In this document: positions 1-64,000 of the stretch, piece after piece
Position numbering within the stretch: position 1 is the stretch's first letter
Layout of the letters: every line of letters begins with the position of its first letter
Source: Shigella phage Moonfish
Reading direction: 5' to 3' (one strand)
DNA length: 64,000 nt
Sequence record: PQ613263
Made by a program: the position numbers and the translations under genes
Notes under the pieces: model-generated
The model's input: the letters and a program-made list of their open reading frames with translations, nothing else
Database searches by the model: none
Told to the model about the DNA's origin: nothing

Positions 1-230
1 TAATCCTTCGCCAGTTCTGTGTGGAAGATTGTGCACGTTACGTGCAAGAGTCTGGTGACCCACTGCTTGAAGCTAACAACCGTGCAGATGCACTGAACAT
101 GGCTCAAGCTGCTGGTCACTTACGTCGTTGGCTCGACCTCGCCATTCGTATGGGCGAACGTGAAGCTGATGTTATTCTACAGGTACAAGAAGAACTCGAT
201 GTAGTTCGTGCTGAACCTGAAGACGAATAA
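1..230 (+). CDS. 3' end of an upstream late (virion) gene, partial; identity unknown (portal or neighbouring virion protein by position)
   Basis: Reading frame is open from the window edge to the stop at 228-230; same strand and codon usage as the capsid module downstream. Confidence 0.5.
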   Translation, partial: ILRQFCVEDCARYVQESGDPLLEANNRADALNMAQAAGHLRRWLDLAIRMGEREADVILQVQEELDVVRAEPEDE

Positions 231-249
231 TTAACCGGAGATATTTCCT

Positions 250-1470
250 ATGACTACGGAAGCTGCAACCACAGCTTCCGACATTCTCGCAATGTCGGAT
301 GATGAGATTCTGAATATGGAAGCCCCAGCAGTTATTGCTGAGGAAGATACTTCCACTCAGAACAACCCAGAAACCAACGGCGTACAGACTCCTGCTGAAG
401 AAGTTGACACCCCTGCTGTTGAAGACCAACCAACCGAAGAAACCTCCCCTGAAACTGAGCCAAACGAAGAAGATGCAGCAAATGCTTTAACTTCTGATAA
501 AGTTGATGATAAAGTTGTCGACACAGAAGTTGATAGTAACGGTAAGCCGATTACTAAAGCTGAACCTTCTACTGCTGAACCAGGCCAGGAACAGAAAGAA
601 GAAGGCAAACAGTCTGAAGGTCTGCCTGCTGACTTCAACTATAAGGAAGGTTATGAGAAGTTGATGGCTCCTTTTAAAGCTAACGGCAAAATGATTACTC
701 CCCGTTCACCGGAGGAGGCCATTAGCCTGATGCAGATGGGTGCTAACTATACTCGCAAGATGCAAGAACTTCAGCCGTACCGTAAGGTAATGCTGATGTT
801 ACAGAACAACGGTTTAATGGATGAGGATAAACTTTCTTACCTGATTGACCTGGATAAGAAGAATCCTGAAGCTATTAAAAAGTTGCTGAAAGACTCTGGT
901 ACAGATCCTCTGGAATTTAATCCAGATGAAGAAATTAACTACCAGGGTGGCAATCACCGTGTTACCGACACCGAAGCAGATTTTGCAACCGAAATTGACG
1001 ACTTAAAGTCTACTCAAGAAGGACAAGCTACATTAGGTGTTATCGGCTCGACGTGGGATGCTGCCAGTAAAGATGCTCTTTATCAGAATCGTGGTTTACT
1101 TCAGACTATTCACGAACAACGTGAGAATGGTATTTATGACACCATTGCTAACGAAGTGAATCGTCTTCAGATGTTAGGCCAGATTCCGGTTGGTACTCCG
1201 TTCATTCAGGCGTATAACCACGTTGGTAATCTCCTTGCACAACAGGGAGCATTTAACCAAGTGGCTAAGCCAGAACCAGTACAAGCAGTTAAGCCAGTGG
1301 TTCAGCCGGTAGTGCGTGTAGCACAACCCAAGCAGACCCTGACTAACAATGAGCAAGCTAAAGCAGCTTCCCCTAGTCGGGCTGCTACACGTAAAGCAAC
1401 ACCTATTGTAAACCCACTCGCTATGAGTGATGAAGATTTCGCTAAACTCCCAGTACCGGGTAGTCTTTAA
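250..1470 (+). CDS. virion-module protein with acidic low-complexity N-terminal third (scaffold-like?)
   Basis: 406-aa ORF with RBS-like GGAG upstream; N-terminus rich in E/D/T/P; sits immediately upstream of the major capsid gene. Confidence 0.6.
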   Translation: MTTEAATTASDILAMSDDEILNMEAPAVIAEEDTSTQNNPETNGVQTPAEEVDTPAVEDQPTEETSPETEPNEEDAANALTSDKVDDKVVDTEVDSNGKPITKAEPSTAEPGQEQKEEGKQSEGLPADFNYKEGYEKLMAPFKANGKMITPRSPEEAISLMQMGANYTRKMQELQPYRKVMLMLQNNGLMDEDKLSYLIDLDKKNPEAIKKLLKDSGTDPLEFNPDEEINYQGGNHRVTDTEADFATEIDDLKSTQEGQATLGVIGSTWDAASKDALYQNRGLLQTIHEQRENGIYDTIANEVNRLQMLGQIPVGTPFIQAYNHVGNLLAQQGAFNQVAKPEPVQAVKPVVQPVVRVAQPKQTLTNNEQAKAASPSRAATRKATPIVNPLAMSDEDFAKLPVPGSL

Positions 1471-1486
1471 ACAGGAATAAGATGAT

Positions 1487-2689
1487 ATGTTAAACTATAA
1501 CGCTCCAATTGACGGTCAGAAATCTAGTATTGATGGTGCTGGTTCCGACCAGATGAATACCTTTTACTGGCTGAAGAAGGCTATTATTCAGTCCCGTAAA
1601 GACCAGTACTTCATGCCACTGGCTAACACCATTAACATGCCGAAAAACTACGGTAAGACTGTTAAGGTGTATGAGTACGTTCCTCTGCTCGACGACAAGA
1701 ACATTAACGACCAGGGTATCGATGCTAATGGTGCTACCATCGTTAACGGTAACCTGTATGGTTCTTCTAAAGACGTTGGTAACATCACCTCTAAACTGCC
1801 TCTGCTGACAGAGAATGGTGGCCGTGTTAACCGTGTAGGCTTTACCCGCCTGTCTCGTGAAGGTTCTATTCATAAGTTCGGTTTCTTCTACGAATTTACT
1901 CAAGAGTCCCTGGACTTTGATTCTGATGACCAACTGAAAGAACACCTGTCTCGTGAACTGCTTAATGGTGCTATTCAGTTGACTGAAGCTGTTCTCCAGA
2001 AAGACTTGCTGGCTGCTGCCGGTACTGTACTGTATGCAGGTGCAGCTACCTCTGATGCTACCATCACTGGTGAAGGTGCTACCCCGTCTGTAGTTTCTTA
2101 TAAGAACCTGATGCGTCTTGACCAGATTCTTACTGAGAACCGTACCCCGACTCAGACCACTATCATCACTGGTTCCAAGCTGACTGATACCAAAGTACTT
2201 GGTGGTACTCGTGTAATGTACGTTGGTTCTGAACTGGTTCCAGAACTGAAAGCGATGAAAGACCTGTTCGGTAACAAAGCATTCATCGAAATTCAGCACT
2301 ATGCTGATGCTGGTACTCTGATGAATGGTGAAGTTGGTTGTATCGACAAGTTCCGTATTATTCAGGTTCCTGAGATGCTGCATTGGGCAGGTGCTGGTGC
2401 TGCTGCAACTACTAACCCGGGCTACCGTTCTTCTATGGTTGGTGGTGAAGAACACTACGATGTATTCCCGATGCTGGTAGTTGGTGATGACTCCTTCTCT
2501 ACCATTGGCTTCCAGACTGATGGTAAGTCTGTTAAGTTCTCCATCATGACTAAGATGCCGGGTAAAGAAACTGCTGACCGTAATGACCCATATGGTGAGA
2601 CTGGCTTCAGTTCAATCAAGTGGTACTACGGTATCCTGGTTAAACGTCCAGAGCGTCTGGCCCTGATTAAGACTGTTGCTCCTCTGTAA
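1487..2689 (+). CDS. major capsid protein (N4 gp56-like)
   Basis: 400-aa ORF with highly biased codon usage and G/T/A-rich composition typical of HK97-fold coat proteins; followed by a strong hairpin terminator; size and position match N4-like major coat protein. Confidence 0.75.
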
Positions 2690-2707
2690 TAGTCTGAAAT
2701 AAAACAA

Positions 2708-2725
2708 GGGGGACTCATGTCCCCC
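2708..2725 (+). terminator. intrinsic terminator after capsid gene
   Basis: GGGGGAC-tcat-GTCCCCC hairpin followed by T/A-rich tract. Confidence 0.6.
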
Positions 2726-2756
2726 TCTTAATAAAACTAAATGAACCACAGGAAAT

Positions 2757-3398
2757 ATGAACATGAGTATTAACGATAAACCGACCACTGACGTAGAACT
2801 GGACGTACAGGGCAACGAAGATACCGTTAACGATATTGCAATGCCTAGCGAACTTGAAGTTCTTAAGCAACGTGCAACGTTGATGAATATTAAGTTCTCT
2901 AACAACATCTCCGTTGAAAAACTCCGTGAGAAAATTGAAGCTGCACAAGCAAGCGACGAACCAGAAGTAACAGAAGCTGCTGTTAACCCACTGGGGGCTA
3001 AACAGGAAGCAGGTGCTAAGAAGATGACTCTGGGTCAGAAGATTCGTGCAGAACAGACTCGTTTGATTCGTGTACGTATCCAGAACCTTGACCCCAAGAA
3101 GAAAGACCTGCCGGGTGAGATTATCACCGTAGCTAACGAATATATGGGTACTGTACGTAAGTTTGTTCCATTCGGTGAAGTAACCGACAATGGTTATCAT
3201 ATTCCGTACTGTATTTATGAGTTCCTTAAAGAACGTAAGTTCATCAACATTACGACTCGTAAAGGTAAGAATGGCTTACCGGATATCCGTGCAACAGAAG
3301 CACGTGAGTTCTCCATTGAGGTACTGCCTCCGCTGACTGAAGCAGAATTGGCTCAACTGGCTCAAGCACAGATTGCTGCTGGTAGCCTGAACGATTAA
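2757..3398 (+). CDS. hypothetical virion protein (N4 gp55-like by synteny)
   Basis: 213-aa ORF in late operon between capsid gene and next terminator. Confidence 0.55.
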   Translation: MNMSINDKPTTDVELDVQGNEDTVNDIAMPSELEVLKQRATLMNIKFSNNISVEKLREKIEAAQASDEPEVTEAAVNPLGAKQEAGAKKMTLGQKIRAEQTRLIRVRIQNLDPKKKDLPGEIITVANEYMGTVRKFVPFGEVTDNGYHIPYCIYEFLKERKFINITTRKGKNGLPDIRATEAREFSIEVLPPLTEAELAQLAQAQIAAGSLND

Positions 3399-3419
3399 CG
3401 TATAAGCTACAGTTCAACA

Positions 3420-3456
3420 CGGCTCACTGGGGTAACTCCGTGGGCCGTTTCTTTTT
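3420..3456 (+). terminator. intrinsic terminator
   Basis: 8-bp GC-rich stem (CGGCTCAC/GTGGGCCG) followed by TTTCTTTTT. Confidence 0.5.
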
Positions 3457-3468
3457 GAACCAAGAGGA

Positions 3469-4311
3469 ATGATTATGTCTTGTTCTGCTGAGGTAGAAGC
3501 TAACCGACTCCTAGAAGAGTTAACTAAGGGTGATGACTTTACCCTTCCCGATATTGATATGTCCGGTCCTGAATGGGATATCCCAGGTGGGGATGATTCT
3601 CCAATCTTTGGTGCTATTACCAAAGTAACCAATGAATCACTTACTACCCGCGAAGTAGGTGGTAGTGGTACGTTTGATGCATTAATGGAATCTGCACACA
3701 ATCACCTTAAAGCTGAGTTTAAAGCTAATCGTATTACCGGTGGTGAGTATACCAAGGCATATATTGCTATGATGGAATCTTGCATGGGGAATGCTGTTCA
3801 GTTCTTACTTGGTCGTGACCAAGCATACTGGGCTGCTGCTATGGCACAGATTCAGGCAGTTACTGCTCGTGTTCAACTGGCAACCTCTAAAGCACAGTTT
3901 GTACTGGCTAAGATTCAGGCACTGTCCGCTAAGAGTGAATATGCTCTTACTAAGATGAAGATTGCTACTGAGTCTGAAACGTACTGTGCTGCATTGTTTA
4001 ATGCTAGTCAGATGTTACCTCAACAGCTTAAGCTGATTACAGAACAGACCGAAGCACAACGTGCACAGACTCTGGATACCCGTACTGATGGTACTGCCGT
4101 TAAAGGTTCTGTAGGTAAACAGAAAGAGTTGTACACCCAACAGATTACTTCTTACCAACGTGATGCAGAAGTTAAAGCATCTAAGCTGTTTACTGATGCA
4201 TGGATTACTCAGAAGACTATTGATGAAGGCTTGAATCCACCTAATGGTTTCACTAACGCAAGTATTGATACTATTCTGACCAAGCTGAAGTCTAACAACG
4301 GGCTGAACTAA
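3469..4311 (+). CDS. hypothetical virion protein (N4 gp54-like by synteny)
   Basis: 280-aa ORF with RBS; alpha-helical, Q/A-rich. Confidence 0.55.
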
Positions 4312-4312
4312 T

Positions 4313-6955
4313 ATGGGCTTATTCAGTGGGAAGACCAAAGTATACGTAGCATCCTCTGTCTATAACATGGCAGGGGATATACAGAAACGTCCAAACTATA
4401 TGAAGACTGTGGTCATTGGTAAGATTGTTGCTGATACAGGATTTACTATGGCAGACACTATCTCTGATAGTTATCTGAATGGACCGGGCATTCGTATGCG
4501 ACTGTTCTCCGGCTGGAGTAAGAACCACTATGACTCAGTAGTTGGTATGGCAGGTTCTTCATTAGGTGTACTAGCTAAGATTGACCCTACTGTTATAGAG
4601 GGACAAATTACCCCACCTGCTGGAGAATCTGTCTATGTTCAGGCAGCAGAGATTGGCTTTGCTGACTTTGAACAATGGTGTGACCAGTATCTTTATGAGA
4701 ATGCCCCTAGTCGAATCATGGAACGATTCGACGTAGACATTGATGAAGATACTAATGAGATTACTATGACCTCCTTAGATGGAGGTTCTACTATTACATT
4801 CACACCTACTAACTTTGAACCAGGTGCTTTGTATCTCTATGCTGATTACACATTCTATAAGTCCCCTTCTACCAATCCACCGGTAGTAGGGCCGACTACT
4901 GTCTACGATGATGAAGATGACCTACCTTCTACTTTGTTATGGACTACCGTTTCAAGTGATACTACAGCTAATACAACCAATCTTACTAAGACTATACAGA
5001 CCCATTCTGTTTACTCTGATGGCAGATCGGATGAAGATAGTACTGTTACTGAACCAAGTGTGGATAACTGGAACTCCTACGTTAAGGTTTATCGTAGAGG
5101 ATTCACTGAGAAACCCAATGATGTAACTGTAGTTGTATCTGACAGGGTAATGACCCATACAAAGTTTGGTGAGATTCAAACCAGTACTGCTGTAACTACC
5201 AATGTTGTTGATTTAGGTGGGGGTGTTACCCGTACTGACACAATCACTACAACTACAGAGACACTGGTTCGTAAGTATTCATCCCAGACTACTCGTACTG
5301 ATACTGAGATGACTGCTGTTGGTACACCTAAGCTGCTTATCTACAAGCAGAACTCCGGTAATGTTGCTCTGGATTCACTGTTTGAAACCGAGGCTACTGA
5401 TAACCGATTCTACCCATTCATCCCAATCAGGAATGATAAACAGTGGGTAGAAAATGACCCAATCTACCCGTACTGCAAGAAGGCTCTTTATAAAGCTACT
5501 GGTGGTAAACTCAATACAGTAATGACTGAGCTTAAGAAGAATGAGGACATAGGTGATATTCAATACATTTATGGCTCATTCGGTGTGTCTCTTAATACCC
5601 CAGAGGATACTGCTAAGGAATACATCTATCGTTTCTTTCAGATGGCTACTGAAGCATTCCCACCTGACCCAACCTACCCTACATTGGAAGCAGTGATTGC
5701 AGGTTATCAGGCAGCAAATGATGCAGTTGATGAATATGTAGCATGGTGGAACAGGCAGGAAGGTCAGATTGTTGGAACACCCCCTCCACTGCCAGAATAC
5801 CCAGTCATACCTAAACGAGAGTTTAGGGTACATAGTAATAAGCAGTACAAGTACGACATGACCATTGGCTGGAACTATGTATCTGAAACTACTCATTCAG
5901 GTGAAGCATGGTCTGGTGCTAAGCAGGGACAACTTCGAGCCAGATATGCAGGAGATATAACTCTTACTCGCAAGAACATACGTACAGGTGCTAACAACAA
6001 ACTGGAAGTTACTACTACGTTTTACTCTATGCAGGAGTACGAGTTACTTTGGCAGGATGGTAATGACACTTACCGTAAACTTAGAGTACTGGGTCTAAAT
6101 CACAATAACAGGGTATACAAAAATAAATCAGTAAGTATTGACGTTGCCGAAGCAATGGGTGATGCAGAAGAGAGTGGTTTCATTATTCCACTGCACACTA
6201 ACATCTACCGTTCAATGTCACTGGTTCGTAGTACCCAATTGTCTACTGCTTGCTCTTACTTAGTGATGAACTCATATAAGAAGGTTAAGCAGAAATGGTA
6301 TACATCATCTGCATTTAAGATTGTGGTTGTTGTAGTTGCTGTTGTTGTATCCGTATTCACTATGGGTGCTGGTGGTGCAGGTATTCTTGGGGCATATGGT
6401 GCAGTTGGTGCATCACTTGGTTTTGTTGGATTAGCTGCTGTAATAGTGGGTGCTGTAGCAAACGCTATTGCTGCAATGATTCTGGTATCCATCATCACTA
6501 AAGTATCCACTTCACTGTTTGGTGATAAGCTGGGCTTTATTGTTGCAGCTATTGCTTCAATGGTGGCTATGAACGTTGGTACTGCTATGTCTACTGGAAC
6601 ATCCTTATCCACCTTAGCTGGTGAGATGATGAATGCCCAAAACATCATGCAGCTTACTAGTTCAGTAGGTAATGGTATTAGTCAGTATATTAATGCATCC
6701 ACGGCTGCTACTATTCAGAAAGCAGAGAGTGTAATGCAGCAGTACAATACTGATATGATGGCAATCAATAAGCAGTATGAAGAGATGTTTGGTACTGCTG
6801 GACAGGGTGTAATTGACCCTATGCAATTTGTGTCAATGGAGTCGTTGGATTCTTTCTTATCACGTACTCTTATGACTGGTTCAGATATAGCTGACATGTC
6901 TTTAAACATGGTTGGAAGCTACTCTGATATGACTCTTAATACAGACCTTGTTTAA
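4313..6955 (+). CDS. large internal virion protein with C-terminal Gly/Ala-rich transmembrane segments (ejection/channel protein candidate)
   Basis: 880-aa ORF; residues ~660-760 are a long hydrophobic G/A/V-rich stretch (VVVVVAVVVSVFTMGAGGAGILGAYGAVGASLGFVGLAAVIVGAVANAIAAMILV...). Confidence 0.7.
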   Translation: MGLFSGKTKVYVASSVYNMAGDIQKRPNYMKTVVIGKIVADTGFTMADTISDSYLNGPGIRMRLFSGWSKNHYDSVVGMAGSSLGVLAKIDPTVIEGQITPPAGESVYVQAAEIGFADFEQWCDQYLYENAPSRIMERFDVDIDEDTNEITMTSLDGGSTITFTPTNFEPGALYLYADYTFYKSPSTNPPVVGPTTVYDDEDDLPSTLLWTTVSSDTTANTTNLTKTIQTHSVYSDGRSDEDSTVTEPSVDNWNSYVKVYRRGFTEKPNDVTVVVSDRVMTHTKFGEIQTSTAVTTNVVDLGGGVTRTDTITTTTETLVRKYSSQTTRTDTEMTAVGTPKLLIYKQNSGNVALDSLFETEATDNRFYPFIPIRNDKQWVENDPIYPYCKKALYKATGGKLNTVMTELKKNEDIGDIQYIYGSFGVSLNTPEDTAKEYIYRFFQMATEAFPPDPTYPTLEAVIAGYQAANDAVDEYVAWWNRQEGQIVGTPPPLPEYPVIPKREFRVHSNKQYKYDMTIGWNYVSETTHSGEAWSGAKQGQLRARYAGDITLTRKNIRTGANNKLEVTTTFYSMQEYELLWQDGNDTYRKLRVLGLNHNNRVYKNKSVSIDVAEAMGDAEESGFIIPLHTNIYRSMSLVRSTQLSTACSYLVMNSYKKVKQKWYTSSAFKIVVVVVAVVVSVFTMGAGGAGILGAYGAVGASLGFVGLAAVIVGAVANAIAAMILVSIITKVSTSLFGDKLGFIVAAIASMVAMNVGTAMSTGTSLSTLAGEMMNAQNIMQLTSSVGNGISQYINASTAATIQKAESVMQQYNTDMMAINKQYEEMFGTAGQGVIDPMQFVSMESLDSFLSRTLMTGSDIADMSLNMVGSYSDMTLNTDLV

Positions 6956-7412
6956 CAGGAGAATCCTCATGGATTTGTCATTCTTAACAGGCAACCAAAC
7001 CCCACAGCCAGCGGCTATGTCTTGGATGTCTAATAACAACCAGAACTTTAATACCCCAGCTATGAACTATAACCCAGGTGCTGCCATTGGTATGGGTGCA
7101 GATACAGGAGTAACCTCACCTACTTCTTTCTTGTCTGGTTCAGCTAATCAGTTGGGCATGAACGTACCTACCTTCCAACTAGGACTGGGTGCACTTGGTT
7201 CATTAGCTAATATCTATGGTGGTTTCCAGGCTAATAAGTTAGCCAAAGACCAGTTGAACTTTACTAAGAGTGTTACTAACACTAACCTGAATAACCAGAT
7301 TAAGTCTTATAACACTGCATTAGAAGACCGTGCTCGTAGTCGTGCTACAGCAGAGAACCGTGACCAGTCTTCAGCCGATGCTTACATTGCAGCTAATAAA
7401 CTAACTCGTTAA
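6948..7412 (+). CDS. small virion protein (N4 gp52-like by synteny)
   Basis: 154-aa ORF overlapping upstream stop; N/G/S-rich. Confidence 0.5.
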   Translation: MFNRRILMDLSFLTGNQTPQPAAMSWMSNNNQNFNTPAMNYNPGAAIGMGADTGVTSPTSFLSGSANQLGMNVPTFQLGLGALGSLANIYGGFQANKLAKDQLNFTKSVTNTNLNNQIKSYNTALEDRARSRATAENRDQSSADAYIAANKLTR

Positions 7413-7424
7413 TAGGAAACCATC

Positions 7425-9380
7425 ATGGCTCAAATTACATGGCGAAATGTTGACGCACCTAACTTCTCTGGAGTTGGTGACAGCATTCGCACATTTGGCA
7501 GCATGATTGGTAACGCTACCTCCGGCTTAAGTGATGCACTGGGTAATTTCCAGAACGCTGCTAAGCAGGAGGCTGGCAATGCCGTCATGATGAATGCTAT
7601 GCAATACCAAGACCCTACTGAGTATCGTAATGCTTTGGCATCTGGTGCACTGTTTCAGGGGGTTGACCCTTCTCTGGTAAACCAACGTACTCTCCAGAAT
7701 CTGGATGAGCGAGCAGGTACATTACTGGCTCAGCAAGGTCAACAGGGAACCAACGACTACAATGCTTATCGTTTTGGTCGTTTACAAGATACCAATACTG
7801 CATTGGATAATGCTTCCCCTGCTGTACGTTTACTGTCTGAGGCTTACCAGTCTGGGGACCAGAACCGTATTAATGCTGCACTGAGTCAGACTCGTGATGC
7901 ACTGTCTGCACTACCTGCCGACCAGCAACTTGAGATGATGAGTCGTCTACAGGGACAAGGTGGTCAGGCTATTAATCAAGCACAGAACCGTTTTGATTTG
8001 GGTGTGGCTCAACGTAATGATGCTGATAGTCAGGCAGCACAGGGTGTTATGGCCCAGATTACTCGTGGTGCAGAAAACCCCAATGATGCTCGTCTGTTGG
8101 CAGAAGCATATAGCAAGAATCTGTCTCCGGTTGCACAGGCACTTTTGCAGGGATTACTGGCTAATGCTTACCCAGGTGTATATGGTAATGGTGTAGGTGC
8201 TGCTTCTGCTCCGGGTACTGCTGGTACTCGTCAGGGTTCTCCTTATGATGTTACTTACCAGTTTGCTGGTACATCTACTCCTATTACTCAAATGAGTATT
8301 GGTGATGTAATTAAACACCAGGATGGTATGAAGTCTAACCAGGGTGCTTCACCTGTTGGGGCATTCCAGATTAACCAAGCTACCCTAAAAGACTTTGCTC
8401 CCAAAGTACTTGGTTCAGATTGGCAGAGCCAGCCACTTTCTCCTGAGAACCAGGATAAGATTGGTAAGGCTATCTTCGAACAGCGTAAGAATGGCAACCT
8501 TAAAGATACTTGGGCTGCACTTCCTAATGCTGGTGTCGGTGCTTATAAGGACATGTCATGGGAAGAGATTAAGCCAATCATTGCACAGGCTGAGGTTGGT
8601 GCTAATCCATTAGCTATGCGACAGACTGCACAAGGTAACCAAGCCGTATCTACTCTGGCTCAGGGTATGATTGGTACTCGTTCTATGCAGGACAATACCG
8701 GTAGCCTTAACACTGACTTCCTCGGTACTGTTACCGACAATACTCCAGTAGGTGAGATTGCTAACCGTTTGTTGGAAGGCGACTTTAAGGGTGCTGACCG
8801 AAACTGGGTACTTAACCGACTGACCGATATTTCTCAACGTGGGAATATGTCACCAGCTATGGCTGCTGCTGTTATGCAACGTTCACAGACTGGTGTTCCA
8901 GAAGGTTACATTAGTCGTGCTATTGATGCAGTTAACCCATTTATTACCAATGAAGCTGGTAATGGTATGCGTCTTAATGACCGTCAGGTAGACCAGCTAA
9001 TTGAGGGTGTACGTCGAGGTGAACCACTGGAAGGTAGTGTACGTAATCTTGGGCGTGCACAGGCAGCACAGAACATTCAGGCAGCACAGACTGCTTATGA
9101 TGCTGCTGTAGCTGCACTGACAAATACTCAGAACAAGATTAACACCGGACAAACTGGTCTTACTGCATTGTTACCTGCTCGACGGGAAGCTGTTACCAGA
9201 GCTGCTGCAATGCTCCAAGCTGCACAAGGGCAAGTTCAAGCAGACCCAGCTAACCTGGCTCCAAGAGGTTTCCAGTCACAGTCTAGTGTGGACCGGGCAC
9301 GAGCCAAGGAAGATGAAGAACGTGCTGCACGGTACTTACGTCAGGCGCAAGGTTTACCTGAGTATATGCAACCTCGCTAA
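7425..9380 (+). CDS. virion protein (N4 gp51-like by synteny), Q/A/N-rich; possible glycosidase-like central segment
   Basis: 651-aa ORF directly upstream of vRNAP; central segment GASPVGAFQINQATL weakly resembles transglycosylase motifs (unverified). Confidence 0.6.
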   Translation: MAQITWRNVDAPNFSGVGDSIRTFGSMIGNATSGLSDALGNFQNAAKQEAGNAVMMNAMQYQDPTEYRNALASGALFQGVDPSLVNQRTLQNLDERAGTLLAQQGQQGTNDYNAYRFGRLQDTNTALDNASPAVRLLSEAYQSGDQNRINAALSQTRDALSALPADQQLEMMSRLQGQGGQAINQAQNRFDLGVAQRNDADSQAAQGVMAQITRGAENPNDARLLAEAYSKNLSPVAQALLQGLLANAYPGVYGNGVGAASAPGTAGTRQGSPYDVTYQFAGTSTPITQMSIGDVIKHQDGMKSNQGASPVGAFQINQATLKDFAPKVLGSDWQSQPLSPENQDKIGKAIFEQRKNGNLKDTWAALPNAGVGAYKDMSWEEIKPIIAQAEVGANPLAMRQTAQGNQAVSTLAQGMIGTRSMQDNTGSLNTDFLGTVTDNTPVGEIANRLLEGDFKGADRNWVLNRLTDISQRGNMSPAMAAAVMQRSQTGVPEGYISRAIDAVNPFITNEAGNGMRLNDRQVDQLIEGVRRGEPLEGSVRNLGRAQAAQNIQAAQTAYDAAVAALTNTQNKINTGQTGLTALLPARREAVTRAAAMLQAAQGQVQADPANLAPRGFQSQSSVDRARAKEDEERAARYLRQAQGLPEYMQPR

Positions 9381-9398
9381 AATACTTCATACTAATAA

Positions 9399-9419
9399 AA
9401 GCCCTCCGGGGCTTTTTTC
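9399..9419 (+). terminator. intrinsic terminator
   Basis: AGCCC-tccg-GGGCT hairpin followed by TTTTTT. Confidence 0.6.
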
Positions 9420-9465
9420 TTACACTGGCTTACTGTAGAGTAGGCTTCCTATATACGATATAAGT

Positions 9466-12400
9466 TTGAACAGGAAACATGCTATGTCAACATTTGACCG
9501 TCTGGCAGGTTTCGCAGACAGCATCACTAATGCCAAGCAAGTCGATGTCTCTACTGCAACCTCTCAGAAGCAAGCTGCACAAGGGCAAAGCCCTTTCCAA
9601 TTAACCCCAGAGAATGCTTACAATCTCCAGACTGGACGTGTAGGTAATCTTGGAACTGGTGCATTCGAACCAGGTTCACTTCAGGCTGACTTCACTCAAG
9701 CCTCCCCATTAGAAATCATTAATAAGTACGGTAATGAGAAAGGTTTACAGATTCTTAATAGCCGAGCTAATGCTGCTGATGTTGTACGTCAGGACTTATC
9801 TAAACAGCGTACTAACGCAGAAGCATTTGGCGATACTCTTTCTGGTGTTGGTCTTGGTGTTGCTAATACCCTTGGGGGCATTGCTGCTCTTGGCACAGGT
9901 CTGGTCAATGATAATGCCGGGGCATCCATTGCTTCCGGGATGGATTGGCTGAATGAAGGTGTACGCAATCTCCAGTCTGATGCACTGAATGCTACCCGTA
10001 AAGTTGTTCAGAATCAGAACCAGATTTCTGCTCAAAAGAACCAGAAACTTTACGAGCAAGATATTAAGAATGGGGAGAACGATTTGGTTGCCTCCCTGTC
10101 TCGCATTGGTCGTGACGCTTTTGATTCTGTTGCTAATACACTTGATAATGGTATGGCTGCTACCGATGGACTGAGCGAAGGTGTTGGTTCCCTCTTTACT
10201 GCTGGTCCACTTATCCGTGGTGTGTCTGCATTAGGTAAAGTAATGGTTGGTGGTGATAAAGCTGTTAGGGGTATTACCTTAGCTGCTGAGTTGGGTTCAC
10301 GTCCTGCACAGGTTGCACTGTCTGCTGGTCGCGTTGCTGCACCTGCTATTGCAATCGGTGGCATGGAAGCAGGTGGTGCATACCAACAGACTGCATCTGA
10401 AATCATGAAGATGTCCCACCAAGAATTGGCAAGTAAGTCTCCTGTTTACCAACAACATATTGCTGATGGTTTACCTCCTGATGAAGCACGTCGTCAGACT
10501 GCATCTGAAACAGGTATCACTGCTGCTGGCTTAACTGCTCCAGTTGCTGCTGCTACTGGTCCACTGGTATCTCGCTTTGAACTTAACCCACTTAGAGTAG
10601 GTTCACTGGCTGGTGCTGGTTCTAATATGTTACGTGAGACTGTAGAAGAAGGTATTCAATCCGGCTTTGGTCAGTTCGCACAGAATACTGCAATCAAGGA
10701 AAATGTTGATGCATCCCGTGACACCCTCAAAGGGGTCGGTGAGCAAGCAGGGCTTGGTGCACTCTACGGCTTCGGTAGTGCTGGAGTTGCTCAAGCTCCT
10801 GGTGCAACTGTTAAAGCTGCTGGTGCTGCCACTGCTCCTGTTGTACGTACTACCCTGGCTGGTGCTTCTCTGGTTGGTAATGCATTAGCTAAAGCTGCTT
10901 CCCCTATTACTAACATTCTGGTTCAACGTGGTGAAGAAGTTGCTAAGCGTAATGAACAAGCATCCCCTGTAGCTGATGCTACGGTTAATGCTGCTGCACA
11001 AGAAGCTACTGCTCAGGCAGAACAAGCACAAGCGACTGTACAGGAAGCAGTAGATGCAATGGATATCTCTCCTGAGGAGAAGGCTGCTGCTACTCAGTAT
11101 GCTGCTGACTTAACTCAGGCAATGAACTTTGACCCTGTAGAATTGGAACAAGCTAACCCGGTAATTCGTGAAGCTGTTTCTGGTTCCACTAACCGTGTTG
11201 AAGCTATTCAGAAGATGGCTGACTTGGTTAATACAGCAGAAGACCCTAACGTTCAAATGGAAGCTGCTATCCAGATGTATGACAACATCATGTCTATGGA
11301 TAGCTTCATTAACCGTGACCCAGGTGCACTGGCTAATCTGGAACAGGGTTCACCTGCTGCTACAATCGTAGACCAGTTCTCTGGTCTGATGGCTAACGTA
11401 CAGAATACACCGAAGGTACTTCGTGCATTCCGTGCTATCCATTCCATGATTCAGGAACAGGCTGAAGCAGGTAAGCTGAAAGCTACTGAAGAAGCTAACC
11501 AAGCTCAAGCAAACAACATTGCCATGGCTGCTGACGTGTCTCCAGAAGTATTGGATGCAGATTCAGTGAACATGGTTCTGAAACATGCAAGTGAAGGTAA
11601 GATTACACTGGGGAATCGTCAACGTGCTGCCCTGCAATCTGCTGCTGCCTTGTTACAGGGTGCACGAGAGTTTGACGCTAAAGCAGAAGAACTAGGCTTA
11701 CGTCCTCAAGACATTGTTAGTAAACAAATTAAAACCGACGAGTCTCGTTCTAACGAAGGACAGTACTCTGCGTTGCAACATGCGAAACGCATTCGTTCTG
11801 CGTATAACTCTGGTAACTTCGATTTGGCTTACGCTTATCTGAGCGACTTTATGAAGTTCGCCCAGCACATGCAGAATAAGGTCGGAGCGTTGAATGAGCA
11901 TCTGATTTCTGGGAATGCGGATAAGAATAAGTCTGTTCATTATCAGGCTCTCTCGCCTTCCCGTGAATGGGTACGTAGTCGTACTGGCCTCGGTGTCAAT
12001 CCTTACGATACCAAGTCTGTTAAGTTTGCCCAGCAAGTAGGACTGGAGGCCAAAACCGTAGCTGATATTGCTAACGCACTTGCTACGGCTTACCCGGAGC
12101 TTAATGTTTCTCATGTGAAAGTTACCTCGTTGGATTCACGTCTGAACAAGCCAGCTGCCCAGGTAGTTAAAGAGTTCCGTCAAGGTGGTCTTGATGCCAC
12201 TCAGTCTCAACAGACCAATGAACCAGTGAATCAGGTTGATGAATCTCCTGCACCAGTGCAAGAGGACACTACTACTGTACAGCCTAAAGCTAAACCTGTG
12301 GTAGAAAATAAGACTGCTCCTACTAAGGAGACTAGCCCAAAAACAGAAGAAGTCTCTACTACCAAGTCTGAAACAGTAGAAGCTACCCTCACTAATGAGG

Positions 12401-15400
12401 ATACCATCCAGGAAGTAGCTGAAACCAAAACAGAAATGGAAACAGTGTTCCCCGTCTATAACAATGAAAAGACACCGAACCAGTTCCTGAAAGCATTTAC
12501 CCTACCAGAAGAACCTAAGTCTCGTACCATTGGTTCTGAGTCTCCGTTGACTGATGTTAAGCAAGCACTGTCTTCTGTTGCTCGCTTTGAAGCATTCACT
12601 CAAAAAGAAAATAACGCTCTCACAGGTGATGTGATTAAGCGTTATCAGGACTTAATGGACTTTGGTGAAACTCTGAAGACTACTTTGTCTGAACGACTGG
12701 CTAAGTTCCTTGCTAACAAAAATGTCGGTAAACGTTTTGCAGAAGGTACGGAAGCTAACCGTTGGGTAGGTGGCAAACTACTGAATATCGTTGAACAAGA
12801 TGGTGACACCTTTAAGTTCAATGACCAGTTGTTAGAGACTGCTGTGCTTGCTGGTCTGCAATGGCGACTAACTGCTACACAGAATGCTGCTGTTAAAGAC
12901 ATGAAAGACGTAGCTGCTATTACGGGTGTAGAAGCATCTCTGTTACCAGAAGGTATTCTGGCTGAGTTCGAGAATGCTCAGACTCTGGTTGAAGCTACTA
13001 ACTCACTGGCTCAGAAGATCGAATCCTACTGGGGTTTGAACCGTAACCCTAATGCACCACTGGGTTATACCAAGGGTATCCCAATGGCAATGGCTACAGA
13101 GATTCTGTCTTCCCTCATTGAGATGGGTGAAGTTAAAGAGTCTATGCTGGATGTGTCTGAGATTGACCCAGATTCCAATAAGACTGTCGGCCTGTATACC
13201 ATTGAGAAGCTGGATGACAATGATGCCATTAACAAATTCCCTACTGCTATTGAGGAAGCTGTCCTCTTAGAACCAGAAGAGAAAATGTATTTCGGTGACG
13301 ACATTCCTTCCGTGGCTCAAACTCAATTACGTAATCCTGCTGTTAAGAATACCCCGGAACAGAAAGCTGCTCTGAAAGTAGAACAGGCTACTGAGTTCCG
13401 TGTACACATGCCGATGGTTAACTTCTATGAAGCTATGGGCCGTGACAACATACTGGAATTGATGGGTGCTGGTTCTCTTAATCCTGAACTGTTGAACGTG
13501 AACACTGCTAAGTCACTGGAGGGTAAAAACCTGTCCGTGTCCATGGCATATGATTCCTTGTTTGGTGTAATCAATCAGATTAAGGAACAGGAGAATGGAC
13601 TAGATACACCTATCCACTATGGCTACAACATGACCCGTGTAGGTCGTATGCAGATGCTTGGTAAGAACAACCCACAGTCCAGCAAACTGGTACGTGAAGC
13701 AATCCTGCCAACCTTCTCTACTATTGACTTGAGTAATGAAAACAGCCAAACGTTCTCTGACTTCCAGTTAGGTCTGGCTCAGGCATTGGGTATCAAGGTT
13801 CATAATATGTCCCGTGAAGCTATGTCTGAAAAGCTGACCAAAGCTTTGGAAGGTAATCTGAAACCTGCTGTTGATATGATGGTTGAGTTTGATAAGTCTG
13901 GTCACTTACCTGCTGATGCAGTTGATATTCTGAAGACATCTCTGGGTGGCGATAAATCATTCGTAGCTCTCATGGCTCTTATGGAATATGCCCGTTACCT
14001 GAACAGTGATGACCGTGCCAACTTTAATACCCCTCTGTACGTTGAAGCCGATGGTGTAACCAACGGTCCGATTAACGCAATGGTATTAATGACTGGTGGT
14101 AAGTTCACTCCAGACTGGATTAAGAATACTGCTAAAGGTGGTTTGTTCTTCGGTAAAGCTGGTAAGACTATGAACGAACATCGTTCACAGGATGACAGTG
14201 TTGACTTGTATGAAGCATCCACCAATGGTCTGCAACAAGCATTGGGTGAATTGCGTAGTACTTACCGTAACAACGTTCCTGTTATGAGCCAGATGAACCA
14301 TCTCCAGAAGTTAATGGACCTGTTCATCAAAGACTTTAACTTGAATGAAGACGGTACTTTGGACCTGAAACGTGGTATCGCTAAAAACCCACTGACTATT
14401 ACCATCTATGGTTCTGGTGCACGTGGTATTGCTGGCAAGATGGTTAGTGCAATTACTGACACCATCTATGAACGCTTCAGTGACGTTCTGCAAGCACGTG
14501 CTGCTGACCCTAGCATTTCCCCAGCTATGGCGATGTTTGGTAAGGAGGCTGCGTCTGAGGCTGATGCTCAGGCTATGCTGGATACTTTCCTTACTTCTAT
14601 GGAAGCACTGACTGGTAATGTTCCAGTTATGCGTAAAGGCGAACTGTCTATTCAACAGGCAGAAGGTGCTCTGACTGGTAAGTTAGACCCTCAGAAGTTT
14701 ACTGTATCTGGTAATGCCTTGAAGAACCTACAAGAGAACATGCTTCACTTGTTCGTTGAACCAATGCGTACAGGTATCCGTAATACTGTTGGTGAAGGTC
14801 TGATGCACTCTACTGAGAACTTGCAGAAGGCTACTCAGATTCAGTCTCTGGTATTGCAGGATATGTTCCAACAAGCAGTACAGGCTAAACTGGCAGAAAA
14901 AGAAAATGACCCAACGTGGAAGAAGGGTGATTTCTTAACACAGAAAGAACTGAATGAAATTCAGGAATCATTATCTCCACTGGCTCCAATGATTGAGACT
15001 GGCGCACAGACTTTCTACATTGCTGGCAGTGAGAATACTGATGTTGCTAACCAAGTACTGGCTACCAACTTAGATGACCGTATGCGTGTGCCAATGAGCA
15101 TCTATGCCCCGTCACAAGCAGGTGTTGCTGGTATTCCATTTATGACCATCGGTACTGGTGATGGCATGATGATGCAGACCCTTTCTACTATGAAAGGTGC
15201 TCCGAAGAATACCCTGAAAATCTTTGATGGCATGAACATTGGTATCAATGACATCACTGATGCAAGCCGTAAAGCTAATGAGGCTGTATACACTTCCTGG
15301 CAGGGTAACCCTATCAAGAATGTTTATGACTCCTTCGCTAAGTTCATGAAGAATGTAGACTTCAGTAAACTGTCTGATGAAACCAAACAGGCTATCGCTA

Positions 15401-18400
15401 AGTCTGCTCTGGAATACGACCAGCGTGAAGGTGCTACTGATGACCTGTTACGTGTTGGTGCTGAACAGATTGAACGTAATCTGCGTAACATTGCTCTGGG
15501 TGTAGATATTCGCCATAAAGTAATGAACCAGGTACAGACTACTGTTGACCAGATGGCTGCTGTAGGTGCTCCTTATGTGAACAACGGTAAAATTTCTCTG
15601 GAAGGTCTGACTGTAGACCAGCAAGTAGCTAAGCTGAACGAACTGTTTGATGCTGAATTAATCAAGCGTCGTGATGCAGTACGTGCTGCTAAAGCAGAAC
15701 CAGTGAAAGAAGTACCGGCGATGGAGCAGGTTGGTCGTGTGCTGAAGTCTGGTGTACGTCTGCTGTCTAACACTGCTATTACTAAGCTGGCTAAAGAGAT
15801 GTCTCCTGAACAGCAAGCAGTATTGAAAGAAGTACAGAACTCCCTTGCTGCTAAAGACTACAAGGTTGTTTATGGTACTCCTGCTCAACTGGATGCTTAC
15901 GCTATTGAGAAGAACATTACTCGCCCAGCACCGGAAGATATTGAAGCTGCTGAAGCTGGTAATGCATACGGCTGGACTAACTTTGATGATAAGACCATCT
16001 ACTTAGTTACTCCTTCCTTAGAGACTCTGGTTCATGAATTGGTACATGCTTCTACTTTCGAATCTGTACTGGCTCACTATGAAGGTACTCCTAATGAAGC
16101 AGTCCAGAATATTGAAGACCTGATGAACCAGTTCCGTGCTCTGGATGTTAAGGATGAATCTCCGGCAGTACGTGAAGCATATGCTGATGCTCTCAATACC
16201 ATTAATGGTCACTTGTCTAATGGCTTTATTGAGCCAGCAATGGCTAAAGCTGCTGCACTTAATGAGTACATGGCATGGGGTTTAACCAACCGTGAACTGA
16301 TTGGTAAGCAGAAGAAAACCACTGCACTTAAGGCCATGGTTCAGTCTGTATATGAAGCAATTAAACGTCTGGTATTTGGGCGTAAGAAAGCTCCTGCTAA
16401 TGCAGATGATATGTTCTCTGGCTTACTGTTTAACTCCTCCGTAGTTATGCGTGGGCAAGCTCCTACTGCTGCTGTGGCTAAGGACACTACCTTGTTCCAT
16501 AGCAAAGCATATGGAGATAACACTCGTCTGGAAGAGTTAGGACAGACCTTCGATAAGCTGATTACTAACTACATTGGTTCAGAACCAGTACAGCAAGTAA
16601 TCCGTAAAGGTAAATTCTCTGATGCAGTAGTGAATGCAACAAAAGTAACTCGTGATGTTCAGGCTCATGGTTTCACTATGAATATGCAGGAACAGCGTCT
16701 CTTTACTAACATTGTTGCTGCACTGGCTACTGAAGCTGCTATTAGCCCAGCTGCTCTGGCTCGTGCACAGGAATACTATGCACACGTTACTAAGAACCTG
16801 ACCGTTGAAGCATTCATGGCTGACCCGGAAAGTACTAACCCTGCTGACCGTTACTACGCACAGCAGAAGTTCGATACCATCATGGGTGCTAACAATATTG
16901 AGTTTGATGCACAGGGTCGTTCTTCCTTACTGCCTACCTTCGTGGCTCTGGCAATGGTAAGTGAAGATGTACGTAACGTACTGGCTGGCATTCCTGTTAT
17001 GAAAGCAGATAAGCAATCTGGTAATACTGTTGATGCAATGCTGACTAACATTGGTACTGCTGCAATGGCTAGCCTGAATGCTCGTGTAGCAGGAGACACT
17101 AAAGCTACCAACGTGCAAGAAGGTATGGATGCACTGGCTCAGACAATCATGCAGACTAGCCTCAATGCACAGTCTTTCTACGATTCCGTTGCTACTCCTA
17201 GTGGTAATGCTATTGACCGTGCTAACCAGTATCTGGTGGACTCTATTGATGTACTGTCTACTCGTGCTTTAGATGGTGCACGTAATGTTGCAGCTAATAC
17301 CAAGAACCCATTGGTTAAAGGTGCTGCTCATGCTGCACAACTGGTAGCTGCTATTGCTACGGAGAAGAATGGTGCAATCGTAGCCGAAGGTGTTATGGCT
17401 GCAATGAACCAGGGTAAGGTATGGCAACCCTTCCATGACTTAGTTAATGACTTAACTGGTCGTACTAAGAGCAATGCTTCTGTATACGATTTAATTAAAG
17501 CAGTACGTGCACAGGTACAAGCTGACCGTCAGCAATTCCGTGAACATCTGCCTACCACTATCGCATCTAAGTTCAGCCGTAAGCTGACTAATGATGAGTG
17601 GAAAGCAATGCATACCGGCATGGGTAAAACTGATTTAGCTGTACTGCGTGACACTATGTCACTGGCTGAAATCCGTGACCTGTTGTCTGACCAGAAGATT
17701 GTTGACCGTGAAGTGAACAAGCTGGAAGCAGATTTGCAGAAACAAGCTGGGCGTAACTGGCCACTGATTAACCGTAAATCTAAGCAACTGGCTCAGTACA
17801 TGATTAACGGCACAGTTGGTAATAATCTGCTGCGTAATGCTACTGCAATCTCTCGTATGCTGGGCGAACGTCAGTCTGCACGTTCTACTGTAGATGTAGC
17901 TCAACTGGATAAACTTATTACCCTGTATGCACTGGAAGCAATGAGCAAAGCTGACCGTGAGCTGTTATCTTCCCTGGCTCAATCAGAAGTTGATGGAATG
18001 GATTTTGCTACTTCTTATCTGGTTGGACAGCGTAAAGATGAAATGGCTAAAGCTAAAACTGATAGCCGTGCAACATTGAACCAGTATAAAGGGCATATCC
18101 CTAGCGAGACTAAGCAGGGTGTTAACCTGATTGTTGCTGAAGATAGCCAGTTTGCTGATTTGATTGAGAAATCCTATGTACGTCTGGGTACTTATCAGGG
18201 TAGTTCTGCTAACCGTGGGCCAGCACGTAGCTACTACTTCGCACCAGTACAGGCACAGGCTCCATTCTCACAGGGCATCTTACAGAACGTTCGTAATACT
18301 GCTGGTGGTGTAGATCTTGGTACAGGCTTTACGATGGGTTCTATGGTAGCAGGTCGTATCACAGACAAGCCTTCAGTAGACCGTATCACTAAAGCTCTGG

Positions 18401-19836
18401 CCCGTGGTGAACGCGGTAATGAACCACTGCTGCCTGTATACGATGACAAAGGTAATGTAGTTGCATATGAGCAGTCTATAGACCCTAACATGCTGAAGCA
18501 CATTGAGGGTGAGAACCATCTTGCACGTGCAATCGGTGTATGGCGTGGTCGTCAGGTGGAAGAAGCTAAGGCTCAGCGTTTTAATGACATGCTGATAGAG
18601 AACCTGCATAGCATGTATGAGAACGACATTAAGATGTCTGCCTCCAATAAGTCCCAGTACGTGAACCTTCTTGGTTCTAAACTGGACCCAGTAACTGCTG
18701 ATGCTCTTAAGCTGATGAACAGTGAGACACGTCAGAAAGCAGAAAGCCTGTTTGGTAATGGTGAACTGTGGGTACGTCGTGACATGCTTAATGATGCTCT
18801 TGGTTATCGTGCAGCTTCTGTAGGTGATGCCTGGTCTGGTAATTCTCGTTGGTCCCCAGAAACGCTGGATACCTTCAAGAAAGCTATGTTAGGTGTGTTC
18901 GGCAATCGTGCTTATAAGTACACAATGGGAGGTGAGAACCTGGTACAGAACTTAGTTAAAGAAGCTAAGACCCTGATTGTAATTAAGTCAGTAGTCGTAC
19001 CTGCTGTTAACTTCTTGGCTAACCTTTACCAGATGGTTGCTCGTGGTGTACCAGTTAAGAACATTGCTAAGAGCATTCCACAGAAAACTGCTGAGATTAA
19101 CCAGTACCTGAAATCTCGTCTGCGTCAGGTAGATGCAGAAGCAGAATTACGTGCAGCTACCAACCCGAACCAGATTCGTAAGCTTAAGGCTGAGATTCAA
19201 TCCATCTCTGATAGCCATAAGCGTATGAGTATCTGGCCTCTGCTGGAAGCTGGTGAGTTCTCTTCAATTGCAGATGCTGGTATTGGGCGTGATGACATCC
19301 TGATTACCGAAGGTAAACTTCAGGAATATATGGATAAACTGGCTGATAAGTTGCCTAAGTCTGTACGTACTGCTGGGCGGTATGCACTCATCACTAAGGA
19401 TACTGCTCTTTTCCAGGGTATCCAGAAAACCGTTGAGTACTCTGACTTTATCGCTAAAGCAATCATCTATGATGAATTGACTCAGCGTAAAGGCAAGACT
19501 CGTGAAGAAGCACTTGGACGTGTAACTGAAGAGTTTGTTAACTATGACCGTCTGCCTGGTCGCTTCCGTGGATATATGGAAAGCGTTGGTTTAATGTGGT
19601 TCTACAACTTTAAGATTCGTTCTGCAAAAGTTGCAGTATCCATGATTCGTAATAACCCAGTACATGCAGCAATGGCTATGTTGGCTCCAGCTCCTACCAT
19701 GTTTGGTAACGTTGGTCTGCCTATTCAGGACAACGTATTTAGTATTGCTGCTAAGGGTGGGCTGGATTCTTCTTGGGGCTTTGGTCAGGGGCTGCGTGCT
19801 CACAACCTGAACCCTTGGTTGAACCTGGTAAACTAA
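9466..19836 (+). CDS. virion-encapsidated giant RNA polymerase (vRNAP, N4 gp50-like)
   Basis: Single uninterrupted 3456-aa ORF (10.4 kb) at the end of the virion gene module; a protein of this size in this position is the hallmark of N4-like phages. All antisense ORFs inside it are short. Confidence 0.9.
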   Translation: MNRKHAMSTFDRLAGFADSITNAKQVDVSTATSQKQAAQGQSPFQLTPENAYNLQTGRVGNLGTGAFEPGSLQADFTQASPLEIINKYGNEKGLQILNSRANAADVVRQDLSKQRTNAEAFGDTLSGVGLGVANTLGGIAALGTGLVNDNAGASIASGMDWLNEGVRNLQSDALNATRKVVQNQNQISAQKNQKLYEQDIKNGENDLVASLSRIGRDAFDSVANTLDNGMAATDGLSEGVGSLFTAGPLIRGVSALGKVMVGGDKAVRGITLAAELGSRPAQVALSAGRVAAPAIAIGGMEAGGAYQQTASEIMKMSHQELASKSPVYQQHIADGLPPDEARRQTASETGITAAGLTAPVAAATGPLVSRFELNPLRVGSLAGAGSNMLRETVEEGIQSGFGQFAQNTAIKENVDASRDTLKGVGEQAGLGALYGFGSAGVAQAPGATVKAAGAATAPVVRTTLAGASLVGNALAKAASPITNILVQRGEEVAKRNEQASPVADATVNAAAQEATAQAEQAQATVQEAVDAMDISPEEKAAATQYAADLTQAMNFDPVELEQANPVIREAVSGSTNRVEAIQKMADLVNTAEDPNVQMEAAIQMYDNIMSMDSFINRDPGALANLEQGSPAATIVDQFSGLMANVQNTPKVLRAFRAIHSMIQEQAEAGKLKATEEANQAQANNIAMAADVSPEVLDADSVNMVLKHASEGKITLGNRQRAALQSAAALLQGAREFDAKAEELGLRPQDIVSKQIKTDESRSNEGQYSALQHAKRIRSAYNSGNFDLAYAYLSDFMKFAQHMQNKVGALNEHLISGNADKNKSVHYQALSPSREWVRSRTGLGVNPYDTKSVKFAQQVGLEAKTVADIANALATAYPELNVSHVKVTSLDSRLNKPAAQVVKEFRQGGLDATQSQQTNEPVNQVDESPAPVQEDTTTVQPKAKPVVENKTAPTKETSPKTEEVSTTKSETVEATLTNEDTIQEVAETKTEMETVFPVYNNEKTPNQFLKAFTLPEEPKSRTIGSESPLTDVKQALSSVARFEAFTQKENNALTGDVIKRYQDLMDFGETLKTTLSERLAKFLANKNVGKRFAEGTEANRWVGGKLLNIVEQDGDTFKFNDQLLETAVLAGLQWRLTATQNAAVKDMKDVAAITGVEASLLPEGILAEFENAQTLVEATNSLAQKIESYWGLNRNPNAPLGYTKGIPMAMATEILSSLIEMGEVKESMLDVSEIDPDSNKTVGLYTIEKLDDNDAINKFPTAIEEAVLLEPEEKMYFGDDIPSVAQTQLRNPAVKNTPEQKAALKVEQATEFRVHMPMVNFYEAMGRDNILELMGAGSLNPELLNVNTAKSLEGKNLSVSMAYDSLFGVINQIKEQENGLDTPIHYGYNMTRVGRMQMLGKNNPQSSKLVREAILPTFSTIDLSNENSQTFSDFQLGLAQALGIKVHNMSREAMSEKLTKALEGNLKPAVDMMVEFDKSGHLPADAVDILKTSLGGDKSFVALMALMEYARYLNSDDRANFNTPLYVEADGVTNGPINAMVLMTGGKFTPDWIKNTAKGGLFFGKAGKTMNEHRSQDDSVDLYEASTNGLQQALGELRSTYRNNVPVMSQMNHLQKLMDLFIKDFNLNEDGTLDLKRGIAKNPLTITIYGSGARGIAGKMVSAITDTIYERFSDVLQARAADPSISPAMAMFGKEAASEADAQAMLDTFLTSMEALTGNVPVMRKGELSIQQAEGALTGKLDPQKFTVSGNALKNLQENMLHLFVEPMRTGIRNTVGEGLMHSTENLQKATQIQSLVLQDMFQQAVQAKLAEKENDPTWKKGDFLTQKELNEIQESLSPLAPMIETGAQTFYIAGSENTDVANQVLATNLDDRMRVPMSIYAPSQAGVAGIPFMTIGTGDGMMMQTLSTMKGAPKNTLKIFDGMNIGINDITDASRKANEAVYTSWQGNPIKNVYDSFAKFMKNVDFSKLSDETKQAIAKSALEYDQREGATDDLLRVGAEQIERNLRNIALGVDIRHKVMNQVQTTVDQMAAVGAPYVNNGKISLEGLTVDQQVAKLNELFDAELIKRRDAVRAAKAEPVKEVPAMEQVGRVLKSGVRLLSNTAITKLAKEMSPEQQAVLKEVQNSLAAKDYKVVYGTPAQLDAYAIEKNITRPAPEDIEAAEAGNAYGWTNFDDKTIYLVTPSLETLVHELVHASTFESVLAHYEGTPNEAVQNIEDLMNQFRALDVKDESPAVREAYADALNTINGHLSNGFIEPAMAKAAALNEYMAWGLTNRELIGKQKKTTALKAMVQSVYEAIKRLVFGRKKAPANADDMFSGLLFNSSVVMRGQAPTAAVAKDTTLFHSKAYGDNTRLEELGQTFDKLITNYIGSEPVQQVIRKGKFSDAVVNATKVTRDVQAHGFTMNMQEQRLFTNIVAALATEAAISPAALARAQEYYAHVTKNLTVEAFMADPESTNPADRYYAQQKFDTIMGANNIEFDAQGRSSLLPTFVALAMVSEDVRNVLAGIPVMKADKQSGNTVDAMLTNIGTAAMASLNARVAGDTKATNVQEGMDALAQTIMQTSLNAQSFYDSVATPSGNAIDRANQYLVDSIDVLSTRALDGARNVAANTKNPLVKGAAHAAQLVAAIATEKNGAIVAEGVMAAMNQGKVWQPFHDLVNDLTGRTKSNASVYDLIKAVRAQVQADRQQFREHLPTTIASKFSRKLTNDEWKAMHTGMGKTDLAVLRDTMSLAEIRDLLSDQKIVDREVNKLEADLQKQAGRNWPLINRKSKQLAQYMINGTVGNNLLRNATAISRMLGERQSARSTVDVAQLDKLITLYALEAMSKADRELLSSLAQSEVDGMDFATSYLVGQRKDEMAKAKTDSRATLNQYKGHIPSETKQGVNLIVAEDSQFADLIEKSYVRLGTYQGSSANRGPARSYYFAPVQAQAPFSQGILQNVRNTAGGVDLGTGFTMGSMVAGRITDKPSVDRITKALARGERGNEPLLPVYDDKGNVVAYEQSIDPNMLKHIEGENHLARAIGVWRGRQVEEAKAQRFNDMLIENLHSMYENDIKMSASNKSQYVNLLGSKLDPVTADALKLMNSETRQKAESLFGNGELWVRRDMLNDALGYRAASVGDAWSGNSRWSPETLDTFKKAMLGVFGNRAYKYTMGGENLVQNLVKEAKTLIVIKSVVVPAVNFLANLYQMVARGVPVKNIAKSIPQKTAEINQYLKSRLRQVDAEAELRAATNPNQIRKLKAEIQSISDSHKRMSIWPLLEAGEFSSIADAGIGRDDILITEGKLQEYMDKLADKLPKSVRTAGRYALITKDTALFQGIQKTVEYSDFIAKAIIYDELTQRKGKTREEALGRVTEEFVNYDRLPGRFRGYMESVGLMWFYNFKIRSAKVAVSMIRNNPVHAAMAMLAPAPTMFGNVGLPIQDNVFSIAAKGGLDSSWGFGQGLRAHNLNPWLNLVN

Positions 19837-19846
19837 AATAAAAAAA

Positions 19847-19864
19847 GCCCCTCATTAGAGGGGC
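19847..19864. terminator. bidirectional intrinsic terminator between convergent vRNAP and minus-strand genes
   Basis: GCCCCTC-atta-GAGGGGC hairpin flanked by A-run upstream and T-run downstream. Confidence 0.65.
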
Positions 19865-19871
19865 TTTACTT

Positions 19872-20108
19872 TCAGAATCTTTCAATTCGCTTATTGAGTA
19901 TGTATAGGTAGGAACCCATAGCTTGGTGTTGTAAACCGAGCAGATACTTATCCTCTGGCTCAATTTCGCGAGATTTTGGGCTGAGTAAGAAATTACCCAG
20001 AGTTTCATACTTCTCTTTGAGATTATCTCGCTCTACCAGTACACGTACTTGATGTTCTGCAAAAGATTTAGTCATGTGTTCCTCACATTTTAGGCTTACG
20101 CCCCTCAC
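19872..20108 (-). CDS. hypothetical protein
   Basis: 78-aa ORF on minus strand. Confidence 0.4.
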   Translation of the reverse strand: MRGVSLKCEEHMTKSFAEHQVRVLVERDNLKEKYETLGNFLLSPKSREIEPEDKYLLGLQHQAMGSYLYILNKRIERF

Positions 20109-20301
20109 TTGGTAATTTACCAGTCTCTTTAATCTTCTGTAGTGTTTCTTCCGTTGGGAACCACAGGAATGCGAAGTAAAGCTCTTTAGCTACGTAACGA
20201 GTTACTCCTAGTTTCTCTGCGATTTCATCGAATGAATACGTACGAACAGTATTGTTGAGAATGGCTTCACGAACAACAGAGGTAATAGATACTTGCGTCA
20301 T
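20083..20301 (-). CDS. hypothetical protein
   Basis: 72-aa ORF; overlaps the neighbouring ORF by 26 nt. Confidence 0.4.
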   Translation of the reverse strand: MTQVSITSVVREAILNNTVRTYSFDEIAEKLGVTRYVAKELYFAFLWFPTEETLQKIKETGKLPSEGRKPKM

Positions 20302-20310
20302 AATAGTTTC

Positions 20311-20826
20311 CTACATGATTATCCAGTCTTCGGCTAATATATCTGATTGTGAGGGAACCCAGGGCATAAACTCATTATCAACCGTTTTAATTCCCAACCA
20401 ATGTCGTTTCCTGCAAGTGGAATTCTCATGTTTATCCATGGACCAATATTTACTTGATACCAAGGTGATATACATTCCTTTTCCATTCCAGGCTTTACGG
20501 CTCATTCTAGAGCCAGTCTTCACAAGTTCAATTGCGCAACCAAAGGTGCAGCCTTTATCCACATTAAAGTAAGTGGACTCAAATACAGGTGCCGGTGACC
20601 AGCTAATATAGCCACGGAATTGGGGATGGTTGGGCAGGGAATCTGTATACTCGACTAAGTAACCATTCTCTGATGGGTCTTCATCTGCTGGTACATCCCA
20701 GCCACGAAGTTTGCAGTATGTTCCCTTATTCATCGGGAAACCATTTACATGCTTGGTTCCAATATAGTTAGAGAACTGAACTTTAATTTCTTCTGTCATA
20801 TCTACCTCAAACGAGAAAGCCCTCAC
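20311..20826 (-). CDS. hypothetical protein (Cys/Trp-rich)
   Basis: 171-aa ORF, coding-like composition. Confidence 0.55.
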   Translation of the reverse strand: MRAFSFEVDMTEEIKVQFSNYIGTKHVNGFPMNKGTYCKLRGWDVPADEDPSENGYLVEYTDSLPNHPQFRGYISWSPAPVFESTYFNVDKGCTFGCAIELVKTGSRMSRKAWNGKGMYITLVSSKYWSMDKHENSTCRKRHWLGIKTVDNEFMPWVPSQSDILAEDWIIM

Positions 20827-20917
20827 TAGGAGGGATTGTTTTGTTTTGGCTTCTAGAGCCTTACCACATGTCGGGTAGTTCAGTACCTTTCGGTAAAAAC
20901 TACCTTACACCTGTTTG

Positions 20918-21310
20918 TTAAATTGTGCAACCACCACCGTCACATGTGTTGTTTTCTGCAAAGGAAGCCAGTGCCTTAGCAGTCTCCTCTTTCTCATGCA
21001 GTACCTGTCGTAGCAGGTAACCTTCTAATTCCCAAATCTTATTGAATGCATTTTCATATGCATACCGACGACCTACCCACTCATCATAGATAGCTGGGTC
21101 AACACAGGCAGATACGCCTTCAACTTTGAAGCCATTTTCCAGGATGATAGTGCAATAGGTTACTAGGCTCAGATTAGCCAAATCATCTTCCGGGATTGCA
21201 GAAGGGTTAGCGAACCCAGACTTCACTGCATCAGCACCATTGAAATAGTAGACACTTTTGATTTTAGCTTCGATTGATTCTTTACTTACTGTTGCCATTA
21301 TTAGCCTCAT
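20918..21310 (-). CDS. hypothetical protein
   Basis: 130-aa ORF; true start may be the internal Met at MATVSK. Confidence 0.5.
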   Translation of the reverse strand: MRLIMATVSKESIEAKIKSVYYFNGADAVKSGFANPSAIPEDDLANLSLVTYCTIILENGFKVEGVSACVDPAIYDEWVGRRYAYENAFNKIWELEGYLLRQVLHEKEETAKALASFAENNTCDGGGCTI

Positions 21311-21467
21311 AGAGTGGTTTGAGTTTGTACTTAAACATGACTGCGTTGTTATAGGCTACGCTACCTGCAAACACCAAGGAATTACGTCCACGGTTATCCG
21401 TTACCTCATAGGCATACGGGGTTAAGATTAGGTCAATCATCTTGAATGTCCAACTAGTAATATTCAA
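21282..21467 (-). CDS. hypothetical small protein
   Basis: 61-aa ORF downstream of a hairpin. Confidence 0.35.
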   Translation of the reverse strand: MNITSWTFKMIDLILTPYAYEVTDNRGRNSLVFAGSVAYNNAVMFKYKLKPLYEANNGNSK

Positions 21468-21474
21468 ATAAAAA

Positions 21475-21494
21475 AGTCCATCCGAAGAGGGACT
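21475..21494 (-). terminator. putative terminator downstream of tRNA-like region
   Basis: AGTCC...GGACT hairpin with A/T runs on both sides. Confidence 0.4.
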
Positions 21495-21654
21495 TAGTAG
21501 CTTTTAATAGATAGCTGTATTTGAGCATTATAGTCTGCTCATACTCACACTCTTCTGTCGAAGAATATGTTTACAATACCTAGAGTGCCGGACTGTCTTA
21601 CCGGCATTGTCTTTAGAGTGCTAAGCAATCAGGACTATGTTCTCTATTAATGGG

Positions 21655-21728
21655 TGCCCACTACTGGATTTGAACCAGTGACTTTCCGATTATTAGTCGG
21701 TTGCTTTCCCCGTCTAAGCTAAGCGGGC
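21655..21728 (-). tRNA. tRNA gene (manual fold); anticodon loop CUAAUAA, anticodon AAU if numbering is canonical (Ile-type; A34 is unusual)
   Basis: Folded by hand on minus strand: acceptor GCCCGCT/AGTGGGC (one G.U), D-stem GCTT/AAGC with GG in D-loop, anticodon stem CCGA/UCGG, perfect T-arm ACTGG-TTCAAAT-CCAGT, discriminator A. Confidence 0.6.
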
Positions 21729-21929
21729 ATTGATAGGTGAGTCCTGCCAGGCTTTAACTGGCTCCTTCTTCGCAATCCTTACATACCCCTACATAATTAT
21801 TGCGTTAAGCTTTTTTGTTTAAGTTTAAGTGAAGGCGTTCTTGCTGACTCATAATTAGGTGAGGCGTTTGACGAATGACTAGTTCGTTACTACCTCGTTG
21901 TTTGCCATAAGTACCTGGCGACTTCAGGT

Positions 21930-22260
21930 AACGGGGGATGGAATCGAACCACCAGTACTAAGTCTTATTCGTGCACCAAGCACGCTAGTGGATTACTCCA
22001 CCGGAGGGAATCGAACCCCATCTACTTCACCAGACCCGTCTTAATTCTTACAATTAGTGAGAACACTTACCCTGGTTTAGGAGTTGAACCTAATTGGGGA
22101 GTAGTTTACGAACATTTTTCACTCCTTTCCCGGTAGCCAAGATAAGAGTTCTCACGAATTGGTTCCGGCGTCTGGACTCGAACCAACGAGAGAAGTAGCG
22201 ACCAACTGCACATGCCTACGTGCTACCCCGACCATTATAATAGGAGGGAGGGGACGAGTC
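21930..22260 (-). other. cluster of four additional tRNA T-arm-like motifs (GGTTCGAnTCC) at ~70-95 nt spacing; canonical cloverleaves not confirmed by hand
   Basis: Minus-strand T-arm-like stems/loops centred near 21945, 22012, 22085, 22179; one is followed by ...CGCCGGA-A-CCA; I could not pair acceptor stems or find 7-nt anticodon loops. Confidence 0.3.
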
Positions 22261-22632
22261 CTCCCTTCATACCCTATGTTACATGTAAGACCTAACATCT
22301 CGATGCTGGATGAATAGCTTAATAAACTATCCGACATTATTGGTTAATGTTGTGCTCAACACGAGCGTTAGTTGATAAGGGATCTGAAGCCTTATCCCAA
22401 AGAAACCAACCTTTGGGATATAGCCTAAGATTCAGAAATGGCCCCCATAGGAGAGGCCATTGATTAACCCGAATGTTGCTTTACATTTTCTGAGATAACC
22501 CATTCTTAAAATAGTCTGTCTGACGGATGGGGAGCTACCCCTAGCGTCAGTGCCATACGGCAAAGATTAAGTTAAGAAAGGTTATGATAGGAGTTCCTAT
22601 CTCAAAGGATTCTGACAGAACCCTTCACGATA

Positions 22633-22803
22633 TTAACTACTCTTTTTCAGTGCTTCTACTTCACCATCTTTATACCAAGCGTATGGTACTAAGACTTTGC
22701 AGCCTTCTGAATCAATGTGGAATGCTTTGTTTCCTTCAACAGGTTCTCCACCCACGAAAGAACTAACCTTTCCATTGAGCCAGTGAATAGTAAATTTGTT
22801 CAT
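22633..22803 (-). CDS. hypothetical small protein (56 aa, below track cutoff)
   Basis: ATG with weak GAGG RBS; ORF MNKFTIHWLNGKVSSFVGGEPVEGNKAFHIDSEGCKVLVPYAWYKDGEVEALKKSS read from the sequence. Confidence 0.3.
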   Translation of the reverse strand: MNKFTIHWLNGKVSSFVGGEPVEGNKAFHIDSEGCKVLVPYAWYKDGEVEALKKSS

Positions 22804-23034
22804 ATTAACCTCGTTTGAGCCAATCCCCTTCGGAGAGTATTAAAGGGGACTGGCTCGGTTGTTGTTATTCTGGCGGCTTGTCACCACCGTGTTTACCACT
22901 GCATTTCCACAGGATAATGACAGTGATGATAAAAGCTATGTATGGAGCCGACACGTCTATAATCCTGACTAGTAGTAACATCAGGACTATAAACACTACC
23001 ACACCTAGCAGCAGCTTCTGAGCCACCTACCAGA

Positions 23035-23511
23035 TTAACTACGTTTCAGGCCAGCGAACAGTGAAGGTTTCGCAGCAGGTTTCTCTGCTGGTTCTTCAAC
23101 CTTAACTTCTTCCTGCACAACTTCTTCTTGTGCTTCTGGTTCAGCTACTGCTTCTTCTTCTACAGCAACTTCTACTTCAGGTTCCGGCGTAGAACTCTCG
23201 TTCTGACCACCAGTAGAGGTCTGGGTTTCCTCTTCCTTTACCTCTTCAGCCTGAGCTTCTTCTTCTTCCTCTACAACTTCCGGTTCTACCGGACGATGTT
23301 TGGCTTCCTGAGGGTTCTTACGAGGACGACGTGTCTTCTTACCTACCAAGGGTGGAGTATCATCGTTATGATTTACCTCTTCGTTGATACCAACGGAGGC
23401 TGTACCATCTGCATTGATGACAATACTAATGTCACCAGCAAGATTGATTTGATCATCTACATAAGCCTGTACAGCAGCTTCTACTTCGGACTGGTTCAAA
23501 ATGATTTGCAT
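23035..23511 (-). CDS. acidic Glu/Pro-rich protein of unknown function
   Basis: 158-aa ORF; C-terminal two-thirds dominated by E, V, P, A repeats (…EEEEEAQAEEVKEEETQ…PEPEVEVAVEEEAVAEPEAQEE…). Confidence 0.6.
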   Translation of the reverse strand: MQIILNQSEVEAAVQAYVDDQINLAGDISIVINADGTASVGINEEVNHNDDTPPLVGKKTRRPRKNPQEAKHRPVEPEVVEEEEEAQAEEVKEEETQTSTGGQNESSTPEPEVEVAVEEEAVAEPEAQEEVVQEEVKVEEPAEKPAAKPSLFAGLKRS

Positions 23512-23512
23512 G

Positions 23513-24067
23513 TTACGCCTTTAATAATTTAATGAGGTTCTGGAAAGATGGGAGATTTACACCAGCGTGGATTGCACCGATTGCATCAGCCAAGTGCTCA
23601 TTCTTATTTAGAAGTTTGCCTTTCTTATCAGTGAGCCAGTTGGCTTCAGGATAAATGGCATGAGCAGCACGAATCATCGTGTCTTTGGATGCAGTCTTAT
23701 CACCGACCAGTGCAAGTTTGTTTTCAATTGGGGATACTTCAAAGATTGGACAACCCAATGCACGAAATGCACCGATTAATCCTACGCATACACCATAGGA
23801 CTTCATACCGTTAGCGGACTGAGAGCCTACTGGTACTTCTACGAATACTGCTTTAGCAGACCGTAACCATTCCTCACAACCAAGAAACAAATCATGAGAG
23901 GCTTGTATATCTTTGGAGTTGGTTCGAACTTGTTTGTTGTGGTCAACTTCAGTTTGAACCAGTTTAAGTTCGACCTGCTCGAAGACGCCGGACTCAATGT
24001 CCAGCATCCCACGAGCTAAACCCCAATTGCGGAGACTAATATCTGCACCAACAATTGGGATTTTCAT
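23513..24067 (-). CDS. RuvC-like Holliday junction resolvase
   Basis: 184 aa; N-terminal IVGADISLRNWGLA resembles the RuvC ILGIDPG motif; C-terminal HLADAIGAIHAG resembles the RuvC D-A-x-D-A-x-A-I signature. Confidence 0.6.
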   Translation of the reverse strand: MKIPIVGADISLRNWGLARGMLDIESGVFEQVELKLVQTEVDHNKQVRTNSKDIQASHDLFLGCEEWLRSAKAVFVEVPVGSQSANGMKSYGVCVGLIGAFRALGCPIFEVSPIENKLALVGDKTASKDTMIRAAHAIYPEANWLTDKKGKLLNKNEHLADAIGAIHAGVNLPSFQNLIKLLKA

Positions 24068-24864
24068 TATTTCTTACCGAACAGTGATTTACCACCTGCC
24101 GGAGCAGGACCAGTGTTAGCACCCGGTTTAGGAGGCAAGCCACCTTTACCATTACCACCAGCAGAACCCTTGGTCTTATCACGGGTTTTACCTTTGTTCT
24201 TTTCCAACCATGCTGTATGGAATACAGCCAGTTCTGGGGTCAGTTCTTTCTCAGCCTTCTCTGCTTCCTGAGCCTCGATGACTGTGACCAGCAGTTCCGG
24301 GTGAAACACTTTCTGAATCTCGTTTACTTCACGAGTTTCACCAGAGTCAACGTAACCGTTGTCACCTTTAACCTGCTTAGCTTCCAGAACCTTTTCCAGA
24401 GCAAAGGTAACAGTCTGACCTACCAGTTCAACTGGAACCATGACAGACTTGTTGGTTTCTGCTTTCAGGTCAAAGTCATAGACTTTAACAATCTTCTCTT
24501 CGAAGTCAGCATCCGGCAGTTCATTACCAGTAGCCATCAGCATCATGTCATTAATGACAGTGTAACCAGGCAGGAAGTATTCTTTACCGTTCTTCTCGTA
24601 AGTCGGCTTGTTGCCTTTAGCATTACCAGAAGTGAAGTACACCTGGGCACGGAACTCACCAGCATCATTTCCATCGGAACCTTTCAGGTTTTCGATGATT
24701 AACTGCATCCAGTCTGCACCGGAGTCAGCTTTACCTACGTAAGCTACTTTTACAGTACCGGTATAGATATCAGTTTCTTTGGCACCGAAGCCACCACCAC
24801 CAAGGGAGTCTTTTGCAGCTTCAACGTTTTTGGTTTTTTCTTTCAAGTTACCGAACAGTGACAT
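24067..24864 (-). CDS. single-stranded DNA-binding protein (N4-type SSB candidate)
   Basis: 265-aa ORF with Gly-rich basic C-terminus, located between resolvase and ATPase genes; size and position match N4 SSB (inference, not motif-based). Confidence 0.5.
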   Translation of the reverse strand: MSLFGNLKEKTKNVEAAKDSLGGGGFGAKETDIYTGTVKVAYVGKADSGADWMQLIIENLKGSDGNDAGEFRAQVYFTSGNAKGNKPTYEKNGKEYFLPGYTVINDMMLMATGNELPDADFEEKIVKVYDFDLKAETNKSVMVPVELVGQTVTFALEKVLEAKQVKGDNGYVDSGETREVNEIQKVFHPELLVTVIEAQEAEKAEKELTPELAVFHTAWLEKNKGKTRDKTKGSAGGNGKGGLPPKPGANTGPAPAGGKSLFGKK

Positions 24865-24905
24865 AGTATTTTTTCCTATTAAGTGATTAACAACCAGGCA
24901 AACGC

Positions 24906-25658
24906 TTAAGCGTAGTATTCAGCCAGATGGTCTAAGAGTTTTTGAGCGTCATTATCAATGTACGTCTCTGATTTATCGAACATACCCATTGGGGAACGTA
25001 AGCGTTTACCAACAGACTTCTTGGTTGGGCGAGTCTGGAATACGTGCTTATAGCCTAAGTCACGTTCTTCTTCGGTAATTTCAAGCATCTTGTTGCCATA
25101 CTTCTCCAGTTCTTTAATGTCTACACGTTCTGCGTAAACCACTGTAGAGAAGTATGCCTCAAGGCCATTATTCTTCAGGGAGCCTTTCACTGGGATGAAG
25201 GTTTTCATCACACCAGCTGCCTCGTCGAGTTCATCTTTGGCATGAGCAGTAATGATTACAGGCTTACCAAACTTAACAACTTTCTGTTGCAGCAGTACTT
25301 TAAAGAACTGTGCAAAGTCTCCCCAGGCTTTCTGGGTATTAGCAGATGGCAATACATATTGTGATTCCAACATGTCCATCATGAAGGTAGCAGAGTCGAT
25401 AATGATACCATCAACATCGTCTGCCATTTCCCCACCCGGAGATGCAACATCAAATGCTTCCCAAATCTGATATGGGTCTTCAATGTTGTAGGTGTTGAAC
25501 TTATTACGGAAAGGTAGGCGTTTACCTGCTTCAGTATTCAGATACAACCAGCGTTCCTGGTTACGAATATTACGCAGTGATGCTGATTTACCACTCGCTG
25601 AAAATCCTGCAATCAGGATTAGCTGAGTGTTCATATCATTGGAAATTTCTTCGGACAT
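24906..25658 (-). CDS. P-loop ATPase, Sak4/AAA_24-like recombination ATPase candidate
   Basis: 250 aa; Walker A GFSASGKS near N-terminus; compact RecA-like size; adjacent to SSB and nuclease genes. Confidence 0.5.
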   Translation of the reverse strand: MSEEISNDMNTQLILIAGFSASGKSASLRNIRNQERWLYLNTEAGKRLPFRNKFNTYNIEDPYQIWEAFDVASPGGEMADDVDGIIIDSATFMMDMLESQYVLPSANTQKAWGDFAQFFKVLLQQKVVKFGKPVIITAHAKDELDEAAGVMKTFIPVKGSLKNNGLEAYFSTVVYAERVDIKELEKYGNKMLEITEEERDLGYKHVFQTRPTKKSVGKRLRSPMGMFDKSETYIDNDAQKLLDHLAEYYA

Positions 25659-25714
25659 TATTTTTCCTCGTTTAGTTTAGGAGTCCTTCAAACCAAAGAA
25701 AGACTCCTGTTTGC

Positions 25715-27868
25715 TTATTTGCCAGCGTAGCGTTTAGCCACAGTGACCATTACGGTTGCATTCAATTCATCATCTGGTAATGGATTAGCCAGTTTCTTAT
25801 TGAATGAGTAGACGGATTGTTGTACTTGAGCAAAGTCCCAACCACTGTCTACTAATGCCAGTGCGTACTTAATCATTTGATTATTACGATTACCGGAGGC
25901 AATGCGATCAGCGAACCAACGCTCCAGATTGTCTAACGACTGAACTTCCTTCATCTGGTTCTGGAACTGCTCGTTCTTACTGGTACGAGGAATAAAGTCA
26001 CGCACGTCCAACAGATTCGCATCAAGGTTGTAATGATAGGAACCAGTTTCACAGGACATCCACTTCTTGGCTCGTTGGTTAGCAGACTCATCCGTTTCGA
26101 ATGGTAGCCAAGCCATAACGTTATTCATGAACTCTTTATACTCCTCAGTATCGAGGTGTAACTCATAGTTCATTGGAATAATCAGACGGAAGCGGTTCTC
26201 TTCATCAGTATGACGCTTAGTGGTATAGGTCATGAACTTATAATCCTTCATTAGTTCATGGCACGTATGCAGTGGTACTCCACCATCACAATCAATAACA
26301 ATCATGTTAAATCCTGGAATCACGTTCTCATCAGAACGATGTCCATTCTTCATGTGATGGTTCACCCAGTGCATACCGGGAGCTTGGGTTAATACATGTA
26401 GCTGGTCGAACGGTACGCGTTCACCAACATAGTCATAAGCAAAGCTTTCACTATAAGCCACCAGCATCTCATTGGTGTCAGTCTCTTTCAGAGTTTCACC
26501 ACGGAAGAACTCAATACCTTCATTGAATGTCTTCTTAATAATGATGTGCTGTTTGTAACCCCATGCTGTAGCAAGAGTCATCATCTCATTGCGAGCTGCA
26601 TTACCACTCTTATAGAACGGTAAGGACTCCAGCAAGTCAGCATGGGTTACTTCTTTCCCTACTGAAGCAATATACTTAGCCAGCTTCACATAGGCTTTTT
26701 CACGATTGAGGATTGTCTGGAATGCTGCCCCGGATTCCTCTACAAGCAGGATTGCTTGTTTGAGGTGAGCCATCTCAATGAATGAACTCTGGTCAACAAA
26801 CGCCAGTGCACCTGCTAGCTTAAGAGCTTTGAAGTAACGATGGGATATTTCAGCCTTACGAATTTCTTCGTGGTCAGCCATAGCTTCTGCTTGTTTCTCA
26901 CAATCAATTTTGTAAGTAATCAGAGCAATACCCACTGCATCTTCCACAATCATCTTAAAGCCAAACAAGTTTGGGTCAGCCAGACTATGGAAGTGGTTAG
27001 CCCACTTACCAAGAGACTGAACGTTATCCTGCTTAATCAGGTTACGGTAGATTTCTTCAGGAGTCAGTGTTGCATGTGCTCGCTTGTCTAAGTGCCCGAT
27101 GGCAAACAGGCAACGACGAGCATACCCTGTATCAAGGAAGTCATAGAACTGGTCTTCAGTTTGCCCACCATCCAGCAGCTTACTCGGAGTACCGAACAGC
27201 AGTAGGTTAGCAGGAGTTTTACCATCCAGTTCTTCGCCACGAACACTTTCAGCAGTGTTCTTGGTTAACTTCTGTTTTACTTTCCCCTGGTCATATAACT
27301 CAAGGAACAGGTTAAGTACTTCAACGTTGGCAATAAGGTTGGAACCAATCTCGTCAATCTGTAGGTTAATGCCACCACAACCAGCCATAAGCAGTTTGTG
27401 ACGGAGTTGTTTTACAGCAGGTGCTGTACCAGAGTCGAATGTGAATGGGAATGCCCCAGCACGTTTATACTCTGCTTCAACTTTATCGAACTCTTCCTGC
27501 TGGTCAGTACCCTGACGTGCAGAACGTTCGTTAGCAATCTTCCATAGACGGTCATTTGCAATGACGGGCATGGTGTCTTCCATAAAACGTTTACGGAAGC
27601 CAGTCATGAACCCGTCTTCAATGATATTTACTGAGTGACCTTTACCGAAACCAGATGTAGCCAACGCCATAGCGTAGATGTTTACTGGCAGGTCACCACG
27701 GTCTTTAGTTACGATGGTTGCACCCATGCAGGATGCCATTTTAGCCAAGAAGTAGGCTACTTCGACACGGAAGAATCCCCGGTCGTTATTCTGGGTTTTA
27801 TTGCAGAGCACATCTACGATTTCTTCAATCGCCGGATGATGCACTACTCCGGTAAGGTCAATACTCAT
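25715..27868 (-). CDS. DNA primase-like replication protein (N4 gp43-like by synteny)
   Basis: ~717-aa ORF; start probably the Met at 27868, whose ATG overlaps the upstream stop (ATGA); track ORF extends to 27925. Confidence 0.5.
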   Translation of the reverse strand: MSIDLTGVVHHPAIEEIVDVLCNKTQNNDRGFFRVEVAYFLAKMASCMGATIVTKDRGDLPVNIYAMALATSGFGKGHSVNIIEDGFMTGFRKRFMEDTMPVIANDRLWKIANERSARQGTDQQEEFDKVEAEYKRAGAFPFTFDSGTAPAVKQLRHKLLMAGCGGINLQIDEIGSNLIANVEVLNLFLELYDQGKVKQKLTKNTAESVRGEELDGKTPANLLLFGTPSKLLDGGQTEDQFYDFLDTGYARRCLFAIGHLDKRAHATLTPEEIYRNLIKQDNVQSLGKWANHFHSLADPNLFGFKMIVEDAVGIALITYKIDCEKQAEAMADHEEIRKAEISHRYFKALKLAGALAFVDQSSFIEMAHLKQAILLVEESGAAFQTILNREKAYVKLAKYIASVGKEVTHADLLESLPFYKSGNAARNEMMTLATAWGYKQHIIIKKTFNEGIEFFRGETLKETDTNEMLVAYSESFAYDYVGERVPFDQLHVLTQAPGMHWVNHHMKNGHRSDENVIPGFNMIVIDCDGGVPLHTCHELMKDYKFMTYTTKRHTDEENRFRLIIPMNYELHLDTEEYKEFMNNVMAWLPFETDESANQRAKKWMSCETGSYHYNLDANLLDVRDFIPRTSKNEQFQNQMKEVQSLDNLERWFADRIASGNRNNQMIKYALALVDSGWDFAQVQQSVYSFNKKLANPLPDDELNATVMVTVAKRYAGK

Positions 27869-28845
27869 GATGGAAAATATCTCTCTCTTTGTTTGCAAAT
27901 GGACGCGACAGGGCAATATAAACAACGTTTAACCTGCCCCTCCACGACCTTGATAGCACCCTTGCCACCTTTTTCAGCCATGAAGATACGGGCAGATGCC
28001 ATATCATCAAAGTTTTTGGTACTTCTGGCTCCAGGTACATCTACCCTAGAAGCATCAGAGAAGTATTTGAACTGTGGCTCTGTTCGCCACAACTCCTCGT
28101 CAGTACATTCGGGGATTTCCTCTTCAGGTGCATCCCAGTACTTCTCGATTAAGTGAATTTTCTCTTCCACCCAACGTTCAGTCTTCTCGGCAGACAGCAA
28201 CGGAATATCCTTATGCATAATACGATTAGCAGGATAGTTAGGATTACTGTTAGCCATGTGTTTCATGAAGTCGGTGAAGATGTAGTTAATACGGATTACA
28301 TCCTCGGTAATGATGTCGTTGTGAATCCAACGATACAAGCTGCCCTGCATCTTGTGTTCATCATCACGGGAACCAGCAACCCAAGAATAGGTTGAGGTAG
28401 ACTTGAAGTCTTGCAACAGACCTTCTGTTACGATGTCGAACTTACCACCGATAGTCCAACCCTTAACTACCTTGGTTCCACGTTGTTCAATGTAGATTGG
28501 GATAAGGTCAGGGTTAGCAGCAAAGTCTGCTTTGGTTGGGTTAATGACTACTGCATCAATGACTCGCTGAGGATAACCCAGCTTCTTCAATGCAGTCTTG
28601 TGGCCTAGCTTCCAGGCTTTCTCGATAGAATCATGTAAGCCAGTGCCCATTGATGTGGCGACGAAATCCATAACATCAATAGACTGGTCACTAAAATCTA
28701 CACGATGCTTCATGACGATTTGCTTAATAGGCTTAAGCAATGTAGTAGCAGACAGATACTTAGGATTGTCTACGTAATCATACTCGTCATGCAATAGCCA
28801 TACAGCCAGAGCCAGTGAGACATCATGATTGTTGGTTATCCTCAT
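27865..28845 (-). CDS. PD-(D/E)XK nuclease with C-terminal Cys cluster (Cas4/RecB-like exonuclease)
   Basis: 326 aa; GKFDIV...QDFKS (D...Q-x-K nuclease motifs) and C-terminal CLYCPVASIC cysteine cluster. Confidence 0.6.
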   Translation of the reverse strand: MRITNNHDVSLALAVWLLHDEYDYVDNPKYLSATTLLKPIKQIVMKHRVDFSDQSIDVMDFVATSMGTGLHDSIEKAWKLGHKTALKKLGYPQRVIDAVVINPTKADFAANPDLIPIYIEQRGTKVVKGWTIGGKFDIVTEGLLQDFKSTSTYSWVAGSRDDEHKMQGSLYRWIHNDIITEDVIRINYIFTDFMKHMANSNPNYPANRIMHKDIPLLSAEKTERWVEEKIHLIEKYWDAPEEEIPECTDEELWRTEPQFKYFSDASRVDVPGARSTKNFDDMASARIFMAEKGGKGAIKVVEGQVKRCLYCPVASICKQRERYFPS

Positions 28846-29107
28846 TGTAAGCCTTTTTTAATATGCGGTTGGCATAGTGCACAATCTTCTCTGAGTCATA
28901 CACCGAAGAGTTTCCGGGTTTACCATTACCCATACGGGCAGCAGCATTTCGCCATAGAGCTTTAAAGGCACAACCTTCATCGAAGGTCATGCCCAGTGCT
29001 TGGATAATATCCTCACACTCTGCTTGATATGGTTTTTGCTCTATCCGTTGAGGGTTCTTAACTGACACTACATAGTAGTTATTAAGACCGCCGGAGAGCT
29101 TAGTCAT
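28823..29107 (-). CDS. hypothetical protein
   Basis: 94-aa ORF. Confidence 0.45.
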   Translation of the reverse strand: MTKLSGGLNNYYVVSVKNPQRIEQKPYQAECEDIIQALGMTFDEGCAFKALWRNAAARMGNGKPGNSSVYDSEKIVHYANRILKKAYNEDNQQS

Positions 29108-29412
29108 TATTCCCCCTTAGGAACCATGTTTGCTTGGAACTCTGGTTCAGACATTAGACCCAGATTGTTAATAGACAGATAAACAATGTCTTTTAAATCA
29201 ACTGAGGTGTCGAAACGCTGGTCCAGACTAATCTTCAAGGAATGGTTGGCACGGGCCAAATCTTTGTAGGTCACATGAGGTTCGTCAGTGAGCAGCATTG
29301 TGTTCATGGTAAGCAGGGAACCATCATCAGCTTTAGGAAGCTGGAAGATTACCTGTGCTGCTACCATCCAATGATATTTTCTGACAACGGTTTCTTTAGT
29401 ACTTTTAGTCAT
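29107..29412 (-). CDS. hypothetical protein
   Basis: 101-aa ORF, start/stop overlaps with neighbours. Confidence 0.45.
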   Translation of the reverse strand: MTKSTKETVVRKYHWMVAAQVIFQLPKADDGSLLTMNTMLLTDEPHVTYKDLARANHSLKISLDQRFDTSVDLKDIVYLSINNLGLMSEPEFQANMVPKGE

Positions 29413-30317
29413 GCGAATGCCTTTTGAATTATTTGATGAACTTCTTCAGGGGTAGCGTGATTTGGAATCTCAATCTCGTTAGCCCACGTTGGGTAGAACA
29501 AGGACAGTTCCCCACCCAAACCAACTTCTGGATGAGCAATATCAGGATGGTCTTGCCAGTTAACGGCTTCAACCAAATGCTTGTTCGTGTACTGCAAGGT
29601 ATCCATGTTGTCACGAATCATGAAGTACTGAGCATCATGAATGTGAATACTAGGACGAATATCTAACCTGAACTCACTGGCTCTAACTTTACGCATAAAC
29701 TCCGAGCCAGCACGGTTATTCAGTAGGCACCAGCTTTGCCCTAAGGCATTACCAGCAGTTCTACCTTCAGCTTCTGCTTCATATGGAGTCTTACATGTCC
29801 CACGTAAAACCTGAGCCAGTAAAGGAGTACGCACTCTCAAACCAAATGCAGCAGTTACATAACCAGTCTTGGCAGCTTCGTCTAGCTTAGCCTGAACCCA
29901 AGCATCACTAACTACATAAAGGTCGTGATAACGTTTCTCTGTGAGCTTTGCTTTCTCTTCCGAGAAGCCACAGTTCTTCATTAAGCCCATATACGTACCA
30001 CCATAGGTAAGCAGGAAGGTTGGAGCCTTCGAGTCACCTCGTAATGATTTGTATTTGTGCTGGATGGAGTTGATGGATTCAACCGTATCTACAATGTCTG
30101 GCATCTGCTCACCGAAGTAAGCATACGCACGAAGACTGTGCCCATCATAACCATCGGTATATACCTTAAGTTTCTGGGGGTCTTTCGTAGTCAATGCAGA
30201 GATACGGTCTTCAAGGCTTGCAAAGTCCAGTCCACAAAATATCCAACCTGGGGGTGCTTCGAAGCATTTCTTAATCTTCTTGGCATATTTGGAACCACTA
30301 GGGATGGTCTGTAGATT
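29409..30317 (-). CDS. DNA polymerase (family A) 3' exon: polymerase palm/fingers part
   Basis: Begins in-frame with NLQTIP..., contains GLDFASLEDRI (motif A, DYSQIELR-like), KAPTFLLTYGGTYMG (motif B) and IHIHDAQY (motif C HD); joins exon 1 to restore RLSASEP-NLQTIP. Confidence 0.8.
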   Translation of the reverse strand, partial: NLQTIPSGSKYAKKIKKCFEAPPGWIFCGLDFASLEDRISALTTKDPQKLKVYTDGYDGHSLRAYAYFGEQMPDIVDTVESINSIQHKYKSLRGDSKAPTFLLTYGGTYMGLMKNCGFSEEKAKLTEKRYHDLYVVSDAWVQAKLDEAAKTGYVTAAFGLRVRTPLLAQVLRGTCKTPYEAEAEGRTAGNALGQSWCLLNNRAGSEFMRKVRASEFRLDIRPSIHIHDAQYFMIRDNMDTLQYTNKHLVEAVNWQDHPDIAHPEVGLGGELSLFYPTWANEIEIPNHATPEEVHQIIQKAFA

Positions 30318-31023
30318 CCTGATGTTCAGCATGGGTCGTTAATCCATGCCCGTCTTTCGACTGCTGCATATTCCTATGCAGAGCAGACTATATCATCACG
30401 CCAGATAGTAAGGCGTGCCATGCGCTTCCACCCACTTGAGTGTACTCTCTTTCGAGATAGTCGTTGCACCTTTCAATGCTGCGTGTAACCGAGCGTGGTC
30501 AGGAACACTTAGCAATACAAGATTATCAAAGTCGTTGTTATACGGATTCTCATCACAATGATGCACACACCAGCCTTTTGGTATTTCACTGATATTAAGT
30601 GCCTCACATACTACCACATGGTGAGCAAAAACGTGTTTACTGCCTTTGCGTGCAGTATACCAATCCGGTTTAAGTACCATTAAGTAACCTTTACTGTCGG
30701 ATACTAAACCTTTGTAGTTATGATGGTCTTTCCCAAATTTACCTAGCATGGGGTTATTTTCCCCCAGCTTGGAGCGTCGGTAAGACTTTGCATTTCTGTT
30801 TTGACGGTATTCTTTACTGTAGTTCTCCATAATATATTTAGAGACTTTTTTGTAATTAATACCTAAACGCTTTGATATTTCTGCTTGAGATAGGTCAGTA
30901 TTCTCGTACAGAGTCTTGATATCCATCATGTGCCTCCTAAGGCAGGTATGGTTGATTTGGCTCAGGATTGCCCGGTCTGGGTTTCCCCTGAATTCACATG
31001 GTTTAAATAGCCCAATTTATTTT
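30318..31023 (-). mobile_element. probable group I intron (706 nt) inside DNA polymerase gene, carrying an HNH homing endonuclease ORF
   Basis: Interrupts a conserved Pol A motif; 5' exon ends in U, intron ends in G; GGGCU 10 nt into the intron can pair with exon-end AGCCU (P1 with U.G); frame is preserved across the junction. Confidence 0.7.
30396..30929 (-). CDS. HNH homing endonuclease (intron-encoded)
   Basis: 177 aa; own RBS TAGGAGG; N-terminal HTH-like segment; C-terminal HNH motif CVHHCDENPYNNDFDNLVLLSVPDHARLH. Confidence 0.8.
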   Translation of the reverse strand: MMDIKTLYENTDLSQAEISKRLGINYKKVSKYIMENYSKEYRQNRNAKSYRRSKLGENNPMLGKFGKDHHNYKGLVSDSKGYLMVLKPDWYTARKGSKHVFAHHVVVCEALNISEIPKGWCVHHCDENPYNNDFDNLVLLSVPDHARLHAALKGATTISKESTLKWVEAHGTPYYLA

Positions 31024-32694
31024 AGGCTCTGAAGCCGATAACCTGCCGGAGACCGTGCCTCCCAAATTGAGATTACCGAACAGATAGTGCCAGCCATCCG
31101 GTCCCGGTTGGGCGTTCCTGAAAGCTGGTATAAAGCTAGTAATAATCTTATCCACGAGCTTATAGTCGATAAGAGCATTGAGCAGTTCCTTAACATCTTC
31201 ACTCTGCGTATGTGTACGCAGTGCTTTAATAGTGTCACCATCAGTAGCTGGTTGCTTGCTCTTAGTAAGACCAAGAACTGGTAAGCCAATAAAATCAAAT
31301 AACAATTTCTGTAACTGTGGACCGGAGTTAGGATTGAACTCGATGTCACAATCAGCCAATGTTACCTGCTTCTTCTTAAGCTTGGTATTCTTATCGTCTA
31401 CCCATTCCTGACGAAGCATCAGGGTGAAATTCTTCATGAGCTTAGACTCACGAATAGTTTTCAGAGCCTGGTTCCTGTCAGTTTCCATTTCCTCAGCTAC
31501 TTGGTTAACGGTTTCCATATTCATTGGCATACCGGTTAACTGCATCTGAATAATGTCTTCACAGGCAGGTTTAAAGATGTTGTTATAAACATCCAGTTGG
31601 TCATCAGCAATGAGAGTATCCCAGTGCTTCTCGTAGGTGTACCACGTACACAGTCCATCGATTAGGTTGTAGCGTAACAATTGCTCATTAGGAATAAGAC
31701 AAATGTCTTTGATATCGTCTTGAGCATAGTTACCGGCATACTCCTGAGCCTGGTCTTTCAGACTAAGGTGATTACCAGCACAACTGTTAGTAGCCAGATA
31801 AGTGATTAACTTAGTGCAGTCCCAGTTACGTAGCATGACGTTCATGCCATACAGTAGACCTTCTGTATCAATCAGGTTATCCATGAATAACTGATAGATA
31901 AGTACATACACGTCATAGCTAATGTTGTGATACATCTGCCGTTGGGTGTACTTAATGAAGAACTCACGTAACAGGTTACGGACAATATCATTTCTGTTGA
32001 TACGCCCATAAGGTGCTTCAGTAGCTCCCTTAATTGGCTCGTAGTCCACATTAAAAGCTATGCCTTGTGTCTTACTCCAACAGAATGTAATCGTTCCTAT
32101 ACCGGCGTTATAGTGCTTTAAACCGAATGATTCGATGTCTATAGCCAATGGCTTATTCATCTCCAGCAACTGGTCTAGCCAGGCTTTAATCTCTTCGGGG
32201 GTATCTGGGTAGGCCTCAAACTCAATGATTCCCTGACCTGGTTCAGCATACTGTCCACGTATGTGGTTAAGTAGTGCATCCATACCCTGAGCAATTTTAG
32301 CTCTCACTACAGGTGGGTCATAAAAGACCTGTCTGTAGTTAGGCGTATAGATAACCTTCTGCTTACCCCATACTGAGTCACAAACGTAGCCGAGGTTGGC
32401 CTCTGCTTTAGCTTCTTTAGTCAGTATTTTAAAGTAATCAGAATCGGTACAGATGACGTACTGAGTTTCTGCATCATCCAGTACTTGTTGCAGTTCCTGC
32501 TGTATGAACTCCTTAATCTCCTTTGCAGGAGTCTTCTTTTTGCCGGGGGCAGAGTGAAGTTCAAGGAAGATAAAATCTTCCATGCTTAGGTCATATGGCA
32601 GCAGGTAGGTTTTAATCATCTCCTCCCTTCGGATTTGATGACCGAGGATAGCAATAGGATATTTACCCGTATCCTGAGAGGTGATGTAACGCAT
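31024..32694 (-). CDS. DNA polymerase (family A) 5' exon: 3'-5' exonuclease and N-terminal polymerase part
   Basis: Contains Exo I LAIDIESF; ends ...TVSGRLSASEP (then KINWAI* if unspliced), i.e. truncated in the middle of the conserved RLSSSDPNLQNIP motif. Confidence 0.8.
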
Positions 32695-32703
32695 GGCTTT
32701 ACC

Positions 32704-33234
32704 TTAGAAAATCAGATGGGAAGCTGCATAGTACTCAATGGAAGGTAGAATCTTCTCATACTGCTTGATTGCTAAATCATCACCAGCAAGAGTCCAAGCT
32801 GCTTCACGAGTACGCTGTAGTCCTTTGTACTGACCAGTCTGGTCTTGAGCTACCAGACATTCAGGTAGAGCATCACGTACATCCTGATAGGACATACAAC
32901 CACGAACCAGACGATATACAGTCTGGTTCACAAGGTGTACTTCCATAATCAGACTACTGGAGGCTTTCAGATACTTGTCCATTGCTGGCCATAGTTCTGG
33001 ATTAAGTGTTAATCGTTCGCCGTAGGTTGGGGGTCTAGAAGCATTAGAACGTTGATAGAACTCCCCCTGATAAAGGAATCCAGCCGATATATCTACACCG
33101 TTGATACGGTCATTCTTATCAATGATACTGTTTAGCACACCATCAAGACGAACCAGTTCTGCTAAGAACAGGTGTTTGACTATCTCACTACTATTGGCAA
33201 CCTGACCAATAGTCGTTGAACCAATCTGAGGCAT
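32704..33234 (-). CDS. hypothetical protein
   Basis: 176-aa ORF between helicase and polymerase genes. Confidence 0.5.
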   Translation of the reverse strand: MPQIGSTTIGQVANSSEIVKHLFLAELVRLDGVLNSIIDKNDRINGVDISAGFLYQGEFYQRSNASRPPTYGERLTLNPELWPAMDKYLKASSSLIMEVHLVNQTVYRLVRGCMSYQDVRDALPECLVAQDQTGQYKGLQRTREAAWTLAGDDLAIKQYEKILPSIEYYAASHLIF

Positions 33235-33244
33235 ACACCCTCCC

Positions 33245-34555
33245 TTAAAAAGTTAGACCACCGTACTTGCTAGCAAGATTGCCATAGAACACTACACGCT
33301 TACGTGCACGGGACACAGCGACGTAAAGCAGACGGGCAACCATATCTGGTTGGCGACAGCTTGAGAGGTCATCTGCATCAATGAAGATTGTGTCGTAAGT
33401 GGAGCCTTGTGATTTATGGACGGTACATGCATGAGTAGCACGTAGGTCTGGAATGTTTTCTTTAAGACGGAAGTAAGGTTCCCAGTTCTTTTCTTTACCC
33501 AACCATTTAACCAAACGGTTAAAATAGTCTGGGTCAGTAGGAACAGGAACTTCACTTACGATACCACCATAACCAAGGTCAAGAGTACTATCACGGACTT
33601 CCAGTTCCAGGTCACCTGTAACTTTAATCATGCGAGTACTGCTATCCTGGTCGATGAGTTTAACGTCTTGCTCAATAGACAGACGGTCTTCCGCACCTAA
33701 GCGAACAGCAGAGTTAGAAACTAACTGTTCCCCGATGGAGTACTCACCCACGTAGCCTTTAGCTTCACGAATGTAGTTATTGTAATTAATAACTTGGTCA
33801 TTGGTGTAAGCAACAATACGGCTATTAGTAGGTTGAGTGAAGTGACTGAGAACCAGTTTCTCCATCTCTTCCCCCTGTACCCAGTCAATGATGCCTGGAA
33901 TACATTTAATAGGAAGGAAGCCTGTCTTACCTTCCACCGTATCACGCAATTGCTGGTGCAATGCTTTGAGTTCTGGTGTATCGGTACGCATCTGTTCAGT
34001 CAGATAGTGTGTTGGTATATTACCTGCATACACCGGAGACTTATTCTCTTTAACAGGTAGAAGCTGAGAAGCATCACCTACGAATACCAGTTTGCACTGG
34101 TGAGTACCTTCACGAGCATACTTAAGTAACTGACGGTCAATCATGGATGCTTCATCTACGAAGATGATTTTATTCTTCTTAATATTGAATGATTTGGATG
34201 GTACGACATTAGCCTCACCAGTCTTAAAATCATTCTTAACAATCAGACCCTGAAAGGAGTGATAGGTAGAGGTTGGACGTCCAGTAGCTTGAGCTAGAAC
34301 TTCAGCAGCTTTGTTCGTGGTCGCTGTCATGACAACTTCGTTATACAGAGGCTTGGTCCCCATCAGAGAACAGGTTTCCATATATGCAGGCATAGTGTCA
34401 TCAATTAGGTGCGACATCAGGAATGTCTTACCAGTTCCTCCAGGTCCACTGATCCCGAACTCTGTGGCATTAGGGTCGAGCAGGAAGTCGAAGAACTCCT
34501 TCGCAACCGCTTCTTGCCCCTGGTTCAATGGGGCTTTGGTAGGTTTGGAAAACAT
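33245..34555 (-). CDS. SF1 DNA helicase (Dda/RecD-like)
   Basis: 436 aa; Walker A GPGGTGKTF, DEAS Walker B (IFVDEASM), C-terminal HKSQGSTYD helicase motif. Confidence 0.75.
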   Translation of the reverse strand: MFSKPTKAPLNQGQEAVAKEFFDFLLDPNATEFGISGPGGTGKTFLMSHLIDDTMPAYMETCSLMGTKPLYNEVVMTATTNKAAEVLAQATGRPTSTYHSFQGLIVKNDFKTGEANVVPSKSFNIKKNKIIFVDEASMIDRQLLKYAREGTHQCKLVFVGDASQLLPVKENKSPVYAGNIPTHYLTEQMRTDTPELKALHQQLRDTVEGKTGFLPIKCIPGIIDWVQGEEMEKLVLSHFTQPTNSRIVAYTNDQVINYNNYIREAKGYVGEYSIGEQLVSNSAVRLGAEDRLSIEQDVKLIDQDSSTRMIKVTGDLELEVRDSTLDLGYGGIVSEVPVPTDPDYFNRLVKWLGKEKNWEPYFRLKENIPDLRATHACTVHKSQGSTYDTIFIDADDLSSCRQPDMVARLLYVAVSRARKRVVFYGNLASKYGGLTF

Positions 34556-34571
34556 TTAAATCTCCAGTAAA

Positions 34572-34589
34572 AAACCCTCCGTAGAGGGT
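34572..34589 (-). terminator. putative intrinsic terminator
   Basis: ACCCTC-cgta-GAGGGT hairpin with T-run on the minus strand. Confidence 0.4.
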
Positions 34590-35050
34590 TAGACGTATGG
34601 TTTGAGGTTAGGCTTGGTGTAATGTGGGCCTTTCATTACTTTCATATTTTCATTGAAGATGGGATTACCGTCTTCGCCGAACTTAGAATAGTTTGAGCGA
34701 TTGACTTCAGCTAATGCTCCAGGGACATTCATCCCAAGGAAAGTACCGACGCCAGTTGCTGTAACAATCTGGTCAGCCAGAGCGTCCAGCAGTTCCACTC
34801 GGTCTTTAACCATAATACCCCCATCCTTTTTGATGAGGTTACCTACGTGGTCAATGGCTTCACTTAAGAAGCCCATCTTAGTAGCTAACTCTGGGTCAGC
34901 GTTAGTGAGAGCATTAAGCATCTCTGCTACTTCTTCCAGGTGACAGCCCACCTGGGTACTAATGTTCTTACTCGTCGGATTCTCCACTGCCTTCTTGAAC
35001 CAGGCTTCGGTTCTTGCCAGCGTACAAACGGATGAACTTGTCATGCTCAC
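34589..35050 (-). CDS. MazG-like all-alpha NTP pyrophosphohydrolase candidate
   Basis: 153 aa; HLEEVAEM and ELLDALADQ acidic helix motifs typical of MazG/HisE-like NTP-PPases (pattern-based). Confidence 0.45.
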   Translation of the reverse strand: MSMTSSSVCTLARTEAWFKKAVENPTSKNISTQVGCHLEEVAEMLNALTNADPELATKMGFLSEAIDHVGNLIKKDGGIMVKDRVELLDALADQIVTATGVGTFLGMNVPGALAEVNRSNYSKFGEDGNPIFNENMKVMKGPHYTKPNLKPYV

Positions 35051-35393
35051 TCTCTTGGTTAAGGTGGCGATTATTATATGCCTCCAGAATCAAGTCTCTT
35101 ATGTATGAGCGAATCTCATACTTAGGACCAACTTGTTCTGAAAGCCAATCAGCCACATGGGTTGGTAATGGACGGAGTACATTCTCCATGAACGTCCGAC
35201 GTGTGTCGGCTGGTTCAATGTTTAAAGAACGCAATCGCAAAGTAACCGTAGTGGGGTGAACCCCCAACGTCTTAGCGATAGTTGCGAGGGACAGTCCAAC
35301 AGCATTCATACGAATGATGTCTTCATCAGTTGCTTTGCGATTAACTCTGTAAACTTTACTCATAGTACATTTCCTCTTCAAATTTACCCTCAC
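34968..35393 (-). CDS. HTH DNA-binding protein
   Basis: 141 aa (likely start at MSKVYRV); helix-turn-helix-like LSLATIAKTLGVHPTTV. Confidence 0.45.
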   Translation of the reverse strand: MRVNLKRKCTMSKVYRVNRKATDEDIIRMNAVGLSLATIAKTLGVHPTTVTLRLRSLNIEPADTRRTFMENVLRPLPTHVADWLSEQVGPKYEIRSYIRDLILEAYNNRHLNQESEHDKFIRLYAGKNRSLVQEGSGESDE

Positions 35394-35425
35394 TTTATTA
35401 TAAGTGAGGGCATTTGAACAGGCTA

Positions 35426-37459
35426 TTACTTAACGGCTTTGACCAGTTTGGTAGCTAACTTAGCTTCTTCTTCAGTCAGTCCCATTGCAGTGAATGACTT
35501 CTTAGCATGGCGCTTATAGTCTTGCAGAGCATGGCCTTTCTGATAGTCAGGATATGACTCATCATTCAGGATACTACGCAGGTTATCAGCGTGTTTGCTA
35601 TTGGCAGGTGCTTTAGCCACTGGAGCTTTAGCAACCTTAATCGGTTTGCCAACAGGCTTACAGGAGCAGGTTGCACGTACATCAGCAATCTTAGCAACAA
35701 CATCATTGCCAACATCGAATGCAGCCCAAGGCTTACGAGCTTTTCCACGTAACTCTACCAGCAGGTCAGCAGCAGCTAACTTATCTTCCGGGGTAGTTGC
35801 ATTAAGGAACTCTTTAACCAGTTCCTGGATTTGTTCTTTCACAGTCGGAGCCTTCTTAATAACAGGTTTAAGGTCAGTAGCCTTCACTGGTTCAGAAGCT
35901 ACAGCTTCATTCAGTGACTCTTCCATATTCAGTGCTTCTTTATTAGCAACAGTACGGAATTGTTCTACGGAACCAGATGATAGATTGGTGTATTTGAGGT
36001 TAGTACCATAATGACCACCAACCATAACAAGTGTGGTAGGTGAGCTGTGGTTCCCAACGATAGCATCGTTAAGCAATTTCTTGCCTACTTCTGTTTTAGA
36101 CAGGTAGATACCTTTATTAACGTTACTACGTTCCTCTTCTGGCAGTTCAGCAATAATGTGATACGCAGCTACACGCATCTTATTGGTGTTGTATTCAGGA
36201 ACAGCAAATACATCTTCCGGTGCTACTTTACCGAGGATAGTTACATCACCGCCGAAGGTGCGGATATAGCTCATGGATGCTACATGCAGACCATTGGAGC
36301 AGTCCTGACGGCGGTCAGGGTCTACCAGGTCTTCACGTATCTGTACTTTACATCCTACCCATTGACGGATGTTGCCTGAGTGACAGTCAACGAATACACG
36401 TTTACCGTCTTCTGTACCTTTATACTTAAGGCGTTTCAGGAACAGGATTGAACCATCATCAGCAATAGGTAGTTCAGCAGTTTCCATGAACTTCATCAGG
36501 TCTTCCACTGAATGCAGACGGTCTTTAATAACTGGAGCCAGACGTTCAAGGAACTTAGTAAATCCCTTGTAGTCTTTCAACTTGGCAGACTGACGCAGGT
36601 GACGTTGTAGGTTCTCAACTCCAGGGATAACCCCATCGTTGGTAACAGCAACAACCACTTCATCTTCCTTCACATCAGTGTGGAAGTTGGCGTCATCGGT
36701 ACAAATAGCCCCCAATGCAGTTAGCTTCTCAGAAGCAGCAGCCAGTTTATCCTGGTTCGTAACTTTATCCTCTTCTACGTAAGGTAGAGGGGTTTCCTCA
36801 CGATTGGTAAATACAATTTGTACGCCTTTGATGTTCCGGGCTTGTTTAGCAAACTCACCCATTTCATCATCAGATACCCCACGAATTGCAATAGGCCATT
36901 CCTGTGCAAGAATGTTGTTGGTGTGGTAATAACCCCAACCCAACACATCGTTAATAAAACGAACCAGTGCAGTATGGTTATGGTCTTTATCCCAGCCGGT
37001 AACCCACATCAGATTGTCGCGTTTGTCACGCCAACCCTCTGATACAGTTACTACTGGTTCATTAGCCTGTACAGCCAGGAAGGTATCCATAGCTTTTGAC
37101 ACCAACGTCTTGGTAGGACTGCCCAGCTTAATATCTGAAATGATACGAGTAGGTGGAACACCTGTACCATCTTCGAAGAACTCTTTGAGTTTAGCTTTTG
37201 CTACCTTGAAGAAACGGACGAATCCGTTAGTATTCTTCTCTGCTTCCAGATACTCGATACGTAGGCTTACTTCTGGTGCAATGTTTACTTCTATTTGGTC
37301 CAGGATAGTACCCAGACCTTTGGTTTGTGCTTCGGATACAATGCGAGCAACCCGAGGGTCGCTCTGGGGATATACAACCGTGGAGCCATCAGGCTTCCAC
37401 AATGTGAGGTTACGACTGTCAACTGCCAGTGCGATGATAGAAATCAGCTCGATTTTCAT
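35426..37459 (-). CDS. rIIB-like protein (by position next to rIIA-like gene)
   Basis: 677-aa ORF immediately downstream of the rIIA-like gene; call rests on synteny only. Confidence 0.4.
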   Translation of the reverse strand: MKIELISIIALAVDSRNLTLWKPDGSTVVYPQSDPRVARIVSEAQTKGLGTILDQIEVNIAPEVSLRIEYLEAEKNTNGFVRFFKVAKAKLKEFFEDGTGVPPTRIISDIKLGSPTKTLVSKAMDTFLAVQANEPVVTVSEGWRDKRDNLMWVTGWDKDHNHTALVRFINDVLGWGYYHTNNILAQEWPIAIRGVSDDEMGEFAKQARNIKGVQIVFTNREETPLPYVEEDKVTNQDKLAAASEKLTALGAICTDDANFHTDVKEDEVVVAVTNDGVIPGVENLQRHLRQSAKLKDYKGFTKFLERLAPVIKDRLHSVEDLMKFMETAELPIADDGSILFLKRLKYKGTEDGKRVFVDCHSGNIRQWVGCKVQIREDLVDPDRRQDCSNGLHVASMSYIRTFGGDVTILGKVAPEDVFAVPEYNTNKMRVAAYHIIAELPEEERSNVNKGIYLSKTEVGKKLLNDAIVGNHSSPTTLVMVGGHYGTNLKYTNLSSGSVEQFRTVANKEALNMEESLNEAVASEPVKATDLKPVIKKAPTVKEQIQELVKEFLNATTPEDKLAAADLLVELRGKARKPWAAFDVGNDVVAKIADVRATCSCKPVGKPIKVAKAPVAKAPANSKHADNLRSILNDESYPDYQKGHALQDYKRHAKKSFTAMGLTEEEAKLATKLVKAVK

Positions 37460-37463
37460 CAGA

Positions 37464-40127
37464 TTAATTACCTTTCAGTTTATTTAGACGATTACGGTAG
37501 AGGGACTTAAACCCAGGAATATCATCTGGATGTTTCTTGAGATACCTGACTAAGCTAGTCAAGTCCAGGTTTTGCAGGATGTCATCCTTATTCCAGCTAT
37601 AACAAAATAAAGCTTTGTACTTGCTGAGTATTTCGTAATGTTTATGATTACGTGGGTTAGTCATTGTCATGTATGGCACTAAGTCTTCCTCTGACTTAAT
37701 GTAACCCATTTCAATGAGCTTCCTCTCTTTACTCCGATGATTTCTTAGGAAATCATACGCCCATTCATACTCTGGATTAAAAATCAGATTTTGTAGTGGT
37801 TTGAATGTTAGACCAAGAATACCGAGGATTTCCCAATACTCTCTGTCATCCAATCCTATGTACTCAGTAATACCAATACGCTGTTCAGTGACATACTTCT
37901 TGAATCCCTTACTGGAAATAACAGACATCAATTCACTGAGTCGAATATCGTCAATGTGAATAGCACCACGTCGTTTAGCCTTGTTAACTTCGATTTGATT
38001 GCGACAGACAACAGTTTCTGCTTTCATCTCATCGGACAACTCATACCATTTCCACATGGTTCCAATCCGGGCATTATCTGGTCTACCAGAACTAACCTGA
38101 TTGGCTAGTACGTAGTACTTAGGCTGTTCCACTTCAACGAAACCAGATTTCTCATGGTAGATTGGGTCAGCAAACTCCTTCTGGATATACGGTTTATATA
38201 TCCGATCTCCATTTTCATCTCGTACAAGAGTAGTACCTAGTACTGCATTCAATGAAATTAGAGCATTGGTTTTACCCCCTGCTTTGGTTTTATTGTCAGC
38301 TAGTGTCTTAGCTCGATTCTCGGCAGCTATCCTAGCTTGCTCCTTACGGAAGTTAGTTGGTTTGTCCCACTCATTGTATTGAGTAAGGTCAATTACCCGA
38401 TAACCCATAGCAGTGAATTTAGCTACAGCCTCCTCTGCTGCACCCTTCTTAGAACTAACGTTGTCCCACTCATTGTATTGAGTAAGGTCAATTACCCGAT
38501 AACCCATAGCAGTGAATTTAGCTACAGCCTCCTCTGCTGCACCCTTCTTAGAACTAACGACGTGAACAAAAGCTGTACGCTCCAGGTCACCTCGGTTGTA
38601 CTCAGGGAAGTATGAGAAAGAGTCTGCACAATCAGATAAACGGCGAGTAACTACAACGTTCTTGGTAGTGAATATACCAATACCTAGATGGGAGTGATAA
38701 TCCACCTTAAAGTAATCAGTAAGTTTACCTTTCACCAGTTTGGTACAGCTACCCTGGTTCATTATGTAACCTGACCACTTAATACCAGTAGCTTTTAAAG
38801 CAGCAATCTGAGGTAAGTGCAGATGGCGATATACGAATCCCTGGAATGGATAGCGTGTACCATTTGCACGAGTATGCTTAAGAGCACTTATAGCCTTACT
38901 ATACAGTTTTTTAAGACCTGCATATTCAGGACGAGCTAGTAATGCTTTATTGGATAAATTACGCCAGTGTTTGATGTGGTGCTTGCGTTGCTTAGCCCAT
39001 AAACTAGAGGACATATAGCGTTGAACAATAGGGTCTGTAACAGCAAGTAGGAAAGGTGGATACCTCCAGAAGCAGGAAGAAGCTTTAGAAGCATATTCTT
39101 CAATCTGCTTAATAGCTTCAGGAATCTTAGCCTTAATCTCTTTCTCCATACGGTCTACTAAATCTACACATAGAGCAGTAATACCATCGTCGGTTAACTT
39201 CTGGTTAGACAGGGTTTCTCGACTAGGAGCAATAGCTAAGGTATCCGGTGCAGCCTGAACTACTAAATTAGAAGCACCAATGATGTTCATAAAGTTGAGA
39301 ATAAGACCTACAGCTTCTTCACTAGCTGGGCTGGATACTATTGGGTACATTACATTACCGTAACGAATAAAGATGTTACTGCTACCCATATAGTTTTGAT
39401 ACCAGCTATCAGACATATCATATGAACCAGGTTTAAATGACATACCTAACGTAGGTAATAAAGTGTAGTCACCTTGTAGAATACTATTACCCGTTTCTTC
39501 ACGAGTGAGTTTGGGGGTACTAAGCTCAGCCTTAATTTCACCGTTAAACACAATAGATTTGATGTAGTGAATAAAGGTACTTACGTCGTGTTTACCTAGC
39601 TGGAATTTAACTTCCAGACCGGATTCCTCAGTAGGAATACCAGTAACGATAGGAACAATACCTGGTTTACCATCATTCTCTATTGCAGCTTTAGCTACGT
39701 TATATACCGACATCTTTCCTTGGTTCCACGAAGTAACCTGGAAGCTATCTGTATAAGCGAATGGGGACTTACATCCCAGACCAAATCCACCAGTAACACT
39801 ACTGTTGGACTTCTTGGTAGATGCACCATAGACACCATAAATGGAACCAATGAGTTCATCTGGGATACCGTTACCAAAGTCACGGAAGGTAATAAAGTTG
39901 TCTGTATCAATAGTAATACGGATAGGAGTATCAGTCTTACCTGCTTCAATATGAGCATCCCAACTGTTACAGATAGTCTCACGGACTACTGCCAGAGTAG
40001 GATTGTTATATAGGGAAGTACTTAATACGTGAAAGAATGCCGGGTCATCAGAGATGCCAAAGGCGATTGCTTCTTTACCACCCAGTGTCGCTGAAGTGGC
40101 TGATTGATTAGTATCTGCAACTAACAT
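37464..40127 (-). CDS. rIIA: rIIA-like protein with N-terminal GHKL (histidine-kinase-like) ATPase fold
   Basis: 887 aa; N-box ETICNSWDA, G1 box FRDFGNGIPDE, G2 box GGFGLG; contains an in-frame 33-aa tandem duplication. Confidence 0.7.
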   Translation of the reverse strand: MLVADTNQSATSATLGGKEAIAFGISDDPAFFHVLSTSLYNNPTLAVVRETICNSWDAHIEAGKTDTPIRITIDTDNFITFRDFGNGIPDELIGSIYGVYGASTKKSNSSVTGGFGLGCKSPFAYTDSFQVTSWNQGKMSVYNVAKAAIENDGKPGIVPIVTGIPTEESGLEVKFQLGKHDVSTFIHYIKSIVFNGEIKAELSTPKLTREETGNSILQGDYTLLPTLGMSFKPGSYDMSDSWYQNYMGSSNIFIRYGNVMYPIVSSPASEEAVGLILNFMNIIGASNLVVQAAPDTLAIAPSRETLSNQKLTDDGITALCVDLVDRMEKEIKAKIPEAIKQIEEYASKASSCFWRYPPFLLAVTDPIVQRYMSSSLWAKQRKHHIKHWRNLSNKALLARPEYAGLKKLYSKAISALKHTRANGTRYPFQGFVYRHLHLPQIAALKATGIKWSGYIMNQGSCTKLVKGKLTDYFKVDYHSHLGIGIFTTKNVVVTRRLSDCADSFSYFPEYNRGDLERTAFVHVVSSKKGAAEEAVAKFTAMGYRVIDLTQYNEWDNVSSKKGAAEEAVAKFTAMGYRVIDLTQYNEWDKPTNFRKEQARIAAENRAKTLADNKTKAGGKTNALISLNAVLGTTLVRDENGDRIYKPYIQKEFADPIYHEKSGFVEVEQPKYYVLANQVSSGRPDNARIGTMWKWYELSDEMKAETVVCRNQIEVNKAKRRGAIHIDDIRLSELMSVISSKGFKKYVTEQRIGITEYIGLDDREYWEILGILGLTFKPLQNLIFNPEYEWAYDFLRNHRSKERKLIEMGYIKSEEDLVPYMTMTNPRNHKHYEILSKYKALFCYSWNKDDILQNLDLTSLVRYLKKHPDDIPGFKSLYRNRLNKLKGN
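38362..38559. repeat. perfect 2 x 99-bp tandem duplication inside the rIIA-like gene
   Basis: 38362-38460 and 38461-38559 are identical base for base; encodes duplicated NVSSKKGAAEEAVAKFTAMGYRVIDLTQYNEWD. Confidence 0.9.
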
Positions 40128-40154
40128 TTATTTACTCTCCAGTTTAAATGTTGC

Positions 40155-40346
40155 TTAAAGTAGTACTTGTTTACACTTATCAAAAATAGCTTTACGTAGT
40201 TCAGCTTCTTCCAGCGGTTCATCATTGGGGTGATGACCCAATGGACTGTTTTGAAAAGCATTCATTAGGAATAAGACTTGATATTCTGTTAAGCCATTGA
40301 TCTGAATGCTATACGTTTTCTCTGAGGCGATATTTACATTAACCAT
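40155..40346 (-). CDS. hypothetical small protein
   Basis: 63-aa ORF. Confidence 0.35.
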   Translation of the reverse strand: MVNVNIASEKTYSIQINGLTEYQVLFLMNAFQNSPLGHHPNDEPLEEAELRKAIFDKCKQVLL

Positions 40347-40671
40347 TACGTTTACTTGCCATTGCTTGTAGGACGAATACAGCTATATCACTTGCAGTGT
40401 CATCAGTAAGTTCCTCCACTGAATAGTGACTTTCACCATCAAGTTCACCATTTTGCCATTCATCCAGCATACGCTGCACTTCAGCTAATCCAGCCTGTAT
40501 CATTTTCTTGCTTGGTTCCAGCCATAATTTACGTTCCTCTGCCAGTGCAGCAATGCACATACACAGTGAAGCGATGTTAGCCGGACAAGCAGCAATATCA
40601 CCAGTGAGAGCTATCTCACTTAAAGGTTTAGCTTCCCCAGTTTGGGCCAGTATAACTTCAGGATTAATCAC
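40339..40671 (-). CDS. hypothetical protein
   Basis: 110-aa ORF. Confidence 0.45.
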   Translation of the reverse strand: MINPEVILAQTGEAKPLSEIALTGDIAACPANIASLCMCIAALAEERKLWLEPSKKMIQAGLAEVQRMLDEWQNGELDGESHYSVEELTDDTASDIAVFVLQAMASKRNG

Positions 40672-40909
40672 GGATTTGCTCCAGGTTATGAGTAGGAATA
40701 GGGAAGAACGGATAGTCCCCAGTAGGGTCTAAGGTTACGGACACATGATGAATACCAGTAATCTGGGACATGCTGAGAGCAGTGTCGAAATCATCCTGTG
40801 TACAGGCATAAACAACATCACCTTTATTGACTTGTGGATCCATTACAGGTGTGTCTTTGATACGGTATTTAGCAGGCATATGCCCCCCTAAAAGGGTTAA
40901 TAGAATCAA
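40664..40909 (-). CDS. hypothetical protein
   Basis: 81-aa ORF. Confidence 0.45.
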   Translation of the reverse strand: MILLTLLGGHMPAKYRIKDTPVMDPQVNKGDVVYACTQDDFDTALSMSQITGIHHVSVTLDPTGDYPFFPIPTHNLEQIRD

Positions 40910-40913
40910 AAAA

Positions 40914-40933
40914 AGACCTCCCGGAGGAGGTCT
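40914..40933 (-). terminator. intrinsic terminator (minus strand)
   Basis: AGACCTCC-cgga-GGAGGTCT 8-bp hairpin with T7 run on the minus strand. Confidence 0.55.
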
Positions 40934-40938
40934 TAGGT

Positions 40939-41175
40939 TTACTTACTATTTCTCCCAAAGAAGCGTATTACACGTTCCTTTGCTTCATCCTGCTCCTTAA
41001 TGGCTACATAATCTCGTGCATAGTAATACACACACCATAAGCCAAGAACACATGCAGAAAAACGGGCTACTACGAAGAACATCTCTTCCAGGCTCTGTGC
41101 ACCATGTAGTGCAAATACAAATTCCAGAACCAGGATGATACTTATAATCATTGCTTGGATAGCTAAACGTTTCAT
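40939..41175 (-). CDS. small membrane protein
   Basis: 78 aa with two hydrophobic helices. Confidence 0.5.
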   Translation of the reverse strand: MKRLAIQAMIISIILVLEFVFALHGAQSLEEMFFVVARFSACVLGLWCVYYYARDYVAIKEQDEAKERVIRFFGRNSK

Positions 41176-42116
41176 TCTGTAATTGTTTCTCCTGGGATTA
41201 ACTTACGGAATTGGATGAAATCTAGCAGGTTGCCTGAATACAGATTACCTTCACGGTCCATAGAGGTAACACCCTGTTCCCAGGTTAATGGGTTCTGGTT
41301 GTTAATGAACTTATCACCGAATAGCATAGGAGTTGCTTGGTGTTCAGTAGGGGATGCATGAATAGGTTGGTCTTCGACTAACTTAGCAAACAATCCCAAG
41401 TCCTCTTCAATAGTAGAAGGGCGGCCTTCGAAATTGTTGTAAGAAGCACGAGCACAACGAGCAGCACTTACTTTAAGAAGTAAGCCATACACTTCTTCAC
41501 GACTTGGCTCATCACGAGTAATTCGTTGATGTTTGCAGTAATTATAAGCCCCGACACGATCAATATGAGCAATATACGGTAAATGCCATTCCCCTTGTGG
41601 GAGTGCTCTTGGAGTGCTTTCATTATGAGCCTTACGCATTGCTTGAGCCAGTTCACGAATCTCCGGTTGGGCATCTTCATGGTCACGCAGTCCATAGAAG
41701 TTAGTCCAGCTAGTTGAAGTTACCACTACACGAATATGTGTGAATGGTTCCAGAATACGGTTAACAATCTGCTTATGTACTTGCCCACGACGCAGCATTT
41801 CTGCATAGGTAGCAGCACTGGACGCAGCCTGGTTCCAGATAAAGATTGCATCACTACGTTGGTCTTCGGACAATTCTTCAAATGCCTGCATCCCTTTCTG
41901 GTTCTTACCCCAGTGACTTGGCATCACTGGTTCATTACGAACCTGTTCGATGAACTTAGAAGTAGGGATAGCACGACTACTTGAAGCGTTGCGGTTAAAC
42001 ACACGGTGGGTCATAAACTCACTGTGAATGAATCGGGGATAGACCAATTCAAAGGTAGTAATACGAGTACCCGTTGCATGATGAACGGAATCTGCAATGA
42101 CAGTTGCCTTAATCAT
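41172..42116 (-). CDS. thyX: flavin-dependent thymidylate synthase ThyX
   Basis: 314 aa; ThyX signature THRVFNRNASSSRAIP (RHR...S....S.R). Confidence 0.75.
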   Translation of the reverse strand: MIKATVIADSVHHATGTRITTFELVYPRFIHSEFMTHRVFNRNASSSRAIPTSKFIEQVRNEPVMPSHWGKNQKGMQAFEELSEDQRSDAIFIWNQAASSAATYAEMLRRGQVHKQIVNRILEPFTHIRVVVTSTSWTNFYGLRDHEDAQPEIRELAQAMRKAHNESTPRALPQGEWHLPYIAHIDRVGAYNYCKHQRITRDEPSREEVYGLLLKVSAARCARASYNNFEGRPSTIEEDLGLFAKLVEDQPIHASPTEHQATPMLFGDKFINNQNPLTWEQGVTSMDREGNLYSGNLLDFIQFRKLIPGETITE

Positions 42117-42559
42117 TAGAATGACCTTAGATAGTTGGTAATACCACTACGGTTTTCTGTAATCTTCTTGGCCTGAACATATACCAGCTTAAACTCACTA
42201 CGGGGTAGTTCCTGTAATACTGCTATACCTTCAGTAAGAGCCACAGAACACGCTACAGCGGTTTCTTTTTTAAAGGAGTACAAGTCTTCATACAAGAGGG
42301 CTTCATACTCTTTACGGAGCATACAGAGAGCATCTCTTGCCTTATCACTTACTTCTTTTGAACCAGCAGACATAGCTAAACTGTATATGATAAAGACTTG
42401 TTCAAAAACAAAGTCCAGTAATCTATCAGGGTTGTTAGTACCCATGAATAATTTTGTTGTGTAGGAACGGGCTTTACGGTTGAGTACATACTCATCCTCT
42501 ATACCTTTCTTATAAAGAACGGGGCTTCGTTCCCTTTTCCGTAGGAATGGAATACGCAT
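42116..42559 (-). CDS. hypothetical protein
   Basis: 147-aa ORF. Confidence 0.5.
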   Translation of the reverse strand: MRIPFLRKRERSPVLYKKGIEDEYVLNRKARSYTTKLFMGTNNPDRLLDFVFEQVFIIYSLAMSAGSKEVSDKARDALCMLRKEYEALLYEDLYSFKKETAVACSVALTEGIAVLQELPRSEFKLVYVQAKKITENRSGITNYLRSF

Positions 42560-42586
42560 TAGTAAATCTTTCTTAGTAAATAAAAA

Positions 42587-42607
42587 AGCCCACGGGTTAG
42601 GTGGGCT
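42587..42607 (-). terminator. intrinsic terminator (minus strand)
   Basis: AGCCCAC...GTGGGCT hairpin with T-run on the minus strand. Confidence 0.5.
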
Positions 42608-42687
42608 TGGGTTAGGAGAAGGATAAGCAATGATCTGGAAGTAACTTCCACAAATAGCCCTACTAGAGGGCTATACAGGTAAGTTGC

Positions 42688-42894
42688 TTATTCAGCTTCT
42701 GCTTCAGGCTTAGCTCCAGACAGTGCTTTAGCTACATTACGACGAACAGAGTCGTAACCTACTTCAGTTCGTAGAAGAGAGCCGTCAACAAAAGCAATAT
42801 CTGCTTTTCCGTCATCGCTGCATTGTACTGTTACTACGTTTGCTGCAACTACTGTAAACTTACGACCATTTGCTTTGGTAGTGAATACTGACAT
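42688..42894 (-). CDS. hypothetical small protein
   Basis: 68-aa ORF. Confidence 0.45.
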   Translation of the reverse strand: MSVFTTKANGRKFTVVAANVVTVQCSDDGKADIAFVDGSLLRTEVGYDSVRRNVAKALSGAKPEAEAE

Positions 42895-42903
42895 GTTGTT
42901 TCC

Positions 42904-43410
42904 TTATTTACTGCTTCTCGCAGCTACTGGTTTGTTTTCCTGGTTATTGTACTTGCCTGTGTATGTGGCAGGTTCTTGAACCAGATGAAATAATACTTGA
43001 GCTATCCCGGAACCAGCCGGGATATGTAATTTCTTACGTCCGTGATAGACCAGTTCAAGGGTAAGATACCCTTTCCATCCTGGTTCAATCACGGTATTGA
43101 ACACTGATAATGCACGTCTTGCCCATGTAGACTTATCGTGAACGATTGCTACACAGGATGGGGACATGTTGAACTTCTCAATGGCTGAAGCCAATGCGAA
43201 CTTACCGAGATGGTGTGATACCTGTTTTCCATCAATGATTTTCACCATTGGAATCAACCCAAATAAGCGATAGAAGGTAATATCTTGTTTGATACGAATA
43301 TCATAACCAGCTTCACCCAACCCATAGCTTACACCATGCTCGGATACCTTACGGTCTGGGACATCCAGTAATTGAGAGGAACGATATAGGGAATTACCGT
43401 TAACAACCAT
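42904..43410 (-). CDS. dCTP deaminase / dUTPase-superfamily enzyme
   Basis: 168 aa; IEPGWKGYLTLELVYHG...IPAGSGIAQVLF matches the Dcd/dUTPase beta-jellyroll signature. Confidence 0.6.
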   Translation of the reverse strand: MVVNGNSLYRSSQLLDVPDRKVSEHGVSYGLGEAGYDIRIKQDITFYRLFGLIPMVKIIDGKQVSHHLGKFALASAIEKFNMSPSCVAIVHDKSTWARRALSVFNTVIEPGWKGYLTLELVYHGRKKLHIPAGSGIAQVLFHLVQEPATYTGKYNNQENKPVAARSSK

Positions 43411-44585
43411 TATTTCATTCCTTTAGGGATATGAACTACCTCCCCAAAAGGTACGGTAGCACTAGGATTATTCAGAACACACCATATGATAGGGATATCA
43501 AATGGTAATTCCTCCATTGGATGAACATACATATCGGAGAATATGATTGCAGCGGTTGGCTTATTCTTAATAATCCAATCCCGTACTGGCACAAGACTTG
43601 TACCACCACGGCCCGTAATCTTAATCTCTTCAAAAGTATCTTCTTCAGTGATGTCTATTTCTTCTTGGATAATATCGTCGAAGGTAATTAAGGACATCTT
43701 CTTAGGATTGAACTGGCTCTTAACGTAGGCAACCTCAGAGTTAAAACGCAGAGAGTCAGCACTACTAATAGAACCAGATACATCCTCAAAGTAAGCTAAG
43801 TGTCGTAAGCGTCCTTCATCATCTTCCAGGGATGGTAGATAGATGTCAGTGAAACGACGGTTAGGTCTGGCCCACGTATAACGTGAGTCATCAATGTCAG
43901 TGAAGAAATCCATCAAGACTTCCTGCCATGGAACTACTGGCTTAAGGAATTGGGTAATAACCTCTTCCATATGACCAGCACCCTTACCAGGCATTGTTCC
44001 ACCAGCCATCTTCTGGCTTTGCATCGCACGTACTACGTTGTTGACAACAGCACCCTGGGACTGCCCCGGAGTGGGAGCTTTCATGTCGCCAGCAAGACCT
44101 GCTCCAGCACCCCCTGACGGCTGCTGCCTTTTCTGAGGGTTCTTCATCAGGTCATCGTAGATGTCTTCTTCAACCCATCCTTTGTATTGAGGGTCTTTGC
44201 AAATACCTTCGTCGATACCAGTGAACTTGTAACCATCTTCCTCTAACTGAAGATTAATGAAGTGGTCACATGCCTGGTTCCAGACTTCTGGGTCACGGCT
44301 TCCACATCGGATGCCATGCAGATATGCCACATGCCAGAGTTCGTGCATTAATACGGTTTCTCTGGCATCTGGACACATCCAGACAAAGAAATCGGGATTG
44401 AAATGGAGTTCTATCCCATCAGTACATGCAGTGGGACAATCCTCACGTCTCCATGAGAATTTAAGGCTACACAGCAATGAACCAAAAAACGCTGCGCTGC
44501 GTCCAAGAAATGCGTTGGCTTGTATTCTATCGTACTCCCTCATTAACTGTTCATCAGTGAGGGTATGTGAAGGTATGTTATTCAT
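43410..44585 (-). CDS. VWA-domain protein with N-terminal HExxH metallopeptidase-like domain (MoxR partner)
   Basis: 391 aa; HELWH zinc-binding-like motif; MIDAS-like D-x-S-G-S (EDVSGSIS). Confidence 0.55.
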   Translation of the reverse strand: MNNIPSHTLTDEQLMREYDRIQANAFLGRSAAFFGSLLCSLKFSWRREDCPTACTDGIELHFNPDFFVWMCPDARETVLMHELWHVAYLHGIRCGSRDPEVWNQACDHFINLQLEEDGYKFTGIDEGICKDPQYKGWVEEDIYDDLMKNPQKRQQPSGGAGAGLAGDMKAPTPGQSQGAVVNNVVRAMQSQKMAGGTMPGKGAGHMEEVITQFLKPVVPWQEVLMDFFTDIDDSRYTWARPNRRFTDIYLPSLEDDEGRLRHLAYFEDVSGSISSADSLRFNSEVAYVKSQFNPKKMSLITFDDIIQEEIDITEEDTFEEIKITGRGGTSLVPVRDWIIKNKPTAAIIFSDMYVHPMEELPFDIPIIWCVLNNPSATVPFGEVVHIPKGMK

Positions 44586-44679
44586 TAAGATGCTCCATGA
44601 TTAGGGTGATAGCCATACAGTTTTTCAGCTGCTTTTCTAGCGTCTATGGCATCCTGCTTTTCAGCAAAAGTGCCTAAAC

Positions 44680-45033
44680 TTACCAGATGGAATCTCGTTT
44701 ATGCCAGTACACCCCAGTTACTCCACTGGAATTAGTTACACGTTTCTTTTGGTTTCTACTGTTAGTTTTGCTGTCCACCAACCTAAAGTTACTTAATAGA
44801 TTGTTAACCCTATTATGGTCTATGTGGTCAACCTGCATTCCCTTTGGTATAGGTCCATTGTGCATTTCCCATATGACACGATGCACTTTGTAGCTTTTGC
44901 ACTTATAGTTAAAACACAGATACCCATCACCATTTAAAGAGCCAACCCTGCCCCCAGCAATGGCCCTTGAGGACAATGTAACTTTCCAGAATAGCTCACC
45001 ATTTTCATAAACGAGTATGTCATTCCAGTTCAT
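44680..45033 (-). CDS. free-standing HNH endonuclease (HNH_3-like) with truncated AP2-like tail
   Basis: 117 aa; GYLCF...HRVIWEMHNGPIPKGMQVDHIDHNRVNNLLSNFRLV; C-terminal GVTGVYWHKR AP2-like start then stop. Confidence 0.7.
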   Translation of the reverse strand: MNWNDILVYENGELFWKVTLSSRAIAGGRVGSLNGDGYLCFNYKCKSYKVHRVIWEMHNGPIPKGMQVDHIDHNRVNNLLSNFRLVDSKTNSRNQKKRVTNSSGVTGVYWHKRDSIW

Positions 45034-45036
45034 AGA

Positions 45037-46089
45037 TTATCCGTGAATGTAACGAGAGATATTGGCAGCAGCCTTACGCCATTCAGGGGTAGCCTGAATT
45101 TCTGGTAATGCTCTACCTACTGTACGGAAGTACAGAATCTTATGAGTGAACGTTTTAAAGCGTTCAATGTACTGAAGAACATCAGCGAAGTTTTCTTCAG
45201 TAGTTTTGTTAGCCAGATGGTTAACGGTAGCCCAACACAGGTTGTTATCTTCCGGTAGTGCACAGCCCATAGGGTCTTTGACTACTTTCTCAATCGTAAT
45301 CATACGATTGTATACCTGAGTGAACTGAACAAATTCTGTAGCCTTACCAGCAGTAACGTGGCCTGCATAATAGATAGAATCTTCATCAGGCAGAGCACCT
45401 TCTGGTCGGTTCTTGAGGTCTTTATTAACAAAGTCCCAGGTACGAGGGCAACAGAATGTTTTGTTCTTGTGGGCAGGATCGAAGTCATGCAGATAACCAG
45501 GGTTAGCATGTAAGAATGCAACCAGACGCTCGTCCCATTCCTGTGGAATCATTACGTCTTCAACAAAGATGTCGAAGTTAAGTTCCATTTCGAAGTGGAC
45601 AACTCGAGACTGCATTGCAGTACCTAGTGGGTTAACAATGGCACGGTCAGTAGCTTTGTTACCAGCACAGACAATCATCACATTAGGGTGAAGTTTTTTC
45701 TGACCAGTCATGCGGTCAAGAATTAGTTTGTATGCAGCAGCTACTACTTCTTTCTTAGCTGAGTTGAACTCATCAAGGAACAGGAGCCATCCATTGTAAC
45801 CTTCAGGGATTTCATCCCCTTCAATTGGGAACAAGTCAGCGAATGGAATAAACTCTGCACGGTCACCATTACGGAATGGTAGACCTGATAGGTCTTCTGG
45901 GGCAGAAGTAGACAGACGATGGTCAATCAGCTTCATACCAAATTCATCTGCAACAGAACGAATAATTGCAGATTTACCCATGCCTGGTGATGAAGTCAGG
46001 AACGGTACGTTACCTGCTTGTAAGGCACGGATAATAAAGTTACGGGCTTGACGTGTGTTACATACAGTCAAGGAGTCAATGCTTGCCAT
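45037..46089 (-). CDS. MoxR-like AAA+ ATPase
   Basis: 350 aa; Walker A SPGMGKS, Walker B LLFLDEFN. Confidence 0.7.
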   Translation of the reverse strand: MASIDSLTVCNTRQARNFIIRALQAGNVPFLTSSPGMGKSAIIRSVADEFGMKLIDHRLSTSAPEDLSGLPFRNGDRAEFIPFADLFPIEGDEIPEGYNGWLLFLDEFNSAKKEVVAAAYKLILDRMTGQKKLHPNVMIVCAGNKATDRAIVNPLGTAMQSRVVHFEMELNFDIFVEDVMIPQEWDERLVAFLHANPGYLHDFDPAHKNKTFCCPRTWDFVNKDLKNRPEGALPDEDSIYYAGHVTAGKATEFVQFTQVYNRMITIEKVVKDPMGCALPEDNNLCWATVNHLANKTTEENFADVLQYIERFKTFTHKILYFRTVGRALPEIQATPEWRKAAANISRYIHG

Positions 46090-46123
46090 TTACTTACTCT
46101 CCTAAAGGTAATGGAATTACTAA

Positions 46124-46453
46124 TTAAGATTTAACACAAGGGTATGCTTTATTAACGGCGTAGCTCATGATTGCGAATGAGGACTGCATCGATAATACTT
46201 CAGGGTCATACACAATTACTCGCGCTACACGATCGGTGATGCTTCCGTACTTCATTCCTTCCGGGATACAGTTTTCAGTACTATCCCCATACAATTGAAC
46301 CATGCCAGAGAAGTAACCTTGTAGGAAATGCCTACCAGCGTCATTGTGGTAAGCTTGTGCAGCCTTAATAAGGTTATCTGCTGAGCCAGATGCCTTAGCA
46401 GAAAAGGACAGAGCTGACAAAGCTACTACAGCAACAGCAATTAAAGTTTTCAT
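46124..46453 (-). CDS. secreted/periplasmic protein with signal peptide
   Basis: 109 aa; N-terminal MKTLIAVAVVALSALSFSAKASG. Confidence 0.5.
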   Translation of the reverse strand: MKTLIAVAVVALSALSFSAKASGSADNLIKAAQAYHNDAGRHFLQGYFSGMVQLYGDSTENCIPEGMKYGSITDRVARVIVYDPEVLSMQSSFAIMSYAVNKAYPCVKS

Positions 46454-46639
46454 TTAGTTACCTTTTAACTCGTTGAGTTGAAGTACTCCGGTAGGGGTTA
46501 ATGACCACCCAAGACCAGCATTGAACTGTACTAAGCCCAGTTTCTTAAGAGACTGTGCGGTTTTGTTATTACGGTTGCTGGTGGCAGAACCACCTTGAAC
46601 CATGCGAAGGAATATTACTTGGGACTGGGTAAGTTTCAT
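46454..46639 (-). CDS. hypothetical small protein
   Basis: 61-aa ORF with start/stop overlap to neighbours. Confidence 0.4.
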   Translation of the reverse strand: MKLTQSQVIFLRMVQGGSATSNRNNKTAQSLKKLGLVQFNAGLGWSLTPTGVLQLNELKGN

Positions 46640-46824
46640 TTCTTCTCCGGTACGAACTGTATTACACAGCTTTGGTTACGAGGGATATTCAATTCACATT
46701 CATGCTTGAGGGTTTGTGTTACAGAAATTGGAATAGAACCAAAGTAGGTATTAGAAATAGCTACAATTCCTGCACCAATTAACCCTCCTAACATGAACGA
46801 GAATAATGAAAGCTCTTTATACAT
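46636..46824 (-). CDS. small membrane protein
   Basis: 62 aa; hydrophobic helix FSFMLGGLIGAGIVAISNTYF. Confidence 0.45.
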   Translation of the reverse strand: MYKELSLFSFMLGGLIGAGIVAISNTYFGSIPISVTQTLKHECELNIPRNQSCVIQFVPEKK

Positions 46825-46856
46825 TTCCTGGCTCCAGTTTGTTTAAGTCAAAAAAA

Positions 46857-46879
46857 GACCTCCCTTCAATAGGGAGGCC
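46857..46879 (-). terminator. intrinsic terminator (minus strand)
   Basis: CCTCCC...GGGAGG hairpin with T7 run on the minus strand. Confidence 0.5.
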
Positions 46880-46929
46880 AAACTTGAGGGTTTCATGTCA
46901 GGGTTTGTAACCCCAAATAAGGGATACCC

Positions 46930-47511
46930 TTACTCTTCAACAGTATCAGCGTAGTAGCCTACAGCCAGCAATGAGGTATCTTCTACCGTGGTTCCATTAG
47001 CATCAGTAACAATCACTTTATAAGTACCAGCAGAAGCAGCTGTTACGTTACTAAGGGTCAATGTTGCAGTAGCAGCAGATGCGTTATCGCCAGAATCAAT
47101 ATCAGCGAATACTGCACCATCAGTGTCTGCTTTGAATTGCCACTTATAAGTAAATGGTGCTTTACCACCTGCTACATCAATATGCCAGTTAATATCTTCA
47201 CCTTCGATGGCAGAGATTACACGAGGCAGTTTGGTAGCAATAGTCAGTCGTGGAGTAGCTTTCATATCAATAGAGATAGACTGCATATCCACGATGTTGT
47301 CAGGCCAGAAGCCTTCTTCAGCAGGGTTTTTAGCAGATCGTTTATACAACAGGTCACGTACACCGTGATAAATAACCAAGCTATCAGGGTAAGTGGCATC
47401 TGGATGTTCAAAAGTACCTACTTCCACGGAACCACCTGGAACACTGCCACCTGAATCAAGCACGGTAGCAACGTTGGTAGTTTTATTAAACGCAATCTTT
47501 AGGGTTGGCAT
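46930..47511 (-). CDS. Ig-like domain protein, capsid decoration protein candidate (N4 gp17-like position)
   Basis: 193 aa; C-terminal Ig-like signature (FTYKWQFK...GTYKVIVTDANG); gene sits right after the RNAP II genes. Confidence 0.5.
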   Translation of the reverse strand: MPTLKIAFNKTTNVATVLDSGGSVPGGSVEVGTFEHPDATYPDSLVIYHGVRDLLYKRSAKNPAEEGFWPDNIVDMQSISIDMKATPRLTIATKLPRVISAIEGEDINWHIDVAGGKAPFTYKWQFKADTDGAVFADIDSGDNASAATATLTLSNVTAASAGTYKVIVTDANGTTVEDTSLLAVGYYADTVEE

Positions 47512-47567
47512 GTATGTATCCTCTTGAGTAAATATGCCTAATCATTATGAAGGCTGATAAAAAAGAA

Positions 47568-47587
47568 AGCCACCCTTGAGGGTGGCT
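47568..47587 (-). terminator. intrinsic terminator (minus strand)
   Basis: AGCCACCC-ttga-GGGTGGCT hairpin with T-run on the minus strand. Confidence 0.55.
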
Positions 47588-47804
47588 AGTTGTTGATGTG
47601 GTAAATCCAGTAAGCTATCCAACCGGCTAATACAAAGCATCCGGCAGAGTACGCCCCATAGTAGCAATAGGCAAACTTGGATTTATGAGCGTTAACCATA
47701 GTGAGTATTACAATAGCAGATAAAACTATCAGTACGGTTTTAGTAATAACATCATAGATGTCTGGCATGTTGACTACCTCCAAGCAAAAAATAAAAGGCC
47801 TCAC
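47586..47804 (-). CDS. small membrane protein
   Basis: 72 aa with two hydrophobic segments. Confidence 0.45.
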   Translation of the reverse strand: MRPFIFCLEVVNMPDIYDVITKTVLIVLSAIVILTMVNAHKSKFAYCYYGAYSAGCFVLAGWIAYWIYHINN

Positions 47805-47822
47805 ACCCGAAGGTATGAGGCC
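47797..47822 (-). terminator. intrinsic terminator after RNAP II 3' exon
   Basis: GGCCTCA...TGAGGCC hairpin with TTTTATTTTTT on the minus strand. Confidence 0.5.
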
Positions 47823-47828
47823 AGTTTA

Positions 47829-47861
47829 TTAACTTAATGCATAATCCGTTTCAAGAATGTC
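47829..47861 (-). CDS. RNAP II large subunit, 3' mini-exon encoding the C-terminal foot (D)ILETDYALS
   Basis: Closely resembles the T7 RNAP C-terminus RDILESDFAFA; exact 3' junction inferred. Confidence 0.55.
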   Translation of the reverse strand, partial: DILETDYALS

Positions 47862-48988
47862 CTGCCAGAGGCTGTCATCCAGCTTACCCGCAGAGAACTC
47901 TTGTCCCAGTACCTGAGATAGGATGAAGCCCAGCAAGTCACTCTTAGCAATGTCAGATAGAATCTGATTGTACTGACGACGTAGGTCATTACCATAGTTA
48001 GGATGACAACGAAAACCATTAGTTAAACGAGTCGTTAGCTCGCCCTTACCTTCCATGATTAACATGAAAGCCATATGTAGCATCTGCTTGTTTACGAGCA
48101 AGCATTGCCTCCTCAAGTGTGTCGTACGTACCCAGACCGATCTGTTTGCGATTGACTGTGATGTGTGCCTGAAATCTACCAGAAGGCAGTATTCTCACAC
48201 CGTTCACTTTGCTTGAAGTATTACTAGATAAACTCATATTCATCTGGTTCTGTCTGCTGGTTACATTTCTCAAATTAGACCAACGATTGTCGTTTCTAGT
48301 ATGATTGATGTGGTCCACCTGGTTAGGTGTTTCCCCAGTTTCCATTATCCAGATTATTCGATGTAGTAAGTACTCTTTGCGGCCCAGGCTAACGGATAGA
48401 TACCCTTCTTTGTGAGGATACCCCACAATTGTTCCGGCTAACCCACTGGCAGAGTCATAACGATGAGTCACTAGCCCACTATCCCTGTCATACCTTAAAA
48501 CCTTCTGCAAAGATTCTTGGGTAATATTACCCAAGTTTATTATTAGGTTTTTACAGGTAGAGCATAGATGACCTATTGGACTCTTTCTAGCATCATAGAA
48601 GTTACAAACAAACTCATTAGAGCATTGCTTGCAACTACAGATAGCTGTGTACTTACCAGTTTTACGTAATATTTGAGAGTTATCTAACATATGGATTCCT
48701 TAGTAATTTTGCATACAATTTCAGATTGTATCCTAACCAAGGAAGTAAGTCTCCAATTTTCACTGGAGTATCGGACTATATCATCACCCACTAATCAGTG
48801 GGGCAAGGCGCTTGGGTGGTCACTTGACTCACCTACTCTACTCACATACGAAATGCTTTCGATAGTCTCTGAACCTTCCCTCATAGAGGGCTTGGCTGCT
48901 GATTGGCATATCCATAGGACTTAGCTTTCCAGCAATTCACCTTGTTTTCGACACGGATTACTCCGTGAAGGATCATTTATGTTTAATC
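47862..48988 (-). mobile_element. probable group I intron (~1.1 kb) in RNAP II large-subunit gene, carrying an HNH-AP2 endonuclease ORF
   Basis: Upstream ORF stops right after ...VLTVHD, 9-10 codons short of a T7-like C-terminus that is encoded 1.1 kb downstream in frame-compatible position; splice after caU with intron ending caG satisfies U/G group I rules. Confidence 0.55.
48046..48690 (-). CDS. HNH endonuclease with AP2 DNA-binding domain (intron-encoded)
   Basis: 214 aa; own AAGGAA RBS; HNH_3-like GYLSVSL...HRIIWIMETGETPNQVDHINHTRNDNRWSNLR; C-terminal AP2-like GVRILPSGRFQAHI...GTYDTLEEA. Confidence 0.8.
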   Translation of the reverse strand: MLDNSQILRKTGKYTAICSCKQCSNEFVCNFYDARKSPIGHLCSTCKNLIINLGNITQESLQKVLRYDRDSGLVTHRYDSASGLAGTIVGYPHKEGYLSVSLGRKEYLLHRIIWIMETGETPNQVDHINHTRNDNRWSNLRNVTSRQNQMNMSLSSNTSSKVNGVRILPSGRFQAHITVNRKQIGLGTYDTLEEAMLARKQADATYGFHVNHGR

Positions 48989-50014
48989 ATGTACAGTCAA
49001 TACAGGGAATGGCTTCTTAGGTAAAGTGTCCAGCATGTCTGCTACTACCTGACGGTCAACCATAGCAATAGTGCCTGGGTCGAGATAGTCGATAATAGAC
49101 ATAGATAAGAATCCAGACTTCTCGTAGTGTTCCCACAAGGTCTGTACCATTTCCATGTTACCTTCAATCTCCCCATACTCTGCTGGGCCTGTGTCGCAGA
49201 GTTCACGAACAGCAGCAACCAGGTTAGCATCGAAGTTACAACGACGCAGCATCTCGCGTACCACCATCCCATCAATAGAGTGGGTGATGTTAGCAGAGAG
49301 CATACGAGTCTTCTCTTCAGTACCCTGAACCATGCGGGTAATGTCGAATGGTTTACCTAAGAAGTTAACAGTCTGTACTTCTGGAACCATGACCTTAATG
49401 ACGGCATGGAAGTTGTCAGACAATACCCATACGTAACGGTTAGCATCCGGGTTACCACATTGCAGTAAGAACTTGTTCAATGCCCAAGGCCCACTAGCAA
49501 CAGTTTCCATTACATTCTCAAAAGTCTTGAGACGGATACCCTCACCGAATACTTCTTTAGGCTTAGCTTCTGAACCGTAGAATGCAGTCATAACTGCCTG
49601 CTTAGTGTCACTACGCTTAATACGAGATGCTTCACCAAGGATGTCCAACATCTTGTGATAGATAACTGTATAAGCATCACGACGTAATGGCTTACCGTTT
49701 TCACCCATGTAGTTAACTACGTTACACAGTTCAGCAGCAGAACGGTCACCAGTCAGGCAAGCCAGTAACTGCAAGCCTGATGATGTAGCATCCAGAGCTA
49801 CGGCATAGCCAATAGGCTTACCGGCTTTCATATCTTTCCATGCGTTTACACCTGCATAGAACAATGCGGATTCTTCAGCTTCATCTACCAGATTAAGCAG
49901 GTTAGCTTCGTTTTCATCGAACCAGCTAATACGTTCATCCCATGTTTTCTTATCCAGACCCATGTTATTCGCAATATCAATCTTTAAATATTCTTTCGCT
50001 GTGAAAAGCTGCAT
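48989..50014 (-). CDS. phage RNAP II large subunit (N4 gp16-like, T7-like catalytic half), 5' exon
   Basis: LDATSSGLQLLA (T7 motif A FDGSCSGIQHFSA), KQAVMTAFYGS (motif B), ITHSIDG (T7 H784 region), RELCDTG (motif C). Confidence 0.8.
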
Positions 50015-50015
50015 C

Positions 50016-50597
50016 TTAAGCTCCTAGTTTCCACGTATAGCCATATGCTTGTGCATATGTACCAATAATTGATTGTTTAATGTTTGATGGTATTCCATTT
50101 ACACTGCGTGCTGCTGCACTCAGTGAATGGAATGTCTGGATGTAAATACCATCCAGTGTGTATTGCTCTACAGGGATAGCAGATTTGGTATTAATACCGT
50201 TGATTGCATCAGAGTAATACCTTCTTACATTGGCGTTTACCGTAACAACACGAATGTTATCCAGTGAGTAACCTTTATAGTCATCCAGCCTGTCAAGGCT
50301 TGGCTTCAGGTTGGTTGGGTAATCCTCTATTACCCATTTATCATACAGAGTGTGAAACTCTTTCTTTGATAACACCCATTGTTCTAGTTCCTCTTTAGTA
50401 AAAGTAACAGGATTAAACCCTTTCTTCTTGGTTCTGCTTACGCAACCGGAGTACATTTGATTAATGACTCCTTGTTTGGAATGGATAAAACGTTTCACAC
50501 AGTCTTTACAGTCTGCTCTTACACCCTGTTTACCTGTGGACTGTTTATTGAACATGTCCAGAGGCAAGTTCTGCTTACATACTGAACATGTCTTCAT
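50016..50597 (-). CDS. homing-endonuclease-like protein (Cys4 zinc ribbon + C-terminal NUMOD1-like DNA-binding motif), free-standing between RNAP II subunit genes
   Basis: 193 aa; CSVCK...CKDC; C-terminal FHSLSAAARSVNGIPSNIKQSI...GYTWK resembles DNA-binding tails of GIY-YIG/HNH homing endonucleases; no catalytic motif identified. Confidence 0.45.
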   Translation of the reverse strand: MKTCSVCKQNLPLDMFNKQSTGKQGVRADCKDCVKRFIHSKQGVINQMYSGCVSRTKKKGFNPVTFTKEELEQWVLSKKEFHTLYDKWVIEDYPTNLKPSLDRLDDYKGYSLDNIRVVTVNANVRRYYSDAINGINTKSAIPVEQYTLDGIYIQTFHSLSAAARSVNGIPSNIKQSIIGTYAQAYGYTWKLGA

Positions 50598-50598
50598 A

Positions 50599-51417
50599 TT
50601 AATCCTCGTTTACTAACTCTTTATCTGCGAACTCTATAACTGCCTTATTGTAAGAGGTTCCCGCATAGTTAATATGGTATCCACATGCATATGTTCTTCC
50701 CCTCTTATCAAATTTATGTGCTAGTGAGAAGTTATTACCTTCTTTGGTCACTAACTCCATTACTTCCTTAGCTGTACGGCTGTACTTCTCAAAGGCTTTA
50801 ACTCGTTTCTCATAGTCCTGACGGGTTTCACCCTCTTTGGGTTTATCCATGTTAGGACGAGAGTCTTTTACATAGTTGGCAACGTCCCAGTTAATACAGA
50901 GTCGTTGGTTGTTCATACGGTTAATGTGGTCAAGGCAGACGTCCATCTCATGATGGTTCTTCTTGAGGATGATTGAGCCTTTAGATTCATAGTAGCCAGT
51001 GTCCCGATTAGTCAGGACTGGCTTAGGCTTACTGACGATAGGTAATGGATACTGGAATGCCTCCAGTTCCATCTGAACATCTTCACTAATCTCATAAATA
51101 ACACCGAACTTGTCGATGGTAGGGTCATAGTTGAAGCAGTCATTCTCTGCCATCTTATACAGACAGTCAGCGATATACTGAGCGTCATCTGAGTGACTCA
51201 TGAGAGAGCCAATCATAGTCTGAATGTCAGCACGTTTATGTAGGGCAATCTGCACCATTGCATCAATGAGCAGCTTATAATCAATTTCTAAATAGGCGGC
51301 GAATGCCTTAAAGTCAATTTCTTTGGAGTCCTCAAATTCCTTCCTCATGCGAGGGAGTAATTGGTTTTTGTTGAAAAGGATTTCAAGTTGCTTCTGATGT
51401 TCAATAGATGAGTACAT
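50599..51417 (-). CDS. phage RNAP II small subunit (N4 gp15-like, T7-like N-terminal half)
   Basis: 272 aa; KFDKRGRTYA matches the T7 RNAP DWRGRVYA motif; RBS AGGAG; directly upstream of the large subunit. Confidence 0.7.
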   Translation of the reverse strand: MYSSIEHQKQLEILFNKNQLLPRMRKEFEDSKEIDFKAFAAYLEIDYKLLIDAMVQIALHKRADIQTMIGSLMSHSDDAQYIADCLYKMAENDCFNYDPTIDKFGVIYEISEDVQMELEAFQYPLPIVSKPKPVLTNRDTGYYESKGSIILKKNHHEMDVCLDHINRMNNQRLCINWDVANYVKDSRPNMDKPKEGETRQDYEKRVKAFEKYSRTAKEVMELVTKEGNNFSLAHKFDKRGRTYACGYHINYAGTSYNKAVIEFADKELVNED

Positions 51418-51450
51418 CGCATATTCTCCTAAATGTTATTAATAACCAAA

Positions 51451-51465
51451 AGCTGCGGAGCAGCT
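51451..51465 (-). promoter_or_regulatory. conserved GGA-triloop hairpin, candidate vRNAP-type early promoter
   Basis: AGCTGC-GGA-GCAGCT (6-bp stem, 3-nt loop) ~40 nt upstream of the RNAP II small-subunit start; identical 17-mer recurs at 54508-54524. Confidence 0.45.
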
Positions 51466-51470
51466 ATTAC

Positions 51471-51851
51471 CTAAAAGGTTCCCCAGTAGATATAGTCATC
51501 TCCCAGGATAGGTTTCCAGGCTTCGTCAAACATGACGTTGCCTGTAGCATTTGCAAACATAGGGGCAATGTCCTTGTCTTCATAACCAGCCAGTCCACAA
51601 CCAATGCGTGTTACTTTAAAGTCCCACTCTGGGTGTGCTGCTGCATACAGGATGAATGCTGCTACAAATTTCTCAATATCCTCTAAGGACATAGTCTTGA
51701 TTGACTGGTTTTTGGTTGGGATTGCATAGCTGCAACCATAATGGCCTACGCCCATACCCCAACGAGCACCGTGCTTCTTATATGCAACTTTCGCTGCACC
51801 AGCACCGTGACGGCCTGCTAAATTACTACCGAATACTAATATCTCTTTCAT
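51471..51851 (-). CDS. hypothetical protein with Gly-rich loop after first beta-strand (Rossmann/SLOG- or macro-like?)
   Basis: 126 aa; ILVFGSNLAGRHGAGAAKVA motif. Confidence 0.45.
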   Translation of the reverse strand: MKEILVFGSNLAGRHGAGAAKVAYKKHGARWGMGVGHYGCSYAIPTKNQSIKTMSLEDIEKFVAAFILYAAAHPEWDFKVTRIGCGLAGYEDKDIAPMFANATGNVMFDEAWKPILGDDYIYWGTF

Positions 51852-51855
51852 GCTA

Positions 51856-52176
51856 TTAATCCTTTGGTTTAAGAACTTGGAATGCGAACACAGGACGTTT
51901 ACTACGCCACTGGTTCATAGCTAGTTCACTAGCAGGAGAGCCATCATGTAAGTCATATATGAATGTAATCATATACTCTGGTTCCTCTGGGAAGTTCTCT
52001 GTAGAGAACGGTAGACCTGCTTCTTTTAATACAGGAACCAGTGGTGATTCAGCTGCACAATAAATAATGAACTTTTCGCTGAATGCTTTACTGGTCTGAG
52101 ATACGTAATCAATATTACGCATCATCTTATCGACATCAGTAAATGTATTATCATGTACTACTACGATGTTATTCAC
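51856..52176 (-). CDS. hypothetical protein
   Basis: 106-aa ORF. Confidence 0.45.
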   Translation of the reverse strand: MNNIVVVHDNTFTDVDKMMRNIDYVSQTSKAFSEKFIIYCAAESPLVPVLKEAGLPFSTENFPEEPEYMITFIYDLHDGSPASELAMNQWRSKRPVFAFQVLKPKD

Positions 52177-52430
52177 TCTACTTTCTCCAGGGTTAGATAT
52201 ACTGTATTCATTTGAGGCACATAATCACAAAAACCAATTTCCTCTTGTCTGCCACTAGACTTCCAAATACAGTTTTCAGTTAGTTTAGGCTTTCTACTAA
52301 ATCCAATTAGTGAGGCATTCTTACTCTTCTGAGGACGAGGTAATAAGGCTACATATTTAACCCATAATGGGACTTCAATAGTTTGTCCCATATAGTTAAA
52401 TGATTTAGTTACAGGGAATGTAATAATCAC
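52173..52430 (-). CDS. hypothetical protein
   Basis: 85-aa ORF. Confidence 0.4.
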   Translation of the reverse strand: MIITFPVTKSFNYMGQTIEVPLWVKYVALLPRPQKSKNASLIGFSRKPKLTENCIWKSSGRQEEIGFCDYVPQMNTVYLTLEKVE

Positions 52431-52790
52431 TTAGTACCTCACCACTATTACTTTCTTATTATTTAACCGAGTCATGATATCAATCATGTGTTTGGTTCCT
52501 TTTGACTTACCATCCCAGAATGCTACAAGAGTATCTGCGAAATTAGCCATTTCAGTATTACGTACATAACCTGCACGCTTACCTAATCTGTCCCAGTCAG
52601 CAGGAAATTCATGTATTATCATCCCTGCCTCTTTCCAGAGATTATATGCTGTAATGTCTGCTCCTCTAGCCATACCACATACAAGTTCAGGTGAATCAGT
52701 TATTTCACCAGATTCTACTAGCTTCTGTAATTCAGCAATCATGCGATTAGTGTCAATGAAGTCACGTCCACCAGCTACAATTAGTCTCAT
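52431..52790 (-). CDS. SLOG-superfamily (DUF2493-like) nucleotide-binding protein
   Basis: 119 aa; IVAGGRDF ... GMARGAD ... FWDGKSKGT pattern characteristic of DUF2493/SLOG proteins (pattern-based). Confidence 0.5.
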   Translation of the reverse strand: MRLIVAGGRDFIDTNRMIAELQKLVESGEITDSPELVCGMARGADITAYNLWKEAGMIIHEFPADWDRLGKRAGYVRNTEMANFADTLVAFWDGKSKGTKHMIDIMTRLNNKKVIVVRY

Positions 52791-53008
52791 TTCTGATACC
52801 CCTGAATATAGTTAATACGGCGAATACGTTGAGTAGATGCCTTAACAGCCATCTGATGATTTTCTTCTTTGTGCTGATTTTCCAGCACCTTAGCCCATTC
52901 TTCCTGGTTCCGTTGTTTCTGTAATATACGACTACAACGTTTATGATTGGCAACTCCACGTCCTTTCTTACAGACTGGGCATATACCATAATCGTTTGAG
53001 TACATCAT
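52787..53008 (-). CDS. small Cys/His-containing basic protein (zinc-ribbon-like)
   Basis: 73 aa; CPVCKK...HKRC. Confidence 0.4.
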   Translation of the reverse strand: MMYSNDYGICPVCKKGRGVANHKRCSRILQKQRNQEEWAKVLENQHKEENHQMAVKASTQRIRRINYIQGYQK

Positions 53009-53313
53009 TGGCTTAAAGCCTCCATTAATATTTTACGAATAACGTTAACATCAGATTCAGTACCAATTAAACCAACAGGTTTCTTTGTACTATCTGTGAC
53101 AAAGGATGCAATCCTTTCCATCTCTGCTGTAATTAATTTGTCACCACTAATAAGACGATTACGAAGGTAAGCCTCATAAGCTACCTCTATATCTTCTACT
53201 GTGGTTCTTTCATTACGAGTGAATGGATTACTTAATGGGAAGGGTAAATGTACCCGTATATTCCTGTCAGCTACCTTAGCTAAGTGAGGGAGTATACATA
53301 CTATTTCATTCAA
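53005..53313 (-). CDS. hypothetical protein
   Basis: 102-aa ORF. Confidence 0.45.
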   Translation of the reverse strand: MNEIVCILPHLAKVADRNIRVHLPFPLSNPFTRNERTTVEDIEVAYEAYLRNRLISGDKLITAEMERIASFVTDSTKKPVGLIGTESDVNVIRKILMEALSQ

Positions 53314-53512
53314 GATTCTTTCTCCTATTTAAATACATATCTAAACTATTCAAGAATAAAAAATAGGAGCCTCCTATTGGAGGACTCCTTACTATTTGAT
53401 ACATGGGTGATTGAAGGTAACAATCTTACGTACTGGTTCAGATGTCTGTTGCTTAGCAGCCAGACGCCCTTTCATCTTTTGTACGTCAGCTTTGGTTCCC
53501 ATGATTAATGAC

Positions 53513-53686
53513 TTACGCATGTTTAGTACTCCACATAAAGTTATAAGGTTTACCGTTACGTACAATTCTTACAGCCATTTGATAACCATTGATTTGTACA
53601 ACACCATAGTGTCTCTTTTGGTCACCAGTCTGGTTCCGTCTGAAGATACACTCTTCAATAGCATCATTGATATTAGTGAACATCAT
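53513..53686 (-). CDS. hypothetical small protein (57 aa, below track cutoff)
   Basis: AGAGGA RBS then ATGATG; its stop overlaps the start of a further 41-aa ORF (53395-53520). Confidence 0.3.
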   Translation of the reverse strand: MMFTNINDAIEECIFRRNQTGDQKRHYGVVQINGYQMAVRIVRNGKPYNFMWSTKHA

Positions 53687-53871
53687 TGGTTCCTCTTTGC
53701 AAACTCTTCTGCTTGTTGCTTGTAGTACTGAGTCATTGCTTTCTTGTGTTTAACACTAGCAATGAGACACTCGATAGTAACGAATGGCAGCTTAGCAATA
53801 AGCAGCCACTTTTGACGTAACTTCCAGCCTAGAAAGTAGAAGATTACACAGAAAGCGATGAAGTCTAACAT
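53683..53871 (-). CDS. small membrane protein
   Basis: 62 aa; hydrophobic N-terminus FIAFCVIFYFLGW. Confidence 0.35.
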   Translation of the reverse strand: MLDFIAFCVIFYFLGWKLRQKWLLIAKLPFVTIECLIASVKHKKAMTQYYKQQAEEFAKRNQ

Positions 53872-53982
53872 GGTTATTTCCTCTTCTAAGATAGCTCTAA
53901 TGGGATAGGTTTTAATTTTAGACCCCCTTCGTCGAAAGAGGCGTAAAAGTTAAACTTAGCTTATCGCATAGTTAAAATAAAA

Positions 53983-54002
53983 GGACTCCCCGAAGGGAGT
54001 CC
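53983..54002 (-). terminator. intrinsic terminator (minus strand)
   Basis: GGACTCCC-cgaa-GGGAGTCC hairpin with T-run on the minus strand. Confidence 0.55.
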
Positions 54003-54011
54003 AGTTGTTGA

Positions 54012-54398
54012 TTAGAAAGTCAGTTTACGAGCATATTTATTCTCATCGGCAGGAATAGATTCTTCCTGAGCCTTCACGCGTCTTAACTGAACTTGCAGGT
54101 TAATGATACCTTCTTCACCTGGTTCCAGGTTCTGAGCATATTCGATTAACTGTTCCAGCAAATCGTTCTGTGCACAACGCATAGCACGGAAGTCAGCATT
54201 GCTGCTATTAGTAGGCAGTGCTTCCTGAGTATCCAGTGGAATACCAGTAGGCAGAGAGATGAATTTCTCATCATCAGAGCCTTCATTAGCAACATAACCA
54301 ATGTTCAGCCAGAACTGAGCCTTAGGCTTAGCAGCTTTAGTTTCAGCAGTGGTAGCAGCAACGTTAGATTGACCGAAAGTGAATTTTTGAATAGACAT
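54012..54398 (-). CDS. hypothetical early protein
   Basis: Likely start at MSIQKF (GGAG RBS 8 nt upstream); the longer track ORF (to 54497) would begin inside the promoter-proximal leader. Confidence 0.5.
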
Positions 54399-54508
54399 TT
54401 TGTACTCTCCAGATAAATGATTGTTTGATTGATGGGTTTGTCTGTCGGTGACTAAACCCAAGAAAAGACTTAGGATTTCAATGATTAGTGGATGCATTTA
54501 CGTCCTCA

Positions 54509-54523
54509 AGCTGCGGAGCAGCT
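54509..54523 (-). promoter_or_regulatory. conserved GGA-triloop hairpin, candidate vRNAP-type early promoter
   Basis: AGCTGC-GGA-GCAGCT, identical to the element at 51451-51465 including one flanking A on each side. Confidence 0.45.
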
Positions 54524-54527
54524 ACTT

Positions 54528-54731
54528 TCAGACCGACTGCAATACTGACTTATCGTGAGGTAAGTCCTCAAGGGAGTTGAATACTTCTTCTGTGCTATCC
54601 AATCGGATACCAATGGATGGATCTTCAACCATTACACAGTTGTAATCAGTTGATTCATTTACTTTTTGTAACTCAAATCCACCATGTACAAAGAACTTTT
54701 CACCATCTTTAACGTCAACAAATGTAGCCAT
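54528..54731 (-). CDS. hypothetical small protein
   Basis: 67-aa ORF. Confidence 0.4.
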   Translation of the reverse strand: MATFVDVKDGEKFFVHGGFELQKVNESTDYNCVMVEDPSIGIRLDSTEEVFNSLEDLPHDKSVLQSV

Positions 54732-54785
54732 TTTATTACTCCAGTAGTTATAGGGATACCCAATAGAAGCGGAGCTTCTTGGTTT

Positions 54786-55139
54786 TTAAGACAAGCGTTT
54801 AAGTAATTCTGCCTTAGCAGACTCATACTCTTGTTTAGCTTTAGTGAGGTCAATGGTTGACTCACCCCAGTGAAGGATATCTATTGTATAGGTTGTAAGA
54901 ACATCGACTGCATCTTCGAAGCGAGCCAGTAGTTCTTCCTTATCAGGACCATCGAATTGTTCCCATTGCCATACATAACCGGATAACTTAACTGTTTCCC
55001 CTTTCTCAAAGTAAGGTTCTTCTCCAAATAGGAAAGTAGAATCTTCAGTTAATCGGATATGTTCTCCTTCCAATTCTCCTACGATAATTGTTCCAATAGG
55101 GATGTCAGAATTACCCCTGATACAACGGAATTTAGTCAT
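54786..55139 (-). CDS. hypothetical early protein
   Basis: 117-aa ORF. Confidence 0.5.
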   Translation of the reverse strand: MTKFRCIRGNSDIPIGTIIVGELEGEHIRLTEDSTFLFGEEPYFEKGETVKLSGYVWQWEQFDGPDKEELLARFEDAVDVLTTYTIDILHWGESTIDLTKAKQEYESAKAELLKRLS

Positions 55140-55200
55140 GATTTTCTATCCTAGAAGTAGATAGTTATCTACTTAGTCTATCTATCTAATGTTTATAAAA

Positions 55201-55220
55201 GGAGACTCCGAAGAGCCTCC
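55201..55220 (-). terminator. putative terminator/attenuator hairpin
   Basis: GGAGACTC-cgaa-GAGCCTCC imperfect hairpin; weak T-run. Confidence 0.35.
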
Positions 55221-55232
55221 ATATTTGATTTA

Positions 55233-55553
55233 CTATTTAGTCAGGATGTCGATTACTTTTGAATATTCTGCGTTATAGATACGAGCGTTCTCTGAATCTT
55301 TGCAGAATTCTTCGATACTTTTCTTACGCATAGTCTCGTTCATAGCTGTTTCTTCAGCTAATTTGTTTACGAATGTATGCATTTCTAATTTAGTACGGAT
55401 GGCTTGTTTCTCTGCCATAGTAGATACATATGAATTAAGCATACCTACTGCTTTAGTAGCTGTGCCGAATGTATCTGCAACAGTAGTAGCAGCTGAGTTA
55501 ACAGTACCCAGTAAAGTTCCTGCGGTCATACGTACAGTAGCGGTAGTAGTCAT
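55233..55553 (-). CDS. hypothetical early protein
   Basis: 106-aa ORF downstream of the hairpin at 55596-55610. Confidence 0.5.
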   Translation of the reverse strand: MTTTATVRMTAGTLLGTVNSAATTVADTFGTATKAVGMLNSYVSTMAEKQAIRTKLEMHTFVNKLAEETAMNETMRKKSIEEFCKDSENARIYNAEYSKVIDILTK

Positions 55554-55595
55554 GATGATAGCTCCAATAGTTGATGATAGGACGACATGTCCATA

Positions 55596-55610
55596 ACATG
55601 CGGAGCATGT
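55596..55610 (-). promoter_or_regulatory. GGA-triloop hairpin, candidate vRNAP-type early promoter
   Basis: ACATGC-GGA-GCATGT (6-bp stem, 3-nt loop, same C-GGA-G core) ~45 nt upstream of the 55553 start. Confidence 0.45.
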
Positions 55611-55711
55611 GTAACGTGTAAGGTGGGGTAGGGTAGTGGCTACAGGGTCAACATACCGGGGGGGATGGTTGAGTGTAAGGGTGTAGCCCCAGCCACACCA
55701 CTAAAGCTGAA

Positions 55712-55820
55712 CATAGCTATGATGAAATCCCTAAGAAAAAATATGAGAAGTACTTTCCCTATGCGACTACTGCTAGACATAGCTATCAACATTTTGACAT
55801 GCAAAAATATCATAGCTATC
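55712..55820. repeat. three copies of palindrome CATAGCTAT(G/C) phased 66 and 33 bp apart
   Basis: Copies at 55712-55721, 55778-55787, 55811-55820 in a 267-bp intergenic region upstream of the 55596 hairpin. Confidence 0.5.
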
Positions 55821-56147
55821 TCACTTATAAGCAGCTAAATAGGAGGGAGCATACACCAGGAATATGGATTGAAGGGTATCGCTCGATGTGAAGGTAAGGG
55901 TGTACTTATCAGTGTTCACATGCCAGGGGGAATGTACATATGTAGACCAGGGTAATTCCTTTCCTGGTTCCTGAAGTTTTACAATAACTTTCCTGCCTAG
56001 TATTAGAGCCAGACCTTTCACTTCATGAAGGGTTTGCTCATCTGGTACTAGGATAATAGGAGTGAGTCTACCTGGTTCGAGGTCTTGTAAGGTTGTATGG
56101 GCAGTGGGATTGGGTCCACCAGCATAACCTATCTTAGTGAGTTTCAT
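55821..56147 (-). CDS. small early protein, member of paralogous family (ILVPDEQ..HE..GL motif)
   Basis: 108 aa; core IILVPDEQTLHEVKGLALILG shared with 56848, 57456, 57736, 58336 ORFs. Confidence 0.5.
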   Translation of the reverse strand: MKLTKIGYAGGPNPTAHTTLQDLEPGRLTPIILVPDEQTLHEVKGLALILGRKVIVKLQEPGKELPWSTYVHSPWHVNTDKYTLTFTSSDTLQSIFLVYAPSYLAAYK

Positions 56148-56150
56148 TTG

Positions 56151-56528
56151 TTATACCCCGTAATCTATCTTAACCAGTCTACCTTTGTAGTAACCAAAGT
56201 TCTTAGGGAAGGCATCATACTCAAAGAACTCTTTACCGAGTGGCTGTGGTTCATTGGCTGCATCTAAGTATAGCTTCTCTAACTCTACCCAGAATAAACC
56301 AGTATGTTTCACAGGCTTAGCCCTGTGCATGATTAGAACCAGACCAAATCTATTAGAGTACTTGATTGGGCATAGGAACTTATTGTTGTAATCCTTCCAC
56401 TGTCCTTCAGTTAGATTGCTTAACATACCTTGTACGAAGTGTTTCCATGTAGAGAGGATAGGGAACTTAATTGCGTAATGACGAGTGAGTATTACCCATC
56501 TGGTTCCACCGGAGCGTATTAGTTTCAT
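56151..56528 (-). CDS. hypothetical early protein with kinase-like Gly-loop/AIK and C-terminal DYG motifs (speculative)
   Basis: 125 aa; SGGTRWVILTRHYAIKFP ... HRAKP ... KIDYGV. Confidence 0.45.
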   Translation of the reverse strand: MKLIRSGGTRWVILTRHYAIKFPILSTWKHFVQGMLSNLTEGQWKDYNNKFLCPIKYSNRFGLVLIMHRAKPVKHTGLFWVELEKLYLDAANEPQPLGKEFFEYDAFPKNFGYYKGRLVKIDYGV

Positions 56529-56851
56529 TTGGTAGCCTTGAATTGTGGTAACTGATTAAGAAGACTATCCATGTAGTAGCAGTATGCCTCGGAGGATTCG
56601 TCATTAATTGGAAGACCAATGAATCCAAAGGTATAAATGCAGAAGTGATTAAGCTCATGAACCAAGGTTATCTTACTATCATCAAATATACCCATAAGCA
56701 CAAAGTTGTCCGCTATGTAGCAGGTTTTTCCTTTAAGGGTTGTTTCCTTTTCTGGTTCAGTACCACGGTATGCTTTATGCTTCTTAGAGAATGTAGCCCA
56801 GTCATATACTACTTCTAACTGTACTGGATAGGGGGATGTGTTTAGTTTCAT
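56525..56851 (-). CDS. small HExxH-motif protein (mini-zincin candidate)
   Basis: 108 aa; VHELNHF followed by acidic ESSEAY. Confidence 0.45.
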   Translation of the reverse strand: MKLNTSPYPVQLEVVYDWATFSKKHKAYRGTEPEKETTLKGKTCYIADNFVLMGIFDDSKITLVHELNHFCIYTFGFIGLPINDESSEAYCYYMDSLLNQLPQFKATK

Positions 56852-57132
56852 TGTCTTTCCTTATAGATTAGGGTGTTATCCTCGAAGGATAGAATGTACT
56901 TGTCTGTATTGAGATACCAAGGACTGAAGCTCCCCTGCCAGGACATAGGTGCACTTGGTTCAAGTAGATGTACTTCTGCTTTCTTATTGTATAAGAAAAG
57001 TAATCCTTGTAGTTCATACAAGGACTGTTCGTCTGGAACCAGGATAAGTATATCAGCATCCATGCGAGCTACTTCTTTATGGTGGGAGCAAACATTTCCG
57101 AATTCTCCTGAATAATTTTTATAGATAACCAT
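56848..57132 (-). CDS. small early protein, paralogous family member
   Basis: 94 aa; ILILVPDEQSLYELQGLLFLY ... SPWYLNTDKYILSF parallels the 55821 ORF. Confidence 0.5.
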   Translation of the reverse strand: MVIYKNYSGEFGNVCSHHKEVARMDADILILVPDEQSLYELQGLLFLYNKKAEVHLLEPSAPMSWQGSFSPWYLNTDKYILSFEDNTLIYKERQ

Positions 57133-57452
57133 TAGCAGCTCCCGTCGCTAGATAAATATGAGGTAGAAGGATAGAGGGTAATGAGTCTACCAGTAAGAGT
57201 AGTAGCTACCATAGGTTCGCTGGAGGAGTAGATGTATACCCTCTTACCTTCTGGTATCTCAATAGAGGTATCTATCTTAACAAAGTTAATAGGTACACCT
57301 AACATTAGACAAGAACCAATGAACTCATCTGCTTCCTCACTGGGTTCATAATAGACAGTGACACCATCCAGTTTACCTTCGAAGAAATCCCTCTTAGTTA
57401 GACCAGGCCATCTAATGTTAGAACTGTATGCAGCTAATGTGTAGAAGTGCAT
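57132..57452 (-). CDS. hypothetical early protein (possibly distant member of same family)
   Basis: 106-aa ORF. Confidence 0.45.
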   Translation of the reverse strand: MHFYTLAAYSSNIRWPGLTKRDFFEGKLDGVTVYYEPSEEADEFIGSCLMLGVPINFVKIDTSIEIPEGKRVYIYSSSEPMVATTLTGRLITLYPSTSYLSSDGSC

Positions 57453-57455
57453 AGC

Positions 57456-57770
57456 TTACTTCCTTACATAGTAATAACGGTATTCGTCATTCTCATAACG
57501 ACTAACCCATTGGTAGTCATCAGACACCAACATATATGGGATAGGGTCACCTGCACTGTAGTCGGTATAGACAGAAGGAGGAACAATGCATACAACCTTA
57601 CGGGCATTACCTGCTAAGAAGAGTTGACCCCTTACTTCGTGATAATCTTCTAAAGTAGGAACCAGGATTACTTGGTGAGGATTACTGTTCATGACTTCTT
57701 CTAAAGTGAAGTCAGTTGTGTACAGTAACTTCTCTTTAGTAAAACTGAGGACGGTCATTATGAATTTCAT
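57456..57770 (-). CDS. small early protein, paralogous family member
   Basis: 104 aa; VILVPTLEDYHEVRGQLFLAG. Confidence 0.5.
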   Translation of the reverse strand: MKFIMTVLSFTKEKLLYTTDFTLEEVMNSNPHQVILVPTLEDYHEVRGQLFLAGNARKVVCIVPPSVYTDYSAGDPIPYMLVSDDYQWVSRYENDEYRYYYVRK

Positions 57771-58134
57771 GATGGATTCTCCTTCCTTTGGGAAGAGGTC
57801 TGAAGTAAATGGAAAGTGTTTTATTAAATACGTTATGGTCAGCTATCAATTCCCAACCATCAATCTTATAGAAGCGTACACCGGGAAAGAATGTAGTGAA
57901 GTCACTATACTTAGTGAGGTCATACACCCTTGGTTCAGTAAGTATCTCGGTATTGAGTTGCAGGTTGGATAAGAAAAAAGAACCAATAACTTCATGGGAC
58001 TCTTCACAATCAGGTAAGAAGACTTGCTGCCATGGAGCAATGAACTTACTTACTGCTTCTGGTTCTCCTAAGAGATAAGGCTCCTGCCCTCGTAGTACTC
58101 CGGTAATATCAAAATCAAAACAGTAGATGCTCAT
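57736..58134 (-). CDS. small early protein, paralogous family member
   Basis: 132 aa; VFLPDCEESHEVIGSFFLSN; GGAGG RBS. Confidence 0.5.
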   Translation of the reverse strand: MSIYCFDFDITGVLRGQEPYLLGEPEAVSKFIAPWQQVFLPDCEESHEVIGSFFLSNLQLNTEILTEPRVYDLTKYSDFTTFFPGVRFYKIDGWELIADHNVFNKTLSIYFRPLPKGRRIHHEIHNDRPQFY

Positions 58135-58160
58135 AATTGCATACCTCCAGAAAAAGAAAT

Positions 58161-58186
58161 GGGGTAGAGCCTCTCGACTCTACCCC
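58161..58186 (-). terminator. hairpin plus T-run (terminator/attenuator) in early region
   Basis: GGGGTAGAG...CTCTACCCC 9-bp stem followed on the minus strand by ATTTCTTTTT, immediately before the RBS of the 58134 gene. Confidence 0.5.
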
Positions 58187-58242
58187 TTACCGTTTTCAAT
58201 CACGGGTCAGTTCATCCCCCTAGGTACTTATGTACCATTAGA

Positions 58243-58255
58243 CCTACGGAGTAGG
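58243..58255 (-). promoter_or_regulatory. GGA-triloop hairpin (fourth copy of the C-GGA-G hairpin class)
   Basis: CCTAC-GGA-GTAGG 5-bp stem, 3-nt loop. Confidence 0.35.
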
Positions 58256-58335
58256 AAAGGAGCCGGGGAACCCTGACTGTAGAAGTTATTAACTCTTTAC
58301 GAGTACCGCCACTGTCTACTAGGCGGTATGACTAA

Positions 58336-58626
58336 TCACATCATCTCCGTCATCCGAACGCTATCTTTGCTTCGTTTGATGGAGACACTATGAGGTAATT
58401 TTGTGAAGAACACAATAGCAGAAATAGCTTTTTCTAAAGAGTAACTTTTTGCAGGTTCTTTGACGGTAACCCCTGAAACGTTTTCAAGGAGGAGTATACC
58501 GGACAACTCGTGGTATTCCTGCTCGGTCGTGGTAATGATGATATCTCCTGGCAGGAACCCAGCCTTCTTGTGGTCAAGTTCTACATATCCGTCAAAGGTA
58601 TCATCGCTTTTGGTAAATAGTCTCAA
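58336..58626 (-). CDS. small early protein, paralogous family member (TTG start)
   Basis: 96 aa; IIITTTEQEYHELSGILLLEN; AGGAG RBS 9 nt upstream of a TTG start. Confidence 0.45.
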   Translation of the reverse strand: MRLFTKSDDTFDGYVELDHKKAGFLPGDIIITTTEQEYHELSGILLLENVSGVTVKEPAKSYSLEKAISAIVFFTKLPHSVSIKRSKDSVRMTEMM

Positions 58627-58797
58627 GGTAGTACTCCTTGGGGAATAAGGTCATCGGAACATTACATACTATTTAGTATCATGAACTTTTTCTATATCAT
58701 GACTAAAGTGTAACTGTATGGTATGGTTTCTTCAAGGGGTATCTCACCCCAAGAAAAGAATCTTCGTTAATAGACATAACTTTGTAGAGAGATAAGT

Positions 58798-59487
58798 ATG
58801 AGTGAGCTAACTAAGCAGCAGATCATTAATGCCTTACCTGCTAACTTCAAAAACAGTGTGACCCAGGAGTTAGTAGATACAATTAACAACATAACCCAAG
58901 ACCAACTGGTTGCTGAGTCCTTCCGTGAAAACTTCATCTCTTACTCTGGTGTTATGAAAGAGGGTAAGTTTAAGACACAGGACTACATGAATGCAGTTCA
59001 GTATGTGACTTACAAGCACATGGGCTACTCAAATAAAGAAGCCTACTTTAAAACATTCCCCAACCGACAAGCAGAACTTGTAGCACGGGGAACCAGTGAG
59101 AAAGATATTAGTGCTTATGTATCTGCTTATCACAGGGGTAAGTTAGTTAACCTCATCATGGAACAAAGTTTGGTTCCAGTGTGGATTGTGAACCAGGACA
59201 ATTATCAGAAGGCAATCAATGTTCAGGTTGAACTGATGACTACAGCAGCAAGTGAGAAAGTAAGATGTGATGCAGCTAACTCTATCCTTACTCACTTAGC
59301 TAAACCAAAAGACCAGGTGACTAATATCAACCTGGACTTGAGGGAGAACTCTGGGTTGACTGACCTCAAGGCAACACTTGCTGCATTAGCTGAACAACAA
59401 ATTAATGCAATCAATAGTGGTGTACCTACTAAAGAGATTGCTGGTTCTAAACTAGTACGTGCAGATGAGGACATTACAGATGTCTGA
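58798..59487 (+). CDS. first gene of late operon; terminase small-subunit candidate (positional)
   Basis: 229-aa ORF immediately upstream of and overlapping the terminase large-subunit gene. Confidence 0.4.
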   Translation: MSELTKQQIINALPANFKNSVTQELVDTINNITQDQLVAESFRENFISYSGVMKEGKFKTQDYMNAVQYVTYKHMGYSNKEAYFKTFPNRQAELVARGTSEKDISAYVSAYHRGKLVNLIMEQSLVPVWIVNQDNYQKAINVQVELMTTAASEKVRCDAANSILTHLAKPKDQVTNINLDLRENSGLTDLKATLAALAEQQINAINSGVPTKEIAGSKLVRADEDITDV

Positions 59488-61069
59488 GTTAATTAAACAG
59501 GAACTAGATGAATGGCTAGACCAGGTGGACTACTCCCACCTTAATTCTTCTAACTATGTTCCCAGTCAGTTCGCTCTTACCTTTGCCAACTTTATTAAGT
59601 TGGTTAATGGCAAAGAAGGGGAATCCAACAAAACACCTCCGGTTCACCTGAAGATGCTGGATAAGATGATTAGTCCGAACCAGTATGTAGTTAACCTATG
59701 CTTCCGTGGTGCTGGTAAGACTGCTGTGTTCATGGAATACTTTACCTTGTTCTTAGCAGTGTTTGGTCACTTGCCAAGTCTAGGTAAGGTAGAAGGAATG
59801 ATTTACGTATCTGACTCAATGGATAACGGTGCTAAGTCTGCACGTAAGAACATTGAGTTTCGATACAAGAACAGTGAGTTCCTTCAGCAATGGATACCTG
59901 AAGCTACCTTTACGGATAACCTATTAGAGTTCCGTAATGCAGAGGGTCATCGACTGGGTGTTAAGTTGTTTGGTGCTAAGACTGGTCTTCGCGGTACGAA
60001 GATATATGGTAAGCGTCCTACACTCTGTGTACTGGATGACTTGATTAGTGATGGTGATGCTAACTCTAAGACAAGCATGGAAGCTATTAAGGATACTGTT
60101 TATAAAGGTGTGAACCATGCCCTTGACCCGACACGTCGTAAAGTAATCTTCAATGGTACTCCCTTTAATAAGGAAGACATTATCATTGAGGCAGTTGAGT
60201 CTGGTGCATGGGATGTCAACGTATGGCCTGTGTGTGAGAAGTTCCCCTGTAGTGAGGAGGAGTTCCAGGGTGCATGGGATGATCGTTTCTCTTACGACTA
60301 CATCAAAGCCCAGTACGATATGGCAGTTAAGACCGGTAAGCTGGCTGGCTTCTATCAGGAACTCATGCTTCGCATTAGTTCTGAGGATGAACGTCTTGTA
60401 CAAGATAGCGAAATTAAATGGTACAGCAGACAGCAACTATTAAAGATGAAGTCTTGCTACAACTATTACATTACAACTGACTTTGCTACTTCGGAGAAAC
60501 AGACCAGTGACTACAGTGTCATATCAGTTTGGGCTTATAGTTCTAATGGAGATTGGTTCTGGGTTGATGGTGTGGCTAATCGTCAGCTTATGGATAAAAA
60601 CTTTGACGACTTGTTCCGTCTGGTTCAAGAGTACCGACCACAAAACGTTGGTGTTGAAGTCACGGGACAACAAGGTGGATTCATTTCCCTTCTTCAAAAA
60701 GAAATGATTAACCGTAACGTCTTCTTTAACTTTGCATCCTCTGAGGGTGGTAAGCCGGGCATACGTCCTGTAACCTCTAAGCTGTCACGCTTTAACCTGG
60801 TAGTTCCATGGTTCAAGGTTGGTAAGATGTACTTCCCGGAAGAGTTGAGAGATACAACTATTATGGGTCTGTTCATGGGCCAGCTTAAACTAGCTACCAT
60901 TAATGGAATCAAAGGTAAGGATGACTGTATTGATACTATCTCCATGCTGGGTTATCTAAATCCCTGGAAACCACAAGCCGGTATGACTATGGTGGATAAC
61001 AAGGGCGACCCGATGTGGGACGAGGAAGAAGAAGATAGTGTTAACCCACTACGTTCATACATTGTGTGA
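59459..61069 (+). CDS. terminase large subunit
   Basis: 536 aa; N-terminal ATPase with Walker A CFRGAGKTAV and Walker B-like CVLDDLISDGD; C-terminal nuclease-like region. Confidence 0.75.
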   Translation: MQMRTLQMSELIKQELDEWLDQVDYSHLNSSNYVPSQFALTFANFIKLVNGKEGESNKTPPVHLKMLDKMISPNQYVVNLCFRGAGKTAVFMEYFTLFLAVFGHLPSLGKVEGMIYVSDSMDNGAKSARKNIEFRYKNSEFLQQWIPEATFTDNLLEFRNAEGHRLGVKLFGAKTGLRGTKIYGKRPTLCVLDDLISDGDANSKTSMEAIKDTVYKGVNHALDPTRRKVIFNGTPFNKEDIIIEAVESGAWDVNVWPVCEKFPCSEEEFQGAWDDRFSYDYIKAQYDMAVKTGKLAGFYQELMLRISSEDERLVQDSEIKWYSRQQLLKMKSCYNYYITTDFATSEKQTSDYSVISVWAYSSNGDWFWVDGVANRQLMDKNFDDLFRLVQEYRPQNVGVEVTGQQGGFISLLQKEMINRNVFFNFASSEGGKPGIRPVTSKLSRFNLVVPWFKVGKMYFPEELRDTTIMGLFMGQLKLATINGIKGKDDCIDTISMLGYLNPWKPQAGMTMVDNKGDPMWDEEEEDSVNPLRSYIV

Positions 61070-61075
61070 GGAACC

Positions 61076-61786
61076 ATGCAGAAATTATCGGAAGTATACC
61101 GTGGCTTGGCACTAAGTACATTGAAGGGTACTGGCTCAGTCACGGATGATAGATTAGGTATTGAACCAGATAGTAAGCCGGAGATACTGGCAGCTATTAA
61201 TGAAGGACTGGTACGACTGCATAGTCGTTTCCCCCTTAAGACTAATAGCTGCATTGTGGAGATGAAGGAAGGACGTACTGATTATCCCTTACAATCAAAG
61301 TATGCTTACTCCAAGTTTACTAAGCCTACTCTTGAGATTCAGTATCCCTACATCATGGATGGGTTCATGAAACCTTTCCAGGATGATGTTATTAAAATCT
61401 TAAATGTGTTTGATAACTCTGGGAATCGACGTAGACTGAACGACGATTCAGACCCCCGTGCTATCTTCACCCCACGGCCGGATACTATTCAGTGTATGCG
61501 ACCTCGACACTTCGAGGCACTTAATGTAACGTATCAAGCTAAGCACCCAGTGCTTACGGGTGATGAAGAACAGGAAGTTGATTTAGCTGATACGCTGATG
61601 ACAGCACTTCATAACTGGGTGGGTTATCGTTACCACACTGGTTTGAATACTCCTGAAGCTAACGCTAAGGCAGCTGAGTATCTGCAAACGTATGAAAGCA
61701 TCTGTGGTGAGGTTGTTGATTACGACCTGGCTAATGGAAGTATTTCAATTACCGAAACTAAATTTGAACAACGAGGATGGCGATGA
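61076..61786 (+). CDS. virion structural protein (N4 gp67-like by synteny)
   Basis: 236-aa ORF following terminase. Confidence 0.5.
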   Translation: MQKLSEVYRGLALSTLKGTGSVTDDRLGIEPDSKPEILAAINEGLVRLHSRFPLKTNSCIVEMKEGRTDYPLQSKYAYSKFTKPTLEIQYPYIMDGFMKPFQDDVIKILNVFDNSGNRRRLNDDSDPRAIFTPRPDTIQCMRPRHFEALNVTYQAKHPVLTGDEEQEVDLADTLMTALHNWVGYRYHTGLNTPEANAKAAEYLQTYESICGEVVDYDLANGSISITETKFEQRGWR

Positions 61787-62913
61787 ACGCACATACCCCC
61801 TTTGATGCAAACCAGGATTGGACCAATCCTTACTGCCAGAACAGTTCTAATGACCCAATGGTAGATGCATTACTAGGTAATGCTTATCACGTGGTTCGTA
61901 CTGTCTACTGTAACTTGGGTAATCTGAAACTTATCTATGATTTACTGAACCAGTATGGAATGGTTCTGGGTGTACAGTCTGAAGCAGAACTTAAGGCTTT
62001 AACTACTAAGGCTACCTTCGCCCGTATCTATGACAAGACCCCTGCTGGTGACCGTCGGGTTACGGACTACTTGTACGTGGAGGATGATCGTACTGGTATC
62101 ATCCCTGACGATACTGCTGCTACTGGGTCGTGGATTAAAGTAGCAACATCTAGCCGGGAGGATGGTAATAACGGTAATGCGTCTACATATGTAGTTTGGG
62201 GATACACTGCTACCGGTGGTGAAAATACCATTACAGTCCCAACTGATACGGTAGGTGTAGCCTTCATAACCGTGGATGGATTTACTCAAACAAATGGCAA
62301 GGGTTACAGCTTTAATGCTGAGTCTGGTGTAGTTACTCTAGCCCAATCATTGGAAGCCGGCGAAGAAGTTCTAATGTTTCTTACAGGTATGCCTGCTGTA
62401 CCGGATACCCTTAGTATTGATAACTGGCATGTAGTCAACTGGCTCTACAATCAGGGTGCTGCTGTTGGTGGTGAGCAGGTTATTAATATCCCGTTCATAT
62501 TTGCTGATGTATCAGCAGTCTACGTAAATGGTTCACGTTTATATAAGAATCTCGCCAGTAAGTCTTACGAAGTTGATGTACCTAACCAAAGGATTTTCCT
62601 AACAGAACCATTGGTAACAGATGACAGGGTTATTCTTACTATTGGTGGTACAGAAGAAACTATTCAGTTATCTGACAGAACTTTGCAAGAAGTTGCTCGT
62701 GGATTTAACCTGAAGGATTCAGAGGTTATTCTGGATAGTGACCATACAACTTTTCTTAATGACAAGAAAGTTGTGTATGTTAGTAATCAGCAGAAGTCCT
62801 ATAAGTTACCGACCCTCCCTCCTAATGTAAGTATTGCTGGTATAGTTGGTGACCAACTAACCTATGTTCCTGGGAACATTACTGTTACCTTGCTCCCTAT
62901 TACTATCATCTAG
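61777..62913 (+). CDS. virion/tail structural protein (N4 gp66-like by synteny)
   Basis: 378-aa ORF, T/V/G-rich beta-like composition. Confidence 0.5.
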   Translation: MAMNAHTPFDANQDWTNPYCQNSSNDPMVDALLGNAYHVVRTVYCNLGNLKLIYDLLNQYGMVLGVQSEAELKALTTKATFARIYDKTPAGDRRVTDYLYVEDDRTGIIPDDTAATGSWIKVATSSREDGNNGNASTYVVWGYTATGGENTITVPTDTVGVAFITVDGFTQTNGKGYSFNAESGVVTLAQSLEAGEEVLMFLTGMPAVPDTLSIDNWHVVNWLYNQGAAVGGEQVINIPFIFADVSAVYVNGSRLYKNLASKSYEVDVPNQRIFLTEPLVTDDRVILTIGGTEETIQLSDRTLQEVARGFNLKDSEVILDSDHTTFLNDKKVVYVSNQQKSYKLPTLPPNVSIAGIVGDQLTYVPGNITVTLLPITII

Positions 62914-62973
62914 TAACTCATCCCCCTTTCTCACAATTGAAAAGGGGCTTCCTAGAAAAACAATGAGGTTTAT

Positions 62974-64000
62974 ATGAACGAAATGTTCTCACAAGGTGGT
63001 AAAGGTTCAACCGGAATCTTAACCAATAAACAAGCAGTAGCCCGACACTTTGGGGTTAAGCAATCAGAGGTTGTTTACTTCTCAGTAGGTGCTGTGCTTA
63101 CTGGTTACAAAGTCATTTATGACAAAGAGACGCAGCGTGCTTACTCATTACCTGCTAATATTGGTTCAGGGGTTACTGCTGTAAGCCTTAGTCCTGCCGG
63201 GGTATTAGTACACTCTGCTGGTAACGTGGATTTGGGTGCACTAGCTGTTGTCCGTGAAGAATATGTAACCTTACCCGGTTCATTTGATACCGGTGTAACT
63301 GTTAATGCTAAGAATGAACTAGTTGTCTTTACTGATGGTAAATACCGTTGGGATGGTGCATTACCTAAAGATGTTTCTGCTGGTTCAACGCCTGAATCAT
63401 CTGGGGATGTTGGTATTGGTGCGTGGTTACCCGTATATCAAAAAGGGCTGTTACATCTCCTTAGCAGTGATGAAGGGTTTGATGCCGTTTCTGGTAAAAT
63501 CGATTTACCAGGGGCTGTCAAACAGTCATTAAAAAAAGCTCTCTCTGTAAGGGTAAATATTATTAGTTTTGGTGCAGATCCTACTGGCATTACGGATAGT
63601 TCCGACGCAATACAGGCGGCTATTGATGCTGTTTACGCACTTGGGGGTGGTGAGGTATTTATACCTAAATCTACCGGAAGTGCAGGTAATCAGGGCATAG
63701 GCTACCTGGTAACAAAATCTATAATGCTCAAGCCATTTGTTAATCTAAGAGGTGAGGGTATCAACTCGTGTCTTAAAGCCAACACTGATCTCGGTAAAGG
63801 TCTGTTGGTTCTGATGCATGGCGGCGGGATATCTGGTCGTTATTTATATAATTTCCGCTTGCAGGGAAACGGCACTGGTATAGGTATTGGTACAGATATT
63901 GAATCCACTGCTGAGGCAGAACAGCAAATTTACGGTTTCGATATCCAGGGTGTTTGTGCTGAGTTGTTTGAAATAGGAATGCAGTTACAGGGGTTGTGGC
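62974..64000 (+). CDS. tail spike/fibre protein with pectate-lyase-like beta-helix domain, 5' partial (runs off window)
   Basis: ATG at 62974 with GAGG RBS; frame open for 342 codons to the window end (absent from track because it has no stop); ISFGADPTGITDSSDAIQAAIDAVYALGGGEVFIP is the classic N-terminal signature of pectate-lyase-fold phage depolymerases. Confidence 0.65.
   Translation, partial: MNEMFSQGGKGSTGILTNKQAVARHFGVKQSEVVYFSVGAVLTGYKVIYDKETQRAYSLPANIGSGVTAVSLSPAGVLVHSAGNVDLGALAVVREEYVTLPGSFDTGVTVNAKNELVVFTDGKYRWDGALPKDVSAGSTPESSGDVGIGAWLPVYQKGLLHLLSSDEGFDAVSGKIDLPGAVKQSLKKALSVRVNIISFGADPTGITDSSDAIQAAIDAVYALGGGEVFIPKSTGSAGNQGIGYLVTKSIMLKPFVNLRGEGINSCLKANTDLGKGLLVLMHGGGISGRYLYNFRLQGNGTGIGIGTDIESTAEAEQQIYGFDIQGVCAELFEIGMQLQGLW

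Follow-up and report, generated by a model that had tools for sequence, protein, structure and literature searches.

Positions 22354-22632 on the minus strand of the Shigella phage Moonfish window (the whole 64,000-nt stretch analyzed, record PQ613263) are interpreted, with moderate confidence, as a structured non-coding RNA, about 280 nt long and specific to Gamaleyavirus, that is made in gene sense upstream of a tRNA array. The element is non-coding, folds strongly, is under purifying selection with substitutions consistent with its structure, and has a taxonomic distribution limited to one genus. A second RNA stem-loop at 22817-22856 is separate from the ~280-nt element, is older, and is common to phage N4. 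The original prediction had described the region containing both (22340-23034) as a structured non-coding stretch with inverted repeats and mini-ORFs; all of the features that it reported were present and lay within 1-3 nt of where it had placed them.

Genomic context

The window comes from a Gamaleyavirus (a G7C-like N4 relative), and the genes of the region are on the minus strand. G7C, pSb-1, and PhAPEC7 were 90-93% identical to the window, and its gene order matched their annotation. Here the N4-type replication-gene ("middle") operon reaches its distal end. The minus-strand order was ssb, gp46, gp47, ORF53, hairpin, gp47.2, structured element, and tRNA array. The features were as follows:

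22865-23026 (minus strand): ORF53, small hydrophobic protein gene, 53 aa; GTG start 8 nt past the gp47 stop; phrog_19025
22817-22856 (minus strand): intercistronic RNA stem-loop; 15-bp stem with G-U pairs and 10-nt loop AAUACUCUCC at 22832-22841
22633-22803 (minus strand): gp47.2-like ORF, 56 aa; GAGG Shine-Dalgarno 7 nt upstream; phrog_14773
22354-22632 (minus strand): structured non-coding element, candidate ~280-nt RNA, from fold and conservation
22237-22300 (minus strand): second conserved block; GGGAGG...CCUCCC hairpin, then UCCUAUUAU(AAU); directly precedes the first tRNA or tRNA remnant

The gp47-gp48 island was mosaic among relatives, and in G7C and ZQ2 an HNH homing endonuclease gene was inserted 200 nt from the ~280-nt element. 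The only tRNA that ARAGORN identified was at 21651-21729, outside 22340-23034. Across the whole window, Rfam 15 at the gathering threshold returned only a tRNA (21655-21728) and a group I intron (48751-48994). Positions 21900-22236 were rich in tRNA fragments and chimeras, and the tRNAs downstream of the ~280-nt element were variable, chimeric, or lost in many relatives. The 22237-22300 block was conserved in the relatives' alignments and was separated from the ~280-nt element by 52 hypervariable nt (pi = 0.31 vs. 0.11); in St11Ph5, pSb-1, and ECBP1 an intact tRNA-Ala(CGC) began ~12 nt past it. This block may be a terminator, a processing site, or a -10-like box.

Fold and strand of the ~280-nt element

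The predicted fold contained the following parts, given in gene-sense order:

22604-22626 (minus strand): helix P1, 10 bp, triloop GUC/GUU/GUA
22586-22601 (minus strand): helix P2, predicted fold
22495-22585 (minus strand): P3 three-way domain, containing P3b (22551-22562) and P3c (22520-22550)
22472-22487 (minus strand): helix P4, predicted fold
22437-22461 (minus strand): helix P5, predicted fold
22383-22436 (minus strand): P6 long hairpin, predicted fold
22354-22366 (minus strand): helix P7, predicted fold

A 288-nt stretch folded with a minimum free energy of -101.6 kcal/mol, compared with -71.4 +/- 5.0 in 200 dinucleotide shuffles (z = -6.0; 0/200 as low). Both hairpins that had been pointed out from the letters were confirmed: the first pairs ATCCCAAAG (22394-22402) with CTTTGGGAT (22411-22419) and extends to imperfect 21-nt arms (22382-22402 and 22411-22431), and the second pairs AATGGCC (22437-22443) with GGCCATT (22455-22461). 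An alternative 7-bp helix could pair GAUAAGG with CCUUAUC.

Energy gave no strand preference for the element; the opposite strand folded equally well (z = -6.2; alifold -83.5 vs. -84.7 in gene sense), and gene sense is the orientation that we infer. Gene-sense G-U pairs in P1, P5, and P6 (167 cells) became A-C mismatches on the opposite strand. A few changes (alignment A2 columns 247 and 255) broke gene-sense pairs, yet were G-U on the opposite strand.

Double changes, G-C to U-G and U-A to C-G, occurred at only 2 of the 95 predicted pairs (alifold covariation term -0.1), and seven one-sided changes kept pairing. Covariation was thin because all copies were at least 93% identical, and the fold therefore rests mainly on thermodynamics and on the placement of substitutions.

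Conservation and distribution

The original prediction had named conservation across related phages as a check on the region, and this was borne out: the ~280-nt element was present in 55 of 55 Gamaleyavirus records at 92.6-96.7% identity, and the 22817-22856 hairpin and ORF53 were conserved as far as N4. Nucleotide diversity of the element (pi = 0.042) was 2.5-4 times lower than at third codon positions of the neighboring genes (0.108 in gp46, 0.173 in gp47, and 0.128 in gp47.2) and seven times lower than in the adjoining downstream 52 nt (pi = 0.31). Variable columns comprised 22 of 172 paired and 29 of 89 unpaired columns (Fisher p = 2.4e-4), and the common polymorphisms were all unpaired or compensated. 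Apical loops varied, while stems, junctions, and single-stranded linkers were nearly invariant. The stretch that had been called structured thus behaves as selected structured RNA by its folding z-score of -6.0, its substitutions that avoid pairs, and its low pi. The element was intact in relatives with the adjacent gp47.2 deleted, and independent gp47.2 deletions ended ~12-30 nt before it.

Among 50,697 phage records searched by blastn ("distant"), the ~280-nt element was found only in Gamaleyavirus. The 15 contigs carrying it in a metagenome scan and the eight matches in an IMG/VR exact 20-mer scan were all G7C-like, and there were no matches in 185,579 species genomes or in 5,426 E. coli genomes. 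When 78 loci around gp46 homologs were searched with an nhmmer profile of the element, N4, KP8-like phages, and locus L029 gave no match, and covariance model R1 (P1-P3) found nothing over N4, KP8-like phages, L029, LUZ7, and other loci. Comparative support is therefore shallow, with no homolog found outside the genus by either method. Part of the low diversity could come from recent recombinational spread in this mosaic region.

Candidate identities of the ~280-nt element

The Rfam scan that had been suggested for the region (22340-23034) gave no credible match there. With E up to 10 over 21400-23200, only two microRNA models fell within the region, scoring 17.8-19.1 bits against gathering thresholds of 99-100, and these were rejected as chance hairpin matches. 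The region was assigned to none of the Rfam families, including tRNA, tmRNA, group I intron, 6S, T-box, Y RNA-like, ROOL/GOLLD, and small ribozymes. A tRNA gene at 22354-22632 was also rejected: ARAGORN found none there, and there was no T-loop motif (GTTCRANYC). The terminator scan (21300-24100) found no intrinsic terminator flanking the element or at any of its helices, and no flanking sigma-70-type promoter was found. No report of an RNA element in Gamaleyavirus was found in the literature, and a transposon-mutagenesis preprint contained no mention of phage N4, Schitoviridae, or Gamaleyavirus.

The intercistronic hairpin

The 22817-22856 stem-loop lies 8 nt past the ORF53 stop and 13 nt ahead of the gp47.2 ATG. 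The 14-bp inverted repeat noted earlier at these positions was present with arms at 22817-22830 and 22843-22856 (93% complementary); what had been counted as its one mismatch reads as G-U in gene sense, on the minus strand. In a set of 17 distinct sequences, pairing held in 98.4% of cells, and 8 of the 15 pairs had compensatory double changes. None of 500 shuffles reached the observed values, and slid registers fell to 24-55% paired. On the opposite strand only 83.9% of cells paired, and the hairpin is strand-specific (gene sense) because of 38 G-U cells in that sense. The feature is an RNA hairpin with strong covariation in gene sense. It was also found in N4 and KP8-like phages, and the loop positions UACUCUC were invariant.

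The hairpin would mark the 3' end of the ORF53 message, and it is probably a leaky terminator or a 3'-end stabilizer, with an invariant loop that is probably read by a specific partner. In the gp64-gp69 operon of Pseudomonas phage LUZ7, termination is stepwise and leaky at hairpins, with read-through (PMC9163698). Those stable intercistronic hairpins occupy the same kind of position, between small genes after ssb. The Moonfish hairpin differs from the LUZ7 leaky terminators in having no U-tract and in having a loop that is conserved across genera, which simple terminators do not need. No intrinsic terminator was found at 22817-22856 (scan 21300-24100); AAACGAGGUUAAUAUG follows the hairpin. The T7-like N4 RNAPII may still terminate at the hairpin without a U-run.

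An N4-type promoter for the virion RNA polymerase (vRNAP) was considered as well. In the early-promoter DNA hairpins of N4, a stem of 5-7 bp carries a 3-nt loop (GC-TCC-GC as written on the coding strand) and ...TNTGG follows; they are located at the early end of the genome (PMC4496689; PMC6950046 Table 1). These promoter hairpins, a hallmark of N4-type genomes, resemble the Moonfish hairpin in being short and in having a sequence-specific loop, whereas the Moonfish hairpin is built of a 15-bp stem and a 10-nt loop, with G-U pairs that suit a gene-sense RNA. A search with the pattern GCTCCGCNNNNTNTGG (one mismatch allowed) returned four sites in the window, all at 51446-55606 on the minus strand (0.38 expected). 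A vRNAP promoter was rejected both for the 22817-22856 hairpin, on its stem, its loop, and the location of the pattern sites, and for P1 of the ~280-nt element, which has a 10-bp stem and a GUC/GUU/GUA loop and likewise lies away from these sites.

ORF53 and gp47.2

Two short ORFs with ribosome-binding sites had been proposed, one of 56 aa and one encoding a 38-aa hydrophobic peptide. The second (22865-22981, minus strand) is the ATG-started C-terminal part of ORF53. Its hydrophobicity held, but its length and start did not, the protein being 53 aa from a GTG at 23026; no Shine-Dalgarno precedes the 38-aa start, whose ATG is not kept in relatives (CTG in relative L103, ATC in N4). The 56-aa ORF does have its GAGG Shine-Dalgarno.

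Homologs of the ORF53 protein, differing by conservative I/V/L changes, occur in G7C-like phages, L029, KP8-like phages, and N4; the one in N4 has an ATG start and 55 aa. The ORF53 protein matched phrog_19025, a PHROG of unknown function (E = 5.4e-9; residues 1-42 against profile 2-43 of 61), and also phrog_15123 "membrane protein". Diversity was low (pi = 0.028), and hydropathy revealed two hydrophobic segments (about residues 4-20 and 27-40). The gene is annotated phrog:19025 in Mimir124 and is absent from the N4 RefSeq annotation. From its sequence, ORF53 is assessed as a real gene conserved to N4, with a predicted hydrophobic, membrane-type product.

The gp47.2 product matched phrog_14773 (unknown function) over its full length (E = 5.3e-42; residues 1-56 against profile 1-56 of 56) and had no Pfam relative and no significant PDB relative by sequence search. 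Annotations of G7C and St11Ph5 name the ORF gp47.2, and in PhAPEC7 it is PhAPEC7_53. Its codon-position diversity was 0.040/0.069/0.128, and it was largely deleted in relatives L008, L009, L011, L015, and L017. The suggestion of small membrane peptides therefore suited one mini-ORF, which is hydrophobic, and failed for the 56-aa product, which is not hydrophobic and is lost in several relatives. Nor were the mini-ORFs unannotated, as had been supposed: they are already hypothetical proteins in G7C (gp47.2), PhAPEC7 (PhAPEC7_53), Mimir124, and Bas96, and both fall in known PHROG families. A TAATAT box overlapping the gp47.2 stop codon was invariant, with a -35 match of only 3/6, and would be a tentative promoter candidate at most.

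Proposed model and alternative explanations

Transcription, processing, stability, action in trans, and any partner of the ~280-nt RNA are proposed as a model, as is any regulatory role of the kind that the original prediction had raised. The fold of the RNA would comprise seven helices, with a ~21-bp hairpin and a three-way junction. It would be transcribed in gene sense as the non-coding tail of the operon, or from its own late promoter, and the host RNases that excise the neighboring tRNAs would release it as a stable species. From loops that vary while stems, junctions, and linkers are near-invariant, we infer that its function would lie in the fold, as a scaffold or a protein-binding RNA, and not in a single short antisense seed.

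A rather unlikely alternative, which nevertheless carries some weight, is that the element acts only in cis, as a structured 3' UTR or spacer buffering the ssb-gp47 mRNA from the tRNA-processing machinery, with no function as a free RNA. It could provide RNase E/P entry sites, block 3' exonucleases, or hold leaky terminators or anti-terminators by which N4 RNAPII transcription of the tRNA genes is tuned. In its favor, the element separates the final protein gene from the tRNA array and shares their strand, neither a promoter nor a terminator belonging to it could be detected, the homologous LUZ7 operon has sequential leaky termination at hairpins, and the upstream 22817-22856 hairpin is clearly of the intercistronic-element class. 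However, ~270 nt were near-invariant, including single-stranded linkers, which processing spacers rarely need, and N4 and KP8-like phages handle the same mRNA-to-tRNA junction without the element. The element was also invariant while the downstream tRNAs were variable, chimeric, or lost, which argues that it does not serve the tRNAs.

That the element works as DNA is improbable. It could then mark where replication starts or is primed, act as a signal for recombination or packaging, or be the region that a homing endonuclease recognizes, with hairpins that could be extruded from single-stranded or supercoiled DNA. Both strands folded equally well, vRNAP promoters of N4-type phages use DNA hairpins (PMC4496689), the position is inside the replication-gene cluster, and the neighborhood is a recombination hotspot with an HNH gene 200 nt away in G7C and ZQ2. 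Against this, no iterons, direct repeats, AT-rich island, or skew change were found at the element, neither P1 nor the 22817-22856 hairpin fit the vRNAP promoter pattern, and the 167 gene-sense G-U cells of P1, P5, and P6 are mismatched on the other strand. Co-conversion by homing should also homogenize gp47.2, which is nearer to the HNH site, equally or more, but gp47.2 was more diverse, and the HNH gene was absent from most carriers of the element.

It is quite improbable that the element has no current function and is the remnant of a decayed tRNA, intron, or mobile cassette that looks conserved through recent recombinational spread. The gp47-gp48 island is mosaic, the adjoining 21900-22236 is full of tRNA fragments and chimeras, and identity of at least 93% among all copies implies a small time depth. 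Yet diversity was 2.5-4 times below that of synonymous-type sites on both sides and seven times below that of the next 52 nt, substitutions avoided paired positions, no tRNA, intron, or other Rfam signal appeared at E up to 10, and independent deletions removed gp47.2 and stopped ~12-30 nt short of the element.

The notion that the element encodes one or more very small proteins is scarcely credible: ORFs of 38-43 aa exist in it, such as a 43-aa TTG ORF (22432-22563, minus strand) and a plus-strand 38-aa ORF, and hypothetical proteins are annotated in Mimir124, Bas96 (43-aa calls from PHANOTATE-based annotation), Bp4, and 24-32N, but 1-nt indels disrupted or shortened the 43-aa frame in 9 of 27 distinct sequences, its C-terminus was altered in others, the plus-strand ORF was intact only in the window, neither peptide matched a PHROG, and the substitutions had no codon periodicity and tracked loops and bulges. 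With no frame common to all sequences and its longest ORF so disrupted, a protein-coding gene was rejected for 22354-22632, and the earlier view of 22340-22632 as lacking a plausible ORF held, no ORF surviving across relatives. The 43-aa "gene" is spurious.

A possible anti-Shine-Dalgarno role

The invariant hairpin loop 5'-UACUCUCC-3' is the exact complement of GGAGAGUA, the commonest extended Shine-Dalgarno in these genomes. In the window GGAGAGUA precedes three genes, those of the gp2-like RNAPII cofactor (start 54398) and the gp24-like ATPase (46089) and one at 40127; in N4 it precedes gp2 (internal ATG), gp4, gp18, and gp24. Enrichment was modest (3 of 37 GGAG-type Shine-Dalgarnos in the window and 3-4 of 32 in N4; five matches against 2.4 expected, both strands), and the anti-Shine-Dalgarno reading is therefore kept as speculative. 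CUCUCC is also carried by P5 of the ~280-nt element. Made with the middle transcripts, the hairpin could thereby shut off translation of the early regulon in trans. It is doubtful, though conceivable, that the two RNA elements form an RNA-based control layer of the phage, in which the hairpin would be a trans anti-Shine-Dalgarno RNA silencing a small early regulon and the ~280-nt RNA either an elaboration particular to the genus or a new and unrelated class of phage RNA that binds protein.

Comparison with known systems

Phage T4 stable RNAs C and D (species 1 and 2) are structured non-tRNAs of ~120-140 nt that lie in the tRNA gene cluster, on the same strand as the tRNA genes, and are matured from the same precursors by host RNases. 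To our knowledge, the function of these RNAs and of their class has never been established since their discovery. They come from a different phage family and are about half the size of the ~280-nt element, to which they are not expected to be related in sequence. That such RNAs are processed together with tRNAs is established in T4 and would hold for the ~280-nt element under the model above. ROOL and GOLLD are Rfam families of highly structured non-coding RNAs of 500-800 nt in phages and prophages, often beside tRNA genes. They occur in other bacterial lineages and were first recognized from conservation and folding alone. The ~280-nt element belongs to neither, with no Rfam 15 match at gathering or at E up to 10.

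In LUZ7, the gap between orf69 and orf70 yields abundant transcripts of <250 nt, sRNA1-3, detected by ONT-cappable-seq, and at least one of these apparently arises by processing (PMC9163698). The LUZ7 locus occupies the same slot (after ssb, a gp46-like gene, orf68, and orf69, and before orf70-72 and the convergent vRNAP gene), and the gap is non-coding with an equally strong fold (z = -6.15). In contrast to Moonfish, there are no tRNAs at that locus, and sRNA1-3 had no detectable sequence or structure homology to the element (nhmmer; covariance model R1). The LUZ7 sRNAs were experimentally observed, whereas the Moonfish ~280-nt RNA is only predicted. The relation is one of analogous position and not of family membership.

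Implications

G7C-type N4 relatives are widely isolated as therapeutic coliphages. Their records leave the interval blank or hold spurious mini-ORFs. Annotations would be corrected by adding ORF53 (e.g., in the N4 RefSeq) and by dropping the 43-aa "gene" within the element. Work on N4 as a model system has concentrated on its three RNA polymerases; the covarying, fixed-loop hairpin common to N4 would offer an easily mutated handle on post-transcriptional control in this model. The ~280-nt element is most likely a previously undescribed phage non-coding RNA. If functional, it would be a new RNA family without an Rfam model among the few structured RNAs beside the tRNA genes of lytic phages, and, together with the LUZ7 sRNAs, it would point to a conserved "RNA slot" at the end of the Schitoviridae replication operon.

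Genomic setting of the 22340-23034 region

The 2.7 kb around 22340-23034 shared 90-93% identity with G7C, pSb-1, PhAPEC7 and about 50 further Gamaleyavirus genomes (Schitoviridae, N4-like). Gene order was read from annotated relatives and therefore placed the region at the distal end of an N4-type 'middle' replication operon. The region lies in the gp47-gp48 interval, the same interval in which N4-like phages keep their tRNA genes. All features described in the original prediction were present, with coordinates off by 1-3 nt at most.

Gene order on the minus strand, from annotated relatives
24067-24864, minus strand: ssb (gp45)
23513-24067, minus strand: gp46, RuvC-like
23035-23511, minus strand: gp47
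22340-23034, minus strand: ORF53, hairpin, gp47.2 and the ~280-nt non-coding element (22354-22632)
Thereafter: tRNA island, gp48, gp49 and the convergent vRNAP gene

The order in Pseudomonas phage LUZ7 matched: ssb, a gp46-like gene, orf68, orf69, a gap, orf70-72 and the convergent vRNAP gene. Abundant transcripts shorter than 250 nt (sRNA1-3) come from the LUZ7 gap, one of them apparently by processing, and the operon upstream of the gap shows stepwise leaky termination (PMC9163698). The gap folded at z = -6.15 and provides, by analogy, the best external support for the element as an RNA. The element, a predicted RNA, and the LUZ7 sRNAs are alike in position and kind. A purely cis-acting platform for processing or termination is a lesser possibility. 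Neither flank of the element held a consensus promoter or terminator. The preferred reading is a phage-encoded structured RNA outside any Rfam family, for which comparative support is phylogenetically shallow. No description of the element was found in the literature searched.

Fold and strand of the ~280-nt element

The 288-nt non-coding stretch folded at -101.6 kcal/mol, against -71.4 +/- 5.0 in shuffles (z = -6.0), and RNAalifold and single-sequence folds concurred on seven helices (P1-P7). Variable columns numbered 22 of 172 when paired and 29 of 89 when unpaired (Fisher p = 2.4e-4). Common polymorphisms were confined to apical loops (P1, P3c, P5 and P6), a P3 internal loop, or linkers, with the exception of pair 103/109, which changed from G-C to U-G in four sequences. 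Pair 227/250 changed from U-A to C-G in two sequences. Apart from these two pairs covariation was thin (alifold term -0.1) owing to the shallow depth of the family. GAUAAGG/CCUUAUC (22374-22380/22390-22396, minus strand), located within and just after P6, can form a perfect 7-bp hairpin, which may compete with the P6 3' strand to give an alternative conformation.

Energy did not separate the strands (z = -6.0 in gene sense vs -6.2; alifold -84.7 vs -83.5). The gene-sense fold had 86 pairs against 74 on the opposite strand and included 167 G-U cells, which would be A-C on the other strand; a few substitutions favored the opposite strand. Alike as the energies are, a DNA-level element is unlikely; the stretch was without iterons, AT-rich island or skew change. 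As to other classes, the Rfam scan suggested in the original prediction gave no match at gathering scores, E ≤ 10 yielded only chance microRNA-hairpin matches, and ARAGORN called no tRNA within the element. Identity as an Rfam family member, tRNA, vRNAP promoter or intrinsic terminator was tested in each case and rejected.

Distribution and conservation of the element

The structured RNA candidate was carried by all 55 matching phage records (92.6-96.7% identity, coverage always at least 92%), answering the question of conservation in relatives, and by 8 IMG/VR stretches and 15 metagenome contigs. There was no match in E. coli genomes or among 185,579 species genomes, and neither nhmmer nor a covariance model built on P1-P3 and calibrated detected a counterpart in N4, in KP8-like phages, in LUZ7 or in L029, the nearest outgroup. 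Judged by these searches, the element is genus-specific.

Nucleotide diversity was 0.042 in the element (27 distinct sequences), 0.108, 0.173 and 0.128 at third codon positions of gp46, gp47 and gp47.2, respectively, and 0.31 in the 52 nt immediately downstream of the element. Most of gp47.2 (window 22640-22800) was deleted in five relatives (L008, L009, L011, L015 and L017), which include PhAPEC5, IME11, 24-32N and ZQ2. Each deletion ended ~12-30 nt upstream of the gp47.2 stop codon, short of the element, which was intact; gp47.2 is, on this comparison, dispensable in nature. That the element is a non-functional remnant, recently spread, is improbable.

The absence of a plausible ORF from 22340-22600 was borne out. 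Indels of 1 nt disrupted the longest frame, a 43-aa TTG ORF annotated in PHANOTATE-based records, in 9 of 27 sequences. No frame was common to all 27, and candidate peptides had no PHROG match; small proteins encoded in the element are very unlikely.

The intercistronic hairpin

The inverted repeat at 22817-22856, described as having 14-bp arms, was present, and its single 'mismatch' proved to be a G-U pair in gene sense, where it forms a 15-bp stem and 10-nt loop (AAUACUCUCC). Among 17 distinct versions from G7C-like phages, L029 and KP8-like phages, 98.4% of cells paired and 8 of 15 pairs showed compensatory double changes (e.g., CCCC/GGGG, GGGC/GUCC, GUGC/GUGC, AGAG/CUCU). These values were matched by 0 of 500 shuffles, and sliding the register by one lowered pairing to 51-55%. 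Only 83.9% would pair on the opposite strand, and the selected molecule is therefore gene-sense RNA or single-stranded DNA. The UACUCUC loop positions were invariant, and N4 also has this loop, borne there by a different stem of 9 bp, directly after its ORF53 homolog. No U-run followed the hairpin. The preferred interpretation is a 3'-end element between cistrons that serves as a leaky terminator or as a stabiliser, with a loop that a specific partner would recognise.

In G7C (L003 2960-3530) and ZQ2 (L017) a free-standing HNH homing-endonuclease gene, gp47.1, was inserted in the hairpin loop (window ~22838). Its TAA stop was created from the loop (GAUAAACUCUCC), and a second, complete hairpin copy lay upstream of the insert.

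The loop UACUCUCC was exactly complementary to GGAGAGUA, found on the gene-sense strand solely as a Shine-Dalgarno sequence.

GGAGAGUA sites in the window (plus-strand coordinates)
40133-40140: Shine-Dalgarno of the gene at 40127
46095-46102: Shine-Dalgarno of the ATPase gene (46089)
54403-54410: Shine-Dalgarno of the gp2-like gene (54398)

It also preceded four N4 genes (gp2, at an internal ATG; gp4; gp18; gp24) and was the commonest GGAG-type Shine-Dalgarno octamer in both genomes (though only 3 of 37 here and 3-4 of 32 in N4). CTCTCC/GGAGAG was strongly depleted across the whole window (9 vs 28.7 +/- 4.8 expected), and gene-sense GGAGAG in the early/middle region occurred only within this extended Shine-Dalgarno of three genes. 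An anti-Shine-Dalgarno role for the hairpin is a weakly supported possibility, and doubtful.

Small proteins

The predicted 38-aa peptide was hydrophobic, as proposed, and conserved, with its length revised to 53 aa from a GTG start at 23026 (ORF53) rather than from the internal ATG. Residues upstream of the internal ATG were conserved as protein, that ATG was replaced by CTG in one relative and ATC in N4, and ORF53 matched phrog_19025 from residue 1. Two segments of the protein are hydrophobic and its tail is charged; it was conserved from G7C-like phages to N4, whose unannotated homolog (55 aa; N4 32132-32299, L031 7015-7182) has an ATG start two codons earlier. The N4 RefSeq record has nothing annotated between gp47 and gp48, an interval that contains the ORF53 homolog, the conserved hairpin and four tRNA genes (Asn, Ser, Thr, Pro; N4 32451-33130). 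The 56-aa ORF at 22633-22803 corresponded to G7C gp47.2 (phrog_14773, E = 5e-42); it was not hydrophobic and had no Pfam or PDB relative.

Other features of the window

A 145-nt element at 22042-22185 (minus strand) was 86% identical to N4 32909-33053, between tRNA-Thr and tRNA-Pro, far exceeding the 68% in neighboring protein genes. In its fold, a 25-bp stem surrounds a GGAGU...ACUCC hairpin plus a T-arm-like hairpin (UAGG-UUCAACU-CCUA), and compensatory differences from N4 were present. Neither ARAGORN nor Rfam made a call; an aberrant molecule resembling a tRNA or a Y RNA is one possibility. At 21900-22236 (minus strand), tRNA-sized pieces that no tool accepted as tRNA contained four T-loop motifs (GGTTCGATTCC twice, GGTTCAACTCC and GGTTCGAGTCC). 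The piece at ~22170-22233 combined the 5' two-thirds of tRNA-Ala(CGC) from St11Ph5, pSb-1 and ECBP1 with a different 3' acceptor strand and is therefore a recombinant pseudo-tRNA. The sole intact tRNA was tRNA-Ile(AAU) (21651-21729); relatives carried odd A34 tRNAs (Ile-AAT, Cys-ACA).

The early/middle gene region held a group I intron at 48751-48994 (minus strand; Rfam RF00028, 91 bits, E = 5e-22). The N4-type vRNAP early-promoter hairpin pattern (GC-TCC-GC ... TNTGG) had four matches against 0.38 expected, one of them ~100 nt upstream of the gp2-like gene (start 54398).

Matches to the vRNAP early-promoter pattern
51446-51461, minus strand
54504-54519, minus strand
54760-54775, minus strand
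55591-55606, minus strand

Proposed role of the element

T4 stable RNAs C and D and tRNA-associated large phage RNAs resemble the element in position and kind. Its fixed stems, junctions and linkers, together with drifting apical loops, are more in keeping with an RNA that binds protein or serves as a scaffold than with an sRNA that acts by seed pairing. We infer the transcription, processing, stability and partners of the element RNA and of the hairpin. The element would be a gene-sense, structured non-coding RNA made from the distal end of the replication operon, released along with the tRNAs and acting via its fold.

Follow-up and report, generated by a model that had tools for sequence, protein, structure and literature searches.

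The acidic gp47-like protein of an N4-type Shigella phage: resolvase linkage, a predicted disordered linker and a terminal peptide shared with the phage SSB

DNA mimics and decoys have well-known precedents among phage proteins, including T7 Ocr, T7 gp5.9 and lambda Gam, the last of which is encoded beside recombination genes, as is the protein considered here. In Ocr, ArdA, Ugi, gp5.9 and Gam, the carboxylates are carried on a rigid fold. Another design is found in SSB C-terminal tips, such as those of Escherichia coli SSB (DDDIPF), HK620 SSB (NDYPPF) and N4SSB, where a disordered linker joins a folded core to a conserved hydrophobic-Phe peptide. Short peptides also direct proteins to the sliding clamp, and clamp-binding motifs are present on the T4 late-transcription factors gp33 and gp55. 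In phage HK620, Sak4 is recruited only if the SSB keeps its last six residues (PMC5928155), while N4SSB binds the beta' subunit of RNA polymerase and cannot support late activation without its C-terminus (PMC4496689). MuC, the late activator of phage Mu, carries a clamp-binding motif at each terminus (consensus QL[SD]LF), and Mor works with only 'DLF' (PMC12867686).

Here, we describe how a protein of Shigella phage Moonfish compares with these systems. The window, that is, the whole stretch of DNA analyzed, comprises 64,000 nucleotides of sequence record PQ613263. Its phage is a G7C-like N4-type phage (Schitoviridae); the 4-kb stretch around the gene of interest shares 93% identity with Escherichia phage vB_EcoP_G7C and matches 92 N4-like records. 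The gene lies on the minus strand at positions 23035-23511, starts with ATG and encodes 158 amino acids. An initial annotation, made from the sequence alone, had described its product as a highly acidic, Glu/Pro-rich protein next to recombination genes and had suggested a DNA mimic or a nucleoid- or protein-binding factor.

The profile of PHROG 7641 aligned with the protein over its full length (E=1.4e-60; residues 1-158 on profile positions 1-151 of 151). Judged by sequence and gene position, the protein is the ortholog of N4 gp47 and a member of PHROG 7641, a family of unknown function, and is referred to below as gp47-like. Every feature of that family was found, namely the full-length profile match, the gene position, and the N-domain together with the C-terminal peptide; in alignments, the family signature consists of an N-terminal MQI(T/I)LNQxE(V/I)E alpha/beta domain and a C-terminal KPSLFAGLK. 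A literature search found no functional or fitness data on N4 gp47. Homologs number 631 in a large protein collection, nearly all of them from contigs of 70-75 kb, and the presence of more than 600 homologs, together with in-frame indels, indicates that the ORF is a real gene. When the single sequence was searched against 1.84 billion representatives, 14 matches were returned, two of which (P0125, a 2990-aa repeat adhesin, and P0133, a repeat protein) were discarded as composition or repeat artefacts. An antisense ORF of 134 aa (23128-23532, plus strand), rich in Phe, Leu and Ser, was likewise set aside as a mirror of the GAA-rich acidic tract with no gene evidence. Scans for sigma-70 promoters and terminators around the gp47-like gene stayed at background level.

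Architecture and conservation of the gp47-like protein

The protein contains 33 Glu (20.9%), 19 Val, 17 Ala and 12 Pro; its net charge is -25 and its pI 4.2. Its Glu content is about three times the mean (6.8%) of the 57 plausible window ORFs of at least 100 aa, its charge per residue (-0.158) is the most negative in that set (runner-up, -0.094), and the most negative 70-aa stretch among these ORFs (-26) also belongs to it. This acidity is no chance fluctuation. The initial description as acidic and Glu-rich is therefore well founded, but Pro is only moderately enriched, Val and Ala being commoner. The charge is also unevenly distributed: residues 1-50 have a net charge of -9 and contain neither Lys nor Arg, a 20-aa window at residues 57-76 reaches +7, residues 77-146 have a net charge of -24, and the last 12 residues +3. 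The suggested polyanionic C-terminal two-thirds thus corresponds to residues 77-146, but it is not uniform, since residues 57-76 and the last 12 residues are basic.

Four parts can be distinguished. The folded N-domain (aa 1-45; 23377-23511, minus strand) is acidic and free of Lys and Arg, and was predicted by AF2 from a 13-sequence alignment, with pLDDT 82-91, as a helix (residues 7-21) packed on a beta-hairpin (strands 28-32 and 38-42). A Foldseek comparison of the N-domain model with the PDB gave no significant match (best E=1.3), and a Foldseek search of BFVD with the gp47-like model returned Schitoviridae relatives only. In a model of a RusA fusion, described below, the N-domain again has a pLDDT of about 90, and the remainder of the gp47-like unit is unstructured there too. 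The N-domain can be recognised in 159 phage records, whose hosts belong to at least ten genera; a profile search with its alignment yielded, among the matches listed, close relatives only. The second part is a basic patch (aa 57-76, GKKTRRPRKNPQEAKHRPVE; 23284-23343, minus strand), which stands out in the charge profile, is conserved within the clade, and has a KKTR..R...EAKH[RV]P pattern that recurs in diverged relatives. It is followed by the acidic tract (aa 77-146; 23074-23283, minus strand), which is predicted to be disordered. Beyond the N-domain, AF2 produced no secondary structure, with pLDDT values of 41-52 in the tract, below 50 at residues 79-92 and 112-139, and in a charge-hydropathy calculation residues 46-158 fell within the disordered range. 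No charge periodicity is evident in the tract, the autocorrelation of acidic residues at lags 1-7 lying within about 2 sd of shuffled sequences. The last part is a C-terminal short linear motif (aa 147-158, AKPSLFAGLKRS; 23038-23073, minus strand) that includes L151, F152 and L155.

Conservation follows these divisions closely. Among the 120 close homologs listed, column conservation is 0.98 in the N-domain, 0.98 in the basic patch and 0.96 in the last 12 residues, and only 0.71 in the acidic tract, which has gaps in 36 columns and is the least conserved and most indel-prone part. These homologs are 145-162 aa long; the KPSLF[AD]GLKRS tip is present in 120 of 120, the C-terminus KPSLFAGLKRS being essentially invariant throughout, and the tract has a net charge of -16 to -28 in 119 close homologs. 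By these sequence comparisons, extreme acidity is a trait of the G7C-like genus. Across the family as a whole, linker length and charge vary, so that only the N-domain and the tip are kept throughout.

Two islands are discernible in the part of the protein that had been called low complexity. One is the basic island KKTRRPRKNPQEAKHRPVE (23284-23343, minus strand), with 98% column conservation in the 120 homologs listed, and the other is uncharged (TQTSTGGQNESSTPEPE; about 23176-23226, minus strand); both recur in diverged members of the clade.

N4 gp47 (YP_950525) resembles the window protein in its N-domain, KHRPV basic island, E-rich linker and KPSLFAGLKR end, the latter being encoded, on the N4 side, by the N4-species isolate Bas69 and by another reading frame of the N4 record. 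The window tract is longer and far more acidic, the net charge of the whole protein being -25 versus -5 for N4 gp47 as annotated, that is, with a frameshifted C-terminus. In the N4 record NC_008720 (L001:7679-8113), the C-terminus ...EEEKKYRKKRLKNQYKPNLLCLQV before the stop codon appears frameshifted, and the other frame ends ...EEEAKEPVQAKPSLFAGLKR before its stop codon; in AlfredRasser/Bas69 (L046:1501-1932), which belongs to the same species as N4, gp47 terminates in frame with ...EEEKEVQEEEAKEPVQAKPSLFAGLKR and a stop codon. On these sequences, the frameshift in the N4 record probably reflects an error of sequencing or a mutation of the laboratory strain.

Gene neighbourhood and resolvase partners

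Upstream of the gp47-like gene, the minus strand encodes a DNA primase, a Sak4-like AAA ATPase (gp44 homolog; 24906-25658; PF13479 E=6e-11, phrog_124 E=8e-50), an N4-type SSB (gp45 homolog; 24067-24864; phrog_743 E=2.7e-89, supported by comparison with N4 gp45) and a RuvC-like Holliday junction resolvase (N4 gp46 homolog; 23513-24067; phrog_159 E=3.4e-42), whose stop codon lies 1 nt before the gp47-like start. The earlier statement that the gene adjoins recombination genes is borne out by this arrangement. The order primase, Sak4-like, SSB, resolvase and gp47-like, followed by small ORFs or tRNAs and a convergent virion RNA polymerase gene, was found in 11 of 11 annotated Schitoviridae inspected, comprising N4 and phages of Rhizobium, Sinorhizobium, P. 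putida, P. aeruginosa, Erwinia, Achromobacter, Alcaligenes, Stenotrophomonas, Xanthomonas and Klebsiella, whose hosts are alpha-, beta- and gammaproteobacterial. A further 33 IMG/VR loci have a matching gene order, and across the resulting set of ~45 loci a resolvase precedes the gp47-like gene with one exception, an environmental Schitoviridae locus (L030:4077-5324) where the SSB and gp47-like genes are direct neighbours, in that order, without an intervening resolvase ORF.

Several other features of the window deserve mention. A single tRNA-Ile gene (21651-21729, minus strand) lies between the end of the gp47-like operon and the gp49-like gene, and related phages have 3-5 tRNAs there. Further along the minus strand, a 171-aa protein with a Tad2-like (Thoeris anti-defence 2) domain (20311-20826; PF11195 E=6e-22) adjoins an N4 gp49-family protein (20918-21310; PF13876 E=7e-26), both assigned by Pfam. 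The family A DNA polymerase gene (29409-32694, minus strand) is split into ORFs 31003-32694, covering PF00476 positions 12-128, and 29409-30332, covering positions 127-303, with an HNH endonuclease ORF (30396-30929; PF13392) between the two.

Where the resolvase and gp47-like proteins are encoded separately, their genes are 0-24 nt apart or overlap. The resolvase in front of gp47-like is drawn from three PHROG families: the N4-type RuvC-like phrog_159 (25 loci); phrog_1770, in a marine/environmental clade (E about 1e-29); and RusA, which is a separate gene in Klebsiella phage Pylas and is fused in frame before the gp47-like unit in six loci. Altogether, at least 120 proteins were found with RusA fused in front of a gp47-like unit, in Rhizobium, Sinorhizobium, Pseudomonas ZC08 and environmental Schitoviridae phages (PHROGs 14238, 1682 and 21721). 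These fusions resemble the window protein in the N-domain, a net-negative disordered linker and the tip, which takes the form KSLF[AG]NL.KP.N. Their linkers span 28-181 aa with net charges of +6 to -21, about 90% being clearly negative and about 10% near neutral or positive. All 120 fusions listed carry the tip motif, and its Phe is as invariant as the catalytic Asp residues of RusA in a 101-sequence alignment. No report of gp47-resolvase fusions, or of the three-site motif described below, was found in the literature.

The gp47-like protein itself was considered as a resolvase and rejected. It has no RusA or RuvC domain, and its match to phrog_14238, annotated 'RusA-like', is weak (E=1.3e-4) and covers profile positions 145-266 only, which correspond to the gp47-like part of the fusions.

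A peptide shared with the SSB termini

Both ends of the SSB carry copies of a peptide akin to the gp47-like tip. In the window, the N-terminal copy reads MSLFGNLKE (24838-24864, minus strand; N4 counterpart MSNLFGNLAG) and the C-terminal copy reads GGKSLFGKK (24070-24096, minus strand). The SSB ends ...AGGKSLFGKK in the window and ...SAAKSLFGKK in N4, and the gp47-like protein ends ...AAKPSLFAGLKRS. A C-terminal peptide of the form [KR]-x-[SGKN]-[LIVM]-F-[GAS] is found on both the SSB and the gp47-like protein in essentially every locus (~45), the gp47-like tip being there in 44 of 44 loci, and the SSB N-terminal peptide (MSLFGNLKEK in the window) is kept in nearly all loci. From 27 distinct loci, the consensus is M-S-N-L-F-G-N-L-K for the SSB N-terminus, K-S-L-F-G-K-K for the SSB C-terminus, and [PK]-S-L-F-A-[GN]-L-K-[RK] for the gp47-like C-terminus. 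Such ends are rare elsewhere: among 262 window ORFs of at least 50 aa, the C-terminal tip occurs in three (the SSB, the gp47-like protein and one short, probably spurious ORF), and in a control set of 377 other ORFs from related loci the C-terminal form occurs in three and the N-terminal form in six.

When kinship among the loci is ignored, the SSB N-terminal peptide is closer to the gp47-like tip of its own locus than to the tips of other loci (p about 0.002); a similar comparison of the SSB C-terminus with the gp47-like tip showed no excess similarity within loci. The C-terminal 45 residues of the SSB are basic (mean +5.8) and the gp47-like tail is acidic (mean -7.6), the two charges being weakly anticorrelated when kinship is again ignored (rho -0.35, p=0.036).

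Set beside SSB C-terminal tips, the gp47-like protein shares the design of folded core, disordered linker and conserved hydrophobic-Phe peptide, and its peptide is shared literally with the cognate SSB. Unlike those tips, its own is basic (AKPSLFAGLKRS, net +3) rather than acidic, its linker is acidic, and its carrier is not an SSB. As in the clamp-binding tails of MuC, a short terminal [SDN]-L-F is present at both ends of a late-gene activator, here the SSB, and clamp motifs and the present peptide are each common to replication, repair and transcription proteins. However, the peptide described here lacks the consensus Gln and second-position Leu of clamp motifs, and the gp47-like carrier, in contrast to those of SSB and clamp-binding tails, is dedicated to, or fused with, a resolvase.

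A few further features were observed in passing. In N4-type SSBs, a conserved DRLGGG island follows the N-terminal MS(N)LFGNLK peptide, and the placement of the motif at both SSB termini recalls MuC. An M-[SG]-x-F start is also seen on the virion RNA polymerase (9466-19836, plus strand) and on the gp53 homolog (4313-6955, plus strand), and this start is conserved between the two phages (N4 gp50 MSVFDRLAG and window ...MSTFDRL; N4 gp53 MGLFSSKTK and window MGLFSGKTK). The sequence 'KSLY' lies near the end of an 887-aa ORF (37464-40127), which is probably not the polymerase because its C-terminus is unlike that of N4 gp39.

A tether for junction resolution and its alternatives

The reading that we favor, with a probability of roughly 45%, is that the gp47-like protein is not an enzyme but an accessory tether within the phage's module for recombination and junction resolution, coupling resolution to whatever binds the SSB termini. 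It builds on the observed architecture, conservation pattern, synteny, fusions and motif sharing. A disordered, net-negative leash would join the small folded N-domain to a C-terminal docking peptide, [KR]-x-S-L-F-[AG]-x-L-K. Given the kinship of the tip with the SSB-terminal peptides, we infer that it probably binds the same receptor, and this binding would bring the neighbouring or fused Holliday junction resolvase to sites marked by the SSB or its partners. The acidic leash may hold the tip extended and away from DNA, and the N-domain would work with the resolvase. A role in junction resolution is argued from the persistent coupling to a resolvase together with the stable RusA fusion in hundreds of sequences. 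Adjacency to the resolvase would by itself be weak evidence, since gene order in Schitoviridae is conserved in general, and the fusions may derive from a single ancient event. It is also implausible that one small N-domain binds resolvases of three families, so its role may be dimerisation or something else. The locus without a resolvase between the SSB and gp47-like genes counts against the tether. As for the receptor, a rough apportioning puts a phage protein (the SSB core, the Sak4-like gp44 homolog or the polymerase) at slightly worse than even odds; the Sak4-like protein is a candidate encoded in the same module. The host clamp appears a less probable receptor, the beta' subunit of RNA polymerase a somewhat weaker candidate still, and anything else improbable.

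The tether and the other readings are not all mutually exclusive. The closest to it takes the host beta sliding clamp as the receptor, with the three peptides acting as degenerate clamp-binding motifs by which SSB and resolvase dock there. Such an arrangement would be a specific version of the tether, compatible with it, in which late transcription and resolution are coupled to replication, as in T4 and Mu. A resolvase with such a contact is known from archaea, where Hjc binds PCNA. The SNLF and SLF cores match the last three positions of the QL[SD]LF consensus and are located at termini or in disordered tails, including both ends of the late activator SSB, much as MuC has one motif per terminus and Mor only 'DLF' (PMC12867686). 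The motif is also kept across phages of very different proteobacterial hosts, as would be expected for a conserved host target. However, the consensus Gln and the second-position Leu are absent, a basic residue is preferred, [KRP]-S-L-F matches only three of five positions, and the marine clade has SIF, SVF or KLF. A scan of the other window proteins for the consensus clamp-binding motif found none. On balance, this reading seems unlikely, though it is a reasonable minority view. Somewhat less credit is given to a modulator of late transcription, in which the tip would compete or cooperate with the N4SSB tail for the C-terminal region of RNA polymerase beta' and so time the late switch. The [KR]xSLF[GA] element common to the gp47-like tip and the N4SSB tail in essentially every locus would fit such a role, as would the weak anticorrelation between the basic SSB tail and the acidic gp47-like tail (rho -0.35, p=0.036). 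This explanation leaves the persistent resolvase linkage and the fusion unaccounted for, and the more specific likeness of the tip is to the N-terminal, not the C-terminal, peptide of the SSB. In addition, late activation has been obtained with purified RNA polymerase and N4SSB alone, which counts against an added modulator.

Two further readings assign the function to the acidic tract. According to one, the leash is an autoinhibitory pseudo-substrate that folds onto the basic DNA-binding face of the resolvase, in cis in the fusions and in trans otherwise, restraining a potentially toxic nuclease until the tip is engaged, a form of non-specific intramolecular DNA mimicry. The acidic tails of T7 gp2.5 and E. 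coli SSB, which bind the DNA-binding surfaces of their own proteins, lend it support. Electrostatics of this sort would be indifferent to resolvase family, as befits a protein found with three of them; about 90% of fusions have a net-negative linker, and the tight translational coupling suggests co-production with the resolvase. Against this stand the roughly 10% of fusions with a near-neutral or positive linker, and neither the invariant tip nor the N-domain is explained. We consider this reading as improbable as the late-transcription modulator. The least probable of all is the DNA mimic or decoy proposed initially, in which the polyanionic tract would imitate DNA and sequester a host restriction enzyme, RecBCD or a nucleoid protein. 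In its favor, the protein is the most acidic in the window, its acidity is kept in 119 close homologs and about 90% of fusions, and its gene lies inside the recombination module; it also resembles Ocr, ArdA, Ugi, gp5.9 and Gam in small size, very low pI and phage origin. In contrast to the rigid folds of those proteins, its acidic part is variable and aperiodic, and its predicted disorder would leave no rigid scaffold. The tract is the least conserved and most indel-prone region, and family members differ in linker charge (+6 to -21) and linker length (28 to 181 aa) while sharing an invariant N-domain and tip. A decoy fused to RusA in hundreds of phages would also be odd. The protein has no Pfam family at E <= 0.1, no relative in a PDB sequence search and no Foldseek match in the PDB better than E=1.3; it belongs to no known DNA-mimic family, sharing the charge of such proteins but neither their fold nor a relationship to them. 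Mimicry as a specific function is thus unsupported. The initial annotation had looked to homologs with a folded enzymatic domain and no acidic tract as counterexamples to its proposal; many homologs do have a folded RusA domain, but they keep the linker, which is near-neutral in about 10% of them. Of the nucleoid- or protein-binding factor that it also suggested, protein binding is plausible, the sole family-wide constants being a small domain and a terminal motif that is also found on the SSB termini.

Returning to the tether, a broader proposal can be made, which we hold only tentatively and regard as rather doubtful in its full extent: one hydrophobic-Phe peptide may be a common plug of Schitoviridae, carried at both SSB termini and at the C-terminus of gp47-like proteins and resolvase fusions, and linking replication, junction resolution and late transcription to a single hub, for which the host sliding clamp, the C-terminus of RNA polymerase beta' and the SSB filament are candidates. 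In that case, the 'activation tail' of N4SSB would belong to a motif network spanning the family, with gp47 tethering resolution or competitively timing it relative to late expression.

gp47 is a conserved, uncharacterised gene of N4-like phages, a large family used for phage therapy. What was an acidic hypothetical protein is now the subject of a concrete hypothesis tied to junction resolution and open to mutation of F152 and the tip. The SSB C-terminus, essential for late activation according to the literature, shares its motif with the SSB N-terminus and with a resolvase-linked protein. If it is true that one receptor serves all three peptides, this would explain how N4-type phages coordinate replication, DNA debranching and late transcription, and would help settle whether N4SSB acts only through RNA polymerase beta'.

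Follow-up and report, generated by a model that had tools for sequence, protein, structure and literature searches.

Among the systems closest to the locus analysed here are those of phages G7C, N4 and HK620. The N4 protein dns is essential for N4 replication and consists of a DUF3987 (MCM-related) helicase followed by a C-terminal AEP primase and PriCT-1, an order noted as atypical, the primase being N-terminal in 94% of fusions (PMC4889955). N4SSB, the ssDNA-binding protein of the same phage, is required for replication and recombination, and its C-terminal tail activates the sigma70 RNA polymerase of E. coli at late promoters; ssDNA binding depends on residue Y75, and late-transcription activation on S260, K264 and K265 (PMC2784036, PMC4496689). 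In HK620, the Sak4 protein shows ATP-dependent binding to ssDNA and its annealing activity is stimulated by the cognate SSB, properties demonstrated for this Sak4 only (PMC5928155). For the two nuclease families discussed below, the catalytic tetrad of Thermus thermophilus RuvC was described as D7/E70/H143/D146 (PMC3592405), and the motifs shared by Cas4 and RecB nucleases were listed together with the N-terminal cysteine that defines Cas4 (PMC4176176).

Dozens of sequenced G7C- and N4-like phages have the block containing these genes annotated, and two of its key members, N4SSB and dns, have been known from genetics and biochemistry for decades. In the literature searched we found no biochemical work on gp42, gp44 or gp46 from an N4-like phage, so the roles given to these three proteins are inferred from family membership.

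The gp42–gp46 block of phage Moonfish

The window, by which we mean the whole stretch of 64,000 nucleotides analysed from Shigella phage Moonfish (PQ613263), comes from a G7C-like coliphage (Gamaleyavirus, Schitoviridae), with DNA around 93–94% identical to that of E20, F22 and G7C; across 6.5 kb, 57 Gamaleyavirus-type records show 93–94% DNA identity. The five adjacent genes noted in a sequence-only reading are present as ORFs, all on the minus strand, and in the order of the window (23513–28845) they are the orthologues of N4 gp46, gp45, gp44, gp43 and gp42:

23513..24067, minus strand, gp46 orthologue, predicted RuvC-type Holliday junction resolvase, 184 aa
24067..24864, minus strand, gp45 orthologue, N4SSB, ssDNA-binding protein, 265 aa
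24906..25658, minus strand, gp44 orthologue, Sak4-type core-only RecA-like ATPase, putative ssDNA annealing protein, 250 aa
25715..27868, minus strand, gp43 orthologue (N4 dns), helicase-primase, 717 aa from ATG (the longest ORF begins at a TTG, 27925)
27865..28845, minus strand, gp42 orthologue, predicted RecB-family (Cas4-fold) nuclease with a four-cysteine cluster, annotated as exonuclease, 326 aa

The five ORFs are real genes; homologues number hundreds to thousands for each protein. The proteins are 95–99% identical to those of G7C and 59–81% identical to those of N4, and annotated genes matching them were found in 84 phage records. The order and strand of gp42-43-44-45 are the same in all the viral contigs with enough flanking sequence (59/59), gp46 being next after gp45 in 50 of them. 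In G7C and N4 the order, strand and lengths of gp42–gp46 are those of the Moonfish block, as are the 4-nt gp42/gp43 and 1-nt gp45/gp46 overlaps. The differences lie around the block: the upstream gp41 is shortened to 94 aa in Moonfish (G7C, 156 aa; N4, 202 aa), Moonfish lacks the HNH gene gp41.1 found in G7C, and the polymerase gene near the block carries an intron in Moonfish and none in G7C. Group I introns are present in both the DNA polymerase and the RNAPII genes of Moonfish.

The five-gene block is already described, with nothing new in its identity. We consider it very probable that it represents gp42–gp46 of the middle-gene replication cluster of N4-like phages of the G7C group, working by the mechanism proposed below. 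Its earlier description as a compact recombination module has to be corrected, as the block is not self-contained but forms the distal half of an N4-type replication gene cluster in which gp43 is dns. The family assignments made from the letters (RuvC, SSB, Sak4, primase, RecB/Cas4-like nuclease) all survived testing, although the profile HMMs proposed as a check gave a mixed outcome for the Moonfish proteins: AAA_24 was above its cutoff, RuvC did not match and PDDEXK_1 remained below its cutoff. An NCBIfam search with all five proteins returned nothing useful. As a discovery the block carries little weight; its value is in confirming five family calls read from raw sequence and in providing structure-backed annotation for gp42, gp44 and gp46, which are still labelled hypothetical in many records.

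Gene junctions and transcription signals

The starts of the five genes had been described as translationally coupled. This is not correct for all of them. Only two of the four junctions overlap, namely gp42/gp43, where the proposed ATGA is present at 27868–27865 (...CCATCATGAGT...) and the annotations of G7C and N4 have the overlap as well, and gp45/gp46, with a 1-nt TAATG overlap. The other two are gapped, by 41 nt (gp44/gp45) and 56 nt (gp43/gp44), and both gaps have a Shine-Dalgarno sequence of their own (AGGA/GAGGA). A scan for sigma70 promoters between 21 and 33 kb gave 9 sites, fewer than the 21.8 obtained in shuffled sequences, and a terminator scan was at background level; in neither did we find a sigma70-type promoter or an intrinsic terminator punctuating gp42–gp46.

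The helicase-primase gp43 and the ssDNA-binding protein gp45

The gp43 orthologue is 81% identical to N4 gp43 and has a predicted N-terminal DUF3987-type P-loop helicase followed by a C-terminal AEP primase and PriCT-1. It had been called a primase, which is right as to the primase domain but incomplete as a name, the protein being the N4 dns helicase-primase. PriCT_1 matches residues 654–706 above cutoff (27.6 bits, cutoff 21.1) and is matched by 20 of the 22 homologues, while phrog_2135 (DNA primase) matches with 1235 bits. The AEP residues D526, D528 and D593 are kept at a level of at least 90% in homologues of 27–65% identity, and H553 at a level of at least 90% among the closer ones; a dedicated AEP Pfam model did not match. 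In the helicase part, S72, G73 and K76 of Walker A, E173 of Walker B, and R251 and R252 are invariant in the homologues of 27–65% identity, D172 being kept in at least 90%. DUF3987 itself is under cutoff in the Moonfish protein (13.7 bits, E 0.037, cutoff 27), while 9 of the 22 distant homologues do match it, the best at 8.9e-12. Like the DUF3987–AEP fusions of phages and mobile elements, gp43 joins a predicted helicase with Walker A/B motifs to a DxD/H/D AEP primase and PriCT-1, but in reversed order, the helicase being N-terminal and the primase C-terminal.

The SSB assignment of gp45 was confirmed by phrog_743 (2.7e-89) and by 59% identity to N4SSB in an alignment that spans 264 of 265 residues, with E 4e-101. 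Y76 corresponds to Y75 of N4, and the C-terminal KSLFGKK, which includes S260, K264 and K265, is identical. Besides being an SSB, this protein is in N4 an activator of late transcription, a role that the sequence-only reading missed. BLASTP showed no similarity between gp45 and the HK620 SSB (HkaK), so their relation rests on the published HHsearch only (PMC5928155).

The Sak4-type ATPase gp44

The proposed Sak4-like nature of gp44 is borne out by Pfam AAA_24, which covers residues 14–218 of 250 above cutoff (6.4e-11, 42.9 bits, cutoff 27), and by phrog_124, annotated as Sak4-like ssDNA annealing protein (8.4e-50). Both Walker motifs, A (GFSASGKS) and B (GIIIDS), are conserved with N4, and the protein has no extra domains. 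BLASTP against the characterised HK620 Sak4 (HkaL) gave two colinear segments (1e-6 and 6e-6), which include the Walker A region and a C-terminal SPMGMFD motif, the pairwise similarity being confined to these two 39-aa stretches. In both phages a core-only ATPase of ~230–250 aa is encoded directly upstream of an atypical SSB. The two systems differ in their remaining components, Abc2 and a RusA resolvase in HK620, a RecB-like nuclease and RuvC in Moonfish.

AAA_24 is a broad P-loop family, the HK620 similarity is restricted to the two termini and a BrxF P-loop model also matches weakly, as might be expected if gp44 were a loader or accessory ATPase of the gp43 helicase-primase or of the gp37 helicase, instead of an annealing recombinase. 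We consider this improbable, since both top PHROG matches (phrog_124 and phrog_2872) are Sak4-like, the size and core-only architecture suit Sak4, the sak4-then-ssb order is the same in HK620, and the work on HK620 expressly mentions N4-like phages as carrying Sak4 and relates N4 gp45 to the HK620 SSB (PMC5928155). By sequence, gp44 is best assigned to Sak4, a family of core-only RecA proteins.

The RuvC-type resolvase gp46

Pfam gave no match to Moonfish gp46 at E <= 0.1, RuvC (PF02075) included, and a PDB profile search returned RuvC chains only, at sub-significant E values (0.12–0.8), so the assignment to RuvC rests on PHROG profiles, motifs and the predicted fold. PF02075 is nevertheless a precomputed match in several homologues that are at least 50% identical, and phrog_159 matches the Moonfish protein with 3.4e-42. 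The AF2 model (pLDDT 91.6) was compared with the PDB using Foldseek, and the top 12 matches are bacterial RuvC proteins (7xhj, E 1.6e-8, TM 0.66/0.78), followed by MOC1, the RuvC of phage bIL67 and a poxvirus resolvase, in agreement with the earlier RuvC-like call. We identified D9, E77, H158 and D161 as invariant among 24 homologues (50–97% identity), a D-E-H-D tetrad with the H-x2-D spacing of T. thermophilus RuvC. The RNase H-like fold is shared with the bacterial enzymes (E. coli, T. thermophilus, D. radiodurans) at 17–21% identity; gp46 is ~20 aa longer, with an insertion at ~39–51 modelled at lower confidence, and, unlike for bacterial RuvC, no RuvAB partners are encoded nearby. With a RuvC fold in the model and a conserved catalytic tetrad, gp46 is predicted to be a Holliday junction resolvase.

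The RecB-family nuclease gp42 and its cysteine cluster

PDDEXK_1 is the sole Pfam family matched by gp42, below cutoff for the Moonfish protein, and the nuclease assignment therefore rests on PHROG profiles, conserved motifs and the predicted fold. PDB sequence searches, with the single sequence and with a profile, gave nothing meaningful for either gp42 or gp43. In a fold search with the predicted structure, the closest solved fold is that of Cas4 SSO0001, and RecE and lambda exonuclease are also among the matches (the N4 sequence was left out of one structure-prediction alignment). RecB motifs I, II and III and the QhXXY motif are invariant in 80 loci (H71/E75, GGKFD137, D146-F-K148, Q167-G-S-L-Y171). 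The fold search and these motifs uphold the Cas4/RecB-like call, and the proposed C-terminal cysteine cluster is indeed present: the protein contains four cysteines only, C308-x2-C311-x5-C317 plus C247. Among 80 related loci, C247 is invariant in every one; the three others are kept in 79, the remaining locus being unaligned. The gp42 orthologue is accordingly assigned to the RecB family of nucleases, with a predicted Cas4/EXO5/Dna2 fold and a predicted four-cysteine metal cluster.

A role of gp42 against CRISPR adaptation had been hinted at, on the ground that phages use similar nucleases in this way, and the top structural match, a CRISPR Cas4, as well as the match to phrog_1706 (CRISPR/Cas system associated, 1.9e-11) would suit a counter-defence protein that interferes with, or misdirects, spacer acquisition. 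This hint found no backing in our analysis. A search of the defence-system protein library PADLOC-DB gave no model matching gp42 even at E <= 1, cas HMMs included, PDDEXK_1 remaining the only Pfam hit, and there are no cas gene neighbours. Its place between gp41 and the helicase-primase is the same in every contig examined (59/59), which is the behaviour of a core-replication gene and not of an accessory one. The N-terminal cysteine by which Cas4 is defined (PMC4176176) is missing from the first 110 residues in 78 of 80 relatives. We therefore rejected the identification of gp42 as a CRISPR Cas4, and regard a counter-defence function as extremely improbable. Moreover, the type I-E CRISPR systems of E. 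coli are not known to use Cas4.

The position of the fourth cysteine also separates the two proteins: it is N-terminal in Cas4 (Cys32 in SSO0001 and Cys64 in Pcal_0546; PMC4176176), whereas C247 of gp42 comes after the nuclease core, so that the cluster cannot staple N- to C-terminal parts. Compared with SSO0001 and with the "iron-staple" RecB-like nucleases (EXO5, Dna2, AddB, AdnAB), gp42 has ~85 extra C-terminal residues, which in the predicted structure form a small beta/alpha subdomain. All four predicted metal ligands (C247 plus C-x2-C-x5-C) may reside in this appended subdomain, and the proteins related to gp42 may form a separate branch among cysteine-cluster RecB-like nucleases. If so, the cluster would be a module of its own binding DNA ends or a partner, not an iron staple spanning the nuclease core.

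The RefSeq label "exonuclease" reflects profile-based annotation rather than an assay. N4 genetics includes an exo function, which is a 5'-3' exonuclease, and in the literature searched we found no paper mapping this classical N4 exo to gp42. Guinta et al. are said to have reported in 1986 that the 5'-3' exonuclease of host Pol I is also needed for N4 replication. Alternatively, gp42 could be mainly a replication nuclease and not a recombination one, removing Okazaki RNA primers and 5' flaps as Dna2, EXO5 and MGME1 do, a reading that we consider possible although unlikely; in doing so it would replace the 5'-3' exonuclease domain absent from the N4-type polymerase. The presence of the recombination nucleases RecE and lambda exonuclease among the fold matches speaks against this reading, and primer removal would already be covered by host Pol I, if N4 replication does need it. 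The replication and recombination roles of gp42 are compatible and not mutually exclusive.

Proposed mechanism

In the mechanism that we favour, gp42 would degrade the 5' strands present at genome ends, at nicks or at flaps, and the exposed ssDNA would be coated by gp45. The coated strand would then be annealed by gp44 to complementary ssDNA, such as that of terminal repeats or of a sister copy, which would yield concatemers and 3' ends extendable by the gp39 polymerase. The gp43 protein would unwind the fork and prime the lagging strand, gp46 would cut branches ahead of packaging, and the build-up of gp45 would turn on the late genes, tying morphogenesis to replication. N4-like phages are under development for therapy, and the fact that they carry an SSB together with a predicted exonuclease, annealase and resolvase bears on their recombination potential and on their engineering.

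A hairpin in the gp43/gp44 spacer

The 56-nt spacer between gp43 and gp44 contains one further feature:

25679..25708, minus strand, conserved hairpin with an 11-bp stem and an 8-nt loop, apex motif CTTTCTTTGGTT

The predicted hairpin is stable (MFE -18.3 kcal/mol, z -2.95), and in N4 this position is occupied by a hairpin whose stem sequence differs. Folds with z < -2 were obtained for 23 of 32 distinct homologous spacer segments, with a T-rich...TGG(T/C)T motif as a recurrent feature of the apex. RNAalifold gave no consensus structure on a MAFFT alignment of the segments because the stems are out of register, and covariation is for this reason argued from individual folds only. The apex motif shows no repeat or enrichment elsewhere in the 64-kb window, and we rejected it as a general middle promoter or terminator motif. 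The hairpin may be a regulatory switch, acting for instance as attenuator, as processing site or as protein operator. That the gp42 family is a distinct cysteine-cluster branch and this hairpin a regulatory switch, both undescribed in the literature searched, is a tentative combined proposal that we regard as rather doubtful. If it is true, the hairpin would control how much Sak4, SSB and RuvC is made and, via N4SSB, the timing of late transcription.

Gene order and conservation of the replication block

The five ORFs that the sequence-only reading had placed at 23513-28845, as a compact recombination module, were all found exactly there on the minus strand, and comparison with the annotations of phages G7C and N4 identifies them as gp46, gp45, gp44, gp43 and gp42 (protein identities of 98, 95, 99, 97 and 97% to G7C and of 68, 59, 77, 81 and 70% to N4, respectively).

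Genes of the replication block
23513-24067, minus strand: gp46, 184 aa
24067-24864, minus strand: gp45, 265 aa
24906-25658, minus strand: gp44, 250 aa
25715-27868, minus strand: gp43, 717 aa counted from ATG
27865-28845, minus strand: gp42, 326 aa

The module is real and was for the most part well read; it is a replication/recombination block that is already known, a textbook feature of a phage family with many sequenced members. A megablast search with window positions 23000-29500 against 50,697 phage records returned 84 matching records, in 57 of which a single match spans 80% or more of the query. The top matches (92-95% identity) are Escherichia phages E20, F22, Bas96, phi G17, PhAPEC5/7, IME11 and G7C, which are N4-like podoviruses (Schitoviridae, Enquatrovirinae, Gamaleyavirus in the G7C record). 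Among 80 viral contigs encoding a gp42 relative, 59 extend at least 5.5 kb downstream; all 59 preserve the order and orientation of gp42-gp43-gp44-gp45, and in 50 gp46 comes directly after gp45. The block is thus fixed throughout the family rather than special to this phage.

Coupled starts, proposed for the whole block, exist at two junctions: the ATGA overlap of gp42 and gp43 (27868-27865), with an identical 4-nt overlap annotated in G7C and N4, and a 1-nt TAATG overlap of gp45 and gp46, likewise present in N4. However, gaps of 56 nt (gp43/gp44) and 41 nt (gp44/gp45), each with its own AGGA/GAGGA ribosome-binding site, leave the other two junctions uncoupled, and the coupling was therefore overstated. 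On the other side of gp42, gp41 (28823-29107, minus strand) encodes only 94 aa, as in Bas96, compared with 156 aa for G7C gp41 and 202 aa for N4 gp41, and the last 23 nt of the gene overlap gp42. G7C carries an HNH gene, gp41.1, between gp41 and gp42, which is absent from the window; the short gp41 and the missing gp41.1 look like a deletion scar left by gain or loss of a homing endonuclease.

Between about 20 and 53 kb of the window, every gene lies on the minus strand. A 3456-aa ORF on the plus strand (9466-19836) has the size and position expected for the virion RNA polymerase, which in G7C also lies on the strand opposite to the gp42-gp46 block. Sigma70-like promoter matches are rarer than chance in 21000-33000 (9 found vs 21.8 +/- 4.3 in shuffles), and this depletion fits transcription of the middle genes by the phage RNA polymerase RNAPII rather than by the host polymerase. 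Downstream of the block there is one tRNA gene (21651-21729, minus strand; Rfam tRNA, 63.8 bits), assigned by ARAGORN to tRNA-Ile with anticodon AAT; tRNA-Val is annotated in the equivalent region of Bas96.

RuvC-like resolvase, SSB and Sak4-like ATPase

The RuvC-like resolvase assignment of gp46 is supported. The window protein itself gave no match in the Pfam search; it does match phrog_159 ('RuvC-like Holliday junction resolvase', 3.4e-42), and several homologues at 50% identity or more carry Pfam RuvC (PF02075). A profile of 24 homologues retrieved only RuvC chains from the PDB, with non-significant E-values. The AlphaFold model, a confident one (pLDDT 91.6), has a predicted RuvC fold, its top 12 Foldseek matches being bacterial RuvC (best E 1.6e-8, TM 0.66/0.78), followed by chloroplast MOC1, lactococcal phage bIL67 RuvC and a poxvirus resolvase. 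Asp9, Glu77, His158 and Asp161, invariant among homologues, reproduce the active site of Thermus thermophilus RuvC (D7/E70/H143/D146; PMC3592405).

The SSB label of gp45 is correct yet incomplete. The protein has the length of N4 gp45 (N4SSB) and aligns with it end to end. N4SSB was shown experimentally to be required for N4 replication and recombination, and it is also an activator of E. coli sigma70 RNA polymerase at late promoters, acting through contact with the beta' subunit; for this activation its C-terminus is essential and ssDNA binding dispensable (PMC4496689). Since gp45 has all the residues reported as critical in N4SSB, namely Y75 (ssDNA binding) and S260, K264 and K265 (activation; PMC2784036), and the last seven residues (KSLFGKK) are identical, gp45 is very probably also the late-gene switch, a role that the first reading had missed. 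Homologues of 35-97% identity share two short conserved terminal motifs, MS(x)LFGNL at the N-terminus and (R/K)KSLFG(K)K at the C-terminus, the latter overlapping the published activating region. The neighbour of gp46, gp47 (23035-23511, minus strand), ends in PSLFAGLKRS in the G7C group, unlike N4 gp47; these terminal motifs of gp45 and gp47 may be a shared docking peptide.

For gp44, the Sak4-like ATPase assignment holds: Pfam AAA_24 is matched above cutoff (42.9 vs 27 bits), the best PHROG matches are two 'Sak4-like ssDNA annealing protein' families, and Walker A (GFSASGKS) and Walker B (GIIIDS) are intact. Two colinear BLASTP matches to HK620 Sak4 (1e-6 and 6e-6) fall on the P-loop and the C-terminal SPMGMFD motif. 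HK620 Sak4 has been characterised biochemically as annealing ssDNA and needing its own SSB; the same paper counts N4-like phages among those that carry Sak4 and connects N4 gp45 with HK620 SSB (PMC5928155). HK620 and the window also share the gene order, sak4 then ssb.

gp43, a probable helicase-primase

'Primase' is probably too narrow a label for gp43. The primase half is evident from PriCT_1 (residues 654-706, above the Pfam cutoff), from phrog_2135 ('DNA primase', 1235 bits) and from the AEP residues Asp526 and Asp528 (DxD) and Asp593, which are kept at 90% or more even when homologues with as little as 27% identity are included, with His553 reaching this level among closer homologues. The N-terminal half has invariant Ser72, Gly73 and Lys76 (Walker A), Glu173 (Walker B), Arg251 and Arg252, and Asp172 is conserved in at least 90% of homologues. 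With residues 1-460 as query, an exhaustive HMMER search recovered 486 relatives, mostly about 700-750 aa long, and 9 of 22 diverse relatives match Pfam DUF3987 (best 8.9e-12). This architecture matches that described for the N4 orthologue dns, which is essential for replication and carries a DUF3987 helicase, a distant relative of MCM, ahead of the AEP domain, opposite to the order usually seen (PMC4889955). Given the Walker motifs, the DUF3987 relatives and the dns description, gp43 is therefore most likely a helicase-primase, not a primase alone.

The 56-nt spacer between gp43 and gp44 (25659-25714) contains a stable 11-bp hairpin at 25679-25708, minus strand (-18.3 kcal/mol, z -2.95), with the apex CTTTCTTTGGTT. 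N4 has a hairpin at the same site, with a different stem and a similar apex, and the spacer again forms a hairpin, with differing stems, in about 40 distinct N4-like relatives (z < -2 in 23 of 32 distinct segments; median -3.0). With a plain alignment of the spacers, RNAalifold failed to bring the stems into register. Among relatives, a T-rich...TGG(T/C)T motif is found repeatedly at the apex or close to it, and the apex motif is neither repeated nor enriched elsewhere in the window. The hairpin may be an attenuator, a processing site or an operator. In LUZ7, a distant N4-like phage, a terminator with stage-dependent read-through lies upstream of orf65, called a regulator of the final transcription stage (PMC9163698). 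We take orf65 to be an SSB-type gene, and the two elements may be compared by analogy only.

The predicted nuclease gp42 and a possible order of events

In gp42, the RecB motifs His71, GGKFD137, D146-x-K148 and Q167xxxY171 are invariant in 80 related loci (48-99% identity). The window protein lies just under the Pfam PDDEXK_1 cutoff (17.9 vs 22 bits), 15 of 24 homologues match this profile, and gp42 matches phrog_2139 ('exonuclease', 1.7e-151) and phrog_1706 ('CRISPR/Cas system associated', 1.9e-11). The C-terminal cysteine cluster noted in the first reading is borne out, Cys308, Cys311 and Cys317 being found in 79 of the 80 loci (one unaligned) and Cys247 in all, and its C-x2-C-x5-C spacing is that of Cas4. 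Nevertheless, the definition of Cas4 proteins calls for three C-terminal cysteines and a single N-terminal one (PMC4176176), whereas the fourth cysteine of gp42, Cys247, lies downstream of the catalytic core; 78 of the 80 relatives have no cysteine within the first 110 residues, and none of the defence-system protein models in PADLOC-DB matches gp42. A Cas4-like fold is therefore right, and the name Cas4 is not. In every relative examined, moreover, gp42 lies between gp41 and the helicase-primase gene, a fixed replication-gene context, and the suggested use against CRISPR adaptation has nothing behind it.

In N4, dns is required for replication (PMC4889955) and N4SSB for replication, recombination and late transcription (PMC4496689, PMC2784036). 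We propose that gp42 would resect 5' strands at ends or process flaps, gp45 would coat the ssDNA, and gp44 would anneal it to complementary ssDNA, giving concatemers and primer ends for the DNA polymerase gp39. Forks would be driven and primed by gp43, gp46 would debranch the DNA ahead of packaging, and the gp45 tail would switch on late genes after replication has begun. For gp42 the main alternative is that it may act mostly to remove Okazaki primers and flaps, since a 5'-3' exonuclease domain is missing from the N4-type polymerase (PMC2784036) and EXO5, MGME1 and Dna2 are close structural neighbours of gp42. Okazaki processing and the recombination role proposed here are compatible.

Introns and homing endonucleases

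Intron-related features
31024-32694 and 29409-30317, minus strand: DNA polymerase exons
30318-31023, minus strand: 706-nt insertion splitting the polymerase gene
30396-30929: HNH ORF within the insertion (HNH_3 match)
48751-48994, minus strand: clear group I intron (RF00028, 91 bits, E 5e-22)
48983-50014: RNAPII-type polymerase ORF, with the intron at its 3' end
48046-48690 and 50016-50597, minus strand: ORFs listed for an HNH_3 and AP2 endonuclease, which follows the RNAPII intron, and for a NUMOD1-domain protein, between the two RNAPII subunit genes

The polymerase is interrupted at its conserved SASEP|NLQTIP motif, and joining 31024 to 30317 in silico restores SASEPNLQTIP and an 859-aa protein with 98% identity to G7C gp39 and no gaps. 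The last nucleotide of exon 1 is U and that of the insert G, the pattern expected for group I introns, and the Rfam group I match is sub-threshold (33 bits, E 1.8e-6); the insertion is a group I-type intron whose HNH_3 ORF encodes a homing endonuclease. PhAPEC5 and PhAPEC7 have this intron in their annotations. For window positions 47700-50700, coverage by any one phage record is at most 59%, and phage ZQ2 shares the intron part of this region. In the close relative Bas96, the annotation of gp44 joins two exons that flank an endonuclease ORF (4885-6433 of its sequence), and mobile introns therefore often target the replication genes of this phage group.

Follow-up and report, generated by a model that had tools for sequence, protein, structure and literature searches.

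Main

The closest described counterpart of the element studied here is carried by Escherichia phages vB_EcoP_PhAPEC5 and vB_EcoP_PhAPEC7 (KF192075, KF562340), in the same gene, at the same position and in the same genus as in the window, by which we mean the whole 64,000-nt stretch of Shigella phage Moonfish DNA that was analysed (PQ613263). The GenBank record of PhAPEC5 speaks of 'DNAP split by an intron' and of an 'HNH endonuclease inducing intron mobility', so the DNA polymerase (DNAP) intron is already known in these two phages, and its family has been the subject of experiments. The note in that record gives 672 bp, roughly the gap between coding sequences, whereas the splice boundaries give 706 nt (record positions 24146-24851), and the published figure should be corrected to this value. 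A search of the accessible literature found no paper that pairs PhAPEC5 with an intron or gives the intron's structure or splicing, and Schitoviridae, Gamaleyavirus, PhAPEC and N4-like were not found in the accessible part of the supplement to a phage-intron catalogue that lists phiL7 (PMC11878797).

Experimental work exists for the cyanophage Pf-WMP3, whose intron lies at the identical site, after the Pro codon at E. coli Pol I position 674, and has recognisably the same core sequence. In vivo splicing and in vitro self-splicing have been reported for it, and the shared architecture comprises subgroup IA2, no P2, GUA between P7.1 and P7.2, and an ORF that opens in P6a and continues through P7 (PMC3428280). 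Pf-WMP3 differs in host and phage family, its intron has no P9.1/P9.2 extension and it starts UAA where that of the window starts AAAAUAAAU. Splicing and nicking have been measured for Pf-WMP3.

More distant comparisons come from three groups. The intron of Xanthomonas phage phiL7 and those of its Autographiviridae relatives PS3, phiB1_1 and BF25/12 have ribozymes with 66–70% nucleotide identity over 90–97% of the intron; phiL7-type introns are placed 6 nt downstream of the window site, after PNL, at position 676 (PMC3428280), and their guide, GAGGUUG, matches that site. The DNAP introns of SPO1, SP82 and Bastille encode nicking HNH enzymes (I-HmuI, I-HmuII and I-BasI) and occupy the homologous position 674 (PMC3428280). 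No sequence similarity to these introns or enzymes was found in the searches run, and on sequence comparison this site appears to have been occupied by separate intron and endonuclease lineages. The introns of the T7-like phages PhiI and W31, also IA2 and in family-A polymerases, served as the template when the structure of the Pf-WMP3 intron was modelled but sit at position 881 (motif C), in contrast to 674 in the window (PMC3428280). The locus described here is a further case of a known theme, in which mobile group I introns with nicking HNH enzymes target the part of phage family-A polymerases that is most strongly conserved.

Here, we analyse the insert in the DNAP gene of the window, which belongs to a G7C-like coliphage (Gamaleyavirus, Schitoviridae), and conclude with a probability of about 93% that it is a mobile IA2 group I intron, spliced and homing as proposed below.

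Results

The window contains two polymerase ORFs on the minus strand, separated by a third of 177 aa (30929..30396). In the ORF list, the upstream one (32694..31003, 563 aa) ends in ...GRLSASEPKINWAI*, and the downstream one (30332..29409, 307 aa) starts MLNIRNLQTIPSGS and continues to ...GLDFASLEDRI. The letters at the splice sites are ...TCAGAGCCT|AAAATAAATTGGGCT...ACATCAGG|AATCTACAGACC, with T31024, A31023, G30318 and A30317. A preliminary description of this DNA had claimed that excising 30318-31023 joins the polymerase in frame, and this holds exact to the base: removal of 31023..30318 (706 nt, minus strand) leaves a 2580-nt ORF of 859 aa with a single terminal stop and the junction ...TCAGAGCCT-AATCTACAG..., and gp39 of phage G7C, which is uninterrupted, is colinear with the product and shows no gaps against it; the junction reads RLSASEP-NLQTIP. 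The intron-less insertion site in G7C gp39 is GGCTTCAGAGCCA|AATCTACAAACA. Comparison with intron-less homologues, recommended in the same description, maps the site, given that in Gamaleyaviruses lacking the intron the query match falls into two segments totalling exactly 2580 nt (3286 - 706).

Pfam gives one DNA_pol_A match for the spliced product (residues 433-752), which crosses the junction 557/558 and places the protein in family A. The insert interrupts the conserved segment RLSSxDP|NLQNIP, which precedes motif A, between the P and N codons of RLSASEP|NLQTIP, and its site corresponds to position 674 of E. coli Pol I. In Taq/Klenow the counterpart of the junction peptide by alignment is GRLSSSDPNLQNIP, and the earlier statement that a family-A polymerase gene is split within a conserved motif is thereby borne out. 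Both exons are intact and 92–93% identical to functional homologues.

Because the intron begins AA.. and exon 2 begins AA.., DNA comparison alone allows the boundary to slide by 0, 1 or 2 nt. Only 31024|31023 / 30318|30317 yields both an exon-end U and an intron-end G, which is also the choice that had been made beforehand, together with a P1 of GGGCU and AGCCU that includes a U.G pair. The U.G pair at the exon end and the intron-terminal G are both retained in 14/14 family members. The coordinates of all features are collected in Table 1.

Table 1 Features of the interrupted DNA polymerase gene in window coordinates
Feature	Position	Strand	Description	Basis
DNA polymerase exon 1	31024..32694	-	codons 1-557, with ...GRLSASEP at the end and U as final base	ORF list and G7C gp39 colinearity after in-silico splicing
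DNA polymerase exon 2	29409..30317	-	codons 558-859, starts NLQTIPSGS..., holds motifs A to C	
Group I intron, subgroup IA2	30318..31023	-	706 nt; first base A31023, omega-G 30318	size difference, U/G rule, covariation, ORF-less homologues
P1 hairpin	31009..31028	-	exon AGCCU 31028..31024 with guide GGGCU 31013..31009, 10-nt loop	P1/P10 table and MFE fold
P10	31016..31014 with 30317..30315	-	AUU with AAU (first 3 nt of exon 2)	P1/P10 table
5' core half	30960..31001	-	P3 5' strand CCAUGUG, J3/4, P4 UCAGGG/UCCUGA, P5 CCC/GGG, P6 5' strand GC	Rfam, structure counts, MFE
P6a hairpin	30923..30951	-	buries AGGAGG (30938..30933), pairs second AUG of AUGAUG start	predicted fold and compensatory changes
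Intron-encoded HNH homing endonuclease	30396..30929	-	177 aa, N-terminal HTH, C-terminal HNH	Pfam, I-PfoP3I homology
3' core half	30318..30469	-	P6' GU, J6/7, P7 GACUA, P7.1, GUA, P7.2, P3' CGCAUGG, P8 CACGCC/GGCGUG, J8/7, P7' UAGUC, P9 (GGAA loop), P9.1, P9.2, omega-G	Rfam E-value mode, covariation, MFE

The insert has the full set of group I core elements, with the guide at intron nt 11-15 and no P2. The additional helices P7.1 and P7.2 joined by G-U-A are the hallmarks of IA2 (PMC3428280), and in the window intron P7.1 (UCUC-GAAA-GAGA) leads through a GUA linker to P7.2 (CACUC-AAGU-GGGUG), both helices showing covariation. On 14 homologues, 98.8% of cells are paired across 54 pairs in 11 helices, compared with 28–42% for register-shifted controls, and 0/500 shuffles were as good. 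Compensatory changes, with both sides altered, occur in 27 of the 54 pairs. P7 is invariant across the homologues and hence uninformative for covariation, yet intact. No helix is disrupted in the window copy, in which the GACUA/UAGUC, J8/7 and J6/7 strings are identical to those of the relatives; P1 (5 bp), P10 (3 bp) and P5 (3 bp) are short. The minimum free energy (MFE) fold of the ORF-deleted intron, as an independent line, recovers P1, P3–P6, P7.1, P7.2, P8, P9 and P9.2 (z=-4.15).

At the gathering score of RF00028 (50 bits), a search of the whole window did not match the DNAP intron. In E-value mode the intact copy gives only partial or chimeric matches, of 33 bits (E=1.8e-6) for the 3' half and 14 bits for the P4–P6 domain, and the 5' core half is a partial match to model positions 60-141. 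The two core halves are 487 nt apart with the ORF in the intervening sequence, and the window copy falls below the gathering score probably because the ORF inside P6 splits the core. BLASTN detects homologues without the ORF in four Xanthomonas phages (Valrath, MK21, CP1 and phiXacJX1), and these score 62–70 bits against the same model. The covariance-model search that the preliminary description had called for finds a group I core, in two halves and in E-value mode, and the part that fails is detection of the intact copy at the gathering score. The proposal of a probable group I intron is upheld by the full core, the strong covariation and the ORF-less relatives above the Rfam threshold.

The ORF within the intron is intact, begins in P6a and extends through P8, such that its last ~75 nt double as P6', P7, P7.1, P7.2, P3' and P8. 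Pfam HNH_3 matches residues 104-147 at 31.5 bits (cut-off 24.8), and the N-terminal HTH is weak. The protein is 45% identical over 159 aa to I-PfoP3I, the product of Pf-WMP3 ORF13 (E=3e-44) and a characterised nicking homing endonuclease. Identity to the ORFs in the introns of phiL7, PS3 and Acinetobacter phages is 59–67% (59–66% for phiL7 and its Autographiviridae relatives). Both ribozyme and enzyme are homologous to experimentally studied members. Searched against PDB sequences, the HNH protein gave a single weak, unrelated match, and I-HmuI was absent. The insert had been described as encoding an HNH endonuclease with its own ribosome-binding site (RBS). The endonuclease is confirmed and an AGGAGG is present, 3 nt before the first and 6 nt before the second ATG of ATGATG, but a conserved hairpin takes in both the RBS and the start-codon region. 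A hairpin of this two-tier form is predicted for 10 ORF-bearing homologues, among which paired bases change in a compensatory manner (UGCCU/AGGCA, CACCU/AGGUG and CGCCU/AGGCG, for instance). With this region bound in a hairpin, expression of the endonuclease is probably low or delayed.

The empty allele is common: of the 108 phage records that matched, the majority have no insert, and PhAPEC5 and PhAPEC7 are the sole carriers (4 records with RefSeq duplicates). Over the full 706 nt their intron has 96% identity to that of the window, and their endonuclease 97%, compared with 92% for the surrounding exons. The window phage is different from PhAPEC5, given that the exons are ~8% divergent. In a sliding-window search for a co-conversion tract, exon divergence relative to G7C and PhAPEC5 shows a mild rise 3' of the junction and a larger peak 250 nt on. 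The insertions in the related phages ST4 and SP5M were ruled out as the same intron, as they occupy other sites in the same gene and are ORF-bearing with no group I signal.

The intron lineage spans four phage groups (Schitoviridae, Autographiviridae, the cyanophage and Xanthomonas phages) and three DNAP sites (674, 676 and motif B), and the guide sequence co-varies with the exon, matched to each of these sites.

Discussion

We infer splicing activity, endonuclease specificity and translational control in this phage along the following lines. In the pre-mRNA, the exon end AGCCU would pair with the guide GGGCU to form P1, and an exogenous guanosine bound in P7 would attack 3' of the exon-end U. 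The terminal G30318 would next occupy the same P7 site while the guide aligns exon 2 through P10 (AAU/AUU), and ligation of the exons would produce the mRNA for an intact 859-aa polymerase. By analogy with I-PfoP3I, the enzyme may nick, close to the insertion site, the empty polymerase allele of a relative infecting the same cell, after which recombinational repair would copy the intron into the nicked allele.

Inteins likewise carry homing endonucleases and are found at conserved motifs of polymerases, and one rival reading is an intein or another protein-level intervening sequence removed post-translationally. The reading frames refute it: the length of 706 nt is not divisible by 3, the unspliced exon-1 frame runs into a stop about 7-8 codons into the insert (KINWAI*), and the endonuclease is in a separate frame with its own start codon. 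A split polymerase is also conceivable, in which no RNA splicing occurs, the HNH gene is free-standing and polypeptides of 563 aa and 307 aa assemble into an active enzyme. The T4-like phage Aeh1, with its split gp43A and gp43B, is a precedent for a split polymerase. 'Fractured genes' are listed in PMC2677866, the gene calls of PhAPEC5 comprise two DNAP coding sequences and an HNH coding sequence, an in-frame ATG at 30332 is found 15 nt before exon 2, and the ST4 and SP5M insertions are ORF-bearing and elsewhere in the gene without a group I signal. However, that ATG is the sole one in frame, lies within P9.2 and has no Shine-Dalgarno sequence upstream, and a free-standing gene has no need of a complete, covarying ribozyme core. 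The break, moreover, falls inside the contiguous conserved RLSxSxP|NLQxIP and is flanked exactly as the U...G rule prescribes, and splicing has been reported for the homologous intron that occupies this site (PMC3428280). We therefore consider a split polymerase very improbable.

An equally slim chance is given to a decayed or splicing-defective relic, with the polymerase a pseudogene or the assembly from a defective phage. The window copy does score below the Rfam gathering threshold, and its P1, P5 and P10 are short. Against this, all helices are intact with the same invariant core strings as in the relatives, and neither the HNH ORF nor the exons, at the identities to functional homologues given above, show any break. 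The same element is carried by isolated phages, PhAPEC5 and PhAPEC7, and their records show one matching place each and no second DNAP match. A functional, self-spliced group I intron hence remains the preferred reading, and the gene should be annotated as one spliced 859-aa polymerase, join(32694..31024, 30317..29409) on the minus strand, instead of two 'DNA polymerase' fragments.

The added value of this analysis is modest and lies in the family picture, that is, one lineage in four phage groups at three sites with matching guides and a buried endonuclease start. Two HNH-bearing group I introns, independent of one another, are present in this phage; each interrupts the gene of an essential polymerase within or next to a catalytic motif, and most sister Gamaleyaviruses have neither. 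A role in inter-phage competition has been reported for the endonuclease of the PhiPA3 RNAP intron (PMC12908238). It is conceivable, though on balance we doubt it, that the introns are weapons in competition between co-infecting G7C-like phages, more than passengers; if so, the hops between sites would show joint re-targeting of intron and endonuclease.

The second group I intron, at 48984..48017 in the RNAP2 gene, is HNH-bearing and located inside the 'HD' of motif C. The Rfam search of the window at the gathering threshold found this other intron (48994..48751) and a tRNA.

Polymerase gene and insert boundaries

The phage is a Gamaleyavirus (G7C-like, N4-related, Schitoviridae) with ~90% identity to its closest database relatives. 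Genes around the DNA polymerase (DNAP) locus run on the minus strand, on which 32694..29409 is occupied by three ORFs according to the ORF list. The preliminary description held that the gene is split by a 706-nt insert and that excision restores the frame, and this observation is confirmed. Written with a slash at each boundary, the junctions read 5' ...TCAGAGCCT/AAAATAAATTGGGCT... and 3' ...GAACATCAGG/AATCTACAGACC..., and in silico removal of the insert leaves a 2580-nt ORF with one stop, the terminal one. The 859-aa product is colinear and gap-free with G7C gp39, the uninterrupted DNAP used as reference, and its single Pfam DNA_pol_A match (residues 433–752) crosses the exon junction at codons 557/558. 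No gaps are needed, either, to align the junction peptide with Taq and Klenow GRLSSSDPNLQNIP...LDYSQIELR. Most relatives lack the insert: the 3286-nt query aligns with them as two pieces whose combined span is exactly 2580 nt, and the insert is therefore polymorphic for presence or absence, with a length difference of exactly 706 nt. On DNA comparison alone the insert start is ambiguous by 0–2 nt; a U-ending 5' exon with a G-ending insert is obtained only with the boundaries originally chosen, where T31024 closes the exon and G30318 the insert. The Pro codon at the junction is CCA in the intron-less G7C allele and CCT in both intron-bearing alleles, and the U for the P1 wobble pair is therefore available only where the intron is present.

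Features of the polymerase locus, of the rest of the window and of related loci
Feature	Position	Strand	Description
DNAP upstream ORF	32694..31003	-	563 aa, C-terminal end ...GTVSGRLSASEPKINWAI, then stop
DNAP intron	31023..30318	-	706 nt
P6a hairpin	30923-30951	-	two tiers, predicted
Intron ORF	30929..30396	-	177 aa
Last ~25 codons of intron ORF	30396-30470	-	read from P6', J6/7, P7, P7.1, P7.2, P3', P8
DNAP downstream ORF	30332..29409	-	307 aa, N-terminal start MLNIRNLQTIPSGS...GLDFASLEDRI
tRNA gene	21655-21728	-	RF00005, 63.8 bits
RNAP2 exons	48985-50014 and 47829-48016	-
RNAP2 intron	48984..48017	-	968 nt
RNAP2 intron, RF00028 match	48994..48751		91 bits, E=5e-22
RNAP2 intron ORF	48690..48046		214 aa, HNH_3 + AP2 domain
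Upstream ORF	50016-50597	-	193 aa
ST4 DNAP insertion	~1842-2684 of locus		843 nt after G7C nt 1739 (APP/GW, just upstream of motif A)
SP5M DNAP insertion	~1745-2446 of locus		~695 nt near nt 1829-1836 (KVY/TDGY)

Group I ribozyme core

The interpretation of the insert as a group I intron with an HNH endonuclease gene is supported, and the covariance-model search proposed as a check gave partial matches. In a whole-window scan at the gathering score of the Rfam group I model RF00028 (50 bits), which reported the other intron in the window, the DNAP insert was not reported; E-value mode gives 33 bits (E=1.8e-6) for its 3' part and 14 bits for the true P4-P6 domain. The score is low because the endonuclease ORF lies inside P6 and places the core halves 487 nt apart, and homologues were therefore used to test the structure. 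The P6 loop and ORF were cut from 14 intron copies, which were then aligned, and a secondary structure comprising P3, P4, P5, P6, P7 (pseudoknot), P7.1, P7.2, P8, P9, P9.1 and P9.2 was written by hand from the window sequence. Standard pairs fill 98.8% of 749 cells, a percentage that is partly circular, as one of the aligned sequences was the source of the structure; the count of compensatory pairs escapes this circularity, with changes on both sides at 27 of 54 pairs. These values were matched by 0 of 500 shuffles, and sliding the 3' partners by 1–3 columns reduces pairing to 28–42%. One P3 position shows four pair types, and covariation is seen in five of the six P8 pairs. When the window intron was folded without its ORF, by unconstrained minimum free energy, P1, P3-P6, P7.1, P7.2, P8, P9 and P9.2 were recovered independently (z=-4.15). 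P2 is absent, P7.1 and P7.2 are linked by G-U-A and the ORF spans P6a-P7, as in DNAP introns of subgroup IA2 (PMC3428280).

The predicted pairing of the exon end AGCCU with the guide GGGCU, including U.G, also held: P1 has a 10-nt loop, P10 pairs AAU with AUU, and in the family comparison the guide matches the exon at three insertion sites (AGCCU with GGGCU, CAACCUU with GAGGUUG, CCAGCGU with GCGCUGG), which argues strongly for a real P1.

Distribution of the intron lineage

One intron and endonuclease lineage was found at three DNAP sites. In the window, query residue 26 aligns with Klenow chain residue 340, and P37 accordingly with chain residue 351; as Klenow starts at residue 324, the P/N junction falls at P674. 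This site, after P, is shared by PhAPEC5, Shigella B2, Acinetobacter pB3074, Klebsiella RCIP0039, PPWS1 and Pf-WMP3, while the site after PNL (676) is used in Valrath, phiL7, PS3, phiB1_1 and BF25/12, and that in motif B (FQR/AYG) by the ORF-less copies of MK21, CP1 and phiXacJX1. Published DNAP intron sites, in E. coli Pol I numbering, are 674 (SPO1, SP82, Bastille, Pf-WMP3), 676 (phiL7) and 881 (PhiI, W31) (PMC3428280).

A distant BLASTN search with the 706-nt intron matched 326 phage records. Copies with an ORF occur in phages of Acinetobacter, Providencia, Pseudomonas, Dickeya, Pectobacterium, Klebsiella, Xanthomonas (phiL7) and Shigella (B2, also N4-like), and the CDSs annotated next to them are DNA polymerase genes. 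The ORF-less copies of the Xanthomonas phages Valrath, MK21, CP1 and phiXacJX1 (272–321 nt) score 62–70 bits, above the Rfam gathering threshold.

The window DNAP intron is ordinary and already known, being the orthologue of the annotated intron in the sister phages PhAPEC5 and PhAPEC7, both of which carry a whole 706-nt copy 96% identical to it. The PhAPEC5 GenBank record gives 'DNAP split by an intron of 672bp' and 'putative HNH endonuclease inducing intron mobility', and the PhAPEC7 record uses the same endonuclease product name; the annotated 672 bp approximates the inter-CDS gap, whereas splice-site rules give 706 nt. Identity to PhAPEC5 is 96.2% in the intron and 92.2% in the exons (201 differences in 2580 nt), which would fit recent horizontal spread or stronger constraint; sliding-window divergence around the junction gave no clear signal of a co-conversion tract. 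The intron also belongs to an intron and endonuclease family that has been characterised by experiment. The intron of cyanophage Pf-WMP3 (5' ...TCATCTAAGCCT/TAACATGTAGGGCTT...GTGAACTCAGGG...; 3' ...GCAACGACTATCTCGAAAGAGAGTA...GATATAGTCT...AAAGG/AACATCCAACAG) shares the insertion site and has a core that is recognisably the same.

Endonuclease ORF

The 177-aa product matches Pfam HNH_3 above the curated cut-off, has a weak N-terminal helix-turn-helix, and shows 97% identity to the PhAPEC5 protein, 59–67% to intron ORFs of phiL7, PS3 and Acinetobacter phages and 45% (E=3e-44) to I-PfoP3I of Pf-WMP3, an enzyme reported to nick the coding strand at a point 4 nt upstream of its intron's insertion site (PMC3428280). 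The window protein's C-terminal ...ATTISKES..., conserved even in I-PfoP3I, is read from P7/P7.1 of the core (GCAACGACUAUCUCGAAAGAGAGU) and its stop codon lies within the P8 3' strand, so the 3' end of the gene is dual-coding and the stretch is under dual constraint. The ORF was said to have its own ribosome-binding site, and AGGAGG does precede its ATGATG start, but the P6a hairpin is predicted to pair both this Shine-Dalgarno sequence and the second AUG. All 10 ORF-bearing homologues examined are predicted to form this hairpin, with compensatory changes, which suggests that endonuclease translation may be restrained.

Alternative readings

An intein is ruled out by the reading frames. A split polymerase that works without splicing is conceivable in principle, but it leaves a fully conserved, covarying ribozyme unexplained, and the second half lacks initiation signals, its ATG lying inside P9.2. 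That the intron is dead is unlikely, given that all helices and invariant core strings are intact in the window copy and that PhAPEC5 and PhAPEC7, which are isolated phages, have the element in their sole DNAP match (one place per record). Splicing and endonuclease activity in the phage studied here are inferred.

Other insertions and genes

Sister Gamaleyaviruses ST4 and SP5M have ORF-bearing insertions at other sites of the same DNAP gene. The SP5M ORF carries HNH_3 and NUMOD4 and the ST4 ORF has no Pfam match; at E<=0.01 Rfam finds no sign of a group I intron in either insertion, and the last base of the ST4 5' exon is not U. These loci could be split genes that involve no intron, or could hold intervening sequences of a different class.

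The tRNA gene, from the whole-window scan, is unrelated to the DNAP intron. A second HNH-bearing group I intron interrupts the T7-like RNAP2 subunit gene; alignment with the intron-less ECBP1 gene (...GTA CAT GAT T/AAACAT...ACTAATG/GT TTT CGT) places it directly past the motif-C His-Asp ('HD') codons, one base into the next codon, with T ending the 5' exon and G the insert. Its ORF lies 3' of the ribozyme core rather than in P6, and in the phage collection searched the insert is common to phage ZQ2 only. Directly upstream of RNAP2 exon 1, the 193-aa ORF has a Cys-rich N terminus (CSVCKQ...CKDCVKRF) and resembles a further free-standing gene of the endonuclease type.
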